64,000 bases of DNA, taken from NCBI GenBank assembly GCA_964549615.1, contig CAZJVP010000020.1, forward strand, positions 160,001-224,000. The letters run 5' to 3'. The position numbers were made by a program, and so were the translations under genes. The stretch is from an uncultured Thermococci archaeon. Lineage in GTDB: Archaea > CAYQAE01 > CAYVLA01. The notes under the pieces were generated by a model. It ran no database searches and had not been told where the DNA came from. It saw nothing but the letters and a program-made list of their open reading frames with translations. Shown here piece after piece: positions 1-64,000 of this stretch; positions within the stretch are counted from its first letter, which is position 1, and each line of letters opens with the position of its first letter.

Positions 1-215
1 GGAAGTTCAAGTCCCAGTGGGATCGGCTGGCAAACCTCTCCGACCTGATAAAAGACCTCTGCCAAAAACACGGCGGGCTGGTTCCCGTTGACGAGATACT
101 TGAGAAAGCGCAGGAGCAAGGCATCGACGCGAAGGACGCCACCAAGCTCATAAGCGAGATGAAGAGGAAGGGCGACCTCTACGAGCCCAAGTTCGGCTAC
201 CTGAGCCGGGCGTAA
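1..215 (+). CDS. mcm: 3' end of MCM replicative helicase (C-terminal winged helix), partial
   Basis: Frame from nt 3 reads KFKSQWDRLANLSDLIKDLC...VPVDEILEKAQEQGI...ISEMKRKGDLYEPKFGYLSRA*, ending TAA 213-215; resembles the archaeal MCM C-terminal wHTH (K-S-Q-x-D...G-x-I/L-Y/F-E-P). Confidence 0.75.
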   Translation, partial: KFKSQWDRLANLSDLIKDLCQKHGGLVPVDEILEKAQEQGIDAKDATKLISEMKRKGDLYEPKFGYLSRA

Positions 216-309
216 AGGCCACCCGGAGCCGACTCTTGAGAAAGATACTTATGCCGTGGCGGGGCAGGGACCGTGACCCCGGCGCGGGCTTCTGCTTCTC
301 GGTGATTCC

Positions 310-1539
310 GTGCTTGCCGTAGAGAAACTAAAGGCTATGGTGAAGAGATACCCGCTTTGCGACGCTTGCCTCGGAAGACAGTTCTCCCACGACATGAGCT
401 TGGAGGAAAGCATGCGGCTAGGCCGAAAGATCAGAAGGTTGGCAGGGGCGGACGCTGCCGGCTCACCCTCGGAATGCTTCATCTGCTTTCCGACCAGGCA
501 ACAGCTTTCGGAGCTGGAGGGGCAAGTGCCCCGGACTATGGAGGGCATCGAGTGCGAGACCATCCAGGTTGGGGTGAGCGTACCGGACGAGCTCACGAGG
601 AGGGAGGACGAGCTCAGAATCCGATACTGCCTTCTGGAGAGCGAAAGCATTCGTAGGGAGCTCAGCCATCATGTTGGTCAGAGGTTGGCCCAGAAGCTGG
701 GAGTCAAGATCGACTTTGAGAAGCCCGACGTGACGCTCGTCTTCGACCTTTCGGGCAGCACGCCGAAGCTCCAAGTCCAGATCAACCCGCTCTTCATCTT
801 CGGGCGGTACAGGAAACTTGAGAAGGGGATAGCTCAGACCAAACGGTACTGTTTTTCGTGCCACGGCAAGGGTTGCGAGTCGTGCCTTTTCACGGGATAC
901 GAGTCGGAAGACAGCGTCGAGTCGATGATAGCCAAACGCATCGCGGACTTCTTCGGCGGCAGCGGTTGGAAGTTCCATGGGGCAGGTCGGGAGGACATAG
1001 ATGCGCGCATGCTTGGAAACGGCAGACCTTTCGTTCTGGAGATCCTTAACCCGACGAGGAGGAAAAGAGACCTAAGCGAGCTGGAAGCGGAAACGAACGC
1101 TAGATGGAAGGGCAAGCTGGAGGTCTTCGGCCTCAGACCATCGACCCGCCGCGAGATGCAGCATATCAAGACGAAGAAGTTCGACAAGACCTATGAGCTG
1201 GTCATAGCCTTCCCCGATGGGGTGAGCGAGGAAGCGCTCAGGAAGCTACCAGAGAAGATGTCCGGATGCGAGATACGGCAAAGCACGCCGCTCAGAGTCC
1301 TGCCGAGGAGAAAGGACGCCGTGCGGAAGCGTCTGGTCAAAGCCCTGCAAGTGTTGGAGGTGGATCCCGGCGGTCGGAAAGCGCGGATTCGGCTTCGGGC
1401 CGAAAGCGGGCTCTACGTGAAAGAGTTTGTCACCGGGGACGGCGGGAGGACTGAGCCGAGCATAAAGGACATGCTTGGCGTAACGGACGTTGAGGTGGAA
1501 TCCCTAGACGTGGTGGGCGTGCACGATGATTTGTCCTGA
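310..1539 (+). CDS. pus10: tRNA pseudouridine(54/55) synthase Pus10
   Basis: N-terminal LCDACLGR and CFIC Zn motifs, GRYRKL, catalytic FHGAGREDIDARMLGNGRPF, GLYVKEFVTGDGGRTEPS; upstream of the rpl21e-rpoF-DUF655-ksgA block. Confidence 0.95.
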   Translation: MLAVEKLKAMVKRYPLCDACLGRQFSHDMSLEESMRLGRKIRRLAGADAAGSPSECFICFPTRQQLSELEGQVPRTMEGIECETIQVGVSVPDELTRREDELRIRYCLLESESIRRELSHHVGQRLAQKLGVKIDFEKPDVTLVFDLSGSTPKLQVQINPLFIFGRYRKLEKGIAQTKRYCFSCHGKGCESCLFTGYESEDSVESMIAKRIADFFGGSGWKFHGAGREDIDARMLGNGRPFVLEILNPTRRKRDLSELEAETNARWKGKLEVFGLRPSTRREMQHIKTKKFDKTYELVIAFPDGVSEEALRKLPEKMSGCEIRQSTPLRVLPRRKDAVRKRLVKALQVLEVDPGGRKARIRLRAESGLYVKEFVTGDGGRTEPSIKDMLGVTDVEVESLDVVGVHDDLS

Positions 1540-2887
1540 GAGGATATCCGAACCGGTTAGGGTCACCCCCATATTCGCTGAGTGCGACGTCCTCGTTGTG
1601 GGAGGCGGACCCGCAGGGATTGCTGCAGCGACAAGCTCGGCCAGGAACGGGGCAAGGACGATTCTGGTGGAGGCATACGGGTTCCTCGGCGGAATGCTCA
1701 CCGCGGGCATGGTAAACGTGATCAACGGGTTTCGAAGCCAACGCCACCGACACTGCCCCAGGGCCGTCGGAGGGGTGGCCCAAGAGCTTGTTGAAAGAAT
1801 CGCCCAACACGATGGAGCCTATCTCCCCGACGGATACGTCCCCTACTGTGTGGTGGTGGATCCGGAGGTCGCAAAAATTGCCGCCTTCGAGCTCGTACGG
1901 CAGTCCGGAGCCCGGATGCTGCTCCACACCATCGCCACGAACGCCTTGAGGGAGGCCGGCTCCATATCCGGGATAGTCACGCACAGCAAGTCGGGGCGGA
2001 GGGCGATCAGAGCAAAGGTTGTGGTCGACTGCACCGGCGATGGCGACATCGCCTCCAACGCTGGGGCCGCATATGAGGTAGGCCGATCGATCGACGGGAA
2101 AACACTGCCGATGCAGTTGATGTTCAGAATGCGAGCCGTGGACTGCGGCCGGCTAGCGTCCTACGCCTATTCCAACAGAGCACGCCTGCAGCCGATGTAT
2201 GACATCGAGCCGCTGGATCACGTGATCGAGGCTGCCGAGCTTGGGAGGCCGTTCGGTGTCAGCGGACTCGGCCTGGGTGAGGGGGAGAACTCAGGCACGT
2301 TCTCTTGCATTGTGTGGAGAGGAAGGGCATTGGTCTGGGCCTCCAGACAACACGAGCTCAAAGGTATTGATGTCGAGGACCTGACGGTCGCTGAGATCGA
2401 ATCTAGGCTGGATCTCCCGGCGATAGTGAGCAAGATCAAAAACGTCCCCGGCTTTGAACGGGCGGAACTTGAGCAGACGGCAGCACAGGTGGGCGTTAGG
2501 GAGACGAGGCGAATCGTGGGCGACTACACGCTTACGGAGAAGGACGTCATCGACAGGGGCGAGTTCGAAGACTCGGTCGCCGTTGGGGCGAATCCCATGG
2601 CATGCCTTGGGAGGAGACCGATCCTCGCGCACGACGGTTTCGAGATACCTTTCAGATGCCTCCTGCCGGAAAAGGTCGATGGCGTGCTTCTGGCAGGCCG
2701 GTGCATCTCGGCAAGCCATGAAGCCCATGGATCGATCAGGGCGATGGCAACATGCATGGCGACCGGACAAGCCGCGGGGACGGCAGCCGCCCTTTGTGTC
2801 ATGACCGGCGAGATCCCACGCCACGTTAGCGTTCCGCGGCTTCAGGCTCTCCTGCAGGCGCAGGGCGCTATCGTGAGACGGCCTTGA
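1526..2887 (+). CDS. FAD-dependent oxidoreductase (FAD_oxidored family)
   Basis: DVLVVGGGPAG Rossmann motif, DCTGDGD, GVRETRRIVG, LLAGRCIS...RAMATCMATGQAAG. Confidence 0.88.
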   Translation: MICPERISEPVRVTPIFAECDVLVVGGGPAGIAAATSSARNGARTILVEAYGFLGGMLTAGMVNVINGFRSQRHRHCPRAVGGVAQELVERIAQHDGAYLPDGYVPYCVVVDPEVAKIAAFELVRQSGARMLLHTIATNALREAGSISGIVTHSKSGRRAIRAKVVVDCTGDGDIASNAGAAYEVGRSIDGKTLPMQLMFRMRAVDCGRLASYAYSNRARLQPMYDIEPLDHVIEAAELGRPFGVSGLGLGEGENSGTFSCIVWRGRALVWASRQHELKGIDVEDLTVAEIESRLDLPAIVSKIKNVPGFERAELEQTAAQVGVRETRRIVGDYTLTEKDVIDRGEFEDSVAVGANPMACLGRRPILAHDGFEIPFRCLLPEKVDGVLLAGRCISASHEAHGSIRAMATCMATGQAAGTAAALCVMTGEIPRHVSVPRLQALLQAQGAIVRRP

Positions 2888-2921
2888 CTCCCGGTCTCGA
2901 CATGCCCCGAGAGCCCGAGAG

Positions 2922-2945
2922 GATATATTTATATGGATTTTTATC
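2922..2945 (+). promoter_or_regulatory. AT-rich TATA-like element upstream of rpl21e
   Basis: GATATATTTATATGGATTTTTAT in a GC-rich background ~95-115 nt upstream of the rpl21e ATG. Confidence 0.5.
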
Positions 2946-3038
2946 CGCAATTGAAGCGAAACCCTGCGTCACGTGCTGGAGGGACTCTCTACCTAATTCT
3001 TGCGCGACAGGACCTGACTGGTTCTAGGGTGTGCATTA

Positions 3039-3332
3039 ATGGCCGAAAGATCAAGAGGAAGAAGGTCAAAGACGAGATACAAGCTGCGGAAAGACCTTCG
3101 CGATAGAAGATGTGCCAGCATAGCTAGGGCCACCCAGACGTTCAAACAGGGCGACATCGTCCACATCAAGGTTGACCCAGCCGTCCATGGCGGCATGCCC
3201 CACCCCAGGTTCCATGGGCTCACGGGCATAGTCACCGAGACCAGGGGAAGAGCCTACCTAGTCAAGGTCACGGCTGGGCGCAAGGAGAAGACGATCATAG
3301 TTTCTCCAGAGCATATGTTGCCCCAGAGGTGA
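3039..3332 (+). CDS. rpl21e: 50S ribosomal protein eL21
   Basis: RSRGRRSKTRYKLRK...FKQGDIVHIKVDPAVHGGMPHPRFHGLTG is the L21e signature. Confidence 0.97.
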   Translation: MAERSRGRRSKTRYKLRKDLRDRRCASIARATQTFKQGDIVHIKVDPAVHGGMPHPRFHGLTGIVTETRGRAYLVKVTAGRKEKTIIVSPEHMLPQR

Positions 3333-3339
3333 GTGAGCC

Positions 3340-3837
3340 ATGCTGGCCAAGGAAATTATCTCCGAGAGATACGTCACAGTCCCGGAGGTAAAGGACCTCC
3401 TAACCAAGCGTTCCAAGGTCGACGAACTGAGGTACGAGCAGCGGACCGCCCTGGAGTATGCGACCCGGTTCTCCCGGACCACTGGAAAGGAAGCCAGAAG
3501 ACTGGTCGATAAGCTGATGCAGGAGATCGAGGGTCTGAAGGAGCACCAGGCAGTGCTCATAGTGAACCTGCTGCCCGTTGACAGGAACGACCTTCAGCTA
3601 ATCTTCGCAAAAGAGAGAATCCGGCTGGATGACTCCAAGATCGATGCAATCCTCCGCATAGTGGAAGGAGCCAAACTCATCGCACTCTCCGAGATCGAGT
3701 CGGAACTAGAGAAGGCCCGCCAGGCCGAGAAGGAGGCCTTGGAAGCGGAGGCTGCAAAGCAGAAAGAGGCCCCGAGCGCGCGGGAAGAGAAGGCAGACAA
3801 GGCCGAGGAGCAGGGAAAGCCCAAGAAGTCAGAATGA
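3340..3837 (+). CDS. rpoF: RNA polymerase subunit Rpo4 (RpoF) with charged C-terminal extension
   Basis: KEIISERYVTVPEVKDLL...ELRYEQRTALEYATRFS...IVNLLP; conserved position after rpl21e. Confidence 0.92.
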   Translation: MLAKEIISERYVTVPEVKDLLTKRSKVDELRYEQRTALEYATRFSRTTGKEARRLVDKLMQEIEGLKEHQAVLIVNLLPVDRNDLQLIFAKERIRLDDSKIDAILRIVEGAKLIALSEIESELEKARQAEKEALEAEAAKQKEAPSAREEKADKAEEQGKPKKSE

Positions 3838-3853
3838 AGGGCGGGGGACCTAG

Positions 3854-4411
3854 GTGTACGAAACATATGGCTATGTCCTAGATTACCTCAAAGAGGGTTA
3901 TCCCGAGGATGACAGGCCTAGCTACCTCAAGGAACCCATAGTGCAGATCGTGGGCGAGGACCGTTTCACCCTGCTGGAAGCGACCCCGAAGCCCAAGGTG
4001 ACGATAGAGGTCTACGAAAGGGTCTTCGTGGGCAAAGCGGAGAGGGACAAGATAGGTTTCATCAAGCGGCGGATATCGTACGAGGACCTGACCTCCGCCG
4101 CCAAGGTCGAGCTACCTTACGTCGTCGAGAAGATCGTGGAACGCAAGGAGAAGGAGTACGTCAACTGGTTCAACACGGCCGCCCCCCTAACGACCAGGAT
4201 GCACTCGCTGGAACTGATTCCAGGCATCGGCAAGAAGATAATGTGGGAGATACTTAACGAGAGGAAGCGCAAGCCATTCGAATCATTCAAGGATATCTCC
4301 GAGAGGATTCGCCTCATCCCGGACCCAAAGAAGGCGATCGTGAAGAAGATACTCTCCGAGATACAAGAGCAGGAGAAGTACTACATATTCGCCAATGTCA
4401 TGAGGAAGTGA
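3854..4411 (+). CDS. DUF655 family putative RNA-binding protein
   Basis: YVLDYLKEG, VGEDRFTLLE, TTRMHSLELIPGIGKK (HhH); conserved position between rpoF and ksgA. Confidence 0.92.
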   Translation: MYETYGYVLDYLKEGYPEDDRPSYLKEPIVQIVGEDRFTLLEATPKPKVTIEVYERVFVGKAERDKIGFIKRRISYEDLTSAAKVELPYVVEKIVERKEKEYVNWFNTAAPLTTRMHSLELIPGIGKKIMWEILNERKRKPFESFKDISERIRLIPDPKKAIVKKILSEIQEQEKYYIFANVMRK

Positions 4412-4412
4412 G

Positions 4413-5216
4413 ATGGTCCGCCTGCCTGGCGGCATCCGTCCGAGTAAGCGCCTGGACCAGTACTTTCTCACCGACCAGAGGATCCTTCGCAGGGAGGTCG
4501 ATCTGGCCCAGCTCGCTCGCTCGGATGTCGTCCTCGAGATAGGCGCTGGCAACGGGTGCCTCACCCGGATGATAGCGGAAAGGGCCGGGAAGGTCATAGC
4601 GATCGAGAAGGACCGTCGACTCGCCTCTTTCCTCTCCCGGAACTGCCAGGACAACGTCGAGGTCTTGGAGGGCGACGCCCTCGATCTCGATTTTCCGCCC
4701 TTCAACAAGGCTATGGGGAACCCGCCATACTCCATATCCAGCCCCTTGATCTTCAAGCTCCTGGGCTACTCGTTTGAGCTGGGGGTCTTCACGTTTCAGT
4801 ATGAGTTTGCCCAAAGGATGATCGCCCGGCCGGGGACCGAGGGCTACTCAAGGCTGTCGATGATGCTTGCGCTAGCCACAAACAGGATATCCTTGGAGGA
4901 GGTCGTTCCAAGGGAAGCCTTTTCACCCGTCCCCGAAGTGGACTCCGCCATCGTGGTCATAATACCGAAGCCCGCCTTGAAGTTGGATCCGGTCTCCAGC
5001 CACGTCATCAGGATGCTCTTCTGCCACAAGCGCAAGACGCTAGCAAACGCCATCAAGGACTCCGACAAGGAGCTGCGAAGGCTTTTCGGGCTTGGTTCCT
5101 CAGAGGTCTTGCAGGCGCTTCAAGCCGACTATGACCTGAGGGTGTACCAGATGACCCCCGAACGAATCATCTCCCTATGCGAAGATTTCAAGAGGCTGAT
5201 CGACCGGCGAGCCTAG
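4413..5216 (+). CDS. ksgA: 16S rRNA m6,2A dimethyltransferase RsmA/KsgA/Dim1
   Basis: KRLDQYFL, VLEIGAGNG (SAM binding), GNPPYSISS, YSRLS, FSPVPEVDSA. Confidence 0.95.
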   Translation: MVRLPGGIRPSKRLDQYFLTDQRILRREVDLAQLARSDVVLEIGAGNGCLTRMIAERAGKVIAIEKDRRLASFLSRNCQDNVEVLEGDALDLDFPPFNKAMGNPPYSISSPLIFKLLGYSFELGVFTFQYEFAQRMIARPGTEGYSRLSMMLALATNRISLEEVVPREAFSPVPEVDSAIVVIIPKPALKLDPVSSHVIRMLFCHKRKTLANAIKDSDKELRRLFGLGSSEVLQALQADYDLRVYQMTPERIISLCEDFKRLIDRRA

Positions 5217-5263
5217 GCTCGATCCGAAATCATTTTCACCAAGCGCGGCTACCTACATCATGA

Positions 5264-6364
5264 ATGTTAAGCCTTGAGCAGTACGTCCTTTTCCTCCTCT
5301 CCATGAAGAAGGAGGGCAAGGCGGTCGACCTCGCCCACATACGGGAGAAGGCCGAGAGGGATATGCCAGGGACGAACTTGGGCGCAGTTGAGGAAGCCCT
5401 GGATGCACTCATCGGCCGCGCGTATGTCTCCAGGCACGATGGCAAATTCGTCGCCACGGAGGCTGGGCGGGACAGCTTCAAGGGCATGTTCCCGGCGATA
5501 GAGGAAGAGCTCAGAAAGGTCAACGAGGCATGGACCCTCGTCTACGTTGCGAAGAACTACTACCCCGAGGTTGCGGAGGAAATCACCGCGATCTGCAAGG
5601 ACAGATACGTCGGATTCTTCTGCGTCTTCACCGAGGAGCATTTCTTCAGGAGGAAACTGGGCAGGGACTACATAACGATAAGTCGGCCATCCGAGCTCTT
5701 GCGCCTGGTGGATATGCACTACGTGGACGTGATACCGTGCGTCCACAGGATCGGCTGCGACCGCCCTGACTGGCTCGTCATAGACCTGGACGCTGGCGCT
5801 TCCGTCCCGCTCGCCCAGGTCAAGAAGGCCGCGCTGCTTACTTACGAGGCCCTTCTCGAGCACGGACTCAAGGCCGCACTGAAATTCTCGGGCAGCAGGG
5901 GCTTCCAGGTCTGGGCTCAGATCGCCGAGTTCAAGATGCCCGATCGCTATAGGCCCCTCGTGTCGGGCGGAAGCAGCCAGCGAGCCACCAGCTTCTTCTC
6001 CCTTTTCGCCGACATGATCGCCTACATCGAAGCCCGGATTCACGACCGCATGGAGGGCAAGACGACGAGCACGGTGGCCGACAAAGAGAAAAGGGAGGAC
6101 AAGATCCTTCTGGATTCGAGCTCCATGAAGGAGATGGGACTCGTGAGATCTCCATACAGCCTCCACCACAGAACCGGGCTAGTCTCAATGCCCCTTTCCG
6201 CGGACGAGGTCGAGACGTTCGATGTCTCCATGGCAAGGCCTCAGAACGTCCTCGCGAGATTTCGTAAAAAGGGCAACGAGTTCCGGATTCCGGCAAGTAA
6301 CCCGGAAAAGATAGTCAGGGCGACCTTGGATTGGGTAGAAGATAATAACCGGCGCGTCTCCTAG
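5264..6364 (+). CDS. Archaeo-eukaryotic primase (AEP) superfamily protein, LigD polymerase/Prim-Pol-like, with N-terminal winged helix
   Basis: RPDWLVIDLD (motif I DxD), KFSGSRGFQV (motif II), KILLD (motif III), RSPYSLH...LVSMPL; first ~80 aa end in GKFVATEAGR, typical of a wHTH wing. Confidence 0.8.
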   Translation: MLSLEQYVLFLLSMKKEGKAVDLAHIREKAERDMPGTNLGAVEEALDALIGRAYVSRHDGKFVATEAGRDSFKGMFPAIEEELRKVNEAWTLVYVAKNYYPEVAEEITAICKDRYVGFFCVFTEEHFFRRKLGRDYITISRPSELLRLVDMHYVDVIPCVHRIGCDRPDWLVIDLDAGASVPLAQVKKAALLTYEALLEHGLKAALKFSGSRGFQVWAQIAEFKMPDRYRPLVSGGSSQRATSFFSLFADMIAYIEARIHDRMEGKTTSTVADKEKREDKILLDSSSMKEMGLVRSPYSLHHRTGLVSMPLSADEVETFDVSMARPQNVLARFRKKGNEFRIPASNPEKIVRATLDWVEDNNRRVS

Positions 6365-6390
6365 GCGGATCAAAGGCTGCGTGACCTTAC

Positions 6391-7881
6391 ATGACCAGCA
6401 AAGGCAGCATCATTAGGAGGTCGAGGTTTGAGCGGCCCCAGGATGAGGAAGCGGCCCGATTCCTCTCATCTATGTCCCAGGACCGGAAGATCTTGGAAGC
6501 CGACATCTGGGTGGACAAGGCCCACGTCCTCATGCTGAACAGGCAAGGGATAATCTCGAAAGAACACGCGCTTGCCATCCTTGGCGCGCTCGACGCCATT
6601 GCGTCAGCCGACCCCGACGAACTCCTGTCCAAGAAATCCGACGACGTGCATGTCCTCCTGGAGACGGAGCTGATCCGAAGGCTGGGGGAGGACGTCGGCG
6701 GCAGGCTCCATACTGCGAGGTCCCGAAACGACGAGGTGGCATGCTGTATTCGGATCGCGCTGCGGGACGAGCTGACGCTCATCCTGGAAGGGATATCGAA
6801 GCTCCAGGTCGTTCTCCTGAATCTGGCTGCCCAGCACACGAAGACGATCATGCCTGGCTACACCCACCTTCAGCGGGCCCAGCCGACCACCCTGGCGCAC
6901 CATCTCGTGGCCCACGCCTATGCCTTGCAGAGGGACGCCGCCCGCCTCATGAGCTGTTACGACAGGACCAACGTAAGCCCCTTGGGAGCCGGGGCGATGG
7001 CCTCGACGAGCTATCCCATCGACCCCGAGCTGACGGCCGACCTGCTCGGTTTTGAATCCGTGGCGCGGAATTCGATTGATGCGGTCGCATCTAGGGACTT
7101 TCTTCTGGAGGCGCTCTCCTGCCTCTCCATACTTGGGACAAACCTCAGCCGAATCGCGGAGGAGCTGATCCTATGGAGCACATCCGAGTTCGGTTTCATC
7201 CAGTTTTCAGACGAGTACTCATCGACCAGTTCCATCATGCCCCAAAAGAGGAACCCTGACGTGGCCGAACTCGCAAGGGCTCGAACCTCAACGGTCACGG
7301 GATGTCTCTTCTCGGCTTTCGCCATCTGCAAGGCTCTGCCGCTCTCCTACAACCTGGACTTCCAGGAAGCAACCACCCATCTCTGGCGGGCGACGGAGAC
7401 GATGCGATCCATCTTGGCCGTCCTCAGCGGAGCAATCTCGACTATGACGGTCCGTGGCGATGCGATGAGGCAAGCCGCCACCGCCGGGCTCACGTGGGCG
7501 ACGGATCTCGCCGACCTGATCGTGTTGGAGCATGGACTGCCCTTCAGGACAGCCCACTCCATCGTCGCTGCCGTTGTAAGAGATTCGACGGGTGAAAGCG
7601 ACCCGGAGCGCATATCCGCGGCGATCTCCCGCGCTTCCAGGGAGGTCGTCGGGAGGGAAATCGTCATCCCCAACGAGAAGCTCCGCCGGATCCTGGACGT
7701 CGAGTCCAGCATTGCCTCAAAGAAGGCCTGCGGCGGCCCATCGCCGGCGGAGGTGCAAAGGTCGATCCGCAGGCTGAGAGCCTCCGTCAACAGAAATCTT
7801 TTGTGGGCCGCCGCAAAGCAGAGAAGAATCTCCACGTCAAAGGAGAAGGTCGCGGCCCTACAGGCCGCCCTCTCCTGCTAG
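6391..7881 (+). CDS. argH: Argininosuccinate lyase
   Basis: LHTARSRNDEV, MPGYTHLQRAQP, SSIMPQKRNPD, PFRTAHSIV. Confidence 0.96.
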   Translation: MTSKGSIIRRSRFERPQDEEAARFLSSMSQDRKILEADIWVDKAHVLMLNRQGIISKEHALAILGALDAIASADPDELLSKKSDDVHVLLETELIRRLGEDVGGRLHTARSRNDEVACCIRIALRDELTLILEGISKLQVVLLNLAAQHTKTIMPGYTHLQRAQPTTLAHHLVAHAYALQRDAARLMSCYDRTNVSPLGAGAMASTSYPIDPELTADLLGFESVARNSIDAVASRDFLLEALSCLSILGTNLSRIAEELILWSTSEFGFIQFSDEYSSTSSIMPQKRNPDVAELARARTSTVTGCLFSAFAICKALPLSYNLDFQEATTHLWRATETMRSILAVLSGAISTMTVRGDAMRQAATAGLTWATDLADLIVLEHGLPFRTAHSIVAAVVRDSTGESDPERISAAISRASREVVGREIVIPNEKLRRILDVESSIASKKACGGPSPAEVQRSIRRLRASVNRNLLWAAAKQRRISTSKEKVAALQAALSC

Positions 7882-7891
7882 CAGTTGTCGG

Positions 7892-8779
7892 GTGCGTCGT
7901 GTGGAATGGTCTCAAGGCAGTGCAGAGGATAACCGCGCGCGGCGTTTCATGGCCATGGCAAGGGATAGGCTGGCCGAGGCCGCTCGGACGGGGGCCGATC
8001 CGTCGGTACTGGACCAAGCAAGCAGATATCTCTCGGATGCGCAGTATCACTTGGAAAAGGGGGATGAGGAGACGGCTCTGGCATCGGCCAGCTACTCGCA
8101 TGGCCTCCTGGATGGCTGCCTGGGCGTCAGTGAGGCCAAAGCCAGACAGACATCATTGCTGGCGAACGTCTTCATCAACGAGCTTCGGGGGACGCCATTC
8201 GTAACGCACCTGGCCTCCTTACTTGGGATCGGCGAGGACTCCATAAACATCACGCTGGAGATGTTGCAACGGCAGGGCCTCGTTACGCTGAGTGGCGGAC
8301 GGGTCCGACTCACCCCGGCAGGGAGATCCAAGCTCAAGGTTGGACTTGTCGCCGGAGTCTTTGATCTGATTCATCCGGGGCACATCGCCCTGCTGAGATG
8401 GGCCAAGAAGCGCGTCGACGTCCTGACCGTCGTCGTCGCCCGCGACCCAGGCTCGCAGATGAGGAAGGGCAGGGCACCCGTCCAGAACGAGGCCGACCGT
8501 CTAGCCGTTGTTTCGGCCCTCAAACCGGTCGACTACGCGTGTCTGGGTGACCGCGAGGATATCTACTTGCCCGTCCTGCGGATCCGGCCGGACCTCATCA
8601 TCCTTGGAAAGGACCAGGACGCGGACCCCGCCAAGATAAGGTCGGACCTTGCAAGAAGAAACCTAAGGGTGAAGGTCGTGAGAAGCCGCGCATGGGACTC
8701 GGGCGATCTGTCCAAGACCACGAAGATCGTGGACGAAATTAGAAGACGATCATCAGGGACTGGAGGGAAGGACCGTTAG
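7892..8779 (+). CDS. ribL: DUF357 / winged-helix / FAD synthase (RibL-like cytidylyltransferase) fusion
   Basis: ASRYLSDAQYHLEKGD..TALASASYSHGLLDG (DUF357-like), wHTH ending VRLTPAGR, then AGVFDLIHPGH (HxGH) and RPDLIILGKDQ; convergent with riboflavin kinase. Confidence 0.78.
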   Translation: MRRVEWSQGSAEDNRARRFMAMARDRLAEAARTGADPSVLDQASRYLSDAQYHLEKGDEETALASASYSHGLLDGCLGVSEAKARQTSLLANVFINELRGTPFVTHLASLLGIGEDSINITLEMLQRQGLVTLSGGRVRLTPAGRSKLKVGLVAGVFDLIHPGHIALLRWAKKRVDVLTVVVARDPGSQMRKGRAPVQNEADRLAVVSALKPVDYACLGDREDIYLPVLRIRPDLIILGKDQDADPAKIRSDLARRNLRVKVVRSRAWDSGDLSKTTKIVDEIRRRSSGTGGKDR

Positions 8780-9412
8780 GCAGACCAGGTCCCCGTCCCT
8801 GAGGCCCAGCCTCTCCCTCAAGTTCACATCGGACACGACCTCTAGGACGTCCTTGGGGTAGTGGGTTCTGTCAGGGATGAATATCACGCCTTGGGCCTCG
8901 GAGCCGATCCGCACCCTGAAACATTTCCCGCCCCCAAAGCTCCGGCCCCCGGACTGAAATCCGTCGATCTTCAGGCCGGGCCTTGCCCGGATCTCGTCTG
9001 CTGAGCCGGCTGGGATCCTCAGGTTCAGAGTCCCTGGGTAAGGATCAAAACCAAGCCTATCCCTGAACTGTTTGCGGTAGCCTTCCTGACTCATGTAGTA
9101 TGCTCCCTCGCCAAGCCCGGTGAAGACGGTGCCCTCGATCGTGCATCCCTCCAGTATCTTCGTCAACAGCTTGTGCAGATCTTGGAGCTGGTTCATCCCC
9201 GCGGGCGTGATCTTGACTGTCTGGGCCTTCCCTTCTTTCTGTCTGGTCACAAGGCCGTTTCTCTCCATGCACATCAGCACGCGGCTGGCGGTCTGTTGAG
9301 ACCTCCCTATTGCGGCTCCCAGCTCCGCGGTGGAAACCTTGACGTGCCTCCTATCCGCCCCGCGCAGGGCAAGCTCCACAAGATAGGCCAGTTCTAGAAA
9401 TCGCATCATCAT
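8753..9412 (-). CDS. ribK: CTP-dependent riboflavin kinase with N-terminal MarR-like HTH
   Basis: SQQTASR HTH; GTVFTGLGEGAYY, PYPGTLN, PDRTHY..DVLEVVS..NLR..LGLRDGD. Confidence 0.93.
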   Translation of the reverse strand: MMMRFLELAYLVELALRGADRRHVKVSTAELGAAIGRSQQTASRVLMCMERNGLVTRQKEGKAQTVKITPAGMNQLQDLHKLLTKILEGCTIEGTVFTGLGEGAYYMSQEGYRKQFRDRLGFDPYPGTLNLRIPAGSADEIRARPGLKIDGFQSGGRSFGGGKCFRVRIGSEAQGVIFIPDRTHYPKDVLEVVSDVNLRERLGLRDGDLVCLTVLPSSP

Positions 9413-10290
9413 TGCCCATCGATCATTGTACCGATGCCCCTGTCCGTCAGGAGCTCCAGAACAAGGGAATGCGGCGTGTCCCCATTCAGTATGTGAGCCC
9501 GACCGACCCCCGCGTTGAGTGCCCTGATGCAGGATTCAACCTTCGGCAACATGCCCCCGCTGATGACATTAGCCTTGATCAGGTTTTTGAGCTGTCGAAG
9601 CGAAAGGGACGAGATCAGGCTCGAGGGGTCTGCGGGATCCCGCATGATGCCGGGAACGTCCGTAAGCACAACGTACTTCTCAGCGCGAAGCGCGCCAGCG
9701 AGGTCGCCCGCGAGGATGTCGGCGTTGATGTTAAGTCCTTTTCCTTCGTCATCCATGGCCACCGGCGCTATGACCGGGATGAACCCTGCATTTGATAGCG
9801 TCTCCACGACCTCGGTGTTGAGGGACTCGACCACCCCGACCCTGCCAAGCTTTGGATCCTTCACCTTTCCCGTTATCAGCCTTCCGTCCTTGCCAGATAT
9901 CCCAACCGATCTTCCGCCCTGCTGCTCGATAGCGCAGACGATTGACTTGTTCACCTTGCCAACCAGGACCATCTCGACGATCTCCATCGTTTCGTCGTCC
10001 GTAACCCTGAGGCCTTCCACGAAGATAGGCTCCTTATGCATCCTCTTCATGTAGGCCGATATCTCGTCGCCCCCACCGTGGACAACGACGGGCTTCATGC
10101 CGACGAGCCTCAAGAGGACTATGTCCTTCGCCACGTTGGCGAGCTTGTCTTGGCTCGAGCTGACGTTGCCCCCGAACTTCACAACGATTGTCTTGCCGTA
10201 CAGCTTCCGTATGTAGGGCAAGGCCTCCACGAGGGTCTCAGCCACTTGCTCCACGGACAGATCTGGGCTCACCACAAACCCTGATTGCAC
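9409..10290 (-). CDS. argB: Acetylglutamate kinase
   Basis: EALPYI, VVKFGGN, VVHGGG, GLRVTD, NINAD, GGMLPKV; stop overlaps ribK start (ATGA). Confidence 0.95.
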   Translation of the reverse strand: MQSGFVVSPDLSVEQVAETLVEALPYIRKLYGKTIVVKFGGNVSSSQDKLANVAKDIVLLRLVGMKPVVVHGGGDEISAYMKRMHKEPIFVEGLRVTDDETMEIVEMVLVGKVNKSIVCAIEQQGGRSVGISGKDGRLITGKVKDPKLGRVGVVESLNTEVVETLSNAGFIPVIAPVAMDDEGKGLNINADILAGDLAGALRAEKYVVLTDVPGIMRDPADPSSLISSLSLRQLKNLIKANVISGGMLPKVESCIRALNAGVGRAHILNGDTPHSLVLELLTDRGIGTMIDGQ

Positions 10291-10306
10291 GACACCTGGG
10301 ACACGA

Positions 10307-10319
10307 GATATATATTTTG
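10307..10319. promoter_or_regulatory. TATA-like element between divergent argB and PTPS genes
   Basis: GATATATATTTTG in the ~50-nt divergent intergenic gap. Confidence 0.5.
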
Positions 10320-10343
10320 TCCGGCCGCGCTTCGCGGACTCAG

Positions 10344-10796
10344 ATGATGCTGACGGTTGGAGGCATCAACGTCTCGATCGCACACTTCGTAGAGTTAGGA
10401 GGCGTCTTCGAGAGCCTTCACGGCCACAACCTCGTGCTCTCCGCGCAAGTGGAGGGGAAACCTGACACCGGCCTCGTGATGGATTTCAGAGCGCTTGAGA
10501 AGCTGTTGCGCGACGTTGCTTCCCTGATCGACCACAGGCTCATCATTCCAAGGGACAATCGGAACCTCAGAATCGCAAAACGGGAAGGCATGCTCGAGAT
10601 ACGAACCCCCTCCAAACGTTACTTGATACCAGAAACCGACGTAATTCTGCTCCCGATGACGAACTCCACCGTCGAGGAGATAGCCCGTTTCGTCTACGAG
10701 GAGGTCAGCATGAGGCTGCCGCCCACGGTCAAGCTGGAAAGCGTCTCCGTCGGCGAGCGGGAAGGCAAGACGGCGACCTTTGGACCAAATCCCTAG
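10344..10796 (+). CDS. 6-pyruvoyl-tetrahydropterin synthase family (COG0720), PTPS-III-type motif
   Basis: SIAHF...ESLHGHN, GLVMDF, IDHRLI, NSTVEEIA, VSVGE; ATG at 10344 follows the TATA-like element. Confidence 0.88.
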   Translation: MMLTVGGINVSIAHFVELGGVFESLHGHNLVLSAQVEGKPDTGLVMDFRALEKLLRDVASLIDHRLIIPRDNRNLRIAKREGMLEIRTPSKRYLIPETDVILLPMTNSTVEEIARFVYEEVSMRLPPTVKLESVSVGEREGKTATFGPNP

Positions 10797-11650
10797 GATG
10801 GCCTAGCCTTCTCCACCCACTCTTTTCCGTACTCGGTCAGGGTTATCTCCTTCTGCCTGCCGGTGTAGGAGGTCGTCACGAAGCCGCATCTCTCCAAGGT
10901 CGCGATCTGTTTGGCCGCCATCACCCGATCGGTCGGCGTCGGCCTCCTGCCAAGCAGCTTCACCAGAAGGTCGGTTATCGAGGGGGACCTCCCTCCTGCC
11001 TTCTCCAAGGCCTCAAGGTATCCTGGCTCGATCTCCTCCTGTTCGATCCTAATGGGGAGCGGAGGACACTTCAGGACCTTCCTCACCCCGACGGCAAGCT
11101 GGGGAACCTGGAACTCGCGCAGCCCTTCCTCGATCACCTGCTTCATGTGTTCCAAGGCCTCCGTCTTCTTGGTATCTAGGTATGTCTTGAGGTCCTTCTG
11201 CAAGACCTCAAGCTTCCTCCTGGCCACCTCAGGGGTGAAGTACGATCTTGGGCTGACGTAGTAGATATTGGCGCCGATCTCCAACGCAGCGAGGAAGAGG
11301 GCGCATGAGACTATGCGCGTGCCCGACGAGATGTCGATGAGGAACTCTGCCTGCGGGGAAAGCTTGGCAAGAATGGCGCGGAAGTCTAGGTATGCGTCCA
11401 GAAGGTCGAAGAAGTTGACCCTGAACGTGGTGATGTCGATCATGTCCTGGTCGACTGGGATGATGGGATCCTCTGCAAGCTTCTTCTTCAGGTCCGTCAG
11501 CAGCTCCTCGATGGTTATCTCGACGCCCGACATCTCGGACGATTTCTTCTTGTTTCGGATTATGTAGACCTTGTCCGGCTGAAGATGCGTTATTGCCCCG
11601 ATGATTCGATCCCTCTCGAGGCCCTGCGGGACTAGAAGATACCTCGGCAA
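10793..11650 (-). CDS. CARF-like (HFX_2341/DUF6293/Csa3-like) Rossmann domain plus C-terminal winged-helix regulator
   Basis: N-terminal LVPQGLERDRI...PDKVYII, strand-helix IDISSGTRIVSCALFLAA, C-terminal LERCGFV...GRQKEITLTEYGK; TTG start at 11650 inferred. Confidence 0.75.
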   Translation of the reverse strand: MPRYLLVPQGLERDRIIGAITHLQPDKVYIIRNKKKSSEMSGVEITIEELLTDLKKKLAEDPIIPVDQDMIDITTFRVNFFDLLDAYLDFRAILAKLSPQAEFLIDISSGTRIVSCALFLAALEIGANIYYVSPRSYFTPEVARRKLEVLQKDLKTYLDTKKTEALEHMKQVIEEGLREFQVPQLAVGVRKVLKCPPLPIRIEQEEIEPGYLEALEKAGGRSPSITDLLVKLLGRRPTPTDRVMAAKQIATLERCGFVTTSYTGRQKEITLTEYGKEWVEKARPS

Positions 11651-11810
11651 GCAGACACCGAAAAGCGAAACACATCGGACGAATAAATATCTTAATGTTT
11701 CACACAGGCGGAAAATGTTTTCACTGCCAATCGAAATGAGTTCGCCATCGCCATAGCAACTCATTGACGTTTATATGATTCGCTTGCCGCACCCCCCTCA
11801 AAGGAGCGAC

Positions 11811-12434
11811 ATGGGCGGTTCTAAGGTCATCGGCGCCGACGAGGTTGGCTCGGGAGATACCTTTTGCGGGCTCGTGGTCTCGGCAGCCTGCGTCACGGAT
11901 GAGCAGGAGGAATACCTGAGGTCTCACCGCGTCAGGGATAGCAAGAGGATCTCCGACTCCATGATTGGCCAGTACGTCGCGCTGATCACCGAAGCGGGCG
12001 TTCGCCACAGCACGATCGTGGTAAGCCCACTGCAGCTCAACAGGCTTCTGGCAGAGGGGTTGCCCCATGTCGAGATACAGAACATGATGTATGAGAGAGC
12101 CATCGGTAGCCTCATACAGAAGGTTGGGAAGCCCGACAAGGTGTATGTTGACCAGTACCCAGGGGCAAGGATAAGCATCGACCATCAATCCCTTGAGCTG
12201 GTTCCCGGAGCGGGCGAGAAGTACTTGTGCGTGGCCGCGGCCAGCATCATGGCCCGGTCTGCGTACCTCGGAATGAGGAGATGCCTCGAGAGGGAGCTTG
12301 GAATGCCAATACCTCTGGGCAGTTCGAAAGTCGAGGAATTGCTCAGGCACATGATCCACAACGAGGTAGACATCACCAAGTATGCAAAGCTTTACCCAAA
12401 CAACGTCAGGGACTTGCTGAGAGAACTCCGCTAA
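11811..12434 (+). CDS. Type 2 ribonuclease H, RNase HIII-like catalytic domain
   Basis: IGADEVGSGD, VRDSK, YVDQY, VAAASIMAR, IPLGSS, YAKL; AAGGAG before ATG 11811 and TTTATA at ~11770. Confidence 0.85.
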   Translation: MGGSKVIGADEVGSGDTFCGLVVSAACVTDEQEEYLRSHRVRDSKRISDSMIGQYVALITEAGVRHSTIVVSPLQLNRLLAEGLPHVEIQNMMYERAIGSLIQKVGKPDKVYVDQYPGARISIDHQSLELVPGAGEKYLCVAAASIMARSAYLGMRRCLERELGMPIPLGSSKVEELLRHMIHNEVDITKYAKLYPNNVRDLLRELR

Positions 12435-12559
12435 AGCCACGCGGGTAAAGACACGCCGGCCAACTGACCGACACGCAGCGGATCGCACACGGAACCATGA
12501 GCGGGGGGATAAGCCACGTTGATACAAACATTTATGAGTCATCAACGAGAGTAATCCGC

Positions 12560-14074
12560 GTGGCTAGGCCGAAGGTCTCCAAGACCATTCAGGAGATAAA
12601 TCAGAAGATACGCGACGGCAACGTGGTCGTGGTGACCGCGGAAGAGATGCCCGACATAGTTCGGGAGAAGGGCCCCGTCAAGGCCGCCGAAGAAGTGGAC
12701 GTGGTCACGACGGGCACCTTCGGGGCGATGTGTTCGTCGGGGGCCTGGCTGAACTTCGGCCACGCGGACCCTCCCATCAAGATGAAAAGGGTCTGGCTTA
12801 ACGACGTCGAGGCGTATACCGGAGTCGCTGCCGTCGACGCCTACATCGGCGCTACGCAGCTGAGCGAGACGCGCGGGTTTGACTACGGCGGGGGACACGT
12901 GATTGAAGACCTGGTTCGCGGCCGCGCCGTATCCCTGAGAGCTGAAGCCTACGGCACCGATTGCTATCCCCGTACCCACCTTGAGCTTGAGATCGCACTC
13001 GAGGACCTGAACCAAGCCGTGATGCTCAACCCCCGAAACGCCTACCAGAGGTACAACGCCGCAACCAACAGTAGGGATGAGACCATCTACACATATATGG
13101 GCGTCCTGCTGCCCGAAATGAGGAACGCCACCTTCTCGGGCTCCGGAGTCCTCAGCCCACTTTGCAATGACCCGGAGTACAGGACGATAGGCCTGGGCAC
13201 AAGGATATTCCTGGGCGGGGCCGAGGGATACGTGATCGGCCCGGGCACCCAACATTCGCCGGCTGACGGCTTCGGGACATTGATGGTCAAAGGGGACCTG
13301 AAGCAGATGTCAGCCGACTACCTTAGAGGAGCAACCTTCGAACGGTACGGGACCACCCTATACGTCGGCATCGGGGTCCCGATCCCGATACTCGACGAAG
13401 GCCTAGCCAGATCCACCGCGGTGACCGACGAGCAGATCAAGGTCAAGATCTTGGACTACGGCGTGCCGCGGAGGGACCGGCCGGTGGTGAAGGAGACGAA
13501 CTACGCAGAACTCAGGTCGGGCCGGGTAACCATCAACAACCGTGAGGTTCCCGTATCCCCGCTCTCCAGCTTCAAGATCGCGAGGAAGATCGCCAATACC
13601 CTCAAGGAACGAATAGCCGGCGGGCAGTTCACGTTGACGGAGCCAGTCGAGCGCCTTCCGCGGAGGGCACGGTTCCGCCCGATGAAGAGCGAGGCACTCG
13701 TTCCATTCGTCGAGGACGTTGCGACGGGAAAGGTGGTGACGGCACCTCCACAGATGAGCATAGAGGAGGCGGCCAAGAAGTTGACCGTTGAAGAAGTCAA
13801 CAGCCTGCTCATCGAAGACGAGCAACGCAGGCTGATAGGGATCCTGACTTCCTGGGACATCGCCAAGGCCGTCGCCACCGGGATCGACTGCGTCGGGGAA
13901 GCCATGACCCGGAAGGTCATAGTGGCACACAAAGGAGAGCCCATCTATCTTGCGGCGAGGAAACTCGAGAAGCACGGCATAAGCGCGCTTCCCATAGTCG
14001 ATGGCAAGAAGAGGGTGCTAGGGATCGTATCGGACGAGGACATAGCCAGGTTCGTGGGGAGGAGGAGACTGTGA
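12560..14074 (+). CDS. L-aspartate semialdehyde sulfurtransferase (homocysteine biosynthesis, DUF39 plus two CBS domains)
   Basis: KTIQEINQKI, DVVTTGTFGAMCSSG, YGTDCYPR, NPRNAYQ, YTYMG; C-terminal CBS pair; coupled to a NIL-ferredoxin. Confidence 0.93.
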   Translation: MARPKVSKTIQEINQKIRDGNVVVVTAEEMPDIVREKGPVKAAEEVDVVTTGTFGAMCSSGAWLNFGHADPPIKMKRVWLNDVEAYTGVAAVDAYIGATQLSETRGFDYGGGHVIEDLVRGRAVSLRAEAYGTDCYPRTHLELEIALEDLNQAVMLNPRNAYQRYNAATNSRDETIYTYMGVLLPEMRNATFSGSGVLSPLCNDPEYRTIGLGTRIFLGGAEGYVIGPGTQHSPADGFGTLMVKGDLKQMSADYLRGATFERYGTTLYVGIGVPIPILDEGLARSTAVTDEQIKVKILDYGVPRRDRPVVKETNYAELRSGRVTINNREVPVSPLSSFKIARKIANTLKERIAGGQFTLTEPVERLPRRARFRPMKSEALVPFVEDVATGKVVTAPPQMSIEEAAKKLTVEEVNSLLIEDEQRRLIGILTSWDIAKAVATGIDCVGEAMTRKVIVAHKGEPIYLAARKLEKHGISALPIVDGKKRVLGIVSDEDIARFVGRRRL

Positions 14075-14469
14075 CCTACTTTCGACTCGAGTTCCCGCGT
14101 GAGATCGTGACCGAGCCAATCATATCGGAGACGATACGCCGCACCGGAACCCTGATCAACATCCTCAGGGCAAGGGTCGATGAAACCCATGGGGAGATCA
14201 TCGCCGAGGTCACAGGCGAGGGATCGGAGGTCGAGAGGGTCGTCACCTACCTCAAGGAGCGCGGGGTGCTGGTCGAGGAGCTCAGCGGCAGCGTCTCAGT
14301 GAAGGTGGACGGATGCATACACTGCGGGGCTTGCGTTTCCATCTGCCCCGTCGGTGCGATATCGATGGGGCGCGAGTATGAGGTTGTATTCGACGCCTCT
14401 AGGTGCATATCATGCAGGGTCTGCGTCCCGGCGTGCCCGGTGAGAGCCATACAGGCCCCACCCCTCTAG
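14071..14469 (+). CDS. NIL domain / 2x[4Fe-4S] ferredoxin, partner of the sulfurtransferase
   Basis: EPIIS...INILRA; CIHCGACVSICP and CISCRVCVPACP. Confidence 0.92.
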   Translation: MTYFRLEFPREIVTEPIISETIRRTGTLINILRARVDETHGEIIAEVTGEGSEVERVVTYLKERGVLVEELSGSVSVKVDGCIHCGACVSICPVGAISMGREYEVVFDASRCISCRVCVPACPVRAIQAPPL

Positions 14470-15212
14470 GGGGCTCTTGAGTGCGATTGGGGATTGGCAA
14501 TGAGATCGGCATCACCCGCGAGGGCCAGCACCTCGGGGAGATCCCCCCAAGCAGCCATCTCCTCCCCGCGCACAATGAGCACGCCTATTGCACCAATGCT
14601 CTGGGCCTTTGCTATTCCAATCTTGAGACCATCCTCTCCCCTAACTTCGTTGCAAACCGACGTAGCTGCCGCGTCGGCTATGATCGCCGACTTCCGCGAG
14701 TACACGACAACGGCATCCGCCTCACCAAAGCTTAGGGACTCGCCAACCGTGGCCGAGCTGGTACAGAGGCCGGCGTAGGAACCGCCGGGACTTACCCTCA
14801 ATCCCAACTTCCCGGAGAGCGGCGAGCTGCCGGCGTATATGCCCACGATGAAGGGACCATCGCCATGGAGGCATATGTCGCCGCCGTTCTCCACAATCAC
14901 GTTGCGCGCGCCGGCCTCCACAGCAGATCGAGCCGCCACCTCAGCCATAGCCCCCGCGACCGCCGCAAACGGGCCGACGCCAGCCAAACTCGCAGCGTCA
15001 TACATGTCAGATATGAACCAGGGCAGGTCCCCGCAAGGCTTCTCTAACGGTTCGAGCGACCACCTGAACTCCGGACATCTTTCGATGTGAGCAAGGAGCT
15101 GGGCCCGGGCACGGACGACCGCCCCCCTGATGGGCTCAATTGCGCTGTCCAGATCCGTCTTTATCAGAAGGCTAGTTTGCCCATAGGTCATTCTGTGACT
15201 GGTAAGGCGCAT
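14466..15212 (-). CDS. UPF0280 / COG2122 ApbE-like protein
   Basis: GVGPFAAVAGA, IVENGGDI, CTSSATVGESLSFGEADAV, ADAAAT. Confidence 0.9.
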   Translation of the reverse strand: MRLTSHRMTYGQTSLLIKTDLDSAIEPIRGAVVRARAQLLAHIERCPEFRWSLEPLEKPCGDLPWFISDMYDAASLAGVGPFAAVAGAMAEVAARSAVEAGARNVIVENGGDICLHGDGPFIVGIYAGSSPLSGKLGLRVSPGGSYAGLCTSSATVGESLSFGEADAVVVYSRKSAIIADAAATSVCNEVRGEDGLKIGIAKAQSIGAIGVLIVRGEEMAAWGDLPEVLALAGDADLIANPQSHSRAP

Positions 15213-15222
15213 GGGTGAAAGC

Positions 15223-16701
15223 CTAGTAGGCCTTGGCAACTACAACCACGCAGCGTGCAGGCCTTCCGCACACTATGCAGACTTGTCCGTCAGGTGCCCC
15301 TTCTTCGTCGAAGATCGTCCCACGGACCTCTGCCTCGGTGCGTTCGGCGATCTTGTCGGCGCAGGCCTCCCCGTCCAAATCCCTGGAGCAGAATGGAACC
15401 TTGACGAATCCCCCCTTGGAGGCGATGATCTCTGCCAGTTCCTCGACGCTACCGGCCGTCGAGATGCACGACTCAAGATCCTTGCACGCCTTCTGCCTGA
15501 TATTTTCTAGGATCTCGCCCGCCATCCTCTTTATCGCCTTCGTTGCGGCCGAGAACTCGACCTCTTCCCTTCTCCCCGTGTCCCTCCTAACGAGCGTGAC
15601 GGTGTCAGATTCCAGGTTCTTTGGACCTATCTCAGCCCTGATGGGAACACCCTTCATCTCCCAATAGTAGAACTTCATTCCCGGCTTCTTGTCGGAGTCG
15701 TCGATATGCACTCGCACGCCGGAAGCCCTGATCCTAGATGCCAGTTGGCGGCACCTCTGCATCACCTCGGCCTTTTCGCCCTTGTAGAAGATCGGGACGA
15801 TTATCACCTGGATCGGGGCTATCGCGAACGGCAGTACGAGCCCCTTCCTATCCCCATGGATCGCTGCCAGGACCGCCAGGGTCCTCGAGATGGGGGGACC
15901 GTAGCACGTCTGGTATGGAACCTTCTTGGAGCCGTCCTGATCTTCGAAGACCAGTCCGAAGGCACGGGCAAATCCTTGGCCCAGGAAATGGGTCGAAGGA
16001 AGTTGGACCGCCTTCCTATCGGGCATGAGAGCATCAGCGGCGTAGGTGTCCACCGCACCAGCGAACTTGTCAAAGGCGGGCCTCCTGAAGAAGATGAAGG
16101 GGATCCCCAGCTTGTCGTGCAGGACGGCCTTCGTGATTGCCATATCCTCCCGGACCTGCGCAAGTGCCCCGGCCTCGTCAGCGAAGACGTCGTGGGCCTC
16201 GATCCAGAGGAACTCCCTTCCGCGGATGAGGGGCTTGGTCGCCTTGGTCTCGTACCTGTAGACTGCGCAACTCTGGTAGAGCTTCAAAGGCAGGTCGGAG
16301 TGGGAGCGTATCCACAGGGCATACATGTGATAGAAGGCCGCCTCCGAGGTCGGCCGCAGGGCCAGCCGGCCCTCCAACTTGCTGTCGCCCGCCTCCGTCA
16401 CCCAGAACACCTGGGGGCTGAAGCCTTGGACGTGGTTCTTCTCCTTCTCGAAGTTTTCCTCCGGGATAACGACGGGAAAGAGGGTGGGGCTGTGACCCGT
16501 CTTCTCCAACTCGGACTCCCAGATGGAGTACAGCTCCTTGGCCATCCTCATGAGCCAAGGCCTGTATATGACGAAGCCCTTGACGTTGTACCTCAAGTCC
16601 ACAAGGTCGGCGGTCTTGATGATCTCGTTGTACCAGTTGGAGAAGTCGGACTTATCCACGTTGAAGATGTCCTTCTGGGAGACCCTTCCTGTCCCCGCCA
16701 A
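15223..16701 (-). CDS. proS: Proline--tRNA ligase (archaeal/eukaryotic type)
   Basis: FSNWY, YNVKG, LRPTSE, YRYETKATKPLIRGREF, KFAGA, APIQV, C-terminal CIVCG...AKAY. Confidence 0.97.
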   Translation of the reverse strand: MAGTGRVSQKDIFNVDKSDFSNWYNEIIKTADLVDLRYNVKGFVIYRPWLMRMAKELYSIWESELEKTGHSPTLFPVVIPEENFEKEKNHVQGFSPQVFWVTEAGDSKLEGRLALRPTSEAAFYHMYALWIRSHSDLPLKLYQSCAVYRYETKATKPLIRGREFLWIEAHDVFADEAGALAQVREDMAITKAVLHDKLGIPFIFFRRPAFDKFAGAVDTYAADALMPDRKAVQLPSTHFLGQGFARAFGLVFEDQDGSKKVPYQTCYGPPISRTLAVLAAIHGDRKGLVLPFAIAPIQVIIVPIFYKGEKAEVMQRCRQLASRIRASGVRVHIDDSDKKPGMKFYYWEMKGVPIRAEIGPKNLESDTVTLVRRDTGRREEVEFSAATKAIKRMAGEILENIRQKACKDLESCISTAGSVEELAEIIASKGGFVKVPFCSRDLDGEACADKIAERTEAEVRGTIFDEEGAPDGQVCIVCGRPARCVVVVAKAY

Positions 16702-16791
16702 GACGGTTCACTGCCCGGGCTCGCCCCGGTCATCTTATTACTCTTTCCAGAACGACAGAATCATCCAATACATTCCGACGCAAGACCGGGA

Positions 16792-17280
16792 CTACTCCTT
16801 CTTCTTGATGCGGATGACTTCGCCCAGCGTCACATCCCCCACTTCTGTCCCGGCCACTCCCGCGATCTCCTCCTCTGAGCCTTCCTTCTCCAGGAGCTTG
16901 ATCTTGAGAAATCGTTCCAATTTCCTTGCGAGCGCAATGCTGGGAGCAAGGGATTCCGATTCAAGCCTGTGTATGGTGGAGCTCTTCTCGCTAACCTTCT
17001 TCCCGAGGTCTTCCTGCGTTAGGCCCAAGCGCTCCCTAGCCGACCTTATGAGCGCGCCGTAGCCGTCGACAACCTCGTACTCCAGGTTGGATGTGCCGCC
17101 GGATGTCTTCCTCGACCCCGTTGCCCGCCGGGGAGCTTGAAGGCCTTTCTCGGCCATCGGTTTGTTGTCCACAGGTGTTCCAAACCTTGCGCATCGGTCG
17201 CACACGTCCAAGGTCGCCCTTTCGACAACGACGGTCGTGAGATGTCTGACCTCAGACCCACAGATCTCACAGATCATCAA
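16792..17280 (-). CDS. mbf1: Multiprotein bridging factor aMBF1
   Basis: CEICG...VCDRC zinc ribbon, Cro-HTH IRSARERLGLTQEDLG, C-terminal TLGEV; next to PAN. Confidence 0.93.
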   Translation of the reverse strand: MMICEICGSEVRHLTTVVVERATLDVCDRCARFGTPVDNKPMAEKGLQAPRRATGSRKTSGGTSNLEYEVVDGYGALIRSARERLGLTQEDLGKKVSEKSSTIHRLESESLAPSIALARKLERFLKIKLLEKEGSEEEIAGVAGTEVGDVTLGEVIRIKKKE

Positions 17281-17313
17281 TGACCGCCCGCTGTCGATTC
17301 CGTCTCAACCGAA

Positions 17314-17325
17314 GATATTTAAATT
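17314..17325. promoter_or_regulatory. TATA element of the divergent mbf1/pan pair
   Basis: GATATTTAAATT contains TTTAAA, readable on both strands. Confidence 0.55.
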
Positions 17326-17373
17326 GCGCTCACTCTCCGAGCTGCGGAGGGTGGCGCGGTGCAGGAAGCTGGG

Positions 17374-18540
17374 ATGTCCAGCGAAAGCGACGAGATAGTC
17401 ACCACGAACATCCAGCTTCATAAGAAGATTAGGTACCTAGAGTTTGAAAAGAGGAACATCGAGAGGGAGTACCTCCGCCTTGAGAGGGAGTTGAAGACCC
17501 TCCGTTCCGAGATGCGGAAGATGCACGAGGCCCCGCTTGTGGCTTCGACCCTCGTCGAGAAGCTTGACGACGACAAGGCCGTGGTCCGGTGCCACAACGG
17601 CGAGTTCGTTGTGGAGATATCCGAGTATGTGGATCGTCGGAGCCTGGTCCCAGGCTGCAGGGTGGCCCTAAACAGCCGGAACTATTCGATCGTGGAGGTC
17701 CTGCCGACGTCAAAAGACCCCCTCGTGCTGGGCATGGAGCTTTCGGAGAAACCTGAGGTATCTTACGAGGACATCGGGGGCCTTGACGAGCAGATACGCG
17801 AGCTCCGCGAGATAGTCGAGCTTGCCCTGACTAACGTGGACCTCTTCAAGAAAGTGGGCGTCGACCCGCCTAAGGGAGTCCTGCTTTATGGCCCGCCCGG
17901 TACGGGCAAAACCATGGTTGCAAAGGCGGTGGCTAGGCAGACCAACGCCACCTTCATCCGGATAGTTGGCTCGGAGCTTGTCAAGAAGTACATCGGCGAG
18001 GGCGCAAGGATGGTCCGGGAAATCTTCGACTTCGCGCGCGAGAGACAACCCTGCATAATATTCATCGACGAACTCGACGCCATTGGCGCGCGGCGGATCG
18101 ACAGCGGCACTAGCTCCGATCGCGAGGTGCAGAGGACGTTGATGCAGCTCCTTTCGGAGATAGACGGCTTCGATCCATGCGGCAACATCAAGGTCGTCGG
18201 GGCCACCAACAGGCCCGACATCCTCGATCCCGCACTTCTCAGGTCGGGAAGATTCGACAGGCTCATAGAATTCCAACTCCCCGACAAGGATGCCCGCCTT
18301 CACATACTCAAGATACACACCAGGAACATGAACCTGAAATCCGTCGCACTGGAGCGCATAGCCGCAGAGACCGATGGCGCGTCCGGGGCGGATCTCAAGA
18401 ACATCTGCACGGAGGCAGGCATGCAGGCCATTAGGGAAAGAAGAACCTATGTGACGCAGGAGGACTTTAGGGCCGCGATAGCCAAGGTGCTGGGTTCGTC
18501 GCTAACTTCGCAGAAGGAAGCGTCAACAGTTTACGTCTAG
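17374..18540 (+). CDS. pan: Proteasome-activating nucleotidase
   Basis: Coiled coil, OB fold, YEDIGGL, GPPGTGKT, FIDELD, DREVQRT, LRSGRFDR, C-terminal HbYX motif (VYV). Confidence 0.96.
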   Translation: MSSESDEIVTTNIQLHKKIRYLEFEKRNIEREYLRLERELKTLRSEMRKMHEAPLVASTLVEKLDDDKAVVRCHNGEFVVEISEYVDRRSLVPGCRVALNSRNYSIVEVLPTSKDPLVLGMELSEKPEVSYEDIGGLDEQIRELREIVELALTNVDLFKKVGVDPPKGVLLYGPPGTGKTMVAKAVARQTNATFIRIVGSELVKKYIGEGARMVREIFDFARERQPCIIFIDELDAIGARRIDSGTSSDREVQRTLMQLLSEIDGFDPCGNIKVVGATNRPDILDPALLRSGRFDRLIEFQLPDKDARLHILKIHTRNMNLKSVALERIAAETDGASGADLKNICTEAGMQAIRERRTYVTQEDFRAAIAKVLGSSLTSQKEASTVYV

Positions 18541-19223
18541 TCCCGCTCAAGCGATGAGGTAAGAGCCCTTGCTGACCCGGATGAGGACGATCTTGAGTTC
18601 CGAGCTTGTGGGGGGCCGCCTGCGAGCCTTGCAAGGACGGATCCAAGCGATCTTTCGTCGTTGACGTTGGTGAAGCAATCTAGCCTCGGGTCGATCAGCC
18701 GGATGGCTTCCACGGGCATGTAGTACGTATTCAGCGTTTCGAAGAGCCTGGATACCCGCCGAACGCCTGATCGGCAGATCGCCTCCAAAGGGCCCAGCGC
18801 AGGGGTTCTGCTCAAGATTGAGTGAAGCGGCTCCAGGAAACCGTTCGGATGGGTGGGAACGACGGCCTGATAGCCCCGCATCGCTGCAAACTCGCAGTCA
18901 ATCACCTCCCTTTTCAGGAACGGCATGTCCACTCCAACGACAAGCACCTCGCGGCAATCAAGCGCGCGGCAGCCGGCAAGAACTCCCCCCAGTATGCCCT
19001 GGTATTCGTCAACGACCGCGTTCAGGCCTGTCAAGCGATGGTAGCGGTGCGCCCTCTCTGCGCTGGATGTGGAGATCACCACCTCGTCGAGGAATTCCAG
19101 GCGGGCTGCCACCTCCTCCAAGAGGGTCCTGCCGTTGCCGAGATCAAGGAGGGCCTTGTCGAGGCCATGGAACCGGGATGAACTTCCGCCGGCAAGCACG
19201 ACGCAGCCTCTCCGCCCCTTCAT
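18537..19223 (-). CDS. mobA: Molybdenum cofactor guanylyltransferase
   Basis: VLAGGSSSRF..DKALL, GVDMPF, LEPLH, FTNVN. Confidence 0.88.
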   Translation of the reverse strand: MKGRRGCVVLAGGSSSRFHGLDKALLDLGNGRTLLEEVAARLEFLDEVVISTSSAERAHRYHRLTGLNAVVDEYQGILGGVLAGCRALDCREVLVVGVDMPFLKREVIDCEFAAMRGYQAVVPTHPNGFLEPLHSILSRTPALGPLEAICRSGVRRVSRLFETLNTYYMPVEAIRLIDPRLDCFTNVNDERSLGSVLARLAGGPPQARNSRSSSSGSARALTSSLERD

Positions 19224-19262
19224 CCCAACCCACCCACCCCTCCTGGAAAGCGCGCGGACGCT

Positions 19263-20021
19263 TCACGAACCCCCATGATGCCTGGCCGCGATGTGCTTGA
19301 TCTTGCCAATGATCGTGCCGTCCTCGAGTATGATCGTGGCGTTGGGGAGATCCAGGCAAGTCCTTGCTAGCGGGCCGAGCGGCGTTTCCACGTTGAAGCC
19401 GGTGCCGCCGAGGAGCTTGTTGAAACTCGGCAGCACGATGATCCTAAGCTTTTCGTTGTAGTCCGGCAGCTCGCCCGGATAGCGATCCAGCACCTTCTTC
19501 CATACGAGCCTGGACTCCACGAAACAACTTAGCCTAGTTTCCAAGCCCAGAGAGTCCTTCAGAACCAAGGCAGGATGGCTGTGGCCCATGACCACGTACC
19601 TGCACTTCAGAAGCTCCGTGTTCGGCCAAGTGTGGCCGTGAAAGAAACCAACGTTGCCCCTTACCTCGCCCCGGGTATTGCCGAAGGATACGTTGCTGCC
19701 ATGGAGGATGGATGAAAGCCCGACGTCGTGGTTGCCTTTGATTACCGTGACCTTGACCCCGAGATCCCGGACGAAACGCTCCAGCTCCTCGTATTCCCAA
19801 GCCCCGACGTAGGGTATGTTGTGCTTGAAGTCACCCGCCACGATCAACTCCTTCGGCTCCACCTCCCTGATCATGGCCAAGAGCCGGGCCTTAATCTTCT
19901 GCGTTTGCGACGGAATCCTGAGCCCGCTTCGAAGCAGCTCGAACTCGTATCCCAGGTGGAGATCGGCCACCGCCAGGACTCCCTGCCTTTCAAGGAACAC
20001 TCCCCTCTCAATAGGGCGCAT
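19263..20021 (-). CDS. Calcineurin-like metallophosphoesterase
   Basis: ADLHLG, GDFKH, GNHD, FHGH, MGHSHP, LPSFN. Confidence 0.9.
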   Translation of the reverse strand: MRPIERGVFLERQGVLAVADLHLGYEFELLRSGLRIPSQTQKIKARLLAMIREVEPKELIVAGDFKHNIPYVGAWEYEELERFVRDLGVKVTVIKGNHDVGLSSILHGSNVSFGNTRGEVRGNVGFFHGHTWPNTELLKCRYVVMGHSHPALVLKDSLGLETRLSCFVESRLVWKKVLDRYPGELPDYNEKLRIIVLPSFNKLLGGTGFNVETPLGPLARTCLDLPNATIILEDGTIIGKIKHIAARHHGGS

Positions 20022-20089
20022 CCTGGCCCCCGGTGGGGCGACTCATTGAAATGTAGCTCCGCGCGGGCTCCGTTCCTGACTAACCAGGA

Positions 20090-21229
20090 TCATCCGACCT
20101 CAACGACGGGTGGATTGATGAAGTCGTGGTATTTGCCCGCGACATCGGCCTCCGCCGTCGTGCCGTCGTGCACATAAAGCCTGTAGCGGAAAACGAGCTC
20201 CCGTCCGGCCTCCAGGGTGTAGTCGCCGTTCACGGACTTGTCGCCGGTGAAGTGGCTCAGGCCGAAGCAGTTGGCAGTCATCAGTCCGTAGTTGCGAACG
20301 TGCCAGTTGGTCGGGTGGCGGAGGTTGGTCGAGTGGTCCATGATGGCGATGCCGGCGACCTTCCCCTCGGTGGGACCGTAGTAATCGCACCAGTGGGCTT
20401 TCTTGCCCCAGGTCTCCCGCTCGTTAATGCCGCCGTAGGAGTTGACTATGGTGCCCCCTCTCGGAACATCTATTGAACTCGCCATCCTGACCGAAATGAT
20501 GCCGCCTTCCTTGGTGTCCCCAAAAACGACCCTGCCCTCCGTCGCCTTGAAATTCACGACGACGTCGAAGATGTGGCCTTTCTCCGTCACGTTGTAGAAG
20601 GTGAACGTGCTTTCCTCGGTCAGGACCTTCTTTCCGACCGAGTCAACCCAGTCATTGCGAACCCCGATCTTGGCGTAGACTGGGCCCGAGATCCTGGAGA
20701 GGAACTCCCTGTGAACGGTCGCACCATGCCCTTTCTCCTCGCTCCAGTTGTCAACCTTGTTCACATCCCCATGTGCTATCCAGATGGATCTGTGATGTCG
20801 ATGGTCGCTGGTCTCCCCTGGGACGCCCTGGATCATGGGGTAGGAGCGGGTGACCTTGGCTCCGCAAGGAGCTACGACCGGGAAGAGGTACGGCCTAACG
20901 AAGTCCTTCCCGCCGTAATGGTAGGTTGTGAAGTGCCTCCCCGAGATCCTGACGTCGACCATGTTCTCTTTCTGACCAAGCTCAGCCTTCTCGGCGGATC
21001 TGGGCTTCTTCCCTTCCTTCAGGGCATACTCGGCAGTCCCGCCCGCCCCCAACCTCTTCACGATGAATGAAAGCTGGGTCTGCTCGCCCGAGGGCTCAAG
21101 TTGACACGGCACCTCTTCTCCCTTCTCATCGTACAGGGTCGCCTGCGCAATCTTCGTAGGTAGAAGGACGTTCACCGGACAGAAGTTTCGATCATGATTC
21201 CCTGCGTTTACTACGATCCTCCTCTCCAA
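20090..21229 (-). CDS. DUF6807-like ('PmoA' family) putative carbohydrate-active beta-sandwich protein
   Basis: RPYLFPV, VTRSYP, DHRHHRSIW, FGDTKEG, HPTNWHVRNYGL, FRYRLYVH. Confidence 0.75.
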   Translation of the reverse strand: MERRIVVNAGNHDRNFCPVNVLLPTKIAQATLYDEKGEEVPCQLEPSGEQTQLSFIVKRLGAGGTAEYALKEGKKPRSAEKAELGQKENMVDVRISGRHFTTYHYGGKDFVRPYLFPVVAPCGAKVTRSYPMIQGVPGETSDHRHHRSIWIAHGDVNKVDNWSEEKGHGATVHREFLSRISGPVYAKIGVRNDWVDSVGKKVLTEESTFTFYNVTEKGHIFDVVVNFKATEGRVVFGDTKEGGIISVRMASSIDVPRGGTIVNSYGGINERETWGKKAHWCDYYGPTEGKVAGIAIMDHSTNLRHPTNWHVRNYGLMTANCFGLSHFTGDKSVNGDYTLEAGRELVFRYRLYVHDGTTAEADVAGKYHDFINPPVVEVG

Positions 21230-21316
21230 TCTCCTTCCTCCGAAGCCGGCGGCCCGTCGGCCATCTTATAACTATTGCTATCCTGTCGTTACTCTCCAAC
21301 GATCCTCTCAAGCCCT

Positions 21317-22480
21317 TCACTTGGGCGTGTTCCCGCGCCGGCTGACACAGTTCAAGAAGACGCCTGAGAGAGTTGCTGACACGACCGCCTGCGTCCCTGC
21401 CTCGCACCTATCTTTCCCGCTAACCGGCCGACCTCCGCAGCTCCGTGTCCTAACCCAGCCGTGACGCTGCAACGAGAACTTTGCGCCAAGGCGGGATCCT
21501 GCCGACATCAGCATGACGCCCACTAGGATTACTCCACCGGCATGCGCTTCGCGGACGGTCATCCTTATCACCCGGACCCTGTTGGGATCCCTCTCGACGA
21601 TCCCGGCCAGCAGGCTTCCGTCCTGAAGCGGACAGAATGCTATGTCGTATGGTGTCTCGAGGGCAGGCTGCCCCGCCACGAGTCCAAAATCTCCGAGGTG
21701 CTCACCGACCGAGTCGAAGAGATAAATCCTGTTCGCCCCGAAATCCGCCACGGCCACAAGGCCGCCGGGGGATATGCCTATGCCGACGGGGCGGGTGAAC
21801 CTCAGACGGCTCTGTATGTCCCATATCGTTCGGTTGAAGGAGAAGTCAGGATTGAATACCTGTACGCGTCTGACGTAACCCTCCGCCTCGAGGTAGGTAT
21901 CCACGACGAAGAGCCGGGCGCTCGAATCGAAGCAAAGGTCAAGAGGTCCATCGAACTCGCCTTCGCCCGTACCCCACGAGCCAACGGTCAACGTTGGATT
22001 CAGATCAGGCCCTAGGATCTGAACCCTCCTGTTCAGCGCATCGGCGATCGCCACCCTGCCGAGAAAGTCAACCGATATGCCCCAAGGGAGGCTGAACTCG
22101 GCCGGACCCGTCCCGAAGGATCCCAGAGCGCACAGGACCGACAGCTGGGGGCTGAGCACGACTATCCGATCGTTTCCGCCGTCGGACGCCCAGATCCTCC
22201 CCAGTTGGTCCACGGCTACCCCGCGCGGCCGGTTGAGCACGCCCACGAGCGTCTTGTTTATTGACAGATCCATGTTCAGGAGAAGAAGCCGATCATTGCC
22301 GGTGTCCGACACAACCCAAAATCCCGACGGATGATAGGCTATCGAGTTGGGAGCCAGAAGCCCAGGGCAGGATACGGCAACGCTCGAGATGCTAACGGGC
22401 ATAACCGCCATGGCGCAGGGAAGGGAAACAAAGAACACGATGAGAATGCGACCCGGCGCGTTCAGCCGATCATCTCCCAT
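21317..22480 (-). CDS. Secreted NHL-repeat beta-propeller protein
   Basis: Hydrophobic N-terminus; repeats PNSIA/PRGVAVD/PWGISVD/PLDLCFD/PVGIGIS with D-x-x-N-x-R; hydrophobic segment near the C-terminus. Confidence 0.85.
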   Translation of the reverse strand: MGDDRLNAPGRILIVFFVSLPCAMAVMPVSISSVAVSCPGLLAPNSIAYHPSGFWVVSDTGNDRLLLLNMDLSINKTLVGVLNRPRGVAVDQLGRIWASDGGNDRIVVLSPQLSVLCALGSFGTGPAEFSLPWGISVDFLGRVAIADALNRRVQILGPDLNPTLTVGSWGTGEGEFDGPLDLCFDSSARLFVVDTYLEAEGYVRRVQVFNPDFSFNRTIWDIQSRLRFTRPVGIGISPGGLVAVADFGANRIYLFDSVGEHLGDFGLVAGQPALETPYDIAFCPLQDGSLLAGIVERDPNRVRVIRMTVREAHAGGVILVGVMLMSAGSRLGAKFSLQRHGWVRTRSCGGRPVSGKDRCEAGTQAVVSATLSGVFLNCVSRRGNTPK

Positions 22481-24114
22481 ATCTTTCGCTGGACCGCCCA
22501 GATATCGGCAACCTGATACCGATCCCGGTCCTTGACGAGCGAGGACGCGAAGGAGTGCCGGTAGTTGTACCACAGAAGCATCTGGACCTGGGGGTGGCGG
22601 CTGGCAACCTCGTAGTAGAGCATCGTCTCCTCCTCGTTCAGCGGGATGAACGACCATTCCCTCCACACCCGAAAATCGTCCAGCCAAACCTTGCATGAGT
22701 TCGGGCCGACGAACAGGCGTATCTGCGAGAAGGCCTCAGGGAGCCTCGCGTAGGGTAGCCTAGTCTGGGCTTCGCCGTCGAACCAGACCGTCCACCTGTA
22801 GGCGTCGGCGTCGAATTCGATGACAACGGAATGCCAGACCCCGGGTCGGACGTCGACGGTCCTGTTGATGATCTCCACGCGCATGCCATCGTCGATTAGC
22901 ATCTCCCTATCCCGGAAGCCGAGCCTCACGGGATCCTGATCCCCATCCCCCACAGAGACCCAGAAGTCCGGAGACCCGGCCGGCTCCACCGCGAAATAGA
23001 ACGCCACCTTGCCGCTATGCACTCTGGGAAAGCTGAAGGCGGCCGTCGCTTTCCCCAACCTGCCATCGAGCATCAGGGATCTACCTCCTTTGTGGCTCAG
23101 TTGGGTGGTTACCTTGATGCCGTCGCCATCGACCTCCCATGCGGCGGGGACCAGCCCGGCTTGGGTCGATTCGAAACCTTCGGACACCGAGAACTCCGGG
23201 TCGGTGTTATCCGCATCGAAGAAGGGTGCCGACCCAGGATCGAATGCTTGCCCGACCAGAACGACCGGCCTGTTGAATGAACAGGCCCACGAAACGTCGC
23301 TCTCCACCATGGCCCTGTCCCCGGTGTGGCGATAGTCTGGTGGGCGGTCATCGTGGTAAGCGTAGAAGTACGGATCGACGCCCACGATGTCGCAGGCCGC
23401 TGGGGTGTCCCCTATCCACTCGTCATACCGGACCAACCTCCCGTCCGGCAGGGTATAGGCGTAGGTGTTCCCCTGCCTGTGGAACATGACCATGACGGGC
23501 TTGTTCCAGAAGATCGAGCGCGCCGCGTCGCACATCTCGACAAGCATGTTCGGAGTGACGTTCCGGGGAGAGACCCACGGCTCATCGTAGACATAGATGG
23601 CGACGATGTGTTCCCTGTAGGGGCGGAATTTCTCCTCGTAGATCCTCATCTCCTGCACTAGGAGCTCTCTCCTCTCATGGGCGCTGGTGGGCCTGGGATC
23701 GAGGAAGTAGCAGTACTTCGCCAAAGTATGGACGAAGAGGATGATGCTGAGGTTGTTCTCGACGCACGAATCGACATACGAGGGATCATAGTAGTATGCC
23801 CTCGGATTCTGGACGACATGGGGCACGACTATCACGTTTGACTGCTGGGCCACGTTGCGTATGTGGTTGGAGTTGTCGGACCAGTCACGCAAGGAGTAGT
23901 TCGGATCGGAGGCAAGCTCGTCGCGGAAGAATGTGGAGATGGAGTTGTCGAACACCTCGAAGTATCCTTGGTAGCGCAGTCCCCCAATGCTATGGTTTCG
24001 ACCTCTAGGCCCTTCCTTCTCGCCGCGGAACAGGACGTGCATCAGCGCCGCTCCCAGGAGGGCGATCACGGCCGCCCCTACGAAGAGCCGAACGGCGAAC
24101 CTCCTAGGAATCAT
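22462..24114 (-). CDS. Membrane-anchored glycoside-hydrolase-like TIM barrel with inserted concanavalin/LamG-like domain
   Basis: N-terminal TM; AIYVYDEP, DIVGVDPY, RPVVLVGQAF; beta-rich insert EGFE...WHSVVIEFD...VWLDDFRV. Confidence 0.6.
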   Translation of the reverse strand: MIPRRFAVRLFVGAAVIALLGAALMHVLFRGEKEGPRGRNHSIGGLRYQGYFEVFDNSISTFFRDELASDPNYSLRDWSDNSNHIRNVAQQSNVIVVPHVVQNPRAYYYDPSYVDSCVENNLSIILFVHTLAKYCYFLDPRPTSAHERRELLVQEMRIYEEKFRPYREHIVAIYVYDEPWVSPRNVTPNMLVEMCDAARSIFWNKPVMVMFHRQGNTYAYTLPDGRLVRYDEWIGDTPAACDIVGVDPYFYAYHDDRPPDYRHTGDRAMVESDVSWACSFNRPVVLVGQAFDPGSAPFFDADNTDPEFSVSEGFESTQAGLVPAAWEVDGDGIKVTTQLSHKGGRSLMLDGRLGKATAAFSFPRVHSGKVAFYFAVEPAGSPDFWVSVGDGDQDPVRLGFRDREMLIDDGMRVEIINRTVDVRPGVWHSVVIEFDADAYRWTVWFDGEAQTRLPYARLPEAFSQIRLFVGPNSCKVWLDDFRVWREWSFIPLNEEETMLYYEVASRHPQVQMLLWYNYRHSFASSLVKDRDRYQVADIWAVQRKIWEMIG

Positions 24115-24194
24115 CCTGTATATCACGCATGCCGTGCAGGTTAAAACCTGTTCCTGTCGGCACCAGACATCGCCGGGATGGCCCAAGCAAACGT

Positions 24195-26213
24195 TCAGCT
24201 GCCGGCCACCGGCACCAACACGTCCTCCAGCCTGAGGGCAAGATAGGGGGCCCAGGACTTCAGAGACAGGGAGAGCGGCGAGCTAACGTTGTGCAACGAT
24301 ATGCGGCAAACCTTCCCCTTCTCAGATGCTGGAATCGTGAATACAGGGAAGGAAAGTGTATCCCTTGCAGGCATGTCGGCTATGACCGTGCCCCCGCAGA
24401 CGATTCTGACGAAGGCCCGATCGACGCCCTTACCCGTGCAGAACACCTGTATCGTCGTCTCGTTTGAGGGCGGCATCCAGTAGAAGTCTGCATCGGCCGC
24501 AACCTCCACGGGCTGAACCAAAGCCCATGAGGCTTTATCGGCGGACAGGATGTAAGGCACGGTTGAGTTGGCCCTAAGAATCGTCGGGAGGGGAACGGTG
24601 GTCTTGTCAACGGTGCCGGCCACCGGATGCCTCGTTGACAGCTCCCCCCTGGTGCCCGTTTCAACCTCCATTGCCCTGAGGAGCGATCCCTTTGAGTCAA
24701 ACAGGGCAGCAAGGCAGGGCACGCCGCTTCCTGCCTGCACTTGAATCCCCATCCTCGGATGCTCCGCGAAGATGACCGCCGTGTTCAAGCCGGAAAGGGC
24801 GACGCTGGCTCCGCCGGCCGACTTCCCGTATTCCAGGGGGACGAACGACTGCACGCTGGTCGCCGCGTCCACGATGTCGACCGGATCGAAGCTATTGGGG
24901 TTGAACTGGAAGGGCGAGGGCCGGTCCCCCAGCTGAAGCGTCTGGTCTATCTCGCTGTTTGCCAGCCGGTACGCGTCCCACCATTCGGATGTGGCCGTTT
25001 CGGCCGAAATATAGAACAGCCAGTAGCCACCCCCCTTGACCGCCAGGGAGTACAGGTGGTACGGGACCGTCACAGGGTAGAACCACCTCAAGAGCTCCAC
25101 ACCGCCTGCCCAGACCGCGTTGAGCTTCCTCTCCCTAATGCGCTCAACCTGCGACTCGGCATAGGTCAGCCCCTCGGGCAGCATGGGCGCATCCGTTCTG
25201 AACCACCCGCTATGAGTTGAGAATCCGAATCTGTATGTGCTCTCGTCGAGGACGACGAATGGTAGGCCCTTCGCCGAGAACGCCTTTGCCATTGCCTCCG
25301 TATACCAGTTGTCCAAAGGGTTCCCGAGCACGCCGAAGATCAGATCCGGGTTGAGCTTCCTTGCCTGCCTTGCAACCTTCGAGAACATTTCCACGGCCGT
25401 GTCCCCCAGGTATGAGTAGTAACGGTCAAGCGCCCCGGCGTCCTGCAGCCATGCGTACCTCTGTGATTTCTCGACCTGCTCCTGGCGCCCGATGCTTCGC
25501 GCGAAGCCGTAGAAGCAATGATCGCAGAAACAGGTAAGGTTGCTGTACCTCGTGGGCCACGCGCCGTAGAGCTCGGCATCATACATTATCCCCTCTATTC
25601 CGCACTCCCTCGAGATGCGCGCAACGGCCAAGGTCTGGTTGGTGATGATGGCATCGAGGTAGTCCTCGTCGAAAGGACACGGCGGAGCATAGTCCGCGAT
25701 GAAGCCATCCTTGGTGACCGACTTGCGCCAGTTCCCCTCGGAAAGGTAGCTCCTGGATAGCCAGTAGATAGAGACGAAGAGATGGAGACCTTTCTCCTTA
25801 CAGTGCTCGCCAATGCTTCGCATCCTGTCAACATCCAGTGGGGCCCTCGGCAACGGCCAGATAACAGAGTTCAGCCCTGCCCGTGACAGATTCTCTGCGT
25901 AGGCAGACGGATCCGGACAATAGGCTGCCCTCAGTTTGGCGGAGAATATCCAAGCCGCCGCCTCAGAGCCAGGCTGCCGGCCCCTGAGAACGAGCAGTGT
26001 GAGCAGCAAGGTCGCGACAAGGATGGCCGACACGGCAAGAGCCGGGCTCCGTCTCTTGGCCATGCCCTTCCCGGGCTTTGCCGATGGGCATGCATGGTTC
26101 CTGGGCGAGGAATGCTTGAGACAGAATACCTCTCCACACTTATTGCACTTGTACCACCTGTGAACGGGTCTGCCGCACTCACGGCACGTCCGCATGGAAG
26201 CCTCTTCGGACAC
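24195..26213 (-). CDS. AN1-type zinc finger / TM / glycoside-hydrolase-like protein
   Basis: Cx2Cx9Cx2Cx4Cx2Hx5HxC at the N-terminus, TM ALAVSAILVATLLLTLLV, then PCPFD, EGIMYDAELY, CFCDHC..F, ARKLNPDLIFG. Confidence 0.7.
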   Translation of the reverse strand: MSEEASMRTCRECGRPVHRWYKCNKCGEVFCLKHSSPRNHACPSAKPGKGMAKRRSPALAVSAILVATLLLTLLVLRGRQPGSEAAAWIFSAKLRAAYCPDPSAYAENLSRAGLNSVIWPLPRAPLDVDRMRSIGEHCKEKGLHLFVSIYWLSRSYLSEGNWRKSVTKDGFIADYAPPCPFDEDYLDAIITNQTLAVARISRECGIEGIMYDAELYGAWPTRYSNLTCFCDHCFYGFARSIGRQEQVEKSQRYAWLQDAGALDRYYSYLGDTAVEMFSKVARQARKLNPDLIFGVLGNPLDNWYTEAMAKAFSAKGLPFVVLDESTYRFGFSTHSGWFRTDAPMLPEGLTYAESQVERIRERKLNAVWAGGVELLRWFYPVTVPYHLYSLAVKGGGYWLFYISAETATSEWWDAYRLANSEIDQTLQLGDRPSPFQFNPNSFDPVDIVDAATSVQSFVPLEYGKSAGGASVALSGLNTAVIFAEHPRMGIQVQAGSGVPCLAALFDSKGSLLRAMEVETGTRGELSTRHPVAGTVDKTTVPLPTILRANSTVPYILSADKASWALVQPVEVAADADFYWMPPSNETTIQVFCTGKGVDRAFVRIVCGGTVIADMPARDTLSFPVFTIPASEKGKVCRISLHNVSSPLSLSLKSWAPYLALRLEDVLVPVAGS

Positions 26214-26315
26214 GTCAATCAGCCGGGGCCAAGTCCAATTAATAGTGTTGCCCGCAGGGCGTGCCTAGACCCGGATCGCCTACGGCAAGCCGTTGAGGAT
26301 ATCCGTTGCCACGCG

Positions 26316-26609
26316 ATGCCCCCTGATCCCGAAGCAGGTCGGCCGCATGGAGCGGCCTCGCACCTTGGTCCGGATCTTGAGCGCTGGGATCAGCAGCGCA
26401 GCTTCTCGAATCCGATCCTCCGAACGGCCTCCAGAAGCCATCAGTTGGCGTGCCTTCGGGGCAGGCTTGCGAACGGACTTGAGGGCCTCATCGCAGGCAG
26501 CCAAAAGCTCGCATCGATCGCGGAGGATCCCGCCGCGGCCATGATCGCCCGGGAGATCGCCGATGGAATCATTGCCCGCACGAATGCGATTGGACGTCCA
26601 CGAGCCTAG
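26316..26609 (+). CDS. Small hypothetical protein (start uncertain)
   Basis: Open frame filling the gap and ending at a shared CTAG with the convergent enolase-superfamily gene; no recognisable motif. Confidence 0.35.
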   Translation: MPPDPEAGRPHGAASHLGPDLERWDQQRSFSNPILRTASRSHQLACLRGRLANGLEGLIAGSQKLASIAEDPAAAMIAREIADGIIARTNAIGRPRA

Positions 26610-27697
26610 CAACTATAGCGTGCTAGCTGCTTTTCGTCCACGTCGATGCCAAGACCGGGACCGTTCGGCAGCATCAGCCTGCCCTTGCGCAGTTTCGGCT
26701 TTCGCTTGAGAAGATCGGCACGAAACATCCAAGGGCCAATCAGCTCCGCGCCCCAGGTAAAGACCGTCGATGTGACGGCGAGCTGTAGCCCGGCAAGGGT
26801 TCCTATGCCCAGCTCGGGCATGCTTCCCAGCATGCAGGGCATACCGGCCGCCTCTGCCACCGCCGCAAGCTTGGCGGAAGGCCGAATTCCCCCGGGCTTC
26901 ATGATCTTGATGTTGAACGCATCGGCCGCTTTCTCTTCCAAGACCCTGTTCGCATCCTCAGCGCTGTATAGGCTTTCATCCACCATTATCGGGATTGATA
27001 TCTTCCGGCGCAGTTTGGCCATCTCCGACAGCGCCGCTCTGGGCAACGGTTGCTCCATCACCGCCACGCCGTACTGCGTCAACGCCCTCCCTACTCGAAC
27101 CGCGGTCTCCAGGTCGTACCCCTGGTTTGCATCCACCTTTAGGACGATGTTGGGGCCGACGGCCTGCCTCACGGCTGCGACCCTCTCGACATCAACGGTT
27201 GGTTCGTCACCCACCTTGACCTTCACCGTCTTGAAGCCCACGTCAACGTACCGCTTGGCCTCCCTGGCCATGTCCTCGGCCGGCTTGAACCCTATGGCCC
27301 ATGAGAGATCGATCCCGCCTGCAACCGCTCCGCCCATCAGCCTGAAGATCGGTAGTCCCAGGCTTCTGGCCGCCAGGTCATGTAGGGCGATGTCGATGCC
27401 CGCCAGGGCAAAGCAATCGGCCCCGGCTTTCTTCATCGACTGATGTATCGCTTGGATGTCCAACGGGTCCTGCCCGATGAGGAGCGCCTTCAGCCTTTCG
27501 ATCTCCGCGACAACGGTCTCCTGCGTTTGGGGAGAATAGGACGACATCGGGGACGATTCGCCGTAGCCCACCTGCCCGTCACTTGACACCATGCGCACGA
27601 CTGCGTGCTTTCCATGCGTCGCTTTTCCTCCAGCTATCACGAACGGTTCGACGAAAGGAACCGAGACCGGAATTATCTCCACGTCGGTTATCCTCAC
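26606..27697 (-). CDS. Enolase superfamily, muconate lactonizing enzyme (MLE) subgroup racemase/epimerase/cycloisomerase
   Basis: KVKVG (KxK), DANQG, EQP, DES metal ligands, NIKIMK, ELIG, GPGLGIDVD. Confidence 0.92.
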   Translation of the reverse strand: MRITDVEIIPVSVPFVEPFVIAGGKATHGKHAVVRMVSSDGQVGYGESSPMSSYSPQTQETVVAEIERLKALLIGQDPLDIQAIHQSMKKAGADCFALAGIDIALHDLAARSLGLPIFRLMGGAVAGGIDLSWAIGFKPAEDMAREAKRYVDVGFKTVKVKVGDEPTVDVERVAAVRQAVGPNIVLKVDANQGYDLETAVRVGRALTQYGVAVMEQPLPRAALSEMAKLRRKISIPIMVDESLYSAEDANRVLEEKAADAFNIKIMKPGGIRPSAKLAAVAEAAGMPCMLGSMPELGIGTLAGLQLAVTSTVFTWGAELIGPWMFRADLLKRKPKLRKGRLMLPNGPGLGIDVDEKQLARYSC

Positions 27698-28803
27698 TTC
27701 TCTCCCGCCTGCAACAGCCGTCTTGCTACGCCAAAATAGATCCGGTAGGCCTTCTCAACTTGGGCGAGTTCGACGAACTCATCCGGGGAGTGCGCCTGGG
27801 CGACGTTTCCCGGGCCCAGAACCAGGGTGTCGGCGCCCATGATGTTCCTGAAGGGATCCGCCTCCGTCCAACCCCTGAATCCGCTTGGAGGGATCGCAGC
27901 GCCCAAAATCTCTTCCTCGCAGCTGGCAACGACCTCGAGAAGCCTGGACGCGGGGGCAGACTCCATCGGATCTCCTCTCTTGTAGACCCCAAACTCCGCG
28001 CCCATGCCCTCGACCAGCTTCCTCATCTTGTCGATGGCATCCGACACGGACATCCCCGGCATCACCCGGACATCCACGCTCGCATGGCAGCGATCTGGAA
28101 TCCGGTTCGTCGCATCGCCCCCCGAAATGATGCCAAGATTGGTTGACGGGCGACCGACCAAGGGGTGGGCCGGGAACTTCGAAACCAGTTCATCCAGCTC
28201 CCGGCAGAGCTCGAACATCGACATCACTGCACTTCTCCCGCTCCAAGGAGACGATCCGTGCCCCCCCGTGCCCCTCGTAACCAGGTCGACGAACACCAGG
28301 CCACCGTGCGCAGTGACGGGAGCCAACCCGGTCGGCTCACCCACGATCGCGAAGTCGCAGCGATAGCCGCTCGCCACGCAGGTTCTCACGCCATTGCTCG
28401 ACACCTCCTCGTCGATCGACACCAAAAGATCCAGGCGACCCTTTGGCCTCAAGCAAGCCAACTCCTGCAACGCAAAGAGCATGGCGGTTATGCTTGCCTT
28501 GTCGTCGCACGACCCTAGACCCCGAACGATGAGGCCGTCCATGACGGACCTAGGCACCGAACCCCCGCTGGGAGGCACGGTGTCGGCATGGGCATTCAGG
28601 CAAAGGATCGGACTGCCGGATCCGATGCTCGCGAGAAGGTTGTACCTACCCTGGCCCATCGGATAGCGTGTGATGGACGCCCCGATCCGGCCTAGCTGAT
28701 CCTCTAGGAAGGACATGATCTCCTTCTCATTGCCCGTCACGCTGTCGATGTCAACTAGATCGCAAAGCAGCCTACCCAGACTGGCTCGAATTCCCGGGCT
28801 CAT
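27694..28803 (-). CDS. M20 family metallo-amidohydrolase (ArgE/DapE-like)
   Basis: AHADTVP, GSCDDKAS, DEE, GEPT, NRIPD, AHSPDE. Confidence 0.92.
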   Translation of the reverse strand: MSPGIRASLGRLLCDLVDIDSVTGNEKEIMSFLEDQLGRIGASITRYPMGQGRYNLLASIGSGSPILCLNAHADTVPPSGGSVPRSVMDGLIVRGLGSCDDKASITAMLFALQELACLRPKGRLDLLVSIDEEVSSNGVRTCVASGYRCDFAIVGEPTGLAPVTAHGGLVFVDLVTRGTGGHGSSPWSGRSAVMSMFELCRELDELVSKFPAHPLVGRPSTNLGIISGGDATNRIPDRCHASVDVRVMPGMSVSDAIDKMRKLVEGMGAEFGVYKRGDPMESAPASRLLEVVASCEEEILGAAIPPSGFRGWTEADPFRNIMGADTLVLGPGNVAQAHSPDEFVELAQVEKAYRIYFGVARRLLQAGEK

Positions 28804-28815
28804 TCAAGCTCCCAT

Positions 28816-29658
28816 CTAGAAAGGATCGGCGATGACCGGGTTGGAAAGGATGCCGATGCCCTGCACCTCGCACTCAACCACGTCGCCGGGGACGATCGGT
28901 CCTATTCCCTCCGGTGTGCCGGTGGATATTATGTCCCCTGGCTCAAGGGTCATGTGCATGGAGATGAACTCGATGAGCCTGTCAACGCCGAATATCATGT
29001 CACGGGTGTTGCCCCTCTGCCTGACCTGCTTGTTGACGCGGCACTCAAGCGCCAGGTCGTGAGGATCCCCGATCTGATCCGCCGTCACGATTCTAGGGCC
29101 CATCGGACAGAACGTATCGAGGCTCTTGGAGCGGAACCAAGGCTTCCCGGACTCGATGTCCCTCTTCTGCATCTCCCTCGCAGAGACATCGTTCACCACC
29201 GTGTAGCCGAACACCTTCTTCAAGGCATCCGCCCTCGGGGTCCTCCACGCTGGCCCTCCGATGACGACCGCCAGCTCCACCTCGTGGTCCACCCTCTTGC
29301 AGATCCTGTGGTGGACGATCGGGTCGCCCGGGCCGATGACGGCGCTGGAGGCCTTCGGGAAGATGATGGGTTCGTCAGGTACGGGAGCCCCCGATTCTCT
29401 CGCATGGGCCTCGTAATTCCTACCAAGGCACACTATCTTCCCAGGCCTAGCGATCGGGGCAAGCACCTTCACGTCCGCGGCCCGGATCCGATCCTTTGGT
29501 CTTGCGCGATCCGCCAGAGCCTCGATCCGCGTCGGGTCCGCCGCGTACTTAGCTATGAGCTTCTGCATATCGGGCTCAAAGTCCAACCTGACCACCATGC
29601 CCTCTTCCTCAAGCCCCAAGCCTATTCTCTGACCGTGTTCGAACCTAACTAGCTTCAA
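28816..29658 (-). CDS. Fumarylacetoacetate hydrolase family protein
   Basis: CLGRNYEAHARE, DHEVELAVVIG, NDVSAR, KSLDTFCPMGP, GDIISTGTP. Confidence 0.94.
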   Translation of the reverse strand: MKLVRFEHGQRIGLGLEEEGMVVRLDFEPDMQKLIAKYAADPTRIEALADRARPKDRIRAADVKVLAPIARPGKIVCLGRNYEAHARESGAPVPDEPIIFPKASSAVIGPGDPIVHHRICKRVDHEVELAVVIGGPAWRTPRADALKKVFGYTVVNDVSAREMQKRDIESGKPWFRSKSLDTFCPMGPRIVTADQIGDPHDLALECRVNKQVRQRGNTRDMIFGVDRLIEFISMHMTLEPGDIISTGTPEGIGPIVPGDVVECEVQGIGILSNPVIADPF

Positions 29659-30285
29659 CTACATCCCCTCGATCACGATTGCCCGCGCCGGGGCGGCGTC
29701 CACCCCGCTGATCCTCAGCGGCAGCGCAACCAGGTACACCTTGTCCGATTTCACCTGGTCCAGGCCTACCACGTTCTCCACCTGACAGCAACCGGACCCG
29801 AGCACGATGTTGTGCACCTCTAGGGACAAGGGAACGTCGGTCACCAGACACCTAACCCCTCTCTCCACCAGAAGTTCAGCGAACCCTTCGTCGACCTTAG
29901 GACACTCGGCGTAGTACGCATCCGTTGCCCATTTCCTGTGCCAGCCGGTGTCGAGGATGATCCTGCGCTCGTCTATGAGGCCGGCTTCCACCGCTTCCCG
30001 CCCTATGACCTGTTTTGGCGCAGCCTTGATCCGGAGCACCCTTGCCGGGCCCACGAGCGCGTCCAAGGGGACCTGGTCCACCGGCAAACCGTTCCTGATG
30101 ACGTGCATGGGCGCATCCACATGCGTTCCGGAATGACTTCCCATCAATATCCTGCTGGTTCGGCATCTCACCTTCTCGTAAGTCCCCTCTTCGGTGATGG
30201 AGACGGCGACATGGTCGGGCCTCGGGAACCTGAACATCCCGGTGGTCACCGGAACCGATATGTCGATGATCCTTGCCTGCGGCAT
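29659..30285 (-). CDS. Cyclase family (kynurenine formamidase-like) metal hydrolase
   Basis: IIDISVP, HSGTHVDAPMH (HxGTHxDxPxH), VEN, PLRI.GVDAAPARA; ATG 30285 inferred. Confidence 0.9.
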   Translation of the reverse strand: MPQARIIDISVPVTTGMFRFPRPDHVAVSITEEGTYEKVRCRTSRILMGSHSGTHVDAPMHVIRNGLPVDQVPLDALVGPARVLRIKAAPKQVIGREAVEAGLIDERRIILDTGWHRKWATDAYYAECPKVDEGFAELLVERGVRCLVTDVPLSLEVHNIVLGSGCCQVENVVGLDQVKSDKVYLVALPLRISGVDAAPARAIVIEGM

Positions 30286-30511
30286 TGACCAGCCAGCAAT
30301 GAACGGCCCTCTTAAGGATTTTGTAGGCCGTAGCCGTGGGATGGGGCGCAGAAAGGTCGCAGCTGGGTCGCGGGAGGGCCGCGAAGCCGGCCGGAAAGGC
30401 CTGCACACGAAAAACGAGAAGAATAGAGCTACGACAAGGCAAGGACGATGCGGCACTGCCAGCCGCTCCGAAAAGGTTTTCAGCAATCCGAGGAACAGCA
30501 AGACGACCTAG

Positions 30512-31714
30512 ATGAAAGGCAGCTGGGCAGTTGCTTCTCTGTTACTCCTTTGGTTATGCTCACAGCCGCTGTCAGCCGCCCAAGGCGCGGGGCAGATCAG
30601 GCTGCTGCTCATCGGCGATGTCACCCTTGGGGAGTCACCCATCCAAGAATGGCTCCGTGACGACCCAGCGATGAGATTTGAGATCATCCCGTGCAACGTG
30701 GAGAACATACCAGTTGAGGACCAGTACAAGGCCGCCAGGATCTACACGCCGCGGACCGAGCAGGATTTCGCTGCGCGGTTCGATGCGATGGTCATGCTCG
30801 ACACCAATCTGTACTTCTTCGACGACACCCAGATACACAGGTTCTACGTCATGGTGGCGAAATACGGCATCGGAGTCTTCCACAGCCCAAACCAGCACAA
30901 GGGGCAACCCGTCCACGATGGCTTTGCCAATACCGAGATGGGGCAGGTCTTTCCACACGACTATTCGACCGACTTCGGATGGCCCATCGAGAAATCGTAC
31001 ACTGTAGTGGTCAACAGGAACCCCGACCTAGAGCCGGTCCTGACGACCTTCTTGGACTACGGAATAGAGCAGGTAAGGGGGGCCAAGTACGGCAAGCTAA
31101 CGGCAAGATCCGGGTCGACGATCTGGGCAACCATGATTCCGCAAAACCTGCCCTGGCAGATCTCGTGGGAATACGGTGAGAAGAACGCCAGGACGTGGTG
31201 TACCGCCGAGGATGTGGACGACCCTTGGTGGAACGTGATCAGCAACCCGTATGGGACCGATGTGTTTCTGAACATCGTCCTTTACATCAACCGAAGGAAG
31301 CTTCCCGAGAACATACCGATGATCCACCAGCTCCGTAACCAGTTCAAGGAGTACAGGACAAGAAGGGCCCTGATCTACGGCATTCTGGACTTCGCCGACA
31401 AGTTCGGCGCAAACCCCTCCAAGGTAGACCTCGCGATAACCGAGCTGGACAAGAGAAGGGAAAAGGCATTCGAAAGTTACACGGGGCAGGACTTCGCGGA
31501 GGCCCTGGAACAGATGAATGCCGCCCTGCAGCGGATGTCGGAGGTCGAGAAGGATGCCATGGAACTCAAGGATAGGGCCCTGTTCTGGATCTACGTGGTC
31601 GAATGGCTGAGCGTAACTGGCACAAGCATCCTCGCGGGCTCCGTGATCTGGGCTCTCATGGTGAAGAGGAAGCTGTACAAGGAAGTGGTCACGACCAAGA
31701 GCACGGAGGCATAG
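30512..31714 (+). CDS. Secreted, C-terminally membrane-anchored protein (GATase1-like domain, helical stalk, TM); paralog of 32639-33859
   Basis: Signal peptide; IRLLLIGD; C-terminal FADKFGAN...LKDRALFWIYVVEWLSVTG...WALMVKRKLY. Confidence 0.75.
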   Translation: MKGSWAVASLLLLWLCSQPLSAAQGAGQIRLLLIGDVTLGESPIQEWLRDDPAMRFEIIPCNVENIPVEDQYKAARIYTPRTEQDFAARFDAMVMLDTNLYFFDDTQIHRFYVMVAKYGIGVFHSPNQHKGQPVHDGFANTEMGQVFPHDYSTDFGWPIEKSYTVVVNRNPDLEPVLTTFLDYGIEQVRGAKYGKLTARSGSTIWATMIPQNLPWQISWEYGEKNARTWCTAEDVDDPWWNVISNPYGTDVFLNIVLYINRRKLPENIPMIHQLRNQFKEYRTRRALIYGILDFADKFGANPSKVDLAITELDKRREKAFESYTGQDFAEALEQMNAALQRMSEVEKDAMELKDRALFWIYVVEWLSVTGTSILAGSVIWALMVKRKLYKEVVTTKSTEA

Positions 31715-31718
31715 GGCC

Positions 31719-32561
31719 ATGATGATAAGCAGGGAGTATCTCGGCGTCGTCCTCATCGCGGTGGTTTTCTCCACGATCCTCACCCTCTTCATCATCGGGG
31801 AGAGGCCCGAGAGACCGGTGGAGATCCTGAGGAACGAGGCCCCGCCGCTCCAGTTCGGATCGGACCAGAAGTTCGGCTATGCCTTCAGCCTCGTGTTCAG
31901 GCGCGACTCCGACGAGGTGAAGGTGAAGTTCTCGTGGTTCAGACCGATGACTATGCTCCTCACGGAAAACGCGACGGGCGCCACGTTCGAGGAGGTGCTC
32001 CCCAAGTTCCAGAAGATCCGGATGCTGGACCATTTTCTCTCCGCCTTCGATGCAAAGCCCGAGAGGATCGAGCAGAATTTCTGGCCCGAGACCTATCCCG
32101 ACTCGCAGACCCTGATCCTAGACTACTCGGGCGCCCTCAAGGTAGGGATGACCGAGATCTCCCACCTCGTTCACCCGATCTACATATTCGTGCTCAAGGA
32201 CGGGAAGATCACGGACTACTACGAGGGGATCGCGGACTACTTCCCAGAGAGGGAATGGCGAGAGTTCGGAGGGGACACGGTGAAGCCTGTGAGGGATCCC
32301 AGGACTTCCGGCAGCGTGGAGTTTGGGCTGGACGAGAACAGGACAAAGTATGTGTCCTTGGGGGAGAAAAGGCTCATGCCGGAGCTGCACTCCGTTTACG
32401 AACTCCCTCCATACGGCGAGCTGACGTTCACAAACGTCAAGAAGGACCAGAGGCTCACCGTCATGACCTTCGTCTCAGGCAGGGCCTTGGGCTTTGTCTC
32501 CCAGAGGGAGATGATACGCGTTTACCTCAACGGCAAGCTTGAGATGATCCAGATCAACTAG
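31719..32561 (+). CDS. Membrane-anchored hypothetical protein
   Basis: 280-aa ORF 4 nt after the previous stop, single N-terminal TM, coding-like codon usage. Confidence 0.75.
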   Translation: MMISREYLGVVLIAVVFSTILTLFIIGERPERPVEILRNEAPPLQFGSDQKFGYAFSLVFRRDSDEVKVKFSWFRPMTMLLTENATGATFEEVLPKFQKIRMLDHFLSAFDAKPERIEQNFWPETYPDSQTLILDYSGALKVGMTEISHLVHPIYIFVLKDGKITDYYEGIADYFPEREWREFGGDTVKPVRDPRTSGSVEFGLDENRTKYVSLGEKRLMPELHSVYELPPYGELTFTNVKKDQRLTVMTFVSGRALGFVSQREMIRVYLNGKLEMIQIN

Positions 32562-32638
32562 GCGCGAAACGGCAACCCGCTCCGGCTTTGCAAGCTTCTC
32601 GGCAATGCCGCTAGATCCGCCTGCTGGTTGGTTCGTCG

Positions 32639-33859
32639 CTAGCGCGCTCGGGTGGTGCCGATCTCGCGATACAACTTCCTTTGCACCATGAGGGCCCAGA
32701 CCACGACTCCACACGCCATTAGGGCGCCGGAAACGGCCAACCATTCGCTCACGTAGATCCACTGAAGGGCCCGATCTTTCAGCCTCAGGGCCTTGGACTC
32801 CAAGTCCCTGATGGCTTTCAGAAGGGAGGCGAAATGGTCCAAGACCTCCTGATAGTTCTGCTCCAGGTACAATGCGTTGGCCTTCTCCCTCTCGCCTTCG
32901 ACCAAGGACATCCCTTCTTCTATCGCAACCGAGCTTGCGCCGAACTTCTCGATGAACCCCATCATGTCACGCAGCAGGGCGACACGCTGAGCGTATTCGG
33001 AGAAGTAGTTCCTGATCAAGTGCATGATCTCCGGGTCGCTCGGCACGTCCGCGCCGCATGAGTAATACTCCAGGTTCAGAACGAAATCGTGCCAGTATCC
33101 CCATTCCTTCACCCACCTTTCGGAGTAATGGCCGTGAAGATCGCACGCGAAGATCACCGACGCGCCCTGGCCAAGGTCCCAGTACGCCAGGGCAGGATGC
33201 CCACTCTTCCCATCATCTGCAAGAAGGGTTGCTCCTTCTTTCTTCGTGAGCTTGTTCAGCGCGAGCAGCGGGGGCGCGGTCTTCCAAGGCAACGACCGCA
33301 TCAGGGGATCATCTTCTTCCAGGACCCTGACCATGATAGGACCCTCGACGAACTGGTTGGTGTGCACATAGACGGGAAGGACCTCCTGCTCGATCCTAGT
33401 CCCTTTCCATTCGCCCTTTTGGGCGCTCGCCCCGCCGAAACCTCTGTGGCCATTCGTCATCAGCAGGCCCAGACCCTGTTCGGTCACGGCGCGCGTGAAG
33501 TCGTTCTGCCACCTTGGGGTGATCATGGCGGCGTCGACGCCCGCCAGATGGACGAGGTCTTTGTTTGCGACAAGGTCGTCATAGCTCTTGGGCATGTACA
33601 GTCGCATGTACCTGGCGTTCTCCTCGTCCGTGTACCAGACCGTGATGATCGGGACCAGTGTGGCATCTATCTTGGGGTCGAGGAGGAGTATTCTACCGGG
33701 CGACGTCCCCCAGAAAGCGGTGCCTATGAAGAGGATCCTGAGCCTACCCGTGGCAGGGTCCTGTCGTGGCGTCCTGCCCGCACAGAAGGGAGAGCAGAAG
33801 AACAAAAGGAGGCAGACCGAAGCAACGAACCTGCGGTTTGACGAGCAGGGCCGGCTCAT
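32639..33859 (-). CDS. Secreted, C-terminally membrane-anchored protein (GATase1-like domain, helical stalk, TM)
   Basis: Signal peptide; LRILFIG, GLGLLMTNGHRGFG, VLPV, YWDLGQG; C-terminal FIEKFGAS...LKDRALQWIYVSEWLAVSG...WALMVQRKLY. Confidence 0.78.
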   Translation of the reverse strand: MSRPCSSNRRFVASVCLLLFFCSPFCAGRTPRQDPATGRLRILFIGTAFWGTSPGRILLLDPKIDATLVPIITVWYTDEENARYMRLYMPKSYDDLVANKDLVHLAGVDAAMITPRWQNDFTRAVTEQGLGLLMTNGHRGFGGASAQKGEWKGTRIEQEVLPVYVHTNQFVEGPIMVRVLEEDDPLMRSLPWKTAPPLLALNKLTKKEGATLLADDGKSGHPALAYWDLGQGASVIFACDLHGHYSERWVKEWGYWHDFVLNLEYYSCGADVPSDPEIMHLIRNYFSEYAQRVALLRDMMGFIEKFGASSVAIEEGMSLVEGEREKANALYLEQNYQEVLDHFASLLKAIRDLESKALRLKDRALQWIYVSEWLAVSGALMACGVVVWALMVQRKLYREIGTTRAR

Positions 33860-33879
33860 GGCTCCCGCATCCCGTTGCG

Positions 33880-35292
33880 TCAGTTGCACGTCCTCCATTT
33901 CGTGCCCCACTCGGTGTCCTCCAGGATCACTCCTTCATCGCGCAGCCTAGCACGAATTCTGTCGGCGGCCTCCCAGTTCTTCGACGCCCTCGCGGCCTCG
34001 CGTTCCCGGATCATCTCGGCCTGCCGGGGCGTCAGCGCTGCAGGTCTTGGGAACTGGAGGCCAAGTACCGCTGCGAACGACTCGAAGGCCTCCCTTGCTG
34101 CCTCCAGAACCGCGCGGTTCCTAGCCACAAGCAGGTACCGGTTCAGGCCCTTCGCGAGCTCGTGGAATGCCCCCAGCGCGAGCGGGCTGTTGAAGTCGTC
34201 ATCCATGGCCGCATCGAACCGTTGCCTGGCCTCCTGGATTTCCTTCAGGGCCGGCCGATCGAACGCGGTGCTTCGATCGTCCGATGTCTGTAAAGCGAAA
34301 AGCACGTTCTCGTAGGCATTCCTCAGCCTCTCGTAGTTGCTCCTCGCGTTCTCGGCGAACTCCTTGGTGTAGTCAAGGATCTTGCGGTAATGGGCGGAGG
34401 CGAACATGTACCTCACGACGCTGCTGGGATAGTCCTTTAGCACATCGTCCAGGGTGATGTAGTTCCCCAGGGACTTGCTCATCTTTTCACCGCCGACCGT
34501 GAGGTGTTCGCCGTGGACCCAGTATCTGACGAACTTCTTGCCCGTGTAGCATTCCGACTGCGCGATCTCGTTCTCGTGGTGGGGGAAGATCAGGTCGACG
34601 CCTCCGGTGTGTATGTCGATGGTGGGCCCGAGGTACTTCAGGGACAGAGCCGAGCACTCTATGTGCCAGCCGGGCCTCACCTTTCCCCATTTCGATTCGA
34701 AGAATATCCCCCTCGCAACCTCGGAGTCGGTCGATTTCTTTAGGAGCGCGAAGTCCTGCGGACTGTCCTTGCTGTACTCATCGACATCCACCCTCGCACC
34801 TGGCCTGATCCCAGCCAGATCGATCCGGGATAGCCTCCCGTAGCCGGGGAACGCAGATACGTCGAAGTACACGCTTCCGTCCCGCTCGTACGCGAACCCC
34901 TTCTTCTCCAGATTTTCAACGATCTCCAACATGAAATCGACGTTCTCCGTCGCACGCGGGTAGGCGTGAGCGGGTAGCACGTTCAGCTTGCGAAGCCCGT
35001 CGAAGAATATCTCCTCGTACTTGCGCGTGTAATCCTTAAGAGGGACACCGAGCTCGCCCGACCTCTTTATGGTCTTGTCGTCGATGTCGGTTATGTTCAT
35101 CACCTGCTTGACAGCGTACCCCCGGTACTCCAAGTAGCGGCGCACATTGTCGCTCATCACAAAGCTTCTATAGTTGCCGAGATGGGGCACATCGTAAACG
35201 GTGGGGCCGCAGCAATACATCCCGACGCGGCCTTCGTGCAGAGGGACGAAATCCTCCTTCTTCCTCGATTCCGTGTTGAAGATCCTGAGCAC
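33880..35292 (-). CDS. cysS: Cysteine--tRNA ligase
   Basis: CGPTVY..HLGN, NITDIDDK, RPGWHIECS, GGVDLIFPHHENE, KMSKS, DDDFN. Confidence 0.97.
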   Translation of the reverse strand: MLRIFNTESRKKEDFVPLHEGRVGMYCCGPTVYDVPHLGNYRSFVMSDNVRRYLEYRGYAVKQVMNITDIDDKTIKRSGELGVPLKDYTRKYEEIFFDGLRKLNVLPAHAYPRATENVDFMLEIVENLEKKGFAYERDGSVYFDVSAFPGYGRLSRIDLAGIRPGARVDVDEYSKDSPQDFALLKKSTDSEVARGIFFESKWGKVRPGWHIECSALSLKYLGPTIDIHTGGVDLIFPHHENEIAQSECYTGKKFVRYWVHGEHLTVGGEKMSKSLGNYITLDDVLKDYPSSVVRYMFASAHYRKILDYTKEFAENARSNYERLRNAYENVLFALQTSDDRSTAFDRPALKEIQEARQRFDAAMDDDFNSPLALGAFHELAKGLNRYLLVARNRAVLEAAREAFESFAAVLGLQFPRPAALTPRQAEMIREREAARASKNWEAADRIRARLRDEGVILEDTEWGTKWRTCN

Positions 35293-35979
35293 TAACACCC
35301 GCGCATCCCAAACGCACATTAAACTTTATGCGCAGATGATGGCAATTCACGGGATGTGATCCGGTTCCAACACGTGGCGGTCGGGGTCCGGATCATTCTT
35401 CTCTGGCCTCGACACGCCTGCCCGGATACGATGCTGCATATGGCAAACCCAAGCAGGCTAACGTTGACCGGGTTTTGGATTGCGAAGGTTGGAACCCGCT
35501 CACGTACGGGCTGGTCGCCCGTAGCATAAGCCAAGGTCCGGCGCCGACAATTCTCTGGATCCCGGGTAACAAGGGCCCGTTGATGTTGATTCTGCCCCTC
35601 TGTAGGCCTGGCGGCGAGAGGAAAGGAGCGATTGACGTGTTCGGGCATCCTAGCCTGTTAGGGCGCACGACCGGCGCAGCGGACTGCGACACCGTGGTGA
35701 CGAGCAAAGCGAAGCCGAAGGAGCTCAAGAGGATCGTATGGTACAACACTGTACAGCCGCACGCCCTTGCAGCCCACAATGACGACGTAATGCAATGCTG
35801 TGGCTTGACAAGCGCACTGGGAACAGTTCCGCGCTCAGACCTGGTTCCACCTCCTGTTCTTTCTCGGGGTCTGCGCAGCATTTTCACCTTGTCCCGAACC
35901 ACTTGAGGAAGAAGGAAAAGCAGCCGACCCTGCAGTTGGCTACGTCAGCTTTTTCAGGTTCCGGGCCTACCCAGCGCCG

Positions 35980-38775
35980 TTGTCCTTTTCCCTCAAGTTC
36001 GGCGCTGAGAACCTTGTAAAGAATAAGGGAAGGTCCCTCGCGGCGCTGGCCGGAAGCCTCCTAGCCGTAACTCTGATTGCAGGTGCCAACATTTCGGTCG
36101 ATGTTGCAACGAACAAGATCCTGCTCTTTGCCCTTGAGGACACACCGATCGACATGGTGGTCGGCTTCGCGGGCTCCAAAGAGCCCCATGACCTGTCCGG
36201 CACCCTCGAGGCCCTTTCTGGAATCGACGTGGCCGAGCCCGTCCTTTTGGCCAGACCCGTGATCATGGTAAACATGAGCGGAACCGTATCCCACAGCTCG
36301 GTCCGGCTCTTGGGCGTGAACCCAAGCTTCGGTCGCGTTGCTGACAGGCTCCTTGTCGATGTTCCGGAGTTCGACCTTGGGCCAGACGAGATGGTCGCCA
36401 CAAAAGGATTCCTGAGCATTCTAAGGAGCTTCGGGTTGATGGTTGGCCCGGGGGACAACCTGACACTGTACCTTCATAGACGCCCGGACGGGGCGACCGA
36501 ACCCGAATGGATGGCCCAGAACTTCCTGATTAAGGCCGCGGTCGAGCCTCGGGAGCAACGCTGGGGGAGCAGCTTCGGTGGGACGTACCTCTCCGACTGC
36601 GTTTTCATCAACAAGTCGCGAGCACGGGAGCTCATGGATGAGTTTGAGGCGAGCTTCTTCAACATCTTCCCTCCCACCGGCCCAGGGGTTCTGGACCGTG
36701 GCATCTTCACCATGCCTTCGGCCGCGGTCTATCTCGTCCTGCTGGACCGCCAGCAGATCGTCATTAAGACCGACGCCGAGGCCACCCGGAAGAACATCGA
36801 GTTTGTCGCAAACGACGTAGAGCTTGCCCTTGCAGACAATAACCCGTACGTGGAGACGCCGATCGTAAACGCGATCGATAGATATGCCGCCCAGCTTGAG
36901 CAGAGCAGGGCAGTCTTCCTCGTGGCGTCTCTGCCCGTCATAGCGCTCGGCATCTACCTAGCCATGATCGGCATCGATGTGGGATTCGGACGCAGAAGGG
37001 CCGAGATAGCCCTGCTTAAGTCGAGAGGGGCAAGCAAGAGGCAGATCTCGCTGCTTCTCTTCGCGGAGTCATCGATCTTGGGCGTCCTCGCCGGGGTGGT
37101 TGGCCTTCTGCTGGGGGCCCTCATCACCGGGTTCATCATCTTCCCCCTGCCCCAGAAGGCGATTTCACTGAGCTTGTCCGACATTACCCTGTTGGGCATC
37201 TCGCCGCTCACCATCTTGGTCTGCGTCATCCTTGGAGTTGCGATGATGGTGCTCGCCTCGCACAGGCCCATCAGGAGGATCAACCAGATCGACGTGATCG
37301 AGGCGCTGGGCAAGTACTCCGCAAGCTACGAGACGGAGGAGTACCGCAAAAAGACGGATATCATCCTCGTCCTCTTCCCCACGGCCGTCTACGGTGCGAT
37401 CCTGACGCTTCAGGGCGAGATAGGCAGGGGGCCGAGCCTCTTGCTTTTCCTGCTCTACATATTCCTGGCCATCGGCACCCTGACCCTTCCATTTACACCT
37501 TTCATGCTAATCCTCGGCGCTACCCGCATGCTCACGAGAGGAACAAATAGGACGTACGAACTAGTTTCCCGGGCGTTCAAGCCCCTCGTCGGGGCAATGC
37601 ATCCCCTCGTCGCCAAGAACCTTTCGCGGAATCCAAGGCGAACCTCCCGGGTCGCGGTGCTCATTGCACTCTCGTTGTCCTTCGGCACCTTCATCATGGT
37701 CTTCAGCTCGACCGAGCAAAGGCTCCAGGAATCCACCATCCTCTTCGAGGTGGGCTCGGATATCAAGATCACGAGCTCCCTGTCGCTTGATCACAGGTTA
37801 TTGCGAAGCATCGATGGGGTGGAGCTGACCAGCGAGATCTTCCAGGCCTCGGGACAAAGCCGGCTGGGAACCATCGCCGTCTACGCCCTCGACCCGCGCG
37901 ATTATGCTTCTTGCGTCCGGGAAAACTCGCTCTTCACGAGAAAGCTGGCCCACCTGCTCGACGAGTTGTCCACCGAGAGAGCCGGCGCACTGGTCCTCAA
38001 GACGAGGCGCGAGACCGAATGGAAGGAGGGCCAGGCGATATCCGTGCCGGTCGCAGCGGGCGGTGAGTCCAAGCAGGTCGACTTCCGGGTCCTCGGGTTC
38101 TTCGACTATGCACCGGGCGTGGAACAGACCCTGCACAAGGGACCTTGGGATGCACCTGCCTTGCTGGTGAGGACGGACTACCTGGCGGAAGAGCTTCCGA
38201 ACCTTCAGATCAGCGGCCAGTCAGCCATCCTGATCAAGAAGGCCAAGGACGCCAACTCATCCGCAATCGTCGACGCCATTCTCAAGTCCAACCCGGAGCT
38301 TGCGTCCTGGAACGTGAGAAGCGCGGAACAGATGCTCGCCGAGCGCGAGAGAGAACCGATGGTCACGGCGGTCTTCTCCTTCATGAAGCTCGAGTTCATC
38401 TTCACGATGGTCATGTCCACCTTCGGGTTGGGCCTGGTGATGTATATGGCCGCGACCGAGAGGCAGAACGAGGTGGCGGGACTGATGTCCCGCGGCGTGG
38501 CGAGCCGGCAGGTGATGAAGATCCTCGCTGCCGAAGCGTTCTCGATAGTGATCATAGGTTTTGCGATCGGAATTCCCGTCGGCGGGCTCGTCGTCTACGT
38601 CCTTCGAACGGTCATGAACAGGGCCATGGGAATCTCCATACCGGTGCCCTTCGTATTCCCAGGCGCCCTCTTCATCCTGCTCGGGTTGACGGCCGCGGCG
38701 CTCGGAGCGGCCTCACTCTTTAGCGCCATAAGGATCAGCCGAATAAAGCCAAGCGACGTACTGAGGGTGAGGTGA
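35980..38775 (+). CDS. ABC transporter permease, FtsX/MacB family with duplicated halves
   Basis: RRRAEIALLKSRGAS and ERQNEVAGLMSRGVAS repeats, multiple TMs, two large extracellular domains. Confidence 0.9.
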   Translation: MSFSLKFGAENLVKNKGRSLAALAGSLLAVTLIAGANISVDVATNKILLFALEDTPIDMVVGFAGSKEPHDLSGTLEALSGIDVAEPVLLARPVIMVNMSGTVSHSSVRLLGVNPSFGRVADRLLVDVPEFDLGPDEMVATKGFLSILRSFGLMVGPGDNLTLYLHRRPDGATEPEWMAQNFLIKAAVEPREQRWGSSFGGTYLSDCVFINKSRARELMDEFEASFFNIFPPTGPGVLDRGIFTMPSAAVYLVLLDRQQIVIKTDAEATRKNIEFVANDVELALADNNPYVETPIVNAIDRYAAQLEQSRAVFLVASLPVIALGIYLAMIGIDVGFGRRRAEIALLKSRGASKRQISLLLFAESSILGVLAGVVGLLLGALITGFIIFPLPQKAISLSLSDITLLGISPLTILVCVILGVAMMVLASHRPIRRINQIDVIEALGKYSASYETEEYRKKTDIILVLFPTAVYGAILTLQGEIGRGPSLLLFLLYIFLAIGTLTLPFTPFMLILGATRMLTRGTNRTYELVSRAFKPLVGAMHPLVAKNLSRNPRRTSRVAVLIALSLSFGTFIMVFSSTEQRLQESTILFEVGSDIKITSSLSLDHRLLRSIDGVELTSEIFQASGQSRLGTIAVYALDPRDYASCVRENSLFTRKLAHLLDELSTERAGALVLKTRRETEWKEGQAISVPVAAGGESKQVDFRVLGFFDYAPGVEQTLHKGPWDAPALLVRTDYLAEELPNLQISGQSAILIKKAKDANSSAIVDAILKSNPELASWNVRSAEQMLAEREREPMVTAVFSFMKLEFIFTMVMSTFGLGLVMYMAATERQNEVAGLMSRGVASRQVMKILAAEAFSIVIIGFAIGIPVGGLVVYVLRTVMNRAMGISIPVPFVFPGALFILLGLTAAALGAASLFSAIRISRIKPSDVLRVR

Positions 38776-38779
38776 GATC

Positions 38780-39595
38780 TTGTCCGCAAGGGGAGCGAAG
38801 ATCGTAGTCAAGGATCTGATGAAGGTCTACAAGACCGGGAAGTTGGAGGTCATCGCCCTGAGGGGCGTGAACATGGAGGTCCGTGACGGGGAGGTCCTAG
38901 CCGTGATGGGCCCATCTGGCTGCGGAAAGACGACCCTTTTGAACCTGATTGGCGGGCTCGACAGGCCCACGGCAGGCAGCATATGGGTGGACGGCACCCT
39001 CATCTCCGATCTGAGCGAGGACGAGCTCGTTCAGTACCGACGCGAGAAGGTCGGATTCGTCTTCCAGTTCTTCAACCTTGTCTCGTCCCTCACGGCCGAG
39101 GAGAACGTTGAGCTGCCAATGAGAACCGCCGGCAAACCGGCCCAATACCGAGACAGGAGGGTGAAAGAGCTACTGGAGGCGGTCGGGATGTCCGGGCGCA
39201 AGGACCACAAACCGGACGAACTCTCCGGCGGCGAGCAGCAGAGGGTGGCGATAGCGTGCGCGTTGGCGAACGACCCACCGATACTATTGGCGGACGAACC
39301 CACGGGCGAGCTGGACACCAAGACGGGATCGGAGATACTGGACCTATTCAAGACGCTGAAGGAGCAGTACGGAAAGACCGAGATCATCGTGACTCACGAC
39401 AGGCGTGTCGGCAGAATTGCTGATCGCGCCCTCAGGATCGAGGATGGATTGATAGTGGGTGAGGAGAGGCTCGATGCCTTGGCCTACAGGGGGAGGGAGG
39501 AGCTCGAGATGGAAAATGCCCGACTGCGCGAGCGTCTGGAATCGCTTTCCCGGATCCTCGGCAAAGCGGCTGAGGAATTAGGGAAAGGCCGCTAG
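38780..39595 (+). CDS. ABC transporter ATP-binding protein (LolD/MacB-like)
   Basis: GPSGCGKT, LSGGEQQRV, LADEPTGELD, VTHD. Confidence 0.96.
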   Translation: MSARGAKIVVKDLMKVYKTGKLEVIALRGVNMEVRDGEVLAVMGPSGCGKTTLLNLIGGLDRPTAGSIWVDGTLISDLSEDELVQYRREKVGFVFQFFNLVSSLTAEENVELPMRTAGKPAQYRDRRVKELLEAVGMSGRKDHKPDELSGGEQQRVAIACALANDPPILLADEPTGELDTKTGSEILDLFKTLKEQYGKTEIIVTHDRRVGRIADRALRIEDGLIVGEERLDALAYRGREELEMENARLRERLESLSRILGKAAEELGKGR

Positions 39596-39604
39596 ACCAT
39601 CCCC

Positions 39605-41263
39605 TTATTCCCAATCGTCTAGAACCGACGCACTGGCAACCGTCCTGACCAGCTCCGCCCCTTGGGGCAGGCCTCGGGGCCTGTAGTAAAGATCGTCCAT
39701 TCTCCTGATGAGCTCCTGGACGGAGGCAGACTTGACGAGAACGCGGATGCATCCCCCGAACCCTGCCCCGGTCAGTCCCGCGCCCAAGACGCCGGGGACC
39801 GATCTCGCTATCTCGACCATCTCGTCCAACTCGGGCGAGCTGCACCCGAAGCCGCCGGGCTGCAGGTGGAGAGCCGAGGCCGCGACCCTTTCTGGGTTCC
39901 CGCTCGCTGCATCGGCGATCAGCTTGTCCAGAAGCGCGTCTGACACCTCGTTGTTCCACCTGACCCACGCCCTCTTGGACGAATCGTAGCAGATCACCCT
40001 ATCCCCGTCGTGTTCCCGGTACATCAGCCTGCCGAGCTCTTCCATGTCGCCCGATCTGAGGATCTGCGGAAAGATTCTTCCGCGCTCGCACTCGGCTACA
40101 CCGAACATGGCGACGGCCCTGATCCGATAGCCCTCCTTGGGCTCCCCATGCGTGCGAAAGATCCGTTCCAGCTCGTCGCGGCTGTCTCGCAGTCTGTCCT
40201 TGATCTGCTGACGGGACGCTCGTTCGGGCAGGGCACGGAGGATGCGATAGATATCAGGAAGACTCAGCCGGATGGGATTTATGTCCCTCAGATGCTTGGT
40301 TCCCTCGACCAGGCTAGCCGGCAGGCCGAGGTCGCGCATCGCCTGCTTGGCAAGCATCAGAACCATGCTGTACGCCGCTATGGTCTGGTTGTAGGCATCC
40401 AGGACCGCCCCCGCCTTGTGCGCCTTCTTCATCGAGTCGCATATGACTATCGAGTACCCGTCCGGAATCGGAAGATACTCCTCAACCTGGAAGGGGAAGA
40501 ACCTGAGGTGGCAGATGGTCCCACGCCTGCAGAATAGCATTGCAGCGTGATCGCCCGCCCCGCCCCGGGTGCCTACGTACCATTCTGCCTCCCCACACAG
40601 GACCGCCAGCTCAGCACGATCCAACTTCAGCTGGTTCAAGGCCAAGGTCGCCAGCGCCGAGGAGACCACCATCGCGGAGGACGAGCTCAGGCCCGACGAC
40701 CTTGGTATGTTGCCGAAGAACATCAAGTCCATCCCGCACAATGCGGTATCCTTGAACCGGGCCTGCAACCTCAATACCGCCGCCTTCACATAGTTCGACC
40801 AGTCTCCCCGCGACTGCGACACCCTCTTGGCAACGCCCGGGGACTCTATGAACCGAACCCAATCCGACTCGTCCCCCTCGGAGAGCTCTTCAGCGATGGA
40901 AAACCTTCTCTCCGGGAAATCCCCGGACCTAACATCGCTCATGCGCACAAGGTCGCCCTCTGATCGGGCTCCGGCAAGCAGTATCTCCCTCGCATGCGTG
41001 ACGTAGTTCACACAGCCCCCCCTGTGCTCGACGTGCATCCCCATCAGGTTCACGCGGCACGGACATCTCACGAGGACGACCTGCCTGTCCCCTCCGTATC
41101 TTGCGGCGAAAGACCTAAGCAGGCTTGACATCGCGGCCTTCCTCTCAGCGACGAGCGTGAGATCGCCTCCGTAGATCTCTCGGAGAAGCCGATCCTTCTG
41201 GCCGCTCTCAAGAACCTTGATCCATTCGAATACAGGGCTCATGGCCCCTCTATCCATGCTCAT
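39605..41263 (-). CDS. GHMP-family sugar kinase, galactokinase-like
   Basis: PCRVNLMG.H, WSNYV, IPRSSGLSSSSA (ATP loop), GLTGAGFGGC. Confidence 0.88.
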   Translation of the reverse strand: MSMDRGAMSPVFEWIKVLESGQKDRLLREIYGGDLTLVAERKAAMSSLLRSFAARYGGDRQVVLVRCPCRVNLMGMHVEHRGGCVNYVTHAREILLAGARSEGDLVRMSDVRSGDFPERRFSIAEELSEGDESDWVRFIESPGVAKRVSQSRGDWSNYVKAAVLRLQARFKDTALCGMDLMFFGNIPRSSGLSSSSAMVVSSALATLALNQLKLDRAELAVLCGEAEWYVGTRGGAGDHAAMLFCRRGTICHLRFFPFQVEEYLPIPDGYSIVICDSMKKAHKAGAVLDAYNQTIAAYSMVLMLAKQAMRDLGLPASLVEGTKHLRDINPIRLSLPDIYRILRALPERASRQQIKDRLRDSRDELERIFRTHGEPKEGYRIRAVAMFGVAECERGRIFPQILRSGDMEELGRLMYREHDGDRVICYDSSKRAWVRWNNEVSDALLDKLIADAASGNPERVAASALHLQPGGFGCSSPELDEMVEIARSVPGVLGAGLTGAGFGGCIRVLVKSASVQELIRRMDDLYYRPRGLPQGAELVRTVASASVLDDWE

Positions 41264-41427
41264 GCACCGACCGTCCGGATCCAGACGCTAGGGCGCCAGA
41301 CGACGTCAGGCTTGACGCCCTTCGTATATATCTCCTACGCGGTTCGTGCCGGCACCGTGAGGCACGTATCTAGCTAGCCTTGGTCGTGGAAGATTTAAGA
41401 GATGCTAGCTTCGGATCGTCGCCTGAG

Positions 41428-42381
41428 ATGCCAGCCATCAGCATCAACCGGCTTTCCATGAGGACCGTCCAGACCCTCATCGACTCCCCCGAGATGTTCA
41501 ATGTCCAGATCACAAGACTATCGGACGGGTCGACCGTCATAGACGCCGGGATCGAAGCGGAGGGAGGCTACGAAGCCGGAAGGCTTGTGAGCGAGATCTG
41601 CATGGGGGGACTGGGTTCGGTTCAATTTTCCTTCACTGGGCCGATTGCCATCGAGTGCCCCTGGGTGGTCGTCTTCACCGATCATCCTCTCCTGTCCTGC
41701 ATGCTGTCGCAGATGGCCGGATGGTCGATCCGGACGAAGGGCTTCAGGGCGATGGGATCGGGGCCAGCAAGGGCTCTGGCCCAGGCGGAGGAGATCTACA
41801 GGCAATACCCCTACACAGACGGTCACTCCGAGGCCGTCATAGTCCTGGAGACATCCACCAAACCAGGGGAAACCGCCTCCGCTTGGATATCCGAGAGGTG
41901 CGGAGTAAGTCCCAAGAACCTCTACATGGTTGGGGCGCGAACCGCCAGCCTTGCGGGAACGGTGCAGGTATGCGCCCGAGTGGTCGAGACGGGAATGCAC
42001 AAGATGCACACCCTCGGAATCGATCTCGCGGGCATCCTAGCTGGACGGGGGACATGCCCGGTCCCACCCATCCTCCGGGACGACCTTGTCATGATGGGCC
42101 GGACCAACGATGCGATCCTTTACGGCGGCCGGGCAGACTACATCTTCGCTGACGCCTCCCGGTCACTTGCGCACCTGCAGTCCCTGCCGTCCTCGTCATC
42201 CTCTGACTACGGCAGACCTTTCGTCGAACTGCTCAAAGCTGCAGGATCAGATTTCTACAAGATCGATCCAGCGCTGTTCAGCCCGGCCGTCATGGGCATG
42301 GAGAACATGAAGTCTGGAAAATGCCTAAGCGCCGGAAGAATGGACATCGAGGTCCTCAAGAGGTCCTTCGGGCTGCCCTAG
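41428..42381 (+). CDS. mch: Methenyltetrahydromethanopterin cyclohydrolase
   Basis: EICMGGL, SQMAGW, MGSGPARAL, TASLAGTVQVCARVVE, MGRTNDAILYGG, FYKIDPALFSPA. Confidence 0.94.
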   Translation: MPAISINRLSMRTVQTLIDSPEMFNVQITRLSDGSTVIDAGIEAEGGYEAGRLVSEICMGGLGSVQFSFTGPIAIECPWVVVFTDHPLLSCMLSQMAGWSIRTKGFRAMGSGPARALAQAEEIYRQYPYTDGHSEAVIVLETSTKPGETASAWISERCGVSPKNLYMVGARTASLAGTVQVCARVVETGMHKMHTLGIDLAGILAGRGTCPVPPILRDDLVMMGRTNDAILYGGRADYIFADASRSLAHLQSLPSSSSSDYGRPFVELLKAAGSDFYKIDPALFSPAVMGMENMKSGKCLSAGRMDIEVLKRSFGLP

Positions 42382-44018
42382 CCCAATGCCTTCTCAAGTC
42401 GGTCTGCCACCGTATCAGGTCCGAGTGCACAAACCAAAGGGCCCATTCTGGGTCCGTGGTCGGTGCCCAGCAGCAGCCTGTAAAGGATCTGGAAGAGCCT
42501 GGAAGGGCTCACCCCATGAAGCTCGGCTGCGGAGAACACCGACGACTGGATCGCATCAGGACCGGGACTGGTCTTGATGACGCGAGCTAGGTGGCGAAGG
42601 CTCGCCTTCTCCGGGTCGGTCAGCTTGGCAATGAATGCCCTGTCGGGCTCGCCGGCCGGCCGCAGGGCGAGCTCGGGCACGAACATGCGAACCCAGTTCC
42701 GGGCGTAGATCAACCTCTGCCTGATCTGCTCAACAGCCCTCTTCGAAGGACGGCCCTTGATCAGCTCGGTCCTCCGCAGTGCCTTGATCGCCTCTGACAT
42801 GGACTCCTCTGGATCGTAGACTTGGGCGATGAGCGAAGCGAGGGTCAGGTCGATGGTCGCCGGCCTCTCTTTCGGGGGACTTCGGAGCTGGGAGATGCGG
42901 TAAAGCCTGATCATGTGCGACCTCTCTCTTTCGTTCGAGGCATCGGCCTTGCCGTAGTAGACGTCCGCGTGTCCGTCGTAGTCGGCATAGAGCCTCGGCA
43001 ACTCCCGCCAGGAGAAGCTCCTGGTCTTCATCAGCTTCTTGTTGTACAGGAACCTGAGAAGCTCAGCCGGCGCGACCTTCAACCAGTCCGCCGGGTAAAC
43101 GACGTTGCCCAAGGATGCGCTCATCTTCCTGCCGTCTATCAGAAGATGCTCGTAGAAGAAAGGCGTCGGCATGGGGTAGTCAAAGATGCGCTCAGCTATC
43201 TCCCCGTTCACCCACCATGCACTCGTCGGAACCTCATACTCCTTTCCCCCGCCCTCGCAGCTCACCTTCCAAAGCGCCCATTCGCTCGCCCACTCCCCTT
43301 TCCAGAGGATCTTGCCCTTGTCGCGCAACGCATCCGCCCACCCCACGTAGCCGCATCCTTTGGCAACCGTCTTCTCGAACTGGTAGTCGCGGCATTCGTA
43401 CCTGATCCGCGAGCCGTCGATCTCCAAGACCTGAGGCGTTATCACCTTGCCGCACTCGGCACAGATGGGCTTCCATGGCGTCCACCCCGAAGAGAGGCTC
43501 GAATCCCTGTATTTCTCGAGGATCTCCCTGACCCGATCCCGATTGTCAAGGAGCTTCTTGATGTACCTGCGGAAGCTACCCCTGTCGTATTCCTGCGTGG
43601 TCGAATACCGACGGGCCTTGTTGACCACGAAGTCCTCCATCACTTCGAGGTACTCCGCCCGGTGGTGTTCCGCGTAGGAATCGTGACAGCCGGAGGGATC
43701 TGGAACCTCCGTCACCGGCTTTCCCAGGTACTCCTCGTATTCCTTGGGGACGCCTTCGGGGATGCTCCTAAGGGGATCCATATCCTCGCCGACCCAGATC
43801 ATGCGGGCCTTGGCACCGGCGTCGCGAAGCGCGGTCACGATGGAGTCCGCCCGGATGGTATCGCTCAACCGGCCTATGTGCAGGACGCCCGAAAGGGATG
43901 CCGAGGTCTTCACGACGAAGCATGTCCTCTTGGGAACGGGCTTGTCGACGAAGTGGTACTTCTTCCTCTCGCAGATCTCCCTTGCCTTCTGGTCGGCCCA
44001 GAACAGAGGCTCCGTCAT
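42378..44018 (-). CDS. lysS: Lysine--tRNA ligase, class I
   Basis: FWAD, SGVLHIG (HIGH-like), CAECG, KMSASLGN, GPRMG. Confidence 0.95.
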   Translation of the reverse strand: MTEPLFWADQKAREICERKKYHFVDKPVPKRTCFVVKTSASLSGVLHIGRLSDTIRADSIVTALRDAGAKARMIWVGEDMDPLRSIPEGVPKEYEEYLGKPVTEVPDPSGCHDSYAEHHRAEYLEVMEDFVVNKARRYSTTQEYDRGSFRRYIKKLLDNRDRVREILEKYRDSSLSSGWTPWKPICAECGKVITPQVLEIDGSRIRYECRDYQFEKTVAKGCGYVGWADALRDKGKILWKGEWASEWALWKVSCEGGGKEYEVPTSAWWVNGEIAERIFDYPMPTPFFYEHLLIDGRKMSASLGNVVYPADWLKVAPAELLRFLYNKKLMKTRSFSWRELPRLYADYDGHADVYYGKADASNERERSHMIRLYRISQLRSPPKERPATIDLTLASLIAQVYDPEESMSEAIKALRRTELIKGRPSKRAVEQIRQRLIYARNWVRMFVPELALRPAGEPDRAFIAKLTDPEKASLRHLARVIKTSPGPDAIQSSVFSAAELHGVSPSRLFQILYRLLLGTDHGPRMGPLVCALGPDTVADRLEKALG

Positions 44019-44053
44019 GGATACACCGGAAAAATGAGCCGCGGATTCTAAAA

Positions 44054-44247
44054 TGCCGTTCGCCCCGGCCACGCCGGTGGAGCGGGCTTCGAACCCGCGA
44101 CTTCCGTCTCTTCCGAGACTCCGGATGTCCCAGGGACATGGCCGGAGAACCTACGCTGGGTCCCGTGCCCTTAGGTCACCTATGAGTCCGGCGCGCTCTC
44201 CGGTCGGGCCCCCTCGCGGGCCCGATCACCAGCTGCGCCACCCCGGC
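44054..44247 (-). tRNA. Elongator tRNA-Met(CAT) with four predicted introns (~44198-44226, 44127-44180, ~44102-44118, 44059-44078)
   Basis: Minus strand after removing the inserts: GCCGGGG TG GCGC AGCTGGTGA GCGC G CCGGA CTCATAA TCCGG AGGTC GCGGG TTCGAAG CCCGC TCCCGGC A. All four stems pair; TTTT follows; TATA-like element upstream. Met(e) rather than Ile2 is inferred from resemblance to archaeal elongator Met sequences. Confidence 0.9.
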
Positions 44248-44279
44248 AGTAGATTCGTTCCCAGAATCCTGAAAATGCC

Positions 44280-44291
44280 ATATAAATATAT
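44280..44291. promoter_or_regulatory. TATA element for tRNA-Met (-) and the divergent radical SAM gene (+)
   Basis: ATATAAATATAT, ~35-45 nt upstream of the tRNA 5' end and ~30-40 nt upstream of GTG 44322. Confidence 0.65.
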
Positions 44292-44321
44292 CCGCCCTTA
44301 GGCCGGCCCCCGAGGTTCTGG

Positions 44322-45872
44322 GTGGGATCGCTTCTAAACGAGGTCGGCGGGTTCAGGAAGAGGAAGGCGCGGCTGAGGATCGCCCTCGTCTATCCCAACG
44401 CCTACGAGGTCGGCATGGCAAGCCTTGGCCTTCACACGGTCTACTCGCTGCTCAACAGCTACGAGGACGTCGCGTGCGAAAGGCTGTTCCTAGGAATGAC
44501 GACCACTATCGAGTCGGGCTCCCCCCTCTCGGCCTTCGATGTCGTAGGTTTCTCGCTCCAGTACGAGCTCGACTTCCTCAACATGGTCAGCATCCTGACT
44601 GCCTGCGGAATAGAGCCCCTCCGAAAAAGGCGCAGGAAGCCGACCCTGATCGCGGGCGGTCCCTGCTGCGTGAATCCGATCCCGCTCACTAGGATCGTCG
44701 ACCTCTTCGTGGTCGGAGACCTCGAGCCTGTGGCGGATCATCTGGTCGACGGCCTTCTTGCCAATAGGTCGCCGGCCGAGATCGCATCTCCGCACGGACT
44801 GTTCTCAAGCGAGCTGATGAATCGGTGCAAGGCGGCCAGGGCCATGGATCTGGATTCGATTCCAGCTCCGACGAACCAACCCCATCCAACGGCAGGCGGG
44901 TTCCGCCCGGCCCTAGGATCGACGTTCATGGTCGAGATCTCAAGGGGCTGCAACGTCCGGTGCAGGTTCTGCATGTACTCGCACTGCACTCAACCTAAGA
45001 GGGAGCGGTCGCTTAGGAGGATCCGTGAGATAGTGGACGAGGGGCTCGACGTGACCGGGCTGAAGAAGGTCTCGCTCGTCGGGGCACTCGTGACCGACCA
45101 CTCCGAGATCAAGGACATACTGGCCTATCTTGTCGATAAGGGCGTGTCGGTTTCCCTTCCGTCCATTCGGACGGACGAGGTGGACGACGAGATGCTTCAG
45201 CTCATTGCCCAACTCGGCGTCAGGACCATCACGGTGGCGCCCGAGGGCAGCCCGCACGTAAGGTCGATCCTCAAGAAGGACCTCGATGAGGATGCCTTGA
45301 GATACGTGACGGAAAGCGCGGCGGAGCATGGAGTCAGGAGGATAAGACTCTACTTCATAACCGGCGTGCCGGGCGAGACGAGGCAGGACCTAGAGTACGT
45401 GGTTGAGCTCTGCACCGGGTTGTCCAGGCGCTACAGGGGCAAAGGAGCCGTCACGGCCAGCGTGAATCCGCTCGTGCCGAAACCCCACACTCCCGCCCAG
45501 TTTCTCGCGATGGCCGATCCCAAGAGGATAGAGGAAAACTACAGATTCCTGAGAAAGGCCTTGCAACCGCGCGGGGTTGACCTCAAGCTGCAAAGCATGA
45601 AGGAGTCCGTCATTCAGACCTATCTCGCGCTGGGGCGGGAAGAAACTGGAGGAGTTCTCCTCAAAGCATCCCAGAGCGCCGCGGGACTCGCAGCGTGGAG
45701 GAGGATCGCTGAATCCGAAGGCGACCCACTGTCGAGGGTCTTCGAGGGCGTAGCCGCCACGCCCTGGGACGTGATCGACTCAGGCCTTCCGCGGAGCTAC
45801 CTTCGGAGACAGCACCGCGAGATGATCGCCGCACGCAATGCAACCGCTACCGCCTCAGGAAACCATTATTAG
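44322..45872 (+). CDS. Radical SAM protein with B12-binding-like N-terminal domain
   Basis: YPNAYEVGMASLG, FSLQYELD, AGGP, EISRGCNVRCRFC (CxxxCxxC), LYFITGVPGET, PKPHTP. Confidence 0.92.
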   Translation: MGSLLNEVGGFRKRKARLRIALVYPNAYEVGMASLGLHTVYSLLNSYEDVACERLFLGMTTTIESGSPLSAFDVVGFSLQYELDFLNMVSILTACGIEPLRKRRRKPTLIAGGPCCVNPIPLTRIVDLFVVGDLEPVADHLVDGLLANRSPAEIASPHGLFSSELMNRCKAARAMDLDSIPAPTNQPHPTAGGFRPALGSTFMVEISRGCNVRCRFCMYSHCTQPKRERSLRRIREIVDEGLDVTGLKKVSLVGALVTDHSEIKDILAYLVDKGVSVSLPSIRTDEVDDEMLQLIAQLGVRTITVAPEGSPHVRSILKKDLDEDALRYVTESAAEHGVRRIRLYFITGVPGETRQDLEYVVELCTGLSRRYRGKGAVTASVNPLVPKPHTPAQFLAMADPKRIEENYRFLRKALQPRGVDLKLQSMKESVIQTYLALGREETGGVLLKASQSAAGLAAWRRIAESEGDPLSRVFEGVAATPWDVIDSGLPRSYLRRQHREMIAARNATATASGNHY

Positions 45873-45906
45873 GGCTTGCCCGGTACGCCGCCGATGGAGA
45901 GCCGCA

Positions 45907-46596
45907 GTGTTCTGCCCTCGGTGTCGCGATAGGATCTCTGAGAACTGGAGCTTCTGCCCTCGCTGCGGGGCCCGCCTTCCATCCTCGGGAGCTCCCAGCG
46001 AAGACGTCCACTACTCGCCGCTGGCCGACCTCTTCAAGGACATAGAGAGACAGATGAGGGAGGTTCTCGGCCCGAACCTCTCGAAGGACATCGAATTCTT
46101 CGAACTGAGGCCCGACTTCATGAAGAGGAATCCCATCCTCAGGCCTGGGCAAGGATTCAGGATAAAGATCACCCGGGCAGGGGACGGGCCGCCGACGATC
46201 GACATCAAGGCCTTCGGCGATATCGACGAGAGGATCGCCGAGAAGATGAGGGAGAGCCTAAAGCCCCAGTCAAGCGAGTCCGCCCCTGAGGCTGAGACAC
46301 GGAAGGAGGAAGAGAGCCTCGCCATGGAGAGCAGCGAGGCAGCTGCCCGGGACGTCTCAGGATACGAGGAACCCCGGTGTACAACGAAGTGGACCGGCGA
46401 TCACCTCCTCGTCGACCTGGACCTCCCCGGCGTCACCAAGAGCGACGATGTGGAGGTAAGGAAGCTGGGGGAGAGCATCGAGGTCAGGGCCTTCGCGGGC
46501 GGCAAGGGATACTTCAAGATTCTGGGGATCCCGGCGGATGCGCAGCTTGTAAGCCGACGGTTCAGAAAGGGCAGGCTGTCGCTCAAGATAGGGTAG
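45907..46596 (+). CDS. Zinc-ribbon protein with C-terminal Hsp20/alpha-crystallin-like domain
   Basis: CPRC..ISENWSFCPRCG; C-terminal EEP...VDLDLPGV...SIEVRA...YFK...RFRKGRLSL. Confidence 0.8.
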   Translation: MFCPRCRDRISENWSFCPRCGARLPSSGAPSEDVHYSPLADLFKDIERQMREVLGPNLSKDIEFFELRPDFMKRNPILRPGQGFRIKITRAGDGPPTIDIKAFGDIDERIAEKMRESLKPQSSESAPEAETRKEEESLAMESSEAAARDVSGYEEPRCTTKWTGDHLLVDLDLPGVTKSDDVEVRKLGESIEVRAFAGGKGYFKILGIPADAQLVSRRFRKGRLSLKIG

Positions 46597-46742
46597 GCAT
46601 TTTTCGACCAAGAGCAGGAAGGTCCCCGTGCACCGCCGGTCGGGTCCGAACCGTGCAAGGAAGACCGTTAACTTTGCGCGCGCGCAGGAAGCCGATGTCC
46701 GACCTCGAAACACTTAAGAGTTCTAGACGGGCTTCGAGGTAT

Positions 46743-46817
46743 AGCGAGGTGGGGCAGCCAGGAGTGCCCGACGGGCTCATAACCCGTAGGTCAGTGGTTC
46801 AAATCCACTCCTCGCTA
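46743..46817 (+). tRNA. Initiator tRNA-Met(CAT), intronless
   Basis: AGCGAGG...CCTCGCT A with A1-U72; anticodon arm ACGGG CTCATAA CCCGT with three G-C pairs; T-arm AGTGG TTCAAAT CCACT; CTTAAG ~25-30 nt upstream. Confidence 0.97.
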
Positions 46818-47139
46818 CTCCTTTCAAGGCGTCCGTCGGTTTTGGGCGTCTGCTGGTGAGGCAGCCGCGCGCTGCGTCCTACGAGGGCATCTTTATTGTC
46901 ATACAGAGTGGTTCGGCCCCTGTCCAGCACTCTCAGTGCCCTGTTCGCCTCAATCGCAGTGAGGCGCGGGTTCAAAGACAGCTACGACGTCAAAGGTTGG
47001 TCGAAAGATCCCTCGGTCTTCGAACCCTACCTCGAAGTCGAAGTCGGGGGAAAGGTTTATCAGAGCAGCGCCTACCCGCAAAGGGGTACTGAGCCAGAGG
47101 GCTCTTCCTCGGGCGGGATGCTCGTTCGGGTGGGATTCG

Positions 47140-50100
47140 GTGATGCGGGCGCCGACATTCCTCGCCTTGGTCCTGGTATCGCTTCTAAGCAGCCTATCCG
47201 CTGCAATCGCAGAGAACGCGATTACGGTGCCCGACGACTTCAGCACCATAGCTGAAGCAATAGCCGCCGCAACGCCGGGTCAGATTATACTCATTCAGCC
47301 AGGGGTCTACAATGAGAAGCTCTCAATCGATAAGGGAATAATGCTGCGCGGACTCAAGCCCGACGAGACTTTCATCTTTAGTAACGAAGAGCCGTGCACA
47401 ATCTGGATAGGTGCTGCCCATGTCGTCCTTTCTGGCGTTACGGTGATGAACTATAACGTGCGTACAAGGGGGGCCGTTCATGCCAACGGCTCGAAATACT
47501 GCACCATCACCGGCAATAGAATAATCGGCGGGCTCTATCTCACCTACTGCGACGATTGCAGAATCGAAGACAACAACATTCTTGCAGACCCATACCGCAG
47601 CACCGACGGCTTAGGCGTCATTCTGTGTCAACGCGTCACTATCCAAGGAAACACAGTCTCAGGCTTCGCGATCGGCTTGAACCTAGACCGTTCGGGTCTG
47701 TGCAAGCTCAGGCATAACCAGCTATGCGGCAACCGCCGCGGAATGTCGGTCAGAGCCATAAGCATCGACACCGCCCTTCACGATATCGACCGGACAAATG
47801 AGGTCGACGGCAAGCCGGTTTACTACTTCGTGAACGCTTGCAATCTTGTCATCGAACCCTCACATTTTCCCAAAATAGGGTACCTCGGCATAGTGGCCTC
47901 ACACAACGTTTTTGCCAGAGACCTGTCTATCACCGGGGCTGCTCAAGGAGTGCTGGTCGCGTTCTCGAGCAACGTCTTCTTGGACAATCTCACCTTGACG
48001 GACAATGATAACGGGCTGAACATGTTCTCCACCTCGGATTCCGAGATAAGGCGGAGTACCTTGAGCCGCAACAACATCGGCATCAACGCGATCCGGTCAG
48101 ACCGCATCACGGTTGTCGACAACAAGATTGGGCCGGGCGACGGCTGTGCAACGGGCCTTAACGTGCAAGCCGGAACGCTCTGGACGATCAGGCGCAACGT
48201 GATCATTGGGAACTACATGCAGATCCGAATGTATGACTGTAGGTATTTCGTCATAAGACAGAACACGGTTGCAAATGGTCTCCGAGGGCCCCCCTCGTGG
48301 AATCCAGGGTGTGGCATCGAACTCTGGTACAGCCAAGATAACAAGATCTGCCAGAACAACTGGATCGGGAATCCCGTACACGCAAGCATACCAGTCGGTT
48401 CGTATGCGAACACGTGGGATGACGGTTTGCTGGGGGGCGGCAACTTCTGGGATACCCACAAGGTCAAGGACGCAAACGGCGACGGATTCGGCGATACTCC
48501 TTATGTCATCGACCTGATGAACTCGGACAGATATCCGCTGATGAAATACTATGGTTGGGAGGACGTTGAGATCGATCTTTCACAAGCCTCAGACACGCGC
48601 TGCGATTTGAACTCGAGTCAGCTGGTCGCTTTTCACGCACGCTGGAAGCAGAGCGGCCTCGACCTTCAAGGCGGGACGATCTACGTGAATGGTACGCCGT
48701 ACAATACCAACAGCCTCGGCTGGCTGAGCTTCAGCTGCAAGTTCCCGGAATGCGGCAAGAGGTCGTGGAAGGTCACGTCAGTTGAATATGATGGTCCTAG
48801 GTCCTATGCGCAGATCGCCCCGAGTCCGTCGATCGTTTGGGATTCCGTCGACATCGAGCTGAGGGCAATAAAGGAGAGGTGCGACACGGGTTCACAGGGC
48901 CTGGCCTGGACGGCACGTTACCGATATGACCAGGCCCAGTTTGAGGGCCTCATAGTCCTCAACGACACCTGCGTACAAGATCAACCTGGCCGATATGGGT
49001 ACAAGGTTACGGAGGTGGTGGACGAGGCATATGGGCTGAGTGTATTCGAATCAAACGAGGTATCCGTTGTGTACGACAGGGTCAATCTGACACTTGTCCC
49101 TGTTGACGTGAGAGCCGACGTCGGAACGTTGGTCCCTGTCAAATGCAGAGGTACATACGAATATGATGGCTCGCCCTTCAACGGGACAGTTGGCTTCTTG
49201 CAGGTGCTAAGTTCGGACAGGGTAGGAGCCAAGGAATCAACTGCAGAATGGATCGTCGACCCACTGTACGGGCTTACGGCTTTTTGCTCAAATGCCGCAC
49301 TGGTCATCTTCGACAGGGTTAGGATCACTCTTTTCGACGACAGGATTGACGTGGGCAGCTGCACCCCCTTAGAGTGGAACGGATCATACGAATACGATGG
49401 ATCTCCTTTCAGGGGTGAGATTGAACTCAACGACAGTCCCGGATCTGACGAGGTTTGTCTCAAGAGATTCTGGGTGAAACGAATCAAGGATCCGCTTTAC
49501 AATCTGACGGCATTCACTTCGAATGAAGCGAGCGTCGTCTACGATCGGGTGATAATCAACCTTACCGTTTCCGATGACCACATAGATGTAGGACGGGCTG
49601 CCGACTTGAAGATTGCTGCCCGTTACGAGTTTGATGGTGCCGCCTTTGACGGCTTGGTCTTCTTGAACGACACCCGGATCGTCCTTGATGCCCCCGGCAG
49701 AAGGGCCTTCACCGCCTCGTCCATCACCGACTTCCTCTACGGCCTGAACGAATTCAAATCAAACGCCGCCGCCGTGACTTGGGACAGGGTCCGTGTTCTT
49801 CTATCCGTTGAGAGAGATCGCGTGGACGTTGGGACGGCCCCCGAAATTCTAGCGCACGCTGTGTATGAGTACGACCATTCGCCGATCTCGGGGTCGGTGA
49901 TACTCAACGACACCACACAGAAGCAACAGCTTGGCTTGTTCGCATACACGGTGCGGGAGGTGCGCGACGAGAAGTACGGGCTTTGCGAGTTCTCGGCGAA
50001 TTGCATCAGGGTGATCTATGACACCGTATTGCTCGACATGCTTATCTCAGACCCCAGGATCGACATCGGCACCTCGCCAAACATCACGGTCTCCGGAAGA

Positions 50101-51333
50101 TACGCGTACGACGACAGCCCCTTCGAAGGCAAGGTTCAGCTTAACGACACCCTTGCGCCAGTACACGAGATAGGGAAAAAAACTTACGGGGTCAAAGCAA
50201 TTGAAGATCCGAGGTATGGGCTTGCGACCTTCCGTTGCAATTCGGTGGACTGCGTATTCGACGAGGTGGAGATCGAGCTCAGCACCCCAAGGCATCGCAT
50301 CGATGTGGACGCGAACGCCCAGATAATCCCAGTCGCTCGCTATCAGTACGACAACACTAAGTTCTCTGGCTCCATCGTGTTGAACGACACCATCACTCGC
50401 TATCCCTATCCCTGCAAGAGGAGCTACACGGTAGCATCCATCGGAGACGCCCTGTATGGTCTCACAAAGTTCCGTTCGAACACAATTTCGGTCGTCTTCG
50501 ATCAGATCCAGGCGACGGTGACGGTGGAAGATCAGCGGATCGACGTAGGGTCGGAGGCTAATCTCACAGTTGCAGGAACGTACGCGTACGACGGATCGCC
50601 GTTCGTGGGATCGCTCCGCCTAAACGACACTCGCCTCTCCCAGGAAGAGGTTGGGAGGAGAGGATACACCGTCGCGTCCGTTAGAGACGATCTTTATGGC
50701 TTAGAGAGCTTCCGCTGCAACCAGGTCTACGTTATCTTCGATAAAGTGGGCATCATCCTTCAGGGACCTGCCCGCAGGGTCCAAGCAGGTAAGAATGCCA
50801 CAGTGGTTGCGCACGGAACATATTCCTACGACGGCCAGCCTTTCGTCGGATCGATCCACATCAACAAGCCGACCAAACAGGATTCGGTTGGCAAGATTTC
50901 CTACGGAGTCGAGGGCATCTCGGATGGCCTCTTTGGGCTCAGCATCTTCGATGCTAATCAGATCGAAGTTACCTTTGACTTGATAAGGGTGGAGCAAAGA
51001 CTATACTCGTGGATGCCGGGAAGGCTTAGGACAAGGGTGGAACTTCGGTATGAATCGGACATGTCCGCGGTCGAAGAGGCAAGGGTCACCGTCGGGCGGG
51101 TGCAGGCGATTAACTTGGGAATGGGCATCTACACGGCCCGCATCCCGGCTTGGAGTGCTGTTGTGAAGACCACCACGACCGTCGAACTTGACGGTTTCGA
51201 CCAAGTGGTTCTCGAAGTGAGAGCTGTAGCGGCCGGGACTATCGTCCTCATTGTCGTGCCCGTGCTCGTGGCAATCGTGGGAGGCCTCGCTCGTCTTCTG
51301 AAGGAGAGGAGGAGGACCCGGGAAAATCTCTGA
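47140..51333 (+). CDS. Large cell-surface protein: NosD/right-handed beta-helix, nine tandem ~79-aa beta repeats, C-terminal TM
   Basis: Signal peptide; VPDDFSTIAEAI, NEVDGKPVYY, GGNFWD...D.NGDGFGDTPYVI...DRYPL; repeats; TM followed by a basic tail. Confidence 0.9.
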   Translation: MMRAPTFLALVLVSLLSSLSAAIAENAITVPDDFSTIAEAIAAATPGQIILIQPGVYNEKLSIDKGIMLRGLKPDETFIFSNEEPCTIWIGAAHVVLSGVTVMNYNVRTRGAVHANGSKYCTITGNRIIGGLYLTYCDDCRIEDNNILADPYRSTDGLGVILCQRVTIQGNTVSGFAIGLNLDRSGLCKLRHNQLCGNRRGMSVRAISIDTALHDIDRTNEVDGKPVYYFVNACNLVIEPSHFPKIGYLGIVASHNVFARDLSITGAAQGVLVAFSSNVFLDNLTLTDNDNGLNMFSTSDSEIRRSTLSRNNIGINAIRSDRITVVDNKIGPGDGCATGLNVQAGTLWTIRRNVIIGNYMQIRMYDCRYFVIRQNTVANGLRGPPSWNPGCGIELWYSQDNKICQNNWIGNPVHASIPVGSYANTWDDGLLGGGNFWDTHKVKDANGDGFGDTPYVIDLMNSDRYPLMKYYGWEDVEIDLSQASDTRCDLNSSQLVAFHARWKQSGLDLQGGTIYVNGTPYNTNSLGWLSFSCKFPECGKRSWKVTSVEYDGPRSYAQIAPSPSIVWDSVDIELRAIKERCDTGSQGLAWTARYRYDQAQFEGLIVLNDTCVQDQPGRYGYKVTEVVDEAYGLSVFESNEVSVVYDRVNLTLVPVDVRADVGTLVPVKCRGTYEYDGSPFNGTVGFLQVLSSDRVGAKESTAEWIVDPLYGLTAFCSNAALVIFDRVRITLFDDRIDVGSCTPLEWNGSYEYDGSPFRGEIELNDSPGSDEVCLKRFWVKRIKDPLYNLTAFTSNEASVVYDRVIINLTVSDDHIDVGRAADLKIAARYEFDGAAFDGLVFLNDTRIVLDAPGRRAFTASSITDFLYGLNEFKSNAAAVTWDRVRVLLSVERDRVDVGTAPEILAHAVYEYDHSPISGSVILNDTTQKQQLGLFAYTVREVRDEKYGLCEFSANCIRVIYDTVLLDMLISDPRIDIGTSPNITVSGRYAYDDSPFEGKVQLNDTLAPVHEIGKKTYGVKAIEDPRYGLATFRCNSVDCVFDEVEIELSTPRHRIDVDANAQIIPVARYQYDNTKFSGSIVLNDTITRYPYPCKRSYTVASIGDALYGLTKFRSNTISVVFDQIQATVTVEDQRIDVGSEANLTVAGTYAYDGSPFVGSLRLNDTRLSQEEVGRRGYTVASVRDDLYGLESFRCNQVYVIFDKVGIILQGPARRVQAGKNATVVAHGTYSYDGQPFVGSIHINKPTKQDSVGKISYGVEGISDGLFGLSIFDANQIEVTFDLIRVEQRLYSWMPGRLRTRVELRYESDMSAVEEARVTVGRVQAINLGMGIYTARIPAWSAVVKTTTTVELDGFDQVVLEVRAVAAGTIVLIVVPVLVAIVGGLARLLKERRRTRENL
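48838..50973 (+). repeat. Nine tandem ~79-codon protein repeats
   Basis: Consensus [WYF]DxVxIxL...RIDVG...GxYxYDGSPFxGxVxLNDT...G...YTV..IxDxxYGLxxFxSN, counted nine times in the translation. Confidence 0.9.
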
Positions 51334-51357
51334 AACGCTCGCAATTCTGAAGAGCTG

Positions 51358-51600
51358 CTATCTTGACTTCAAAGACGCCTGTGAATCGACCCTGACAGGC
51401 TTGGAGCCGACCCTTGCGAGGGATTTGATAAGCTTCTCAGCTGGAAGCGGTCTAATTTCGACCGAAGGAAACTCTATGAATTGTACGCCGACGAGCTCCC
51501 TTCTAGCCTCGATCGCGCGCCCCGGAACCTCCGGAACGGATGCCACATAGGAATAACCCCTTGTCCTTCTGGACAACCACACTAGGTAGGTCTCACGCAC
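51358..51600 (-). pseudogene. Collapsed hicB-hicA toxin-antitoxin relic
   Basis: YLVWL...YVASVPEVPG then AIEA...ELVGVQFIE (HicB N- and C-terminal parts, middle missing), followed by RPLPAEKLIKSLARVG.KPVR (HicA N-terminus, ending before the GSH motif). Confidence 0.65.
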
Positions 51601-51977
51601 CGTGGGTCATGGTGCTTGGCGATTCCAAGATAGTTTCCAGCGCACGGCGCACGTTTCGGGGAATCTTCCAGCAAGGAGCAGGCAGCCGTAGCACACCCGC
51701 TGCCAGAATACCTTGCTTGCCCCCGGACTAGGGTGCCTCGCGGCCAATCCAATATCGCATTCGAGATCTCACTGCCGAAATCCATCCATCAAAATCCCGC
51801 TAGATTAGCGACGCCGGCCTCCGCCTCATCACACAACCATATCAGGACTCAACACCCATGGCGCACCAAGCACCGCATGCCGGGGAGGAAACCGCCGATG
51901 CTGCTTGGCCCCTTGGAGCCGCCAAAGGAGACCATTTTTGACCACCAACAGTTGGCCAAGGACGAGGCGATCGGGCG

Positions 51978-53333
51978 TTGTCGCAACAGATTCCCCTAGG
52001 TGAAGCGGCCCTCGAGGTCATCCGGCAGGCGAAGAGCGAGGTCGACCCCAGGGTCCAGATATCCAAGAAGGAGTATCGACGCAGGTGGGAGATGGTCCAG
52101 CAGGCCATGCGGGACAGGGAGGTGGACCTGGCATACGCGTGCGGAAGCGAGTTGGACAGATCGGATGCCGCGTGGCTCGTGGGCGCATTCGACCCCATCA
52201 TCGAGCGCTACGGGGTGCTCGTCCCCTCGGAGGGACCGCCTGCGATACTTGCGGGGTCCGAGGGTGGCCACGTCATGGAGGAGGCGGCCGAGAGGTCCGG
52301 AGCAAGGATATACCTCCTCCGGGAGTTCCAGATATCGGATGAGGAGTATCGGCACGCGCAGTTCACAACCCTGGACGATGTCCTCTCCTGCCTGAACGCC
52401 GGTTCGGCGAAGAAGCTTGCCATCGTCTCAAGCCCGGATGTGCTGCCCTACTCTCAGTTCGAGATCTTCAGAAAGAGGTTTGGGGAGGGGGTCGTCTTCG
52501 ATCCGATCCTGCAGACGCTGAAATATGAGAAGAGCCTCCCTGAACTCCTGATATGCGGCCAGGCAAACATCATCGCCGACGCGGCGCTGCGGGCCATGCT
52601 TGCCTCCATCCAACCCGGGGTAAGCGAGCTTGAGGTAGCGGGGGTGGGCGATTTCGTGATGAAGGAGCTGGGGGCCGGAAGAACAGGCTTCCCCACAATC
52701 GTGACCGCTGGCGAGCGTAACTACACCGTCATCGGCCCGGCGACCAACAACAAGATCAGGAAGGGCGACATGATATCGTTGGGGGTCAGCCCCTGCTTCA
52801 ACGGGTACCACGGCGTTGTCAGGCGAACGGTCAAGGCAGGAGAGCTCACGAAGGAGGAGGACGAGTTCCTGAAGGCGGTGGAGGGCCTCTACCGCGTCGT
52901 GATGGACGCCACGATCGAGGCGGCAGGGCGTGACCTGCCCTCAAACCACATCGACCAGGCAGGCAAGGCTTACCTGTCAAAGCTCAAGCTTAGAACGATC
53001 TCGGGCAGTCTGGAGACCCCCATCGAGCCCTACACGTTCATCCACAACACGGGTTGCTCGGAGTGTCAGGAAGGTTACGGGGCGGTCACGCCGCACACGC
53101 AGGCCCCGCTTGGCCACAGGGTCGCCCTGATGATCGATGTCGCGCTGCTGGGCTTCAGGCGGAGGGGGGAGGCCCTCTTCCACGTGCCCTACGGAGTCGT
53201 CGAGGATGCCTTCTGGAAAATGGACAGCCGGGTTGGCGTCTACAACCGGCTCCCCCTCCGCGCCCAGGACCTGGTGGGCAATCTCTCCGACTACGAGGCG
53301 AACCCCTACCACTCCCCCGTCCCGGCCGGTTAG
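51978..53333 (+). CDS. M24/creatinase-fold hydrolase with degenerate metal ligands
   Basis: EYRRRWEMVQQAM (creatinase N-domain), KSLPEL, PGVSELEV, FPTIV, IRKGDMI, HNTG. Confidence 0.82.
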   Translation: MSQQIPLGEAALEVIRQAKSEVDPRVQISKKEYRRRWEMVQQAMRDREVDLAYACGSELDRSDAAWLVGAFDPIIERYGVLVPSEGPPAILAGSEGGHVMEEAAERSGARIYLLREFQISDEEYRHAQFTTLDDVLSCLNAGSAKKLAIVSSPDVLPYSQFEIFRKRFGEGVVFDPILQTLKYEKSLPELLICGQANIIADAALRAMLASIQPGVSELEVAGVGDFVMKELGAGRTGFPTIVTAGERNYTVIGPATNNKIRKGDMISLGVSPCFNGYHGVVRRTVKAGELTKEEDEFLKAVEGLYRVVMDATIEAAGRDLPSNHIDQAGKAYLSKLKLRTISGSLETPIEPYTFIHNTGCSECQEGYGAVTPHTQAPLGHRVALMIDVALLGFRRRGEALFHVPYGVVEDAFWKMDSRVGVYNRLPLRAQDLVGNLSDYEANPYHSPVPAG

Positions 53334-54104
53334 CTAGACCAGCTCGTACGCATCGGGGCGGCGATCCGTGATGATGTGGTTGTGAGGGGTCACGCTCTTG
53401 TCGGCTGCCTCCGACGGATCGATCTCTACCACGCCCCACTCAACCCGGCGCCCTCCCGCAGACGCAAGCACCGTTCCTTTCGGGGAGATGATCTGGGACC
53501 TGCCGATGAAGCGTATGCCTCTCTCGTCCCCCACCCGGCTTGCAGTTACGATGAAGACTCGGTTCTCAATGGCCCGCGTGAAGGCGGCCTTCGGCCAGAA
53601 CGGCAGCACCAGGTTGGCCGGGTGGGCGATCACCTGCGCCCCCTTGAGCATGAGCGTCCGGCACGATTCGGGGAAGAACCAGTCAAAGCAGATCATCACC
53701 CCTACCGCGACGCGCCTGTAACGATGCACCGCGAACCGCGCGCCGGGCTCGAAAAGCGCCTTCTCCCTGCCGAAAAGGTGAACCTTGCGGTGAACCTCCA
53801 ACTTTGATGGGGTGATCAGCGCGGCCGAATTGTAGAACTTGCCCTCTGCCCTTTCTGCGAACCCAGCAACCGCGGCCATGCCCTTGGACTCGCACAGCAT
53901 CCGGAGCCTATCGATGGTGTATCCGCCTCGCGGCTGCTCTGCGACCACCTCCAGTTCCTGCCTGGTCAGGGCATAGCCGGTATTGAAGAGCTCCGGCAGG
54001 ACCACCAGGTCGGCGTCCAGACCGTCCAAGAGTGCGACTGCGTCCTCCACGTTTCGCTGGATCTGCATGATCCGCGGCCTGGTCTGAAGGTATCCTATCC
54101 TCAA
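53334..54104 (-). CDS. Carbon-nitrogen hydrolase (nitrilase superfamily)
   Basis: E-K-C triad in LPELF, HRKVHLF, ICFDWFFPE. Confidence 0.94.
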   Translation of the reverse strand: MRIGYLQTRPRIMQIQRNVEDAVALLDGLDADLVVLPELFNTGYALTRQELEVVAEQPRGGYTIDRLRMLCESKGMAAVAGFAERAEGKFYNSAALITPSKLEVHRKVHLFGREKALFEPGARFAVHRYRRVAVGVMICFDWFFPESCRTLMLKGAQVIAHPANLVLPFWPKAAFTRAIENRVFIVTASRVGDERGIRFIGRSQIISPKGTVLASAGGRRVEWGVVEIDPSEAADKSVTPHNHIITDRRPDAYELV

Positions 54105-54207
54105 CGACGTTCACCGCCATCTAACTGAGCTGGCGCGACAGATAAACCCGGATCCCTCGACCCGGCTGCTCCGCCGACCCCGAAAACTGCCCTTGAGGGA
54201 CGCCAAT

Positions 54208-57051
54208 CTACCTCCAGACGATCCGGAGGCCCTCGACCCCGAGCGGCGTGCCGACGTAGCTGTCCGTCCACCCATGTGCATCCCGGAAGCTGTTGGGATT
54301 CACCCCTGTGAACTCGTCCTTCTTCCAGTGCCTCGGCCCAAGCAGGTTTCGCAGGCTATTGACCAATCGTATGGAGATCCGATTGACTCCCTTGGCGATA
54401 GCTTCGCCTGCATCGAGACGGTACTCCCGCCAGAAGACCTTGCCCAGTTCCTTGCCGTTGACGGCGAACTCCGAAACGATCGCGCCAAGCTCGTCGAACT
54501 CGATATAGGGCCTGCCGGCATGCGCTTGAATATCCACATCGGCCTCAAGCCGCATCGCCCCCGCGTAGAAGGGGTAGCCCGCCTTCCTCAGGTCGGATAA
54601 GTCCTCGCAGACGGGATCCTCGTCCTCAAGCAGGGGGATCCTTCGGCCGTCCACCCGCACCGCGAAGTCCCCGAGAAGGTACGCATCCTCGACGCTCAGG
54701 TCTGGGTCGTATCTAGCCCTGAGAACAACGACGTTCCTTCCGTGCACCACCCGACCGGAGATCGCCATTCTCTCGAAGCCCGGATCAAGCCACCAAAGGT
54801 GGGGGTCAAAATCCACCTTGCTCCCGTTCACGTAGACATCGAACCTGTGGCCGTCCTCGAGCACCAGATCCAACGACCCGGAATGCCTAGCCTCGAACTC
54901 ATATCGGACCTCGAACTCGTCGCCCGGGGAAAGCGAGCAGACCGCATCCTGGACCTGCCACACCGGCATCAGCCTGCTCCATCTCCCGCCCGGGACCCTC
55001 CACCGCGCGAAGTCCAACACGCACTGGTTGGGGCTTTCGCGCGATATCCTCCATCTCGCGCGGACGGGGGAAGCTGCAATGGGCTTTCCCATGGCGGCCC
55101 GGACGCCGCCTTCAGGCGATGCCTGCAGCCCCACGCCGAAGACGCGGCCCTCACCGCCAGCAAGGTCGATTACCGTCTTAGAGGGACATGACAACACACG
55201 GCCCGACGAGGTCTCAAGCTCCAAGACCTGCAGGTCAGTCCCGAAGTCGACCTCAAGCCGCATCGTCTCCTTGTAGTGCGTGTTCACAAGAAAGTAGATC
55301 TCGGCCCTTCCGATCCTCCTGCGGTGGATCAACAGGCGATCAAGAGGAGCCCCTGAAACCCAGGCGATGGATGGGGCACTCGAGAGGCTGGGCTTGATTG
55401 CAGAACAAACGGACGCTCTTTCGTTCTTCACCAAGGGAAGGGTTGACACGAAGGTGGCTAGCTCCGCGGATTCTTCCCCCTCGATCATGGAGGGTCGCTC
55501 CCCCACACAGATCACCGCGCCGCCGCCATCCGAGAACCGCTTAAGGAGCTCGAAGGTCGTCCTCTTCAGGCTGCCCATCGGGGGCAGTACGACGACCTTG
55601 TAGCGCGACTTCCCGACCGCAAGGACCCCGCCGCGTACGCTTGCATGCCTTGCCATGATGAACTCCTCCCCGTACTCGAAATCTATCTGGCTTGCCAGAA
55701 GGTGCTCGGTGACCGCCTTGAAGCCATCGAAGATACGCTCAACCCTGCTTGCGTCCGAGGGGCTGTACTCGCACCAAGCGCTGCCGATCGAGCTCAGCAC
55801 CAACACGTCGACGATCCTCCTCCCCTGGGAGAGAAGGTAGCTCAGCCTCGAGAAGTGATCCTCCACGAGCGAGTTGTAACCCCACCAGGGCTGGTGAGCC
55901 GAGAACGTAGGAGGGTAGTCCCTCTTCCTTGGGCCTCTCAGCGAGTAAAGCGAGAGGTGGTGGTTGAGGAAGTTTATGCCCAGCGCGTACTGCCAGTTCC
56001 CGATCCAGCGCCTGTCGTGGAAGCTTAAGCCCTGGCCAGCCACGCCGTAGGTCTCCGAAAGGGTCCTCTTCTTTCCAAGCTGCGATGCGACGGATGCCAC
56101 CTGCTTCTCCACCCACGGGTTGTGAAGGCCCCTCCCCAGGTGGTCGATGCCGGGGTAGTGCATGTACTCGTAGTGCTGCATGGCGCTGCCTACGCAGTGG
56201 ATCTGACCCAAAAAGGAGTCCTCCCACTCGTAGTGCCCCGTGTACTTGAGGCCGTTTTCCTCGCACCAGTCGTAGATCTGCTTGGAGTAGGCCTCTAGGA
56301 AGAGCCTGGTCACCGTGGAGAAGAAGTGGTACCGCACCTTCCTGTAAGGCCCAACATCGAAGAACAGGCTTGGCAGGTTGTCAAGGATCGAGTACCCATG
56401 ATCCTTCTCGAACTCGGCCGGCAGCCTGTCCGTCCAGGGGAGGGCCTTCAGACTGGAAAGGACGTGATGGGTAGCGTACTGGGGCTCGTCCGTGAAAACT
56501 CCAGGGATCGTCTTTCCGAACGCGCCTCCCACATGGACCTTGTAAAGCGCGTGAGTGGACTCCAGGAAGGCTTTGACGGCCTCTGGCTCCAACAGATCAG
56601 GCAGGCATCCCTGGTGCATGACCCTGACCGAGAAATGCCACCGCTGCATCCTTCCGCCAAGCGCGAGGCTTTCGGTTCGCAACGTCCCGGCGGGCGGCAG
56701 GCCCTCGGTCGCCTTTGAACACAGGAGGACCTTGGATCTGAAGCGAGGCCCGCGCTGCGAGACCTGGCCCCCGCCCTGGCCGCTCGGCCAGCCGTTCTCA
56801 TCGTAGATCCAGAATCGCCCTCCGAGTTCCCTGTACCTCTTAACGCAGGCGCGAACTAGGTTAAACCAGCGGTTTCCGAGATAGGGGGTGAGGAGCCCAA
56901 CCCTGGCATGGAAGAAAAGCCCGCCCCAGCCCTTCTCCAGAAAATCCTCCGCGACCTTGAGAAACCTTTCCTCCTCCAGATCATCGTTGACGGAGAGGAA
57001 TGGCACCGGCCTGTACTCAACGGGGGGATTCTTGAAATCCTCAATCCTCAT
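54208..57051 (-). CDS. Glycoside hydrolase, GH106 (alpha-L-rhamnosidase)-like
   Basis: NPPVEYRPVPF, HARVGL.TPYL, WIYDENGWPSG..GG, FTDEP, PGIDHL, SETYG, RKRDYPP; C-terminal beta-sandwich. Confidence 0.85.
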   Translation of the reverse strand: MRIEDFKNPPVEYRPVPFLSVNDDLEEERFLKVAEDFLEKGWGGLFFHARVGLLTPYLGNRWFNLVRACVKRYRELGGRFWIYDENGWPSGQGGGQVSQRGPRFRSKVLLCSKATEGLPPAGTLRTESLALGGRMQRWHFSVRVMHQGCLPDLLEPEAVKAFLESTHALYKVHVGGAFGKTIPGVFTDEPQYATHHVLSSLKALPWTDRLPAEFEKDHGYSILDNLPSLFFDVGPYRKVRYHFFSTVTRLFLEAYSKQIYDWCEENGLKYTGHYEWEDSFLGQIHCVGSAMQHYEYMHYPGIDHLGRGLHNPWVEKQVASVASQLGKKRTLSETYGVAGQGLSFHDRRWIGNWQYALGINFLNHHLSLYSLRGPRKRDYPPTFSAHQPWWGYNSLVEDHFSRLSYLLSQGRRIVDVLVLSSIGSAWCEYSPSDASRVERIFDGFKAVTEHLLASQIDFEYGEEFIMARHASVRGGVLAVGKSRYKVVVLPPMGSLKRTTFELLKRFSDGGGAVICVGERPSMIEGEESAELATFVSTLPLVKNERASVCSAIKPSLSSAPSIAWVSGAPLDRLLIHRRRIGRAEIYFLVNTHYKETMRLEVDFGTDLQVLELETSSGRVLSCPSKTVIDLAGGEGRVFGVGLQASPEGGVRAAMGKPIAASPVRARWRISRESPNQCVLDFARWRVPGGRWSRLMPVWQVQDAVCSLSPGDEFEVRYEFEARHSGSLDLVLEDGHRFDVYVNGSKVDFDPHLWWLDPGFERMAISGRVVHGRNVVVLRARYDPDLSVEDAYLLGDFAVRVDGRRIPLLEDEDPVCEDLSDLRKAGYPFYAGAMRLEADVDIQAHAGRPYIEFDELGAIVSEFAVNGKELGKVFWREYRLDAGEAIAKGVNRISIRLVNSLRNLLGPRHWKKDEFTGVNPNSFRDAHGWTDSYVGTPLGVEGLRIVWR

Positions 57052-57578
57052 GAAGACCCTCCCCGCGCAGACCTTTCAGGGCGCTGATAAATGGATGCAA
57101 CACCAGCATCCGTCCGGTCCATTGGAGCGCCCTGCGCCTCATTGGTCCCACCGCGGTCTCCGACGCCCCTTGAGGATGAAGGCCGGATGTGCGCTCGGTG
57201 CTACGTGTCCTTGACGACCAGCTCCCATTGCCAGTCTTCTATCGCTGTCCGGCACCGAGATCGAGAGGTACCTTATGCCCAGTAAGGATACTTCAGGTTG
57301 GCCGGCTCAGCTCCGACGCCGATCGACTCGCCCTTGAGGAAGCCTGTTCGGGTAGCCCGGGCAAGGAGGACTACGGGGGAACCAGCCAAAGCTTAAAGAT
57401 CCAGGCAGTTGGTTTTCACGCCTAAGGACGTATCCTTGGAGGGAAGCGCGTCCACTTCGGGCGCGTAGTCGCTTTGCCTCGGGCCTCAACCAATATTTAA
57501 AGCCGCAGCCGATGATCCCCAAGCAACGTCCTCGCATGGACGACGACGGAGACGAATAGTTCAGGGTGTATTGCGGCA

Positions 57579-57779
57579 ATGAGACTCAGCAAGATCGTCG
57601 TTTGGGAGTTTCTACTGGTCATCGCGTCCGTCCTGGTCTTCAGAAGCATCTGGACGCTACTGGACAGGATACCTGAGATGAACAGCGAGTCTGGGATATG
57701 GGCATCATTGATCGTAGGATCGTCAGTAACGTTCCTGGCGATCTACATGGTAAACAAGTGTGCCGAGCGTAAGGCCTAG
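57579..57779 (+). CDS. Small two-TM membrane protein
   Basis: 66 aa with two hydrophobic helices; ATATTTAAAG at ~57493 upstream. Confidence 0.65.
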   Translation: MRLSKIVVWEFLLVIASVLVFRSIWTLLDRIPEMNSESGIWASLIVGSSVTFLAIYMVNKCAERKA

Positions 57780-58299
57780 CGCGCAAGGCCAAGCGCTGCG
57801 TCTCCCCATGGGCGCGGAGCCCCGGTTCCCGCATGCGATGGACATCACCTTGCGCCGGGATGGCCTGTTCTTGTTGGAGAGGCGGGCGTCGTCTGAGAGG
57901 CGGCCCAGGATGGTGACCGCGTCCCGGACATCCGTGGGAGATATGCCATCGGTCACATGGTTTTCTGTCGGTGCCCGAGGGCTTGGCAAGCAGCTTGCTT
58001 CGGGGACCTGACCCCAAAAGCCAATTTGGCTTATGCACGGTCCGCGGGGTCCCAGGAGGGATACGGGCGATCATCGGGTATCTCCAACCCCGGGCCGTCG
58101 GAAGATCTCTCAAAGATTCAGATTCTTCAAAGCAACCCCCGCTTGGGTGGTCATCACATTCCCATGGGGTTCTGTCCGCCATCGATGGTTCTGGTGACCC
58201 GAGGGAAACCATCATCTTTCTTCCCACCACGCGATGTCGGTGAAAGCAGCCCTCATCGGTCTCCGCAGCGTTGCCATGCACATGGACCCTATGCCTACC

Positions 58300-58600
58300 G
58301 GCTGCGCAGAGTACGGGATCTGGCCCTGATCCCCTGTGTCCTTGCCGTCATCTCGGCGCCGGGCTACGCCAGGGGGAGAGCGAAATGACGTCAAGATGTC
58401 CTGCTCCCTTTTGGGCTCCATTCTGCCGACGATGTGCCTTTTCCCGGCTACTTCGCCGAGGACCGCAGCAGGCCGGACTCTACCAGGAGGGGAAGAAGAG
58501 GGTGGATCGCCTCCACTTCCCCGCGAACGGGCAGGTTCTCATGGAGAAGTTCGACATCTTCTTCGTCTGCGATCCAAGTTGGACCACTTCACAGGCGGGC
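58300..58600 (+). pseudogene. Frameshifted N-terminal relic of the 30512/32639 secreted family
   Basis: Pieces in different frames: signal-like LALIPCVLAVISAPG, KMSCSLLGSILPT, PFPGYFAED, KKRVDRLHFPANGQVLMEKFDIFFVCD (compare ARIYTPRTEQDFAARFDAMVMLD). Confidence 0.5.
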
Positions 58601-58870
58601 AGTTCGGAGATCTTGATCGGGTCGGGGAGGGCGAAATGCCCGTCTCTCTGGTCCTTCGGCCCGTCGTACACCACCGTTGCATTCTCCCTACCGGGCGAAA
58701 GGCTGTCCGCATCGGAATACACCGTTCCCTACGATAGGCGGCACGCATTCCGCAAAGACAAGGACCCGGCCTTGAGCCCGTTCGTCCCACGTTCATCCCA
58801 CCAACGAAGCGGGACCACTCCACTCTCGGCACTCTCGGAAAACGATTATATGGCACAATGTGCGAGGAGG

Positions 58871-60076
58871 ATGTGGGTGAGCGGGTTGGGAAAGGTGCGA
58901 TCTACGACCCGGATGGCCTTGCTTTTGGCGGGGATTGGCTTGGCCTTCCTACTGGGTTTCGTCCTGGTGCCACGAGGCAAGGAGGCCCAGAGTCTTTCCG
59001 GGCAACAAGGGCTTGGCCTTGAACTGCGTGCCCGGATCGTGAGCAACATCTCGGATCCGTTCGGACCAGTGGTTGTGGAGCTGGTCTGCAAGAACGTTCG
59101 AGAATCAGAGAGCGTCGCGATCAGCCCTTTCCCGGAGTGGGGTTTCAACCCGATCTTCCTCGTGAGGGACCCCAAGGGCCAACTGTTCTGCTCGGTGAAC
59201 GATCGATATGGGCCGCCACCGACCCGCAGCGTGGTCTTGGGGCCGGGCCAGAACTTCTCCAAGCTCTTCAACCTGTCCGACCCGCCGTACCCCGGGCGAT
59301 GGGATGGGATCTCCAGCTTCGATATGTTCAGCCAAGCTGGCGAGTATCAGCTGACCGTGGTGTACCGGCCGTTTTACCACCTGTTCTTCATCAACAGAAC
59401 GATGGCCGATCTCACGATCAATACGAGTCTGACCTTCAATAGGCCCCGAAGGCTTAGGATCCTGCACCTTGGAACGTGCAACCTTTCGTTCCTCAGGCGG
59501 GATCTCGGCTCGGCCTTTCTAACCGAGGGCGGGCCAGGACCCTACCCGGCGATCGATGAGGCGATCCAGGCGTACGATCTCTTGATCTTGGACAACGTTC
59601 CTCCGGAGTGGGTGGGCGACTCCCAGGCACTCGGAAAGGCTGTGATGGAGCGCGGCCTAGATCTCGTTATCTTCGGTGGCCCTCTCTCCCTCGGCGGGAA
59701 CGGCAGTTACTCATCATGGAGCGAAAGCGGGCTTGGCGATCTTCTGCCGGTCGAATGCACGGGCTTCTATATGGAGATTCCTTCGGGGGCCCGACCCCTA
59801 CCCGTCCTGGGCGGGCAGCGAGACACGATATTCAGGGACCTTGACACGTCGAATCTGAATACAATACGCCACCTGAGCCCGTATGTCCCACGGCCGGGCG
59901 CGACGGTCTGGTCCGTCATCCAATGGGACGGACGAGCACCGGAGTACTTTCTGTGCTCTTGGCCAATTGGCAAGAGCCAAGTTATGGTGTGCGCCGCCCC
60001 TCTTGAGGAGATCCTCGCCTGGGCGAACGGCAGGCAACTGGTCGCTAGGATCGTTGAAGCAACGATACCGGATTGA
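58871..60076 (+). CDS. Membrane-anchored protein: Ig-like domain plus GATase1-like domain
   Basis: GAGGAGG before ATG 58871; N-terminal TM; YDLLILDNVP, GLDLVIFGGPLSLG, W.ES.LGDLLPV, WPIGKS. Confidence 0.78.
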   Translation: MWVSGLGKVRSTTRMALLLAGIGLAFLLGFVLVPRGKEAQSLSGQQGLGLELRARIVSNISDPFGPVVVELVCKNVRESESVAISPFPEWGFNPIFLVRDPKGQLFCSVNDRYGPPPTRSVVLGPGQNFSKLFNLSDPPYPGRWDGISSFDMFSQAGEYQLTVVYRPFYHLFFINRTMADLTINTSLTFNRPRRLRILHLGTCNLSFLRRDLGSAFLTEGGPGPYPAIDEAIQAYDLLILDNVPPEWVGDSQALGKAVMERGLDLVIFGGPLSLGGNGSYSSWSESGLGDLLPVECTGFYMEIPSGARPLPVLGGQRDTIFRDLDTSNLNTIRHLSPYVPRPGATVWSVIQWDGRAPEYFLCSWPIGKSQVMVCAAPLEEILAWANGRQLVARIVEATIPD

Positions 60077-60334
60077 GGATCGCGATCATGAGGGTACGCC
60101 GGCCGAACTCATGCCCACACATAGGTGATCAACGGTTCCTAAACACACCGCATGCGTCGGGAGCTTTGAGGACGTCAACCCATATACTTGTCCGGCGATC
60201 GAAAACGAGGCTGCCAATGGGGCGAGGGAAAAACTCCTCAGCCAGGTCCGACGACGAATATCCCCGGTGCCATCCTCCCGACGTGCCCTGGAAGGACCCT
60301 TTCCTTTATTAGAGGGCCCTCTCGCCCCCAGCCT

Positions 60335-61243
60335 ATGCCTGTCAAATTTGCAAATCCCTTCACAGATGCAAAGGGCGGCTGGTTCAAGGGAAATCTGCAC
60401 AGCCACACGACGGAGTCCGACGGCAAGCTGACAAAGCACGATGTCGTCGAGTTCTATCGCTCAAACGGCTACCATTTCCTCTGCCTCACGGACCACGAGA
60501 AGATCTCGGACCCCGCGGGCCTTTCGAGCGACGGATTCCTCGTATTCACCGGCGTCGAGACCTCCCCCCAGCAATCCAGGCACCACATCGTCGGGATCGG
60601 GCTCCACGATCTTGGCCCCTTCCCCAAACAGGAAACGGCCCAAGCCACGGTGGACAAGCTCAGGTCGATGGGGGGCCTGGTCTTCATCGCCCATCCCTAC
60701 TGGTCGGCCCTCACCGACAGCGACGTCAGGGGACTGAGGGACATCATAGGGGTAGAGCTCTACAACACGGGATGCGAGGTGGAGATAGGCAGGGGATTCT
60801 CCACCGTCCACTGGGACAACCTTCTCGCCTCCGGCATGCCCTTGACCGGTCTGGCCGTGGACGATGCGCACAGATACACCGACGATGCGCCGGGCGGATG
60901 GGTCTGCGTGAGAGCGCCACGGTTGTCCGAGAAGTCCATACTGAGCTCGTTAGCGAAAGGCTACTTCTACGCCTCGACCGGCCCCGAGATCAGGGACATC
61001 CGCATCGAGGAGGATCTGATTAGGGTCGAGACCAGCCCTGTGGAGACGATCACCTTTCACACCTGCGGACCAAGGGGCAATAGCGTCCACCGCATCGGCG
61101 AGGGAATGCTTCACCACGCGGCGTTCCAAATCAAGCCAGAGCACTTCTACGTCAGGATCGAGTGCGTCGATGGCGGGGGACGGAGAGCATGGTCCAACCC
61201 GATCTACACCGATCAATTCAACTGCCTCGGTCCCCAAACCTAA
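60335..61243 (+). CDS. PHP-domain (CehA/McbA-like) metallohydrolase
   Basis: GNLHSHT..SDG, TDH, AHPYW, VDDAH, C-terminal YVRIE...AWSNPI. Confidence 0.9.
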   Translation: MPVKFANPFTDAKGGWFKGNLHSHTTESDGKLTKHDVVEFYRSNGYHFLCLTDHEKISDPAGLSSDGFLVFTGVETSPQQSRHHIVGIGLHDLGPFPKQETAQATVDKLRSMGGLVFIAHPYWSALTDSDVRGLRDIIGVELYNTGCEVEIGRGFSTVHWDNLLASGMPLTGLAVDDAHRYTDDAPGGWVCVRAPRLSEKSILSSLAKGYFYASTGPEIRDIRIEEDLIRVETSPVETITFHTCGPRGNSVHRIGEGMLHHAAFQIKPEHFYVRIECVDGGGRRAWSNPIYTDQFNCLGPQT

Positions 61244-61278
61244 CGATTCCCCCAGCGGACTCAAGCGGCGGGGCCCGG

Positions 61279-61575
61279 CTATCCGGATCGGACCTCATCC
61301 GATGTGCGGGCCTGGGAGCCAACCTGCGAAGGGCGTTGGAGCGGTTTGACGCCTCTGGCCCGCTTGTCGATGGCCAGGAGCCCGCCCATCCCAAAGATCA
61401 TGATCGCGATGGCCGCTGCGGTGGCGTTCTCGCCGAAGAGAACTCCCAGGCACAAGGCGATCATGGTCGTTATCATGCAGAAGTTCCTCTGGGCCTTCCC
61501 GACGTTGAGCACTCTCAGAAGGATGTAGACGAACCCAGCTCCTGCGACGATGACGACCGCTGCAACGCCGATCAT
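61279..61575 (-). CDS. Small membrane protein (about 3 TM)
   Basis: Three hydrophobic segments after ATG 61575. Confidence 0.55.
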   Translation of the reverse strand: MIGVAAVVIVAGAGFVYILLRVLNVGKAQRNFCMITTMIALCLGVLFGENATAAAIAIMIFGMGGLLAIDKRARGVKPLQRPSQVGSQARTSDEVRSG

Positions 61576-61697
61576 TCGCTCACCACATCGCACAAGCCCC
61601 TGATAAGTCTCACGGGCAAAGGGTGGCCGAGCCCAAGGCTTCGCCGGGATTCTCCGGCCCTTTAACCCCGAGGTCTGAATCCGAACGGGCCCCATGG

Positions 61698-64000
61698 TTA
61701 CGCCAAATCCAGCATGATCGCGTCAACGTAGTAGAACCGGTTCTGCACCGGAAGCAGCTCACCGGCCTGTATGATATGGGTCCGAGCCTCCAGGATTAGT
61801 CCCTTCAGCCTGAAGGGATACGCCGGCGTCTCCGATCCGTCGTGTACCCACGGATGGAAACCCATCCTCTCGACCTGCGTCCCGCGCGGGGCGTGTGGGA
61901 GGGGAACTACAACGTACCGCCAGCCGTCGAAATCGATATAGCTGTCCGCGCGAACCGAGACCCACCGGGCGCCGGAGGCGTCCTCGAGACGGAACAGGAT
62001 CCTTCCCCAGGAGCTGTTTCCGCGTATCAGGGTTCCTAGGCCGGTGGCCGACTCAGGCACTAGGATCTCGGATCCCGTCCAGAGCAGTTGGGTGTAGGCG
62101 ATTTCCAGGGGATGGTGGGGCGAATCCTTGGGCACGCCAACCCGTAGGACCGCCCGTCCCCGCTTGGGCCAGCGGGTCGCAGAGAGACTTAGATCGACTC
62201 TGCGGTAGGGGACCGAGAGGGAAAGGCTCTCGAGCTCCTCCGCCGGCCGAGAGTCGACTTTCCAGCTGCGCAGGCTTTCGAAGCTCGCCAAGGTCCTTCG
62301 TCTTGATCTTCCCCCCTCGTGCCTCGGACAGCCCAAGGCAACGCTCACCACCCGTTCCACGCCCTCGAGATACACGGGGGAACTCGTCAGCTCGAGGCGG
62401 ATCCGCGAGCCCCTGAGCCGCGGCTTCCGTCGGTTGCCGAACATGTCTGTGACGGACGGGCTAGTTATGCCCTCGCACCGGACCGCCATTGGCCGTCGGC
62501 CCCGAATCGTCCAGAAGGCGTGAACGGGGCCGCCCGTCTTTCTCCTAAACCGCAAGGCATAGACGCTGCCTGACCGGGTTTGGATCGACCCGTCAAAGCT
62601 TGCCTGGTCGAGGGCCCTGGTCATGGTGGAGTACGCGCAGAAGCTCTCCCGTGGATTCAGCTCAGGCGGCCTGTGAAGAAGGCCGATTGGGCCGTAGTGG
62701 CTGTAGAAGTAGTCGTCCCCCGGGTCATAGAGTGAGGTGCACATGCCAAAGAAGACCACGCCTGACGCAAGGCCCAGTAGATGGGCGCGTACGTAGTAGT
62801 CGGCTTGCTCCCGCTCGGTAAGCCAGCCTGGTGCAACTGGCGCGTAGATCGCCTCGGTTAGGTAGAGGGGGAACTCCGCGTAGCCGTAGATCCGCTGCAG
62901 TGCCTTGAGCACGTAGATGCCCGAGAAAGGCGCATACAGGGGGCCAACCTGGCGTTCGGGCATCGATGTGAAGAGGTCGAAGTCCAGGCCGAAGGCGTCC
63001 AGGTACTCCTTCGGATAACCCCGTCTCATCATCGCCCCGATGAAGGGCGGGAACCCGTTACCGAAGATCAACTTGGCGCCGGGGAAATCCCTTCTGACGA
63101 GCTTGCTGTAGCCTATCCCGGAGCTCCAGCAGTTGTCCAGGCGTCTTTTCTCCTCCTCGTTGAGATCGAGGGGACTTCTTCCCAGCACCTCAGGGGGGAA
63201 TGACTGTCTGTGCCTGGCGCTCAAGTAGGTCTCCCAGAAGACCATCCAGGCATCCATCCGCGGCATCTCCCGCATCTTCGCGAGCATCTTTTCGGGATCC
63301 CCCGGCGTCTCGCAACAGGTGTTGGCGATGCAGCAGACGTTTCCGCAGTTGAGGCCGATCTTGTTGGCCTCAAGCACGGCGAGCCTCCTGGCGTTTTCCT
63401 CCGGGCCCTGGGATAGAAGGAAAACTGGTAACGTCCAGCGGACGCCCGCCATCCGCAGAAGCGGGGCGGCGGACTCGGGCGGCAGCCCGTTATGAACCTC
63501 GAAGAAACACCACATCCCGAAGGGCGAATCCCTGGTCGCTTTCCTCGTGTCCTTCGGCAGACAGGCGAACGACGTCCTGTGCTCCACCCACCTATCCTGG
63601 CCAGGACACCCAAGGCGAATGAGAAGTTCGAACTTGCCAAATACGGCCTGGGCTAGGTCCTTCACCAAAGCCACGTGCTGCAACGGCGCCAGCGCGAGAT
63701 CCTCGACGGTTTTGCGGACCCTGCCATAGGGATCCACAATCTGCAGCCCAAGCACTAGTCGTTGCCGCTTCTTGCGCTGGCTCTGGATATCGATCGTGAG
63801 CCTCGGCGCCTGCGGCTCTTCGAACACCGGCGCGATGCCGTCCCATCTCAGGGCCATCCTTGCAGGCGCGAGCTCCAAGGTCGCAGCGAAGATGTGGACT
63901 GAGCTTGGAGGCCCCGCCGGCCTGGGGAAGCTCTCGTCGTCGACGGCCACCTTCTTGGTCAGATCGATCTCCAAGTACTCCGTCCCGTCGTTGAGGAACT
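61698..64000 (-). CDS. Large glycoside-hydrolase-like protein, 5'-partial (frame is open to the window edge)
   Basis: DSPFG, LRMAGVRW, LYLTE, EQADYYVRA, GLLH; C-terminal CBM-like IDFDGWRYV. Confidence 0.7.
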   Translation of the reverse strand, partial: FLNDGTEYLEIDLTKKVAVDDESFPRPAGPPSSVHIFAATLELAPARMALRWDGIAPVFEEPQAPRLTIDIQSQRKKRQRLVLGLQIVDPYGRVRKTVEDLALAPLQHVALVKDLAQAVFGKFELLIRLGCPGQDRWVEHRTSFACLPKDTRKATRDSPFGMWCFFEVHNGLPPESAAPLLRMAGVRWTLPVFLLSQGPEENARRLAVLEANKIGLNCGNVCCIANTCCETPGDPEKMLAKMREMPRMDAWMVFWETYLSARHRQSFPPEVLGRSPLDLNEEEKRRLDNCWSSGIGYSKLVRRDFPGAKLIFGNGFPPFIGAMMRRGYPKEYLDAFGLDFDLFTSMPERQVGPLYAPFSGIYVLKALQRIYGYAEFPLYLTEAIYAPVAPGWLTEREQADYYVRAHLLGLASGVVFFGMCTSLYDPGDDYFYSHYGPIGLLHRPPELNPRESFCAYSTMTRALDQASFDGSIQTRSGSVYALRFRRKTGGPVHAFWTIRGRRPMAVRCEGITSPSVTDMFGNRRKPRLRGSRIRLELTSSPVYLEGVERVVSVALGCPRHEGGRSRRRTLASFESLRSWKVDSRPAEELESLSLSVPYRRVDLSLSATRWPKRGRAVLRVGVPKDSPHHPLEIAYTQLLWTGSEILVPESATGLGTLIRGNSSWGRILFRLEDASGARWVSVRADSYIDFDGWRYVVVPLPHAPRGTQVERMGFHPWVHDGSETPAYPFRLKGLILEARTHIIQAGELLPVQNRFYYVDAIMLDLA

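Follow-up and report, generated by a model that had tools for sequence, protein, structure and literature searches.

The stretch of DNA analysed here, 64,000 nt of archaeal sequence (the window), carries on its minus strand a complete tRNA gene with the anticodon CAU, made up of five exons (21, 17, 8, 23 and 5 nt) and four predicted introns. The gene, its parts in 5' to 3' order and its downstream neighbour are as follows.

44054-44247, minus strand: tRNA(CAU) gene, complete, 194 nt, with nucleotide 1 at 44247 and A73 at 44054
44227-44247, minus strand: exon 1, positions 1-20a (acceptor 5' strand, D-stem 5' strand and most of the D loop)
44198-44226, minus strand: intron 1 (I1), 29 nt, in the D loop at 20a/21, HBh' type
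44181-44197, minus strand: exon 2, positions 21-37 (D-stem 3' strand, anticodon stem 5' strand and the anticodon CAT)
44127-44180, minus strand: intron 2 (I2), 54 nt, at the canonical site 37/38, hBHBh' type
44119-44126, minus strand: exon 3, positions 38-45 (anticodon stem 3' strand and the start of the variable loop)
44102-44118, minus strand: intron 3 (I3), 17 nt, in the variable loop at 45/46, relaxed motif
44101-44119, minus strand: alternative strict register of intron 3, 19 nt
44079-44101, minus strand: exon 4, positions 46-68 (variable loop, T arm and the first 3 nt of the acceptor 3' strand)
44059-44078, minus strand: intron 4 (I4), 20 nt, in the acceptor stem at 68/69, hBHBh' type, using nucleotides of the T-stem 3' strand
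44054-44058, minus strand: exon 5, positions 69-73 (last part of the acceptor 3' strand, with the discriminator A73)
42381-44018, minus strand: lysS, class I lysyl-tRNA synthetase (TIGR00467, 316 bits)

CCA is not encoded in exon 5. The lysS gene lies 36 nt downstream of the tRNA gene, on the same strand, and served as the synteny anchor. An earlier, sequence-only reading of this DNA had left the strand of the tRNA gene unstated.

That reading had proposed a gene of 194 nt that reduces to a 74-nt cloverleaf when inserts of 29, 54, 17 and 20 nt are taken out, and a four-insert gene of this kind is indeed found at 44054-44247. Removal of the four inserts in silico leaves a 74-nt product, which ARAGORN calls tRNA-Met(cat), with an acceptor stem of 7 bp (one of them G.U), a D stem of 4 bp, and anticodon and T stems of 5 bp each.

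The strongest evidence for what appears to be a four-intron gene is comparative. The same gene, in the same place and with inserts at the same four positions, is present on three contigs of Hadarchaeota metagenome-assembled genomes (L001, L002 and L003), whose LysRS is 62-66% identical to that of the window. The gene order radical-SAM, tRNA, lysS, mch and GHMP kinase is kept on all three, with flanking proteins 49-69% identical to those of the window. An exon-pattern search of the other 54 loci found no lysS-adjacent orthologue beyond these three contigs. Splicing in silico yields a 74-nt tRNA-Met(cat) from each of the four precursors, and the insert lengths, with the window first, are 29, 26, 25 and 30 nt for I1, 54, 54, 55 and 53 nt for I2, 17 nt throughout for I3, and 20, 21, 21 and 27 nt for I4.

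The comparative set consists of only four sequences, which are related by descent; across these, 68 of the 74 exon columns are invariant, versus 70 of the 129 insert columns (Fisher p = 8e-9), and all 14 gapped columns fall within inserts. Exon 1 varies only at positions 7, 16, 17, 20 and 20a, exons 2 and 3 are identical in the four genomes, and exon 4 has a single variable column (position 60); in I2, 34 of the 55 alignment columns are invariant. Taken together, the cloverleaf and the intron helices are paired in 97.0% of 168 cells, with seven pairs changed on both sides, a score that none of 500 shuffles reaches, slid controls giving 27-44%. The splice-motif structure is paired in 94.4% of 124 cells and has eight double-sided changes, again with 0 of 500 shuffles reaching the score. 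In I1, six of the eight intron-helix pairs and one of the four central pairs have changed on both sides, and in L002 the pair G7.U66 is replaced by A7-U66. This pattern points to exons under stronger constraint than the inserts and to helices kept by compensatory change.

To assess the splice motifs, every candidate pair of boundaries was scored, about 11,000 for each precursor in the four genomes. Only 29-45 pairs per precursor (about 0.3%) combine a 4/4 central helix with 2 bp or more of intron helix, and I1 and I4 are among them in every genome. In each of I1, I2 and I4, two 3-nt bulges, where cleavage is predicted, flank a central helix of 4 bp; the helix CTGG/CCGG with bulges TG^A and AG^A, quoted in the earlier reading for I1, and CTCA/TGGG with bulges TA^G and AC^A, quoted for I2, are both present. 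In all four genomes I1 has a 4/4 central helix and an intron helix of 6-8 bp, and a contiguous outer helix is absent. The central helix of I2 is likewise 4/4, and its outer helix, which is the anticodon stem, has 5 bp in each genome, while its intron helix counts as 1 contiguous bp in three genomes and 5 bp in L003, since the second of its 5 pairs is broken in three of the four. This central helix has no double-sided change, with TGGG in three genomes and TGAG in L003. For I4, the central helix is 4/4 and invariant, the intron helix has 5-8 bp, with a fifth pair that is C-G, U.G or U-A depending on the genome, and the outer helix has 2-3 bp, in all four genomes. RNAalifold applied to I2 plus the anticodon arm gave 22 pairs with no double changes, leaving the internal structure of I2 unsupported, and inspection of intron 2 by eye gave no box C/D motif conserved across the four genomes. 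In the minimum-energy fold of the window I2 seems to pair with I4; as L002 and L003 do not preserve this pairing, it was discarded.

Four introns of the bulge-helix-bulge (BHB) type in a tRNA(CAU) gene are supported by splicing in silico, by motif geometry and, above all, by the architecture shared by the four genomes with its compensatory changes. We consider it very probable that the gene is functional, most likely encodes an elongator tRNA-Met and has four introns that would be excised by EndA, in an archaeon in or near the Hadarchaeota.

Regarding the identity of the tRNA, the anticodon is CAU and the marks of an initiator (A1-U72 and three G-C pairs at 29-31/39-41) are absent. The spliced tRNA has G1-C72, and its anticodon stem ends in A31-U39, without three G-C pairs, so it is not the initiator; these marks, A1-U72 and GGG/CCC, are carried by an intronless tRNA nearby, at 46743-46818. 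No second elongator tRNA-Met was found in the window or in the loci of up to 21.6 kb, and a search for intact T-arm patterns in the window and L001-L003 returned only the tRNA(CAU) gene, the initiator and two ORF-internal matches. The gene might instead encode tRNA-Ile2, in which C34 would be converted to agmatidine to read AUA, since the anticodon CAT is described as common to the genes for initiator Met, elongator Met and Ile2 (PMC8450103). ARAGORN names tRNAs by the anticodon alone. The acceptor stem of the spliced tRNA, on the other hand, presumably resembles that of archaeal elongator tRNA-Met rather than that of tRNA-Ile. We regard Ile2 as unlikely, while granting it an appreciable share of the probability, and keep elongator tRNA-Met as the preferred assignment.

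The splice motif of I3 is the weakest of the four (3/4), and its exact cut sites are ambiguous. In one register, which leaves a variable loop of 5 nt, the central helix is 3/4, with one G.A, and the intron helix has 3 bp. Shifted by 1 nt, the central helix becomes 4/4 and the intron helix 4 bp in all four genomes, and the product is a 72-nt tRNA with a variable loop of 3 nt. Across I3 and its flanks, variation is confined to a hairpin loop of 4 nt and there is no covariation. Given this motif, one could suppose that the gene has three introns only and that the 17 nt of I3 are retained as the variable arm of a 91-nt, class-II-like tRNA-Met. ARAGORN does accept the sequence with I3 left in as a 91-nt tRNA-Met, and the hairpin of I3, 4 bp with a variable loop, is of the kind seen in variable arms; it is followed, however, by 5-8 unpaired nucleotides, which is not known from variable arms. 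Moreover, nucleotides 39-42 of the anticodon stem can pair with the 3' part of I3, which is invariant, and in the four genomes this gives a strict 4/4 helix with two 3-nt bulges, a complementarity that a variable arm would not need. A class II tRNA-Met is not known, and we consider retention of I3 quite improbable compared with a fourth intron. A non-functional locus, be it a tRNA gene decayed to a pseudogene or a chimeric assembly, is strongly disfavoured and hardly credible, since the absence of calls by standard finders and the metagenomic origin of the assemblies, which would fit it, are set against four independent assemblies that carry the gene in the same gene order, exons invariant at 68 of 74 positions next to proteins of 49-69% identity, insert helices kept by compensatory changes and an invariant promoter-like motif.

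The same reading had anticipated that standard tRNA finders would overlook the gene, which is true of ARAGORN and of the Rfam tRNA model. ARAGORN makes no tRNA call on the raw, unspliced locus, and the tRNA model of Rfam gives no match to it at the gathering score; at E <=10 there are four weak Rfam matches, none of them to tRNA. With I2 left in, the ARAGORN call is lost except when the intron mode is on, and with I1 or I4 left in the calls are shifted or truncated. Because the gene goes unseen by both, the genomes of this group appear to be without an essential tRNA.

The same reading had also implied an endonuclease of relaxed specificity, and from the motifs this seems reasonable: the enzyme would have to tolerate relaxed motifs, as I1 has no outer helix and the centre of I3 is mismatched (3/4). 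No EndA was found among the 50 window ORFs of at least 100 aa (searched with NCBIfam, and with Pfam for 18 of them). The alpha4-type EndA is an enzyme class long thought to be strict. For a Hadesarchaea genome, the only EndA described is of this type and carries an additional loop, L3, which was linked to increased disruption of tRNA genes (Kaneta et al. 2018, PMC5829648). Extreme fragmentation of a tRNA gene in this lineage bears on the co-evolution of endonuclease specificity and intron gain.

In addition to the introns, four conserved segments in or around the gene are relevant to its expression and folding.

44279-44291, minus strand: AT-rich promoter-like motif, candidate TATA box, at -44 to -32
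44249-44256, minus strand: segment of the 5' leader (-9 to -2) that can pair with the interior of I2
44147-44154, minus strand: I2 segment pairing with the 5' leader
44038-44048, minus strand: segment of the 3' trailer (+6 to +16) that can pair with positions 46-56 (44091-44101)

The AT-rich motif is 13 nt long and invariant at -44/-45 to -32/-33 in all four genomes, and it probably acts as a promoter. The helix between the leader and I2 has 8/8 pairs in each genome, extending to 10 bp in L001 and 12 bp in L003, and two of its pairs change on both sides; these pairs were counted by script, as the MAFFT alignment placed gaps inside the helix. For the window and L002, the I2 segment is the sole place in the precursor where an 8-mer of the leader finds an 8/8 match, and in L001 and L003 the 8/8 leader matches fall in the same longer helix, apart from one stray match in L003. 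The trailer helix has 11 bp, with 44 of 44 cells paired over the four genomes, and four of its pairs vary, on the trailer side only and by transitions. RNAalifold and all four single folds choose this helix over the T stem, and in its presence the centroid folds of the window and L001 draw the exact I4 motif. It shares 1-2 nt with the 3' splice site of I3, and a T run is found downstream of it. Shuffling is a weak-to-moderate control for both helices: taking the genomes one by one, 379, 53, 238 and 0 of 2000 shuffles reach the length of the leader helix, and 38, 15, 3 and 144 of 2000 that of the trailer helix. A shuffle of the trailer-helix alignment (264 of 500) was uninformative. The leader helix was also considered as the basis of a BHB at the 5' end, an idea rejected because 3-nt bulges fit in no genome.

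The folding of the precursors, with leader and trailer included, was evaluated by partition function at 37 C for the four genomes. In the unspliced state the leader helix has a probability of 0.95-1.00 and the trailer helix of 0.80-1.00, and the T stem is at 0.00; with all four introns removed, the T stem rises to 0.46-0.97 and the acceptor stem is at 0.52-1.00. The central helices fare differently. That of I2 is never predicted thermodynamically (P ~0), that of I3 is also at P ~0 with leader and trailer and reaches 0.38 without flanks in the unspliced precursor of the window, and up to 0.43 in other genomes and in intermediates, and that of I4 is at only 0.05-0.09 in L002 and L003. The anticodon stem is not recovered by folding even in the mature sequence, so that, with the central helices poorly predicted, thermodynamic support is partial. 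A splice order deduced from flank-free folding was rejected, because even the central helix of the canonical I2 is at P ~0 and the folding model cannot rank the introns; folding with flanks is informative for the two long helices only.

The I4 motif would need nucleotides 63-66 of the T-stem 3' strand, which conflicts with the cloverleaf, and the I3 motif would need anticodon-stem nucleotides 40-43, also required by the I2 motif. Since the four motifs cannot all coexist with the cloverleaf, the precursor must pass through non-cloverleaf folds. A plausible route can be drawn from these elements. The transcript would be a precursor of ~230 nt, from which EndA would excise the four introns, with joining of the exons by an RNA ligase. 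Pairing of the trailer (+6 to +16) with positions 46-56 would leave the T arm unfolded and allow the I4 motif to form, and pairing of the leader (-9 to -2) with the interior of I2 would close off the 5' half. I1 and I4 could then be removed first, followed by I3 and, last, by the canonical I2, after which the leader would be freed for RNase P, the trailer trimmed and CCA added.

We further suggest, tentatively and as the somewhat less probable reading of the flanks, that the precursor, far from being a cloverleaf enlarged by loops, is a purpose-built scaffold, in which the leader-I2 helix and the trailer-T-arm helix would hold a two-domain fold. In this fold the T arm and the acceptor stem would be opened and otherwise impossible motifs, such as that of an intron within the acceptor stem, would be presented to an alpha4-type endonuclease, with splicing triggering the refolding into the tRNA and the release of the leader to RNase P. 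If this is true, such helices would represent a new class of cis-acting flank elements that license extreme fragmentation of a tRNA gene, in a lineage outside both TACK and Asgard.

The tRNA-Met gene is among the most fragmented tRNA genes known outside the Asgard archaea, and its four-insert layout is kept in four distantly related Hadarchaeota genomes, which places extreme tRNA gene fragmentation in this group. Texts of 2014 and 2021 give three introns per tRNA gene as the archaeal maximum (PMC4033280, PMC8450103), and, according to an October 2026 preprint, a single Asgard tRNA gene can hold as many as five intervening sequences (10.64898/2026.10.13.758758). The limit of three given in the sequence-only reading agrees with the maximum stated in 2014 and 2021, and is dated by the Asgard report. 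Four introns exceed that maximum and, among the reports we found, are matched only by the preprint. Our literature search for four-intron archaeal tRNAs or Hadarchaeota tRNA introns, and for leader or trailer helper helices, gave only the works cited here.

In the Thermoproteales (Pyrobaculum calidifontis, Thermofilum), as described in PMC8450103 and PMC4033280, BHB introns also occupy canonical and noncanonical positions, and some motifs need a non-cloverleaf fold, or the prior removal of another intron, in order to form. These organisms differ in having at most three introns per gene in those accounts, versus four here, and in belonging to the TACK lineage, with an (alpha-beta)2 heterotetrameric EndA. 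Our literature search gave no report of leader-intron or trailer-T-arm helper helices in Thermoproteales, and none is known. The Asgard genes resemble the present one in having several intervening sequences at BHB motifs, many of them in the D arm, and in being overlooked by standard annotation (10.64898/2026.10.13.758758; PMC11291895). They come from a different phylum, and in those Asgard genomes nearly every tRNA gene is reported as interrupted, whereas here the one other tRNA gene seen, that of the initiator, lacks introns in both the window and L002. The Asgard counts are presented as census calls, with no per-gene architecture described. For Hadesarchaea archaeon YNP_N21, of the same phylum-level group, disrupted tRNA genes have been described, in a text that gives no intron numbers for single genes (Kaneta et al. 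2018, PMC5829648).

Outside the Archaea, the nuclear tRNA genes of Cyanidioschyzon merolae also have ectopic BHB introns, up to three per gene, and experimental evidence on its three-intron tRNA-Ile indicates that the noncanonical introns are removed before the one at 37/38 (PMC3728597). This is the same order as that deduced above for the Hadarchaeota tRNA-Met precursor, in a system that differs in being a eukaryotic nucleus, in having no more than three introns and in that leader or trailer helper helices are not described for it.

The closest parallel to the flanking helices is found in split and permuted tRNA genes (Nanoarchaeum equitans, Caldivirga maquilingensis, algae), where base-pairing of leader and trailer builds the EndA substrate; there the two flanks are paired to one another and themselves make up the BHB (PMC4090602). 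Here, in contrast, the gene is contiguous, and the flanks pair with the interior of I2 and with a T-arm strand, so that flank pairing would apparently free exon nucleotides for a BHB instead of forming one. If real, these helices open to direct test the long-standing question of how an intron in the acceptor stem or T arm comes to be presented as a bulge-helix-bulge.

The tRNA(CAU) gene runs on the minus strand from 44247 down to 44054 (194 nt). Its 5' end carries acceptor and D-arm 5' sequence of the typical kind, and its 3' end the T arm, the acceptor 3' strand and the discriminator A73, followed by a T run; CCA is not encoded. The four predicted introns are:

I1, 44226-44198, minus strand: 29 nt, position 20a/21
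I2, 44180-44127, minus strand: 54 nt, position 37/38
I3, 44118-44102, minus strand: 17 nt, position 45/46
I4, 44078-44059, minus strand: 20 nt, position 68/69

Taking out these inserts leaves 74 nt that ARAGORN calls as tRNA-Met(cat), with a 7-bp acceptor stem including G7.U66, a 4-bp D stem, a 9-nt D loop with G18 G19, a 5-bp anticodon stem, a 5-nt variable loop and a 5-bp T stem. The sequence-only reading, which described a four-insert locus at 44054-44247 reducing to a 74-nt cloverleaf, is thus borne out, and all of its sequence details are present. It had also expected the raw gene to be overlooked by standard finders, as indeed happens with ARAGORN in all four genomes compared below and with Rfam in the window. 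The sole tRNA called by ARAGORN in the 64-kb window, and again by Rfam at gathering score, is at 46743-46818 (plus strand), and among four weak Rfam matches in 43900-44400 (E up to 10) none is to the tRNA family. A weak match to YrlA (Y RNA-like) at 44022-44125 on the minus strand (17 bits versus a gathering score of 69, E 0.86) arises from the T arm and trailer, and this identity was rejected. The tRNA at 46743-46818, 2.5 kb from the four-intron gene, is an initiator tRNA-Met, as indicated by A1-U72 and the GGG/CCC anticodon stem; it is intronless, so not all tRNA genes in this lineage are interrupted. An initiator is also found in the corresponding place of L002 (7270-7344, minus strand), identical to the window over the compared stretch.

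The window LysRS was scanned against one genome per species, giving 57 loci; none is identical, so the set does not include the genome from which the window comes. The best three (L001-L003; 66, 64 and 62% identity) are labelled Candidatus Hadarchaeota, a phylum within the kingdom Methanobacteriati; the others bear other labels and reach at most 54% over the full-length protein, with the exception of the truncated L046 (59%). The four-intron tRNA gene is directly upstream of lysS in all three Hadarchaeota loci and in none of the remaining 54, and L001-L003 keep the order radical-SAM gene, tRNA, lysS, mch, GHMP kinase, with protein identities of 49-69%. Each orthologue gives a 74-nt tRNA-Met(cat) once inserts at the same four positions are removed, and none of the three raw genes is called by ARAGORN. 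Insert lengths (window/L001/L002/L003) are 29/26/25/30 for I1, 54/54/55/53 for I2, 17/17/17/17 for I3 and 20/21/21/27 for I4. Invariant columns make up 68 of 74 in the exons versus 70 of 129 in the inserts (Fisher p = 8e-9); the six variable exon columns are positions 7, 16, 17, 20, 20a and 60, and all 14 gapped columns fall within inserts. This pattern of constrained exons and variable inserts, maintained despite strongly diverged proteins, argues against a pseudogene or an assembly artefact, and both were rejected.

Splice motifs were judged by the bulge-helix-bulge (BHB) rule, in which 3-nt bulges flank a 4-bp helix and the cut falls after the second nucleotide of each bulge; hBHBh' has an outer helix and HBh' lacks it. 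The motifs, each found in 4/4 genomes, are:

I1, HBh': central helix 4/4, intron-side helix 6-8 bp, no contiguous outer helix (D stem 2 nt off)
I2, hBHBh': central helix 4/4, outer helix the 5-bp anticodon stem
I3 (17-nt register), relaxed: central helix 3/4 (one G.A), intron-side helix 3 bp, no outer helix
I4, hBHBh': central helix 4/4, formed by T-stem nucleotides 63-66 with the intron 3' end

The intron-side helix of I2 has 5 bp, the second pair being broken in three of the four genomes, and that of I4 has 5-8 bp, with an outer helix of 2-3 bp (nucleotides 60-62 with 70-72) in all four. In an exhaustive scan, only 29-45 of ~11,000 boundary pairs per precursor combine a 4/4 central helix with 2 bp or more of intron helix. 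For I3, a strict 4/4 motif lies 1 nt off in all four genomes (44119-44101, 19 nt), leaving a 72-nt tRNA with a 3-nt variable loop; ARAGORN accepts removal of 17 or 19 nt, and also I3 kept as a long variable arm. We tentatively prefer the 17-nt register, since its 5-nt variable loop matches that of the neighbouring initiator.

The cloverleaf with intron helices is paired in 97.0% of 168 cells, with 7 pairs changed on both sides (0/500 shuffles equal this; slid controls 27-44%), and the splice-motif structure in 94.4% of 124 cells, with 8 such pairs. Most of the covariation is in I1, where 6 of the 8 intron-helix pairs take part along with central pair 16 (C-G to G-C in L003), and I4 supplies one covarying pair; the I4 central helix and the entire I3 motif are invariant in the four genomes, which speaks neither for nor against them. 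Motif geometry and the comparison of four genomes thus support the four-intron interpretation, and on these sequence grounds the locus is genuine: a tRNA(CAU) gene with four introns, conserved across the four genomes.

Two flanking segments, which lie beyond the 44054-44247 of the sequence-only reading, can pair with the interior of the gene, and these predicted helices are the most interesting lead:

5' leader segment (-9 to -2), 44256-44249, minus strand: complementary to I2 interior 44154-44147
3' trailer segment (+6 to +16), 44048-44038, minus strand: complementary to positions 46-56 (44101-44091)

Both are judged on four related sequences only. All 8 leader pairs form in 4/4 genomes, and the helix is longer in L001 (10 bp) and in L003 (12 bp). 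Double-sided changes affect two pairs, pair 8 (L002) and pair 6 (L003), and one pair occurs in three pair types. Leader pairing may explain the unusual conservation of I2 (34 of 55 columns invariant). The I2 interior (44127-44180, minus strand) also holds invariant blocks beyond the splice motif and the leader-pairing segment, for example in its 5' third; RNAalifold pairs these with the anticodon-arm 5' strand, with no covariation, and they may act as a decoy freeing nucleotides 39-43 for the I3 motif. The 11-bp trailer helix, whose partner strand is the variable loop and T-stem 5' strand, is paired in 44/44 cells, four pairs varying on the trailer side alone (U.G/U-A, G.U/G-C), and overlaps the I3 3' cut site. 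It is chosen over the T stem by RNAalifold and by all four single minimum-energy folds, and centroid folds containing it draw the exact hBHBh' motif of I4 in the window and L001. Shuffles are a weak-to-moderate control here, reaching the observed length in 379, 53, 238 and 0 of 2000 per genome for the leader and 38, 15, 3 and 144 for the trailer; the intronless initiator, too, pairs by chance with its own trailer, over 9 bp.

Predicted helix probabilities in the four genomes (partition function at 37 C, with flanks of 14 nt for the leader and 22 nt for the trailer)
Leader helix: unspliced 0.95-1.00; after all four removals, not applicable
Trailer helix: unspliced 0.80-1.00; after all four removals, 0.00-0.47
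T stem: unspliced 0.00; after all four removals, 0.46-0.97
Acceptor stem: unspliced 0.00; after all four removals, 0.52-1.00
I1 central helix: unspliced 0.59-0.99; after all four removals, not applicable
I4 central helix: unspliced 0.05-0.72; after all four removals, not applicable

When the trailer is left out, the unspliced precursor gives the I4 central helix at most 0.03 in three genomes and 0.32 in L002. The canonical I2 motif is never predicted by the folding model, with or without flanks.

The I4 motif requires the T-stem 3' strand, and nucleotides 40-43 are claimed by both the I3 and the I2 motif; we therefore infer that the four motifs are unable to coexist with the cloverleaf. In the route we propose, the 5' domain of the primary transcript, closed by the leader-I2 helix, would expose I1, and the 3' domain, which the trailer helix closes, would expose I4; both would be cut out by the splicing endonuclease EndA and the exons joined by ligase. 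The acceptor stem and T arm could then form, pushing the trailer off, with I3 removed next and the canonical I2 last, whose loss would release the leader for RNase P. In C. merolae, one tRNA with three introns was likewise shown to lose its noncanonical introns ahead of the 37/38 intron (PMC3728597). An EndA gene was not found within the 64-kb window.

Among archaea, Thermoproteales are well known for tRNA genes with several introns, and three complete Asgard genomes are described as having introns in 92-95% of tRNA genes (PMC11291895). The maximum of three introns assumed beforehand is indeed the one stated for Thermoproteales (PMC4033280; PMC8450103), but is exceeded in a preprint of October 2026, which gives up to five intervening sequences in one Asgard tRNA gene (10.64898/2026.10.13.758758). 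In Hadesarchaea, Kaneta et al. 2018 report for one genome an alpha4 EndA carrying an additional L3 loop, which they connect with greater disruption of tRNA genes (PMC5829648). The main texts of the literature searched yielded no description of a four-intron tRNA in Hadarchaeota, nor of flank helices like the leader-I2 and trailer-T-arm pairings. The gene is a variation on the known archaeal multi-intron theme, not a new kind.

All four genomes share an invariant 13-nt AT-rich motif at -44/-45 to -32/-33 (44279-44291 in the window). It lies between the tRNA gene and a divergent B12-binding radical SAM gene (44322-45869, plus strand), and because its sequence is almost a palindrome it might act for both genes. 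In archaea the TATA box lies 24-27 nt from the transcription start; if the 13-mer is a TATA box, the start would be near -12, with the leader helix inside the transcript. A run of 5-6 T follows the trailer helix in all four genomes, and lysS, on the same strand, begins 36 nt beyond the 3' end of the tRNA gene in the window (ATG at +35 to +37 in 4/4 genomes). The interval (44018-44053, minus strand, and its counterparts in L001-L003) holds the trailer helix, the T run and a GGTG-like motif ahead of lysS; a separate promoter is not evident in the four genomes, and lysS may therefore be co-transcribed with the tRNA or reached by read-through of the T run.

The window (59.4% G+C) encodes the archaeal markers Pus10, RNA polymerase subunit F, PAN, aMBF1, class I LysRS, Mch and a methanogenesis-marker-16-like protein. 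Large ORFs at 22465-26213, 58271-60073 and 61701-63974 have no or nearly no family matches, and the 1397-aa product of 47140-51330 (plus strand) carries NosD-like parallel beta-helix repeats. Pus10, the tRNA pseudouridine(54/55) synthase (310-1536, plus strand; TIGR01213, 407 bits), is ordinary archaeal tRNA-modification equipment, of interest here only since the T arm takes part in the proposed refolding.

Follow-up and report, generated by a model that had tools for sequence, protein, structure and literature searches.

Multi-intron tRNA genes and acceptor-stem introns are already known, and Marck and Grosjean are said to have mentioned introns in the amino-acid arm in 2003. According to the accessible text of PMC4090602, which cites Sugahara 2008, the tRNA genes of the Thermoproteales carry non-canonical and multiple BHB introns, among which one at position 3/4 of the acceptor stem is called an extreme case. 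In the accessible portions of reviews of 2014 and 2021, no more than three introns per tRNA gene are given. In the available text of a 2026 preprint on Asgard archaea, the majority of tRNA genes contain inserts, as many as five in a single gene; annotators miss many of them, the D-arm is a frequent location, and the acceptor stem contains a few. To detect introns close to the 5′ or 3′ end, the program tRNAscan-SE 2.0 lengthens each candidate by 60 nt. Our search of reviews and the literature, with the primary intron catalogues outside its scope, returned no explicit report of a tRNA intron at 68/69.

The stretch of DNA analysed here (64,000 nt, hereafter the window) includes, on the minus strand at 44054..44247, an unannotated gene for elongator tRNA-Met(CAU), which is 194 nt in length and consists of five exons and four introns. 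We put at about 85% the probability that segment 44078..44059 is a genuine archaeal tRNA intron at 68/69, one of the four in a gene that is apparently the sole elongator tRNA-Met gene of the organism. Comparison with the described systems, as far as the available text of each source extends, revealed that (i) like the Thermoproteales introns, the 68/69 intron is short, builds its BHB with exon bases, shares its gene with several others, is located in the acceptor stem, and needs a non-cloverleaf precursor; unlike the Thermoproteales intron at 3/4, it interrupts the 3′ strand, is followed by a terminal exon of 5 nt, and occurs in a gene with four introns, in a lineage that does not belong to the Thermoproteales; (ii) like the Asgard tRNA genes, this gene is interrupted, is missed by annotators, and has inserts in the D-arm and the acceptor stem, but it comes from a different phylum (the records of its relatives are labelled Candidatus Hadarchaeota), and the available Asgard text names no position in the 3′ acceptor strand; and (iii) as in the split tRNAs of Nanoarchaeum equitans (PMC4090602), complementary flanks outside the mature tRNA would hold the exons and present the BHB to EndA. 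In N. equitans, the flanks of two transcripts pair and their helix lies on the removed side, whereas here a trailer in cis would pair with the T-stem 5′ strand of the exon and extend the outer helix.

The 68/69 intron would extend the tolerated positions of tRNA introns almost to the 3′ end, in an essential and apparently single-copy tRNA, and its host belongs to an uncultured lineage of hot springs that is not among the groups known for intron-rich tRNAs. In archaeal rRNA precursors, BHB motifs are located in long processing stems and are cut by the same endonuclease. The predicted precursor described here likewise places a BHB on a long stem of flanking sequence. Unlike in the rRNA precursors, one strand of this stem is a tRNA exon, which has to refold later, and ligation would rejoin the exons as a tRNA.

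Architecture of the elongator tRNA-Met gene

The gene, the elements next to it and its inserts are the following:

44280..44290, minus strand: TATA-like TATATTTATAT, 33–43 nt upstream of G1, read from the sequence
44241..44247, minus strand: 5′ acceptor strand GCCGGGG, positions 1–7
44198..44226, minus strand: D-loop intron, 29 nt; relaxed HBh′ motif with no outer helix
44127..44180, minus strand: canonical intron at 37/38, 54 nt; central helix CTCA/TGGG and both bulges, inner helix of 1 bp only
44102..44118, minus strand: variable-region intron at about 45/46, 17 nt; hairpin GTCTC/GAGAC
44059..44078, minus strand: intron at 68/69 in the 3′ strand of the acceptor stem, 20 nt
44054..44058, minus strand: exon 5, the 3′ micro-exon CGGCA (C69–A73), 5 nt
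42378..44018, minus strand: gene of class I lysyl-tRNA synthetase (LysRS), which starts 35 nt past the tRNA-Met(CAU) gene

The remaining parts of the tRNA were read from the sequence: the D-stem is GCGC/GCGC; the anticodon stem is CCGGA/TCCGG, with the loop CTCATA..A and the anticodon CAT; the T-arm is GCGGG-TTCGAAG-CCCGC; and the 3′ acceptor strand is split into TCC and CGGC, followed by A73. We number the 3′ end with CCCGC as T-stem positions 61–65, followed by U66 C67 C68 ^ C69 G70 G71 C72 A73, where ^ marks the splice point. Exon 4, which ends in ...CCCGCUCC, is predicted to join directly to CGGCA. The predicted mature tRNA has 74 nt without CCA, which is not encoded. The TATA-like TATATTTATAT is a candidate promoter of the gene and would leave a leader of about 10–14 nt. 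The spacing between the tRNA gene and the LysRS start is 34–36 nt in all 4 orthologs of the locus.

Two registers are candidates for the intron at about 45/46. The best-paired HBh′ register, with a perfect 4-bp central helix and a 4-bp inner helix, leaves a variable loop of 3 nt, and the 17-nt register leaves the usual variable loop of 5 nt, as in the ortholog from the other family (described below), but places a G.A in the central helix. Because all 4 orthologs are identical at 44102–44118, comparison does not decide between these registers. The hairpin loop of this intron varies among the 4 orthologs, and its stem is invariant.

Identity rules separate elongator tRNA-Met from initiator tRNA-Met and tRNA-Ile2. 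The gene has the anticodon CAU, a G1-C72 pair (not A1-U72), A73, and a body unlike that of tRNA-Ile2. Of the other 2 CAU genes of the genome, one is an initiator (A1-U72, GGG/CCC), and the second is Ile2-like and shares its acceptor stem with tRNA-Ile(GAU); therefore, 44054..44247 is the elongator tRNA-Met gene. It appears to be the sole one of the organism, in a gene search by ARAGORN and Rfam that missed about 11 of the expected tRNAs. The gene itself is absent from the ARAGORN output for the window, which contains the initiator tRNA only, and the Rfam tRNA model gave no match to it. The initiator tRNA-Met gene (46743–46818, plus strand) is intronless and is located 2.5 kb from the four-intron elongator gene.

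The 68/69 motif and its conservation

The complete hBHBh′ motif around the 68/69 intron is composed as follows:

44055..44087, minus strand: outer helix G60–C62 with G70–C72; central helix C63–U66 with intron GGCG; bulges CCA and AAC; inner helix CCGGC/GCCGG

The preliminary description had read the same helices, bulges and hairpin on the minus strand, and both the letters and the predicted fold of the isolated 35 nt (44053–44087), (((((((...(((((...)))))))))...))), agree with it. In this fold, the outer helix has 3 bp, the central helix has 4 bp including one G-U, the two bulges have 3 nt each, the inner helix has 5 bp, and the loop has 3 nt; a 4-bp central helix, flanking 3-nt bulges on opposite strands, and outer and inner helices are the geometry of an archaeal BHB tRNA intron. 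A strict BHB scanner independently returned 44078..44059 as a 20-nt intron. The predicted cuts fall after the second base of each 3-nt bulge, i.e., after C68 and before C69, and the splice point is unambiguous: a one-base shift in either direction alters the product. Removal of the 68/69 intron restores a 7-bp acceptor stem and A73, and removal of all 4 introns yields the 74 nt. The stem so regained, in which TCCCGGC-A pairs with 5′ GCCGGGG as had been proposed from the sequence, is the same as that of uninterrupted relatives.

By itself, the BHB motif is no statistical rarity in this GC-rich genome (60% GC), and the case for the intron rests on its position and on comparison. The 35-nt fold is no better than those of shuffled sequences (67 of 200 equal or better, z −0.37). 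Motifs of BHB form with both flanking helices of at least 3 bp occur 29,494 times in the genome, and those with an inner helix of at least 5 bp occur 4,019 times, about one per 1.6 kb of strand. At the 36 tRNA loci, strict BHB motifs number 20 against 15.9 expected; with the tRNA loci unenriched, the strict scan was dropped both as evidence and as an intron census. What goes beyond chance is an excision that exactly restores the stem of compact relatives, together with the pattern of conservation.

GTDB holds 5 genomes of the phylum, of which this genome (G000) and 3 others (G001–G003) form one family, and G004 is the sole genome of the other family. All 4 inserts are present in all 4 genomes of the family, with the 68/69 insert at an unchanged position; these are species-level genomes with 76%–89% identity at the locus. 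Comparison of the 4 loci revealed that (i) at the 3′ end the exon bases are invariant and the loop lengths drift, the 68/69 loop having 3, 4, 4, and at least 8 nt; (ii) the 15 nt from the 3′ arm of the inner helix through A73 (CCGGGGCGAACGGCA) are identical in all 4, and divergence starts past A73; (iii) the closing pair of the 68/69 inner helix reads C-G, U-G, U-A, and U-A; and (iv) of the 12 pairs in the 68/69 BHB, 10 are constant, both bases change in 1, and the remaining one, the outer pair G60-C72, is lost in G002. The D-loop intron has both-sided changes in 6 of 8 inner-helix pairs and in 1 of 4 central-helix pairs. This strong covariation indicates that the inserts of the tRNA-Met(CAU) gene are structured RNA under selection.

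The ortholog in G004 has an uninterrupted 3′ end, CCCGC-CCCCGGC-A, and its only introns are located near 30/31 and at 37/38. The spliced G000 product is identical to the spliced G004 product at 66 of 74 positions, and its spliced D-loop agrees with the compact D-loop of G004. The present data suggest that the 68/69 intron was gained after the split from the family of G004. Five metagenomic archaeal tRNA-Met genes (L131, L164, L179, L219, and L227) share the 5′ strand GCCGGGG, and their 3′ strand is unbroken and has the same final bases; thus, the acceptor stem of the gene at 44054..44247 is identical to that of compact archaeal tRNA-Met genes with canonical introns. The metagenome scan used a T-arm pattern that is too generic and matched at least 119 loci; among the matches listed are a near-identical strain (L208) and 6 archaeal tRNA-Met-like genes, the remainder being unrelated tRNAs. 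Three sequencing runs contain the stretch or a part of it, all of them hot-spring metagenomes and none on record as RNA. Of their DNA contigs, X1 is identical and possibly the source, X3 is a 35-nt piece, and no joints were found; contig X2, from the run of another study, covers all of the stretch unbroken and without gaps and differs at 7 letters, none of them in the 68/69 intron. Taken with the fold and covariation, this comparison supports the proposed intron at 68/69 within a complete, if predicted, BHB.

The 3′ arm of the 68/69 intron carries GCCGGGG, the sequence of tRNA positions 1–7, and the 5′ arm CCGGC is that of positions 68–72. The intron may thus resemble a hairpin-closed copy of the acceptor stem, a possible hint of its origin, with the arm since altered in relatives (CCGGT/ACCGG).

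The intron begins with the decoy CCGGC, which had been suggested to compete for the 5′ end, and the locus could be read with this decoy in the mature stem. On such a reading, no splicing would occur at 68/69; the 3′ strand of the stem would be CC-A-CCGGC, in which the A is bulged, a single base would be left over behind the T-stem, the discriminator would be G, and the 15 nt downstream would be trailer. With the other 3 introns removed and only the 68/69 intron left, the 37 °C minimum-energy fold does pair GCCGGGG with the decoy, as the preliminary description had anticipated, and it contains a bulged A; by contrast, the probability of this pairing is 0.00 in the full precursors with leader and trailer of all 4 orthologs. 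A trailer would also hardly be expected in the 15 nt past the decoy hairpin, which are identical in the 4 genomes up to A73. The decoy ends with T in 3 of the 4 genomes, so that its stem would have G1.U72, and this last base covaries with the other arm of the intron; in G002, where G7 is changed to A, A7 pairs with U66 in the spliced stem only, and the decoy stem would have A7 facing C (A.C) in addition to G1.U. None of the compact relatives compared has such a stem, and we regard its use as very unlikely. The possibility that the locus is a decaying pseudogene, or is mis-assembled or chimeric, with the BHB as a chance fold, is more improbable still: the abundance of BHB-like motifs in the genome and the rejection of the locus by standard tRNA finders would fit it, but the same architecture recurs in 4 species-level genomes, a near-identical metagenome contig (L208) and the unbroken contig X2 contain it, the exons stay invariant while the intron loops drift, and the isoacceptor would otherwise be missing.

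Pairing of the leader and trailer in the precursor

The sequences that flank the tRNA on both sides are complementary to segments within the gene:

44249..44256, minus strand: 5′ leader segment GAATCTAC, which pairs with the 37/38 (anticodon) intron
44147..44154, minus strand: partner of the leader, GTAGGTTC, in the 37/38 intron; the adjoining CCC pairs with G5–G7 of the acceptor strand
44091..44102, minus strand: partner of the trailer block, i.e., the last intron base, G46–C48, the T-stem 5′ strand, and U54–C56
44037..44048, minus strand: 3′ trailer block GAATCCGCGGCT, which is conserved and is the complement of the variable-loop/T-stem 5′ strand
44030..44034, minus strand: T5 run directly past the trailer helix, with a T5–6 run at the same place in all 4 orthologs

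The T5 run at 44030..44034 is likely an archaeal terminator. Since such a run follows the block in all 4 orthologs, the trailer block should be within the primary transcript. The 37/38 intron thus includes antisense both to the leader and to the 5′ acceptor strand.

Both long-range helices were predicted unprompted by RNAalifold on the 4 loci. The trailer helix has 12 bp, with 47 of 48 cells paired, and both-sided changes occur in 3 of the 10 pairs of the leader helix. The trailer helix is limited to one-sided changes because its exon side is invariant, and these changes are transitions that wobble pairing tolerates. In a shuffle test of both helices, 19 of 500 shuffles reached the both-sided changes and paired cells and 13 of 500 reached the covariation score, a support that is modest because the structure was derived from the same alignment.

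In the full precursors of the 4 orthologs at 37 °C, the trailer helix has a probability of 0.88–0.99, and the T-stem, like the decoy, has 0.00. The exact BHB is present in the minimum-energy fold of the full G000 precursor and is highly probable in G001; the full-length folds of G002 and G003 at 37 °C favour a slightly shifted register, with BHB central-helix probabilities of 0.05 and 0.10. In the 77 nt of the G000 3′ domain with the trailer, the BHB stands atop the trailer helix in both the minimum-energy and centroid folds (−36.0 kcal/mol, z −2.95, 0 of 200 shuffles as good). At 70 °C, the BHB with the trailer helix is the minimum-energy fold of the 3′ domain in 3 of the 4 orthologs, and in G002 an alternative is better by 2.4 kcal/mol. 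The BHB excludes the T-arm because it uses the T-stem 3′ strand; without the trailer, the energies of the BHB and T-arm conformers are −16.2 versus −17.3 at 37 °C and −6.4 versus −5.9 at 70 °C. A pairing between the 37/38 and 68/69 introns, which appeared in a 201-nt fold without the trailer, was rejected: by eye it is out of register among the orthologs, and it vanishes once leader and trailer are included in the fold.

What was observed or computed for the 68/69 intron is its motif, the stem regained on excision, the pattern of conservation, and the genes of the enzymes (described below); we infer cleavage by EndA, ligation by RtcB, and their order as follows. In the primary transcript, the T-stem 3′ strand (60–66) and acceptor bases 69–72 would build the hBHBh′ with the intron instead of the cloverleaf. 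EndA would cleave after C68 and before C69, in each case after the second base of a 3-nt bulge, and RtcB would ligate C68 to the 5-nt exon CGGCA. The RNA would then refold to the cloverleaf, tRNase Z and RNase P would trim its ends, and CCA would be added. The chances are about even that the trailer block takes part in this process by pairing with the T-stem 5′ strand, which would free the 3′ strand for the BHB, give it an outer helix of about 18 bp, and keep the micro-exon tethered once cleavage has taken place. Meanwhile, the antisense stretch in the 37/38 intron would hold the leader and the 5′ acceptor strand and block the decoy pairing. If the trailer tether and the 37/38 antisense are read in this way, the 68/69 splice would precede removal of the trailer. 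The preliminary description had placed splicing before 3′ trimming; a conserved trailer helix that carries the BHB strengthens this order, and as an order we still infer it.

We tentatively propose, with somewhat less than even confidence, that the flanking sequence is a cis-encoded splicing scaffold: a non-cloverleaf precursor with built-in antisense in the trailer and the 37/38 intron, in which the BHB is on top of a stem of about 18 bp and the terminal exon remains attached during both cleavage and ligation. The flanking RNA appears arranged so as to keep the tiny last exon in position for splicing. Such a scaffold would fix the order, in that 68/69 would be spliced before the trailer is removed and before the 37/38 splice brings full release, and would explain the persistence of an intron this near the end of a tRNA in a thermophile. 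The leader and trailer helices, which are new here, suggest on the strength of the modelled folds that splicing comes before end trimming. If functional, they would offer a concrete example of precursor architecture that sets the order of splicing and end maturation and would show how a five-base micro-exon can be ligated at high temperature.

It is also possible, if rather doubtful, that the intron is real and the leader and trailer pairings are incidental, with the ends matured first and EndA catching a transient BHB; the block, located 14–25 nt ahead of the LysRS start, would then serve LysRS as promoter, 5′ UTR, or terminator context. The near-constant distance of the LysRS start from the tRNA gene, with a conserved T-run and GGTG ahead of the ATG, favours a role of this kind, but no TATA-like sequence is common to the orthologs at the trailer block, and the conserved segment matches the 12-nt complement exactly, with variable sequence on either side. 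The one-sided, wobble-compatible changes in the trailer are what incidental pairing would leave, and the closeness in energy of the BHB and T-arm conformers even without the trailer makes a transient BHB plausible; without the trailer, however, the 5-nt exon would be held by only 3–4 bp after cleavage. A comparable 17-nt complement at the tRNA-Leu(CAA) gene is unconserved, which likewise favours coincidence. Against coincidence, the G004 ortholog, which is without the 68/69 intron, has no trailer complement in its sequence.

Trailer complements were surveyed at the 36 tRNA loci, of which 32 were usable (3 were without a T-arm seed and 1 was at a contig end). Complements of at least 11 bp occur at 3 of the 32, and the others have 5–9 bp; besides the tRNA-Met gene, 2 Leu genes have T-arm trailer complements, of 11 and 12 bp. 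The gene of tRNA-Leu(CAA) (G000:C47:6200-6350, L235) has, 7 nt past its end, a perfect inverted copy of 17–18 nt of its variable arm, T-stem, and T-loop, and that of tRNA-Leu(UAA) (C30:69043) has the 11-bp complement. The Leu(CAA) complement is absent in all 3 relatives; such complements can therefore arise without function. With 3 of 32 loci only and an unconserved copy at Leu(CAA), a trailer complement as a general tRNA feature was ruled out.

Splicing enzymes and the tRNA gene set

The genome encodes the host machinery for a BHB intron, namely 2 EndA endonucleases and RtcB (a match of 607 bits). The first EndA (403 aa; G000:C90:41769-42002; L022 1195–2406, minus strand) aligns over its full length with that of ARMAN-2 (residues 29–403 with 22–387 of 4FZ2_A, E 2e-73), and from this alignment we assign it to the epsilon2 type, which is the broad-specificity type. 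The second (393 aa; G000:C88:58736-59533; L021 1456–2637, minus strand) is a two-unit enzyme, the best match of which is the catalytic subunit of A. pernix (3P1Z_B, 2.4e-43), and its C-terminal half is crenarchaeal-like. The presence of 2 EndA genes may explain the tolerance of relaxed and oddly placed introns.

An archaeon is expected to have about 46 tRNA genes. Rfam found 35 in this genome, which is 99.5% complete, and about 23 of the 35 exceed compact length, as judged by length and ARAGORN isotype. Several isoacceptors, e.g., Phe, His, and Asn, are absent from the ARAGORN and Rfam output on the genome. Heavy interruption seems to mark this tRNA set, and the lineage is not known for it; the four-intron gene shows why standard tRNA finders leave the set incomplete.

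The Ile2-like tRNA(CAU) gene (G000:C79:44439-44537) and the tRNA-Ile(GAU) gene (G000:C51:38060-38157) have one acceptor stem in common, and each carries an insert of about 22–24 nt in the variable region; the Ile2-like gene encodes its CCA. In G004, ARAGORN labelled the gene L111 (G004:C2:5155-5254) as tRNA-Pyl(cta) with an intron at 35, a label that probably arises from mis-parsing a non-canonical intron in this gene.
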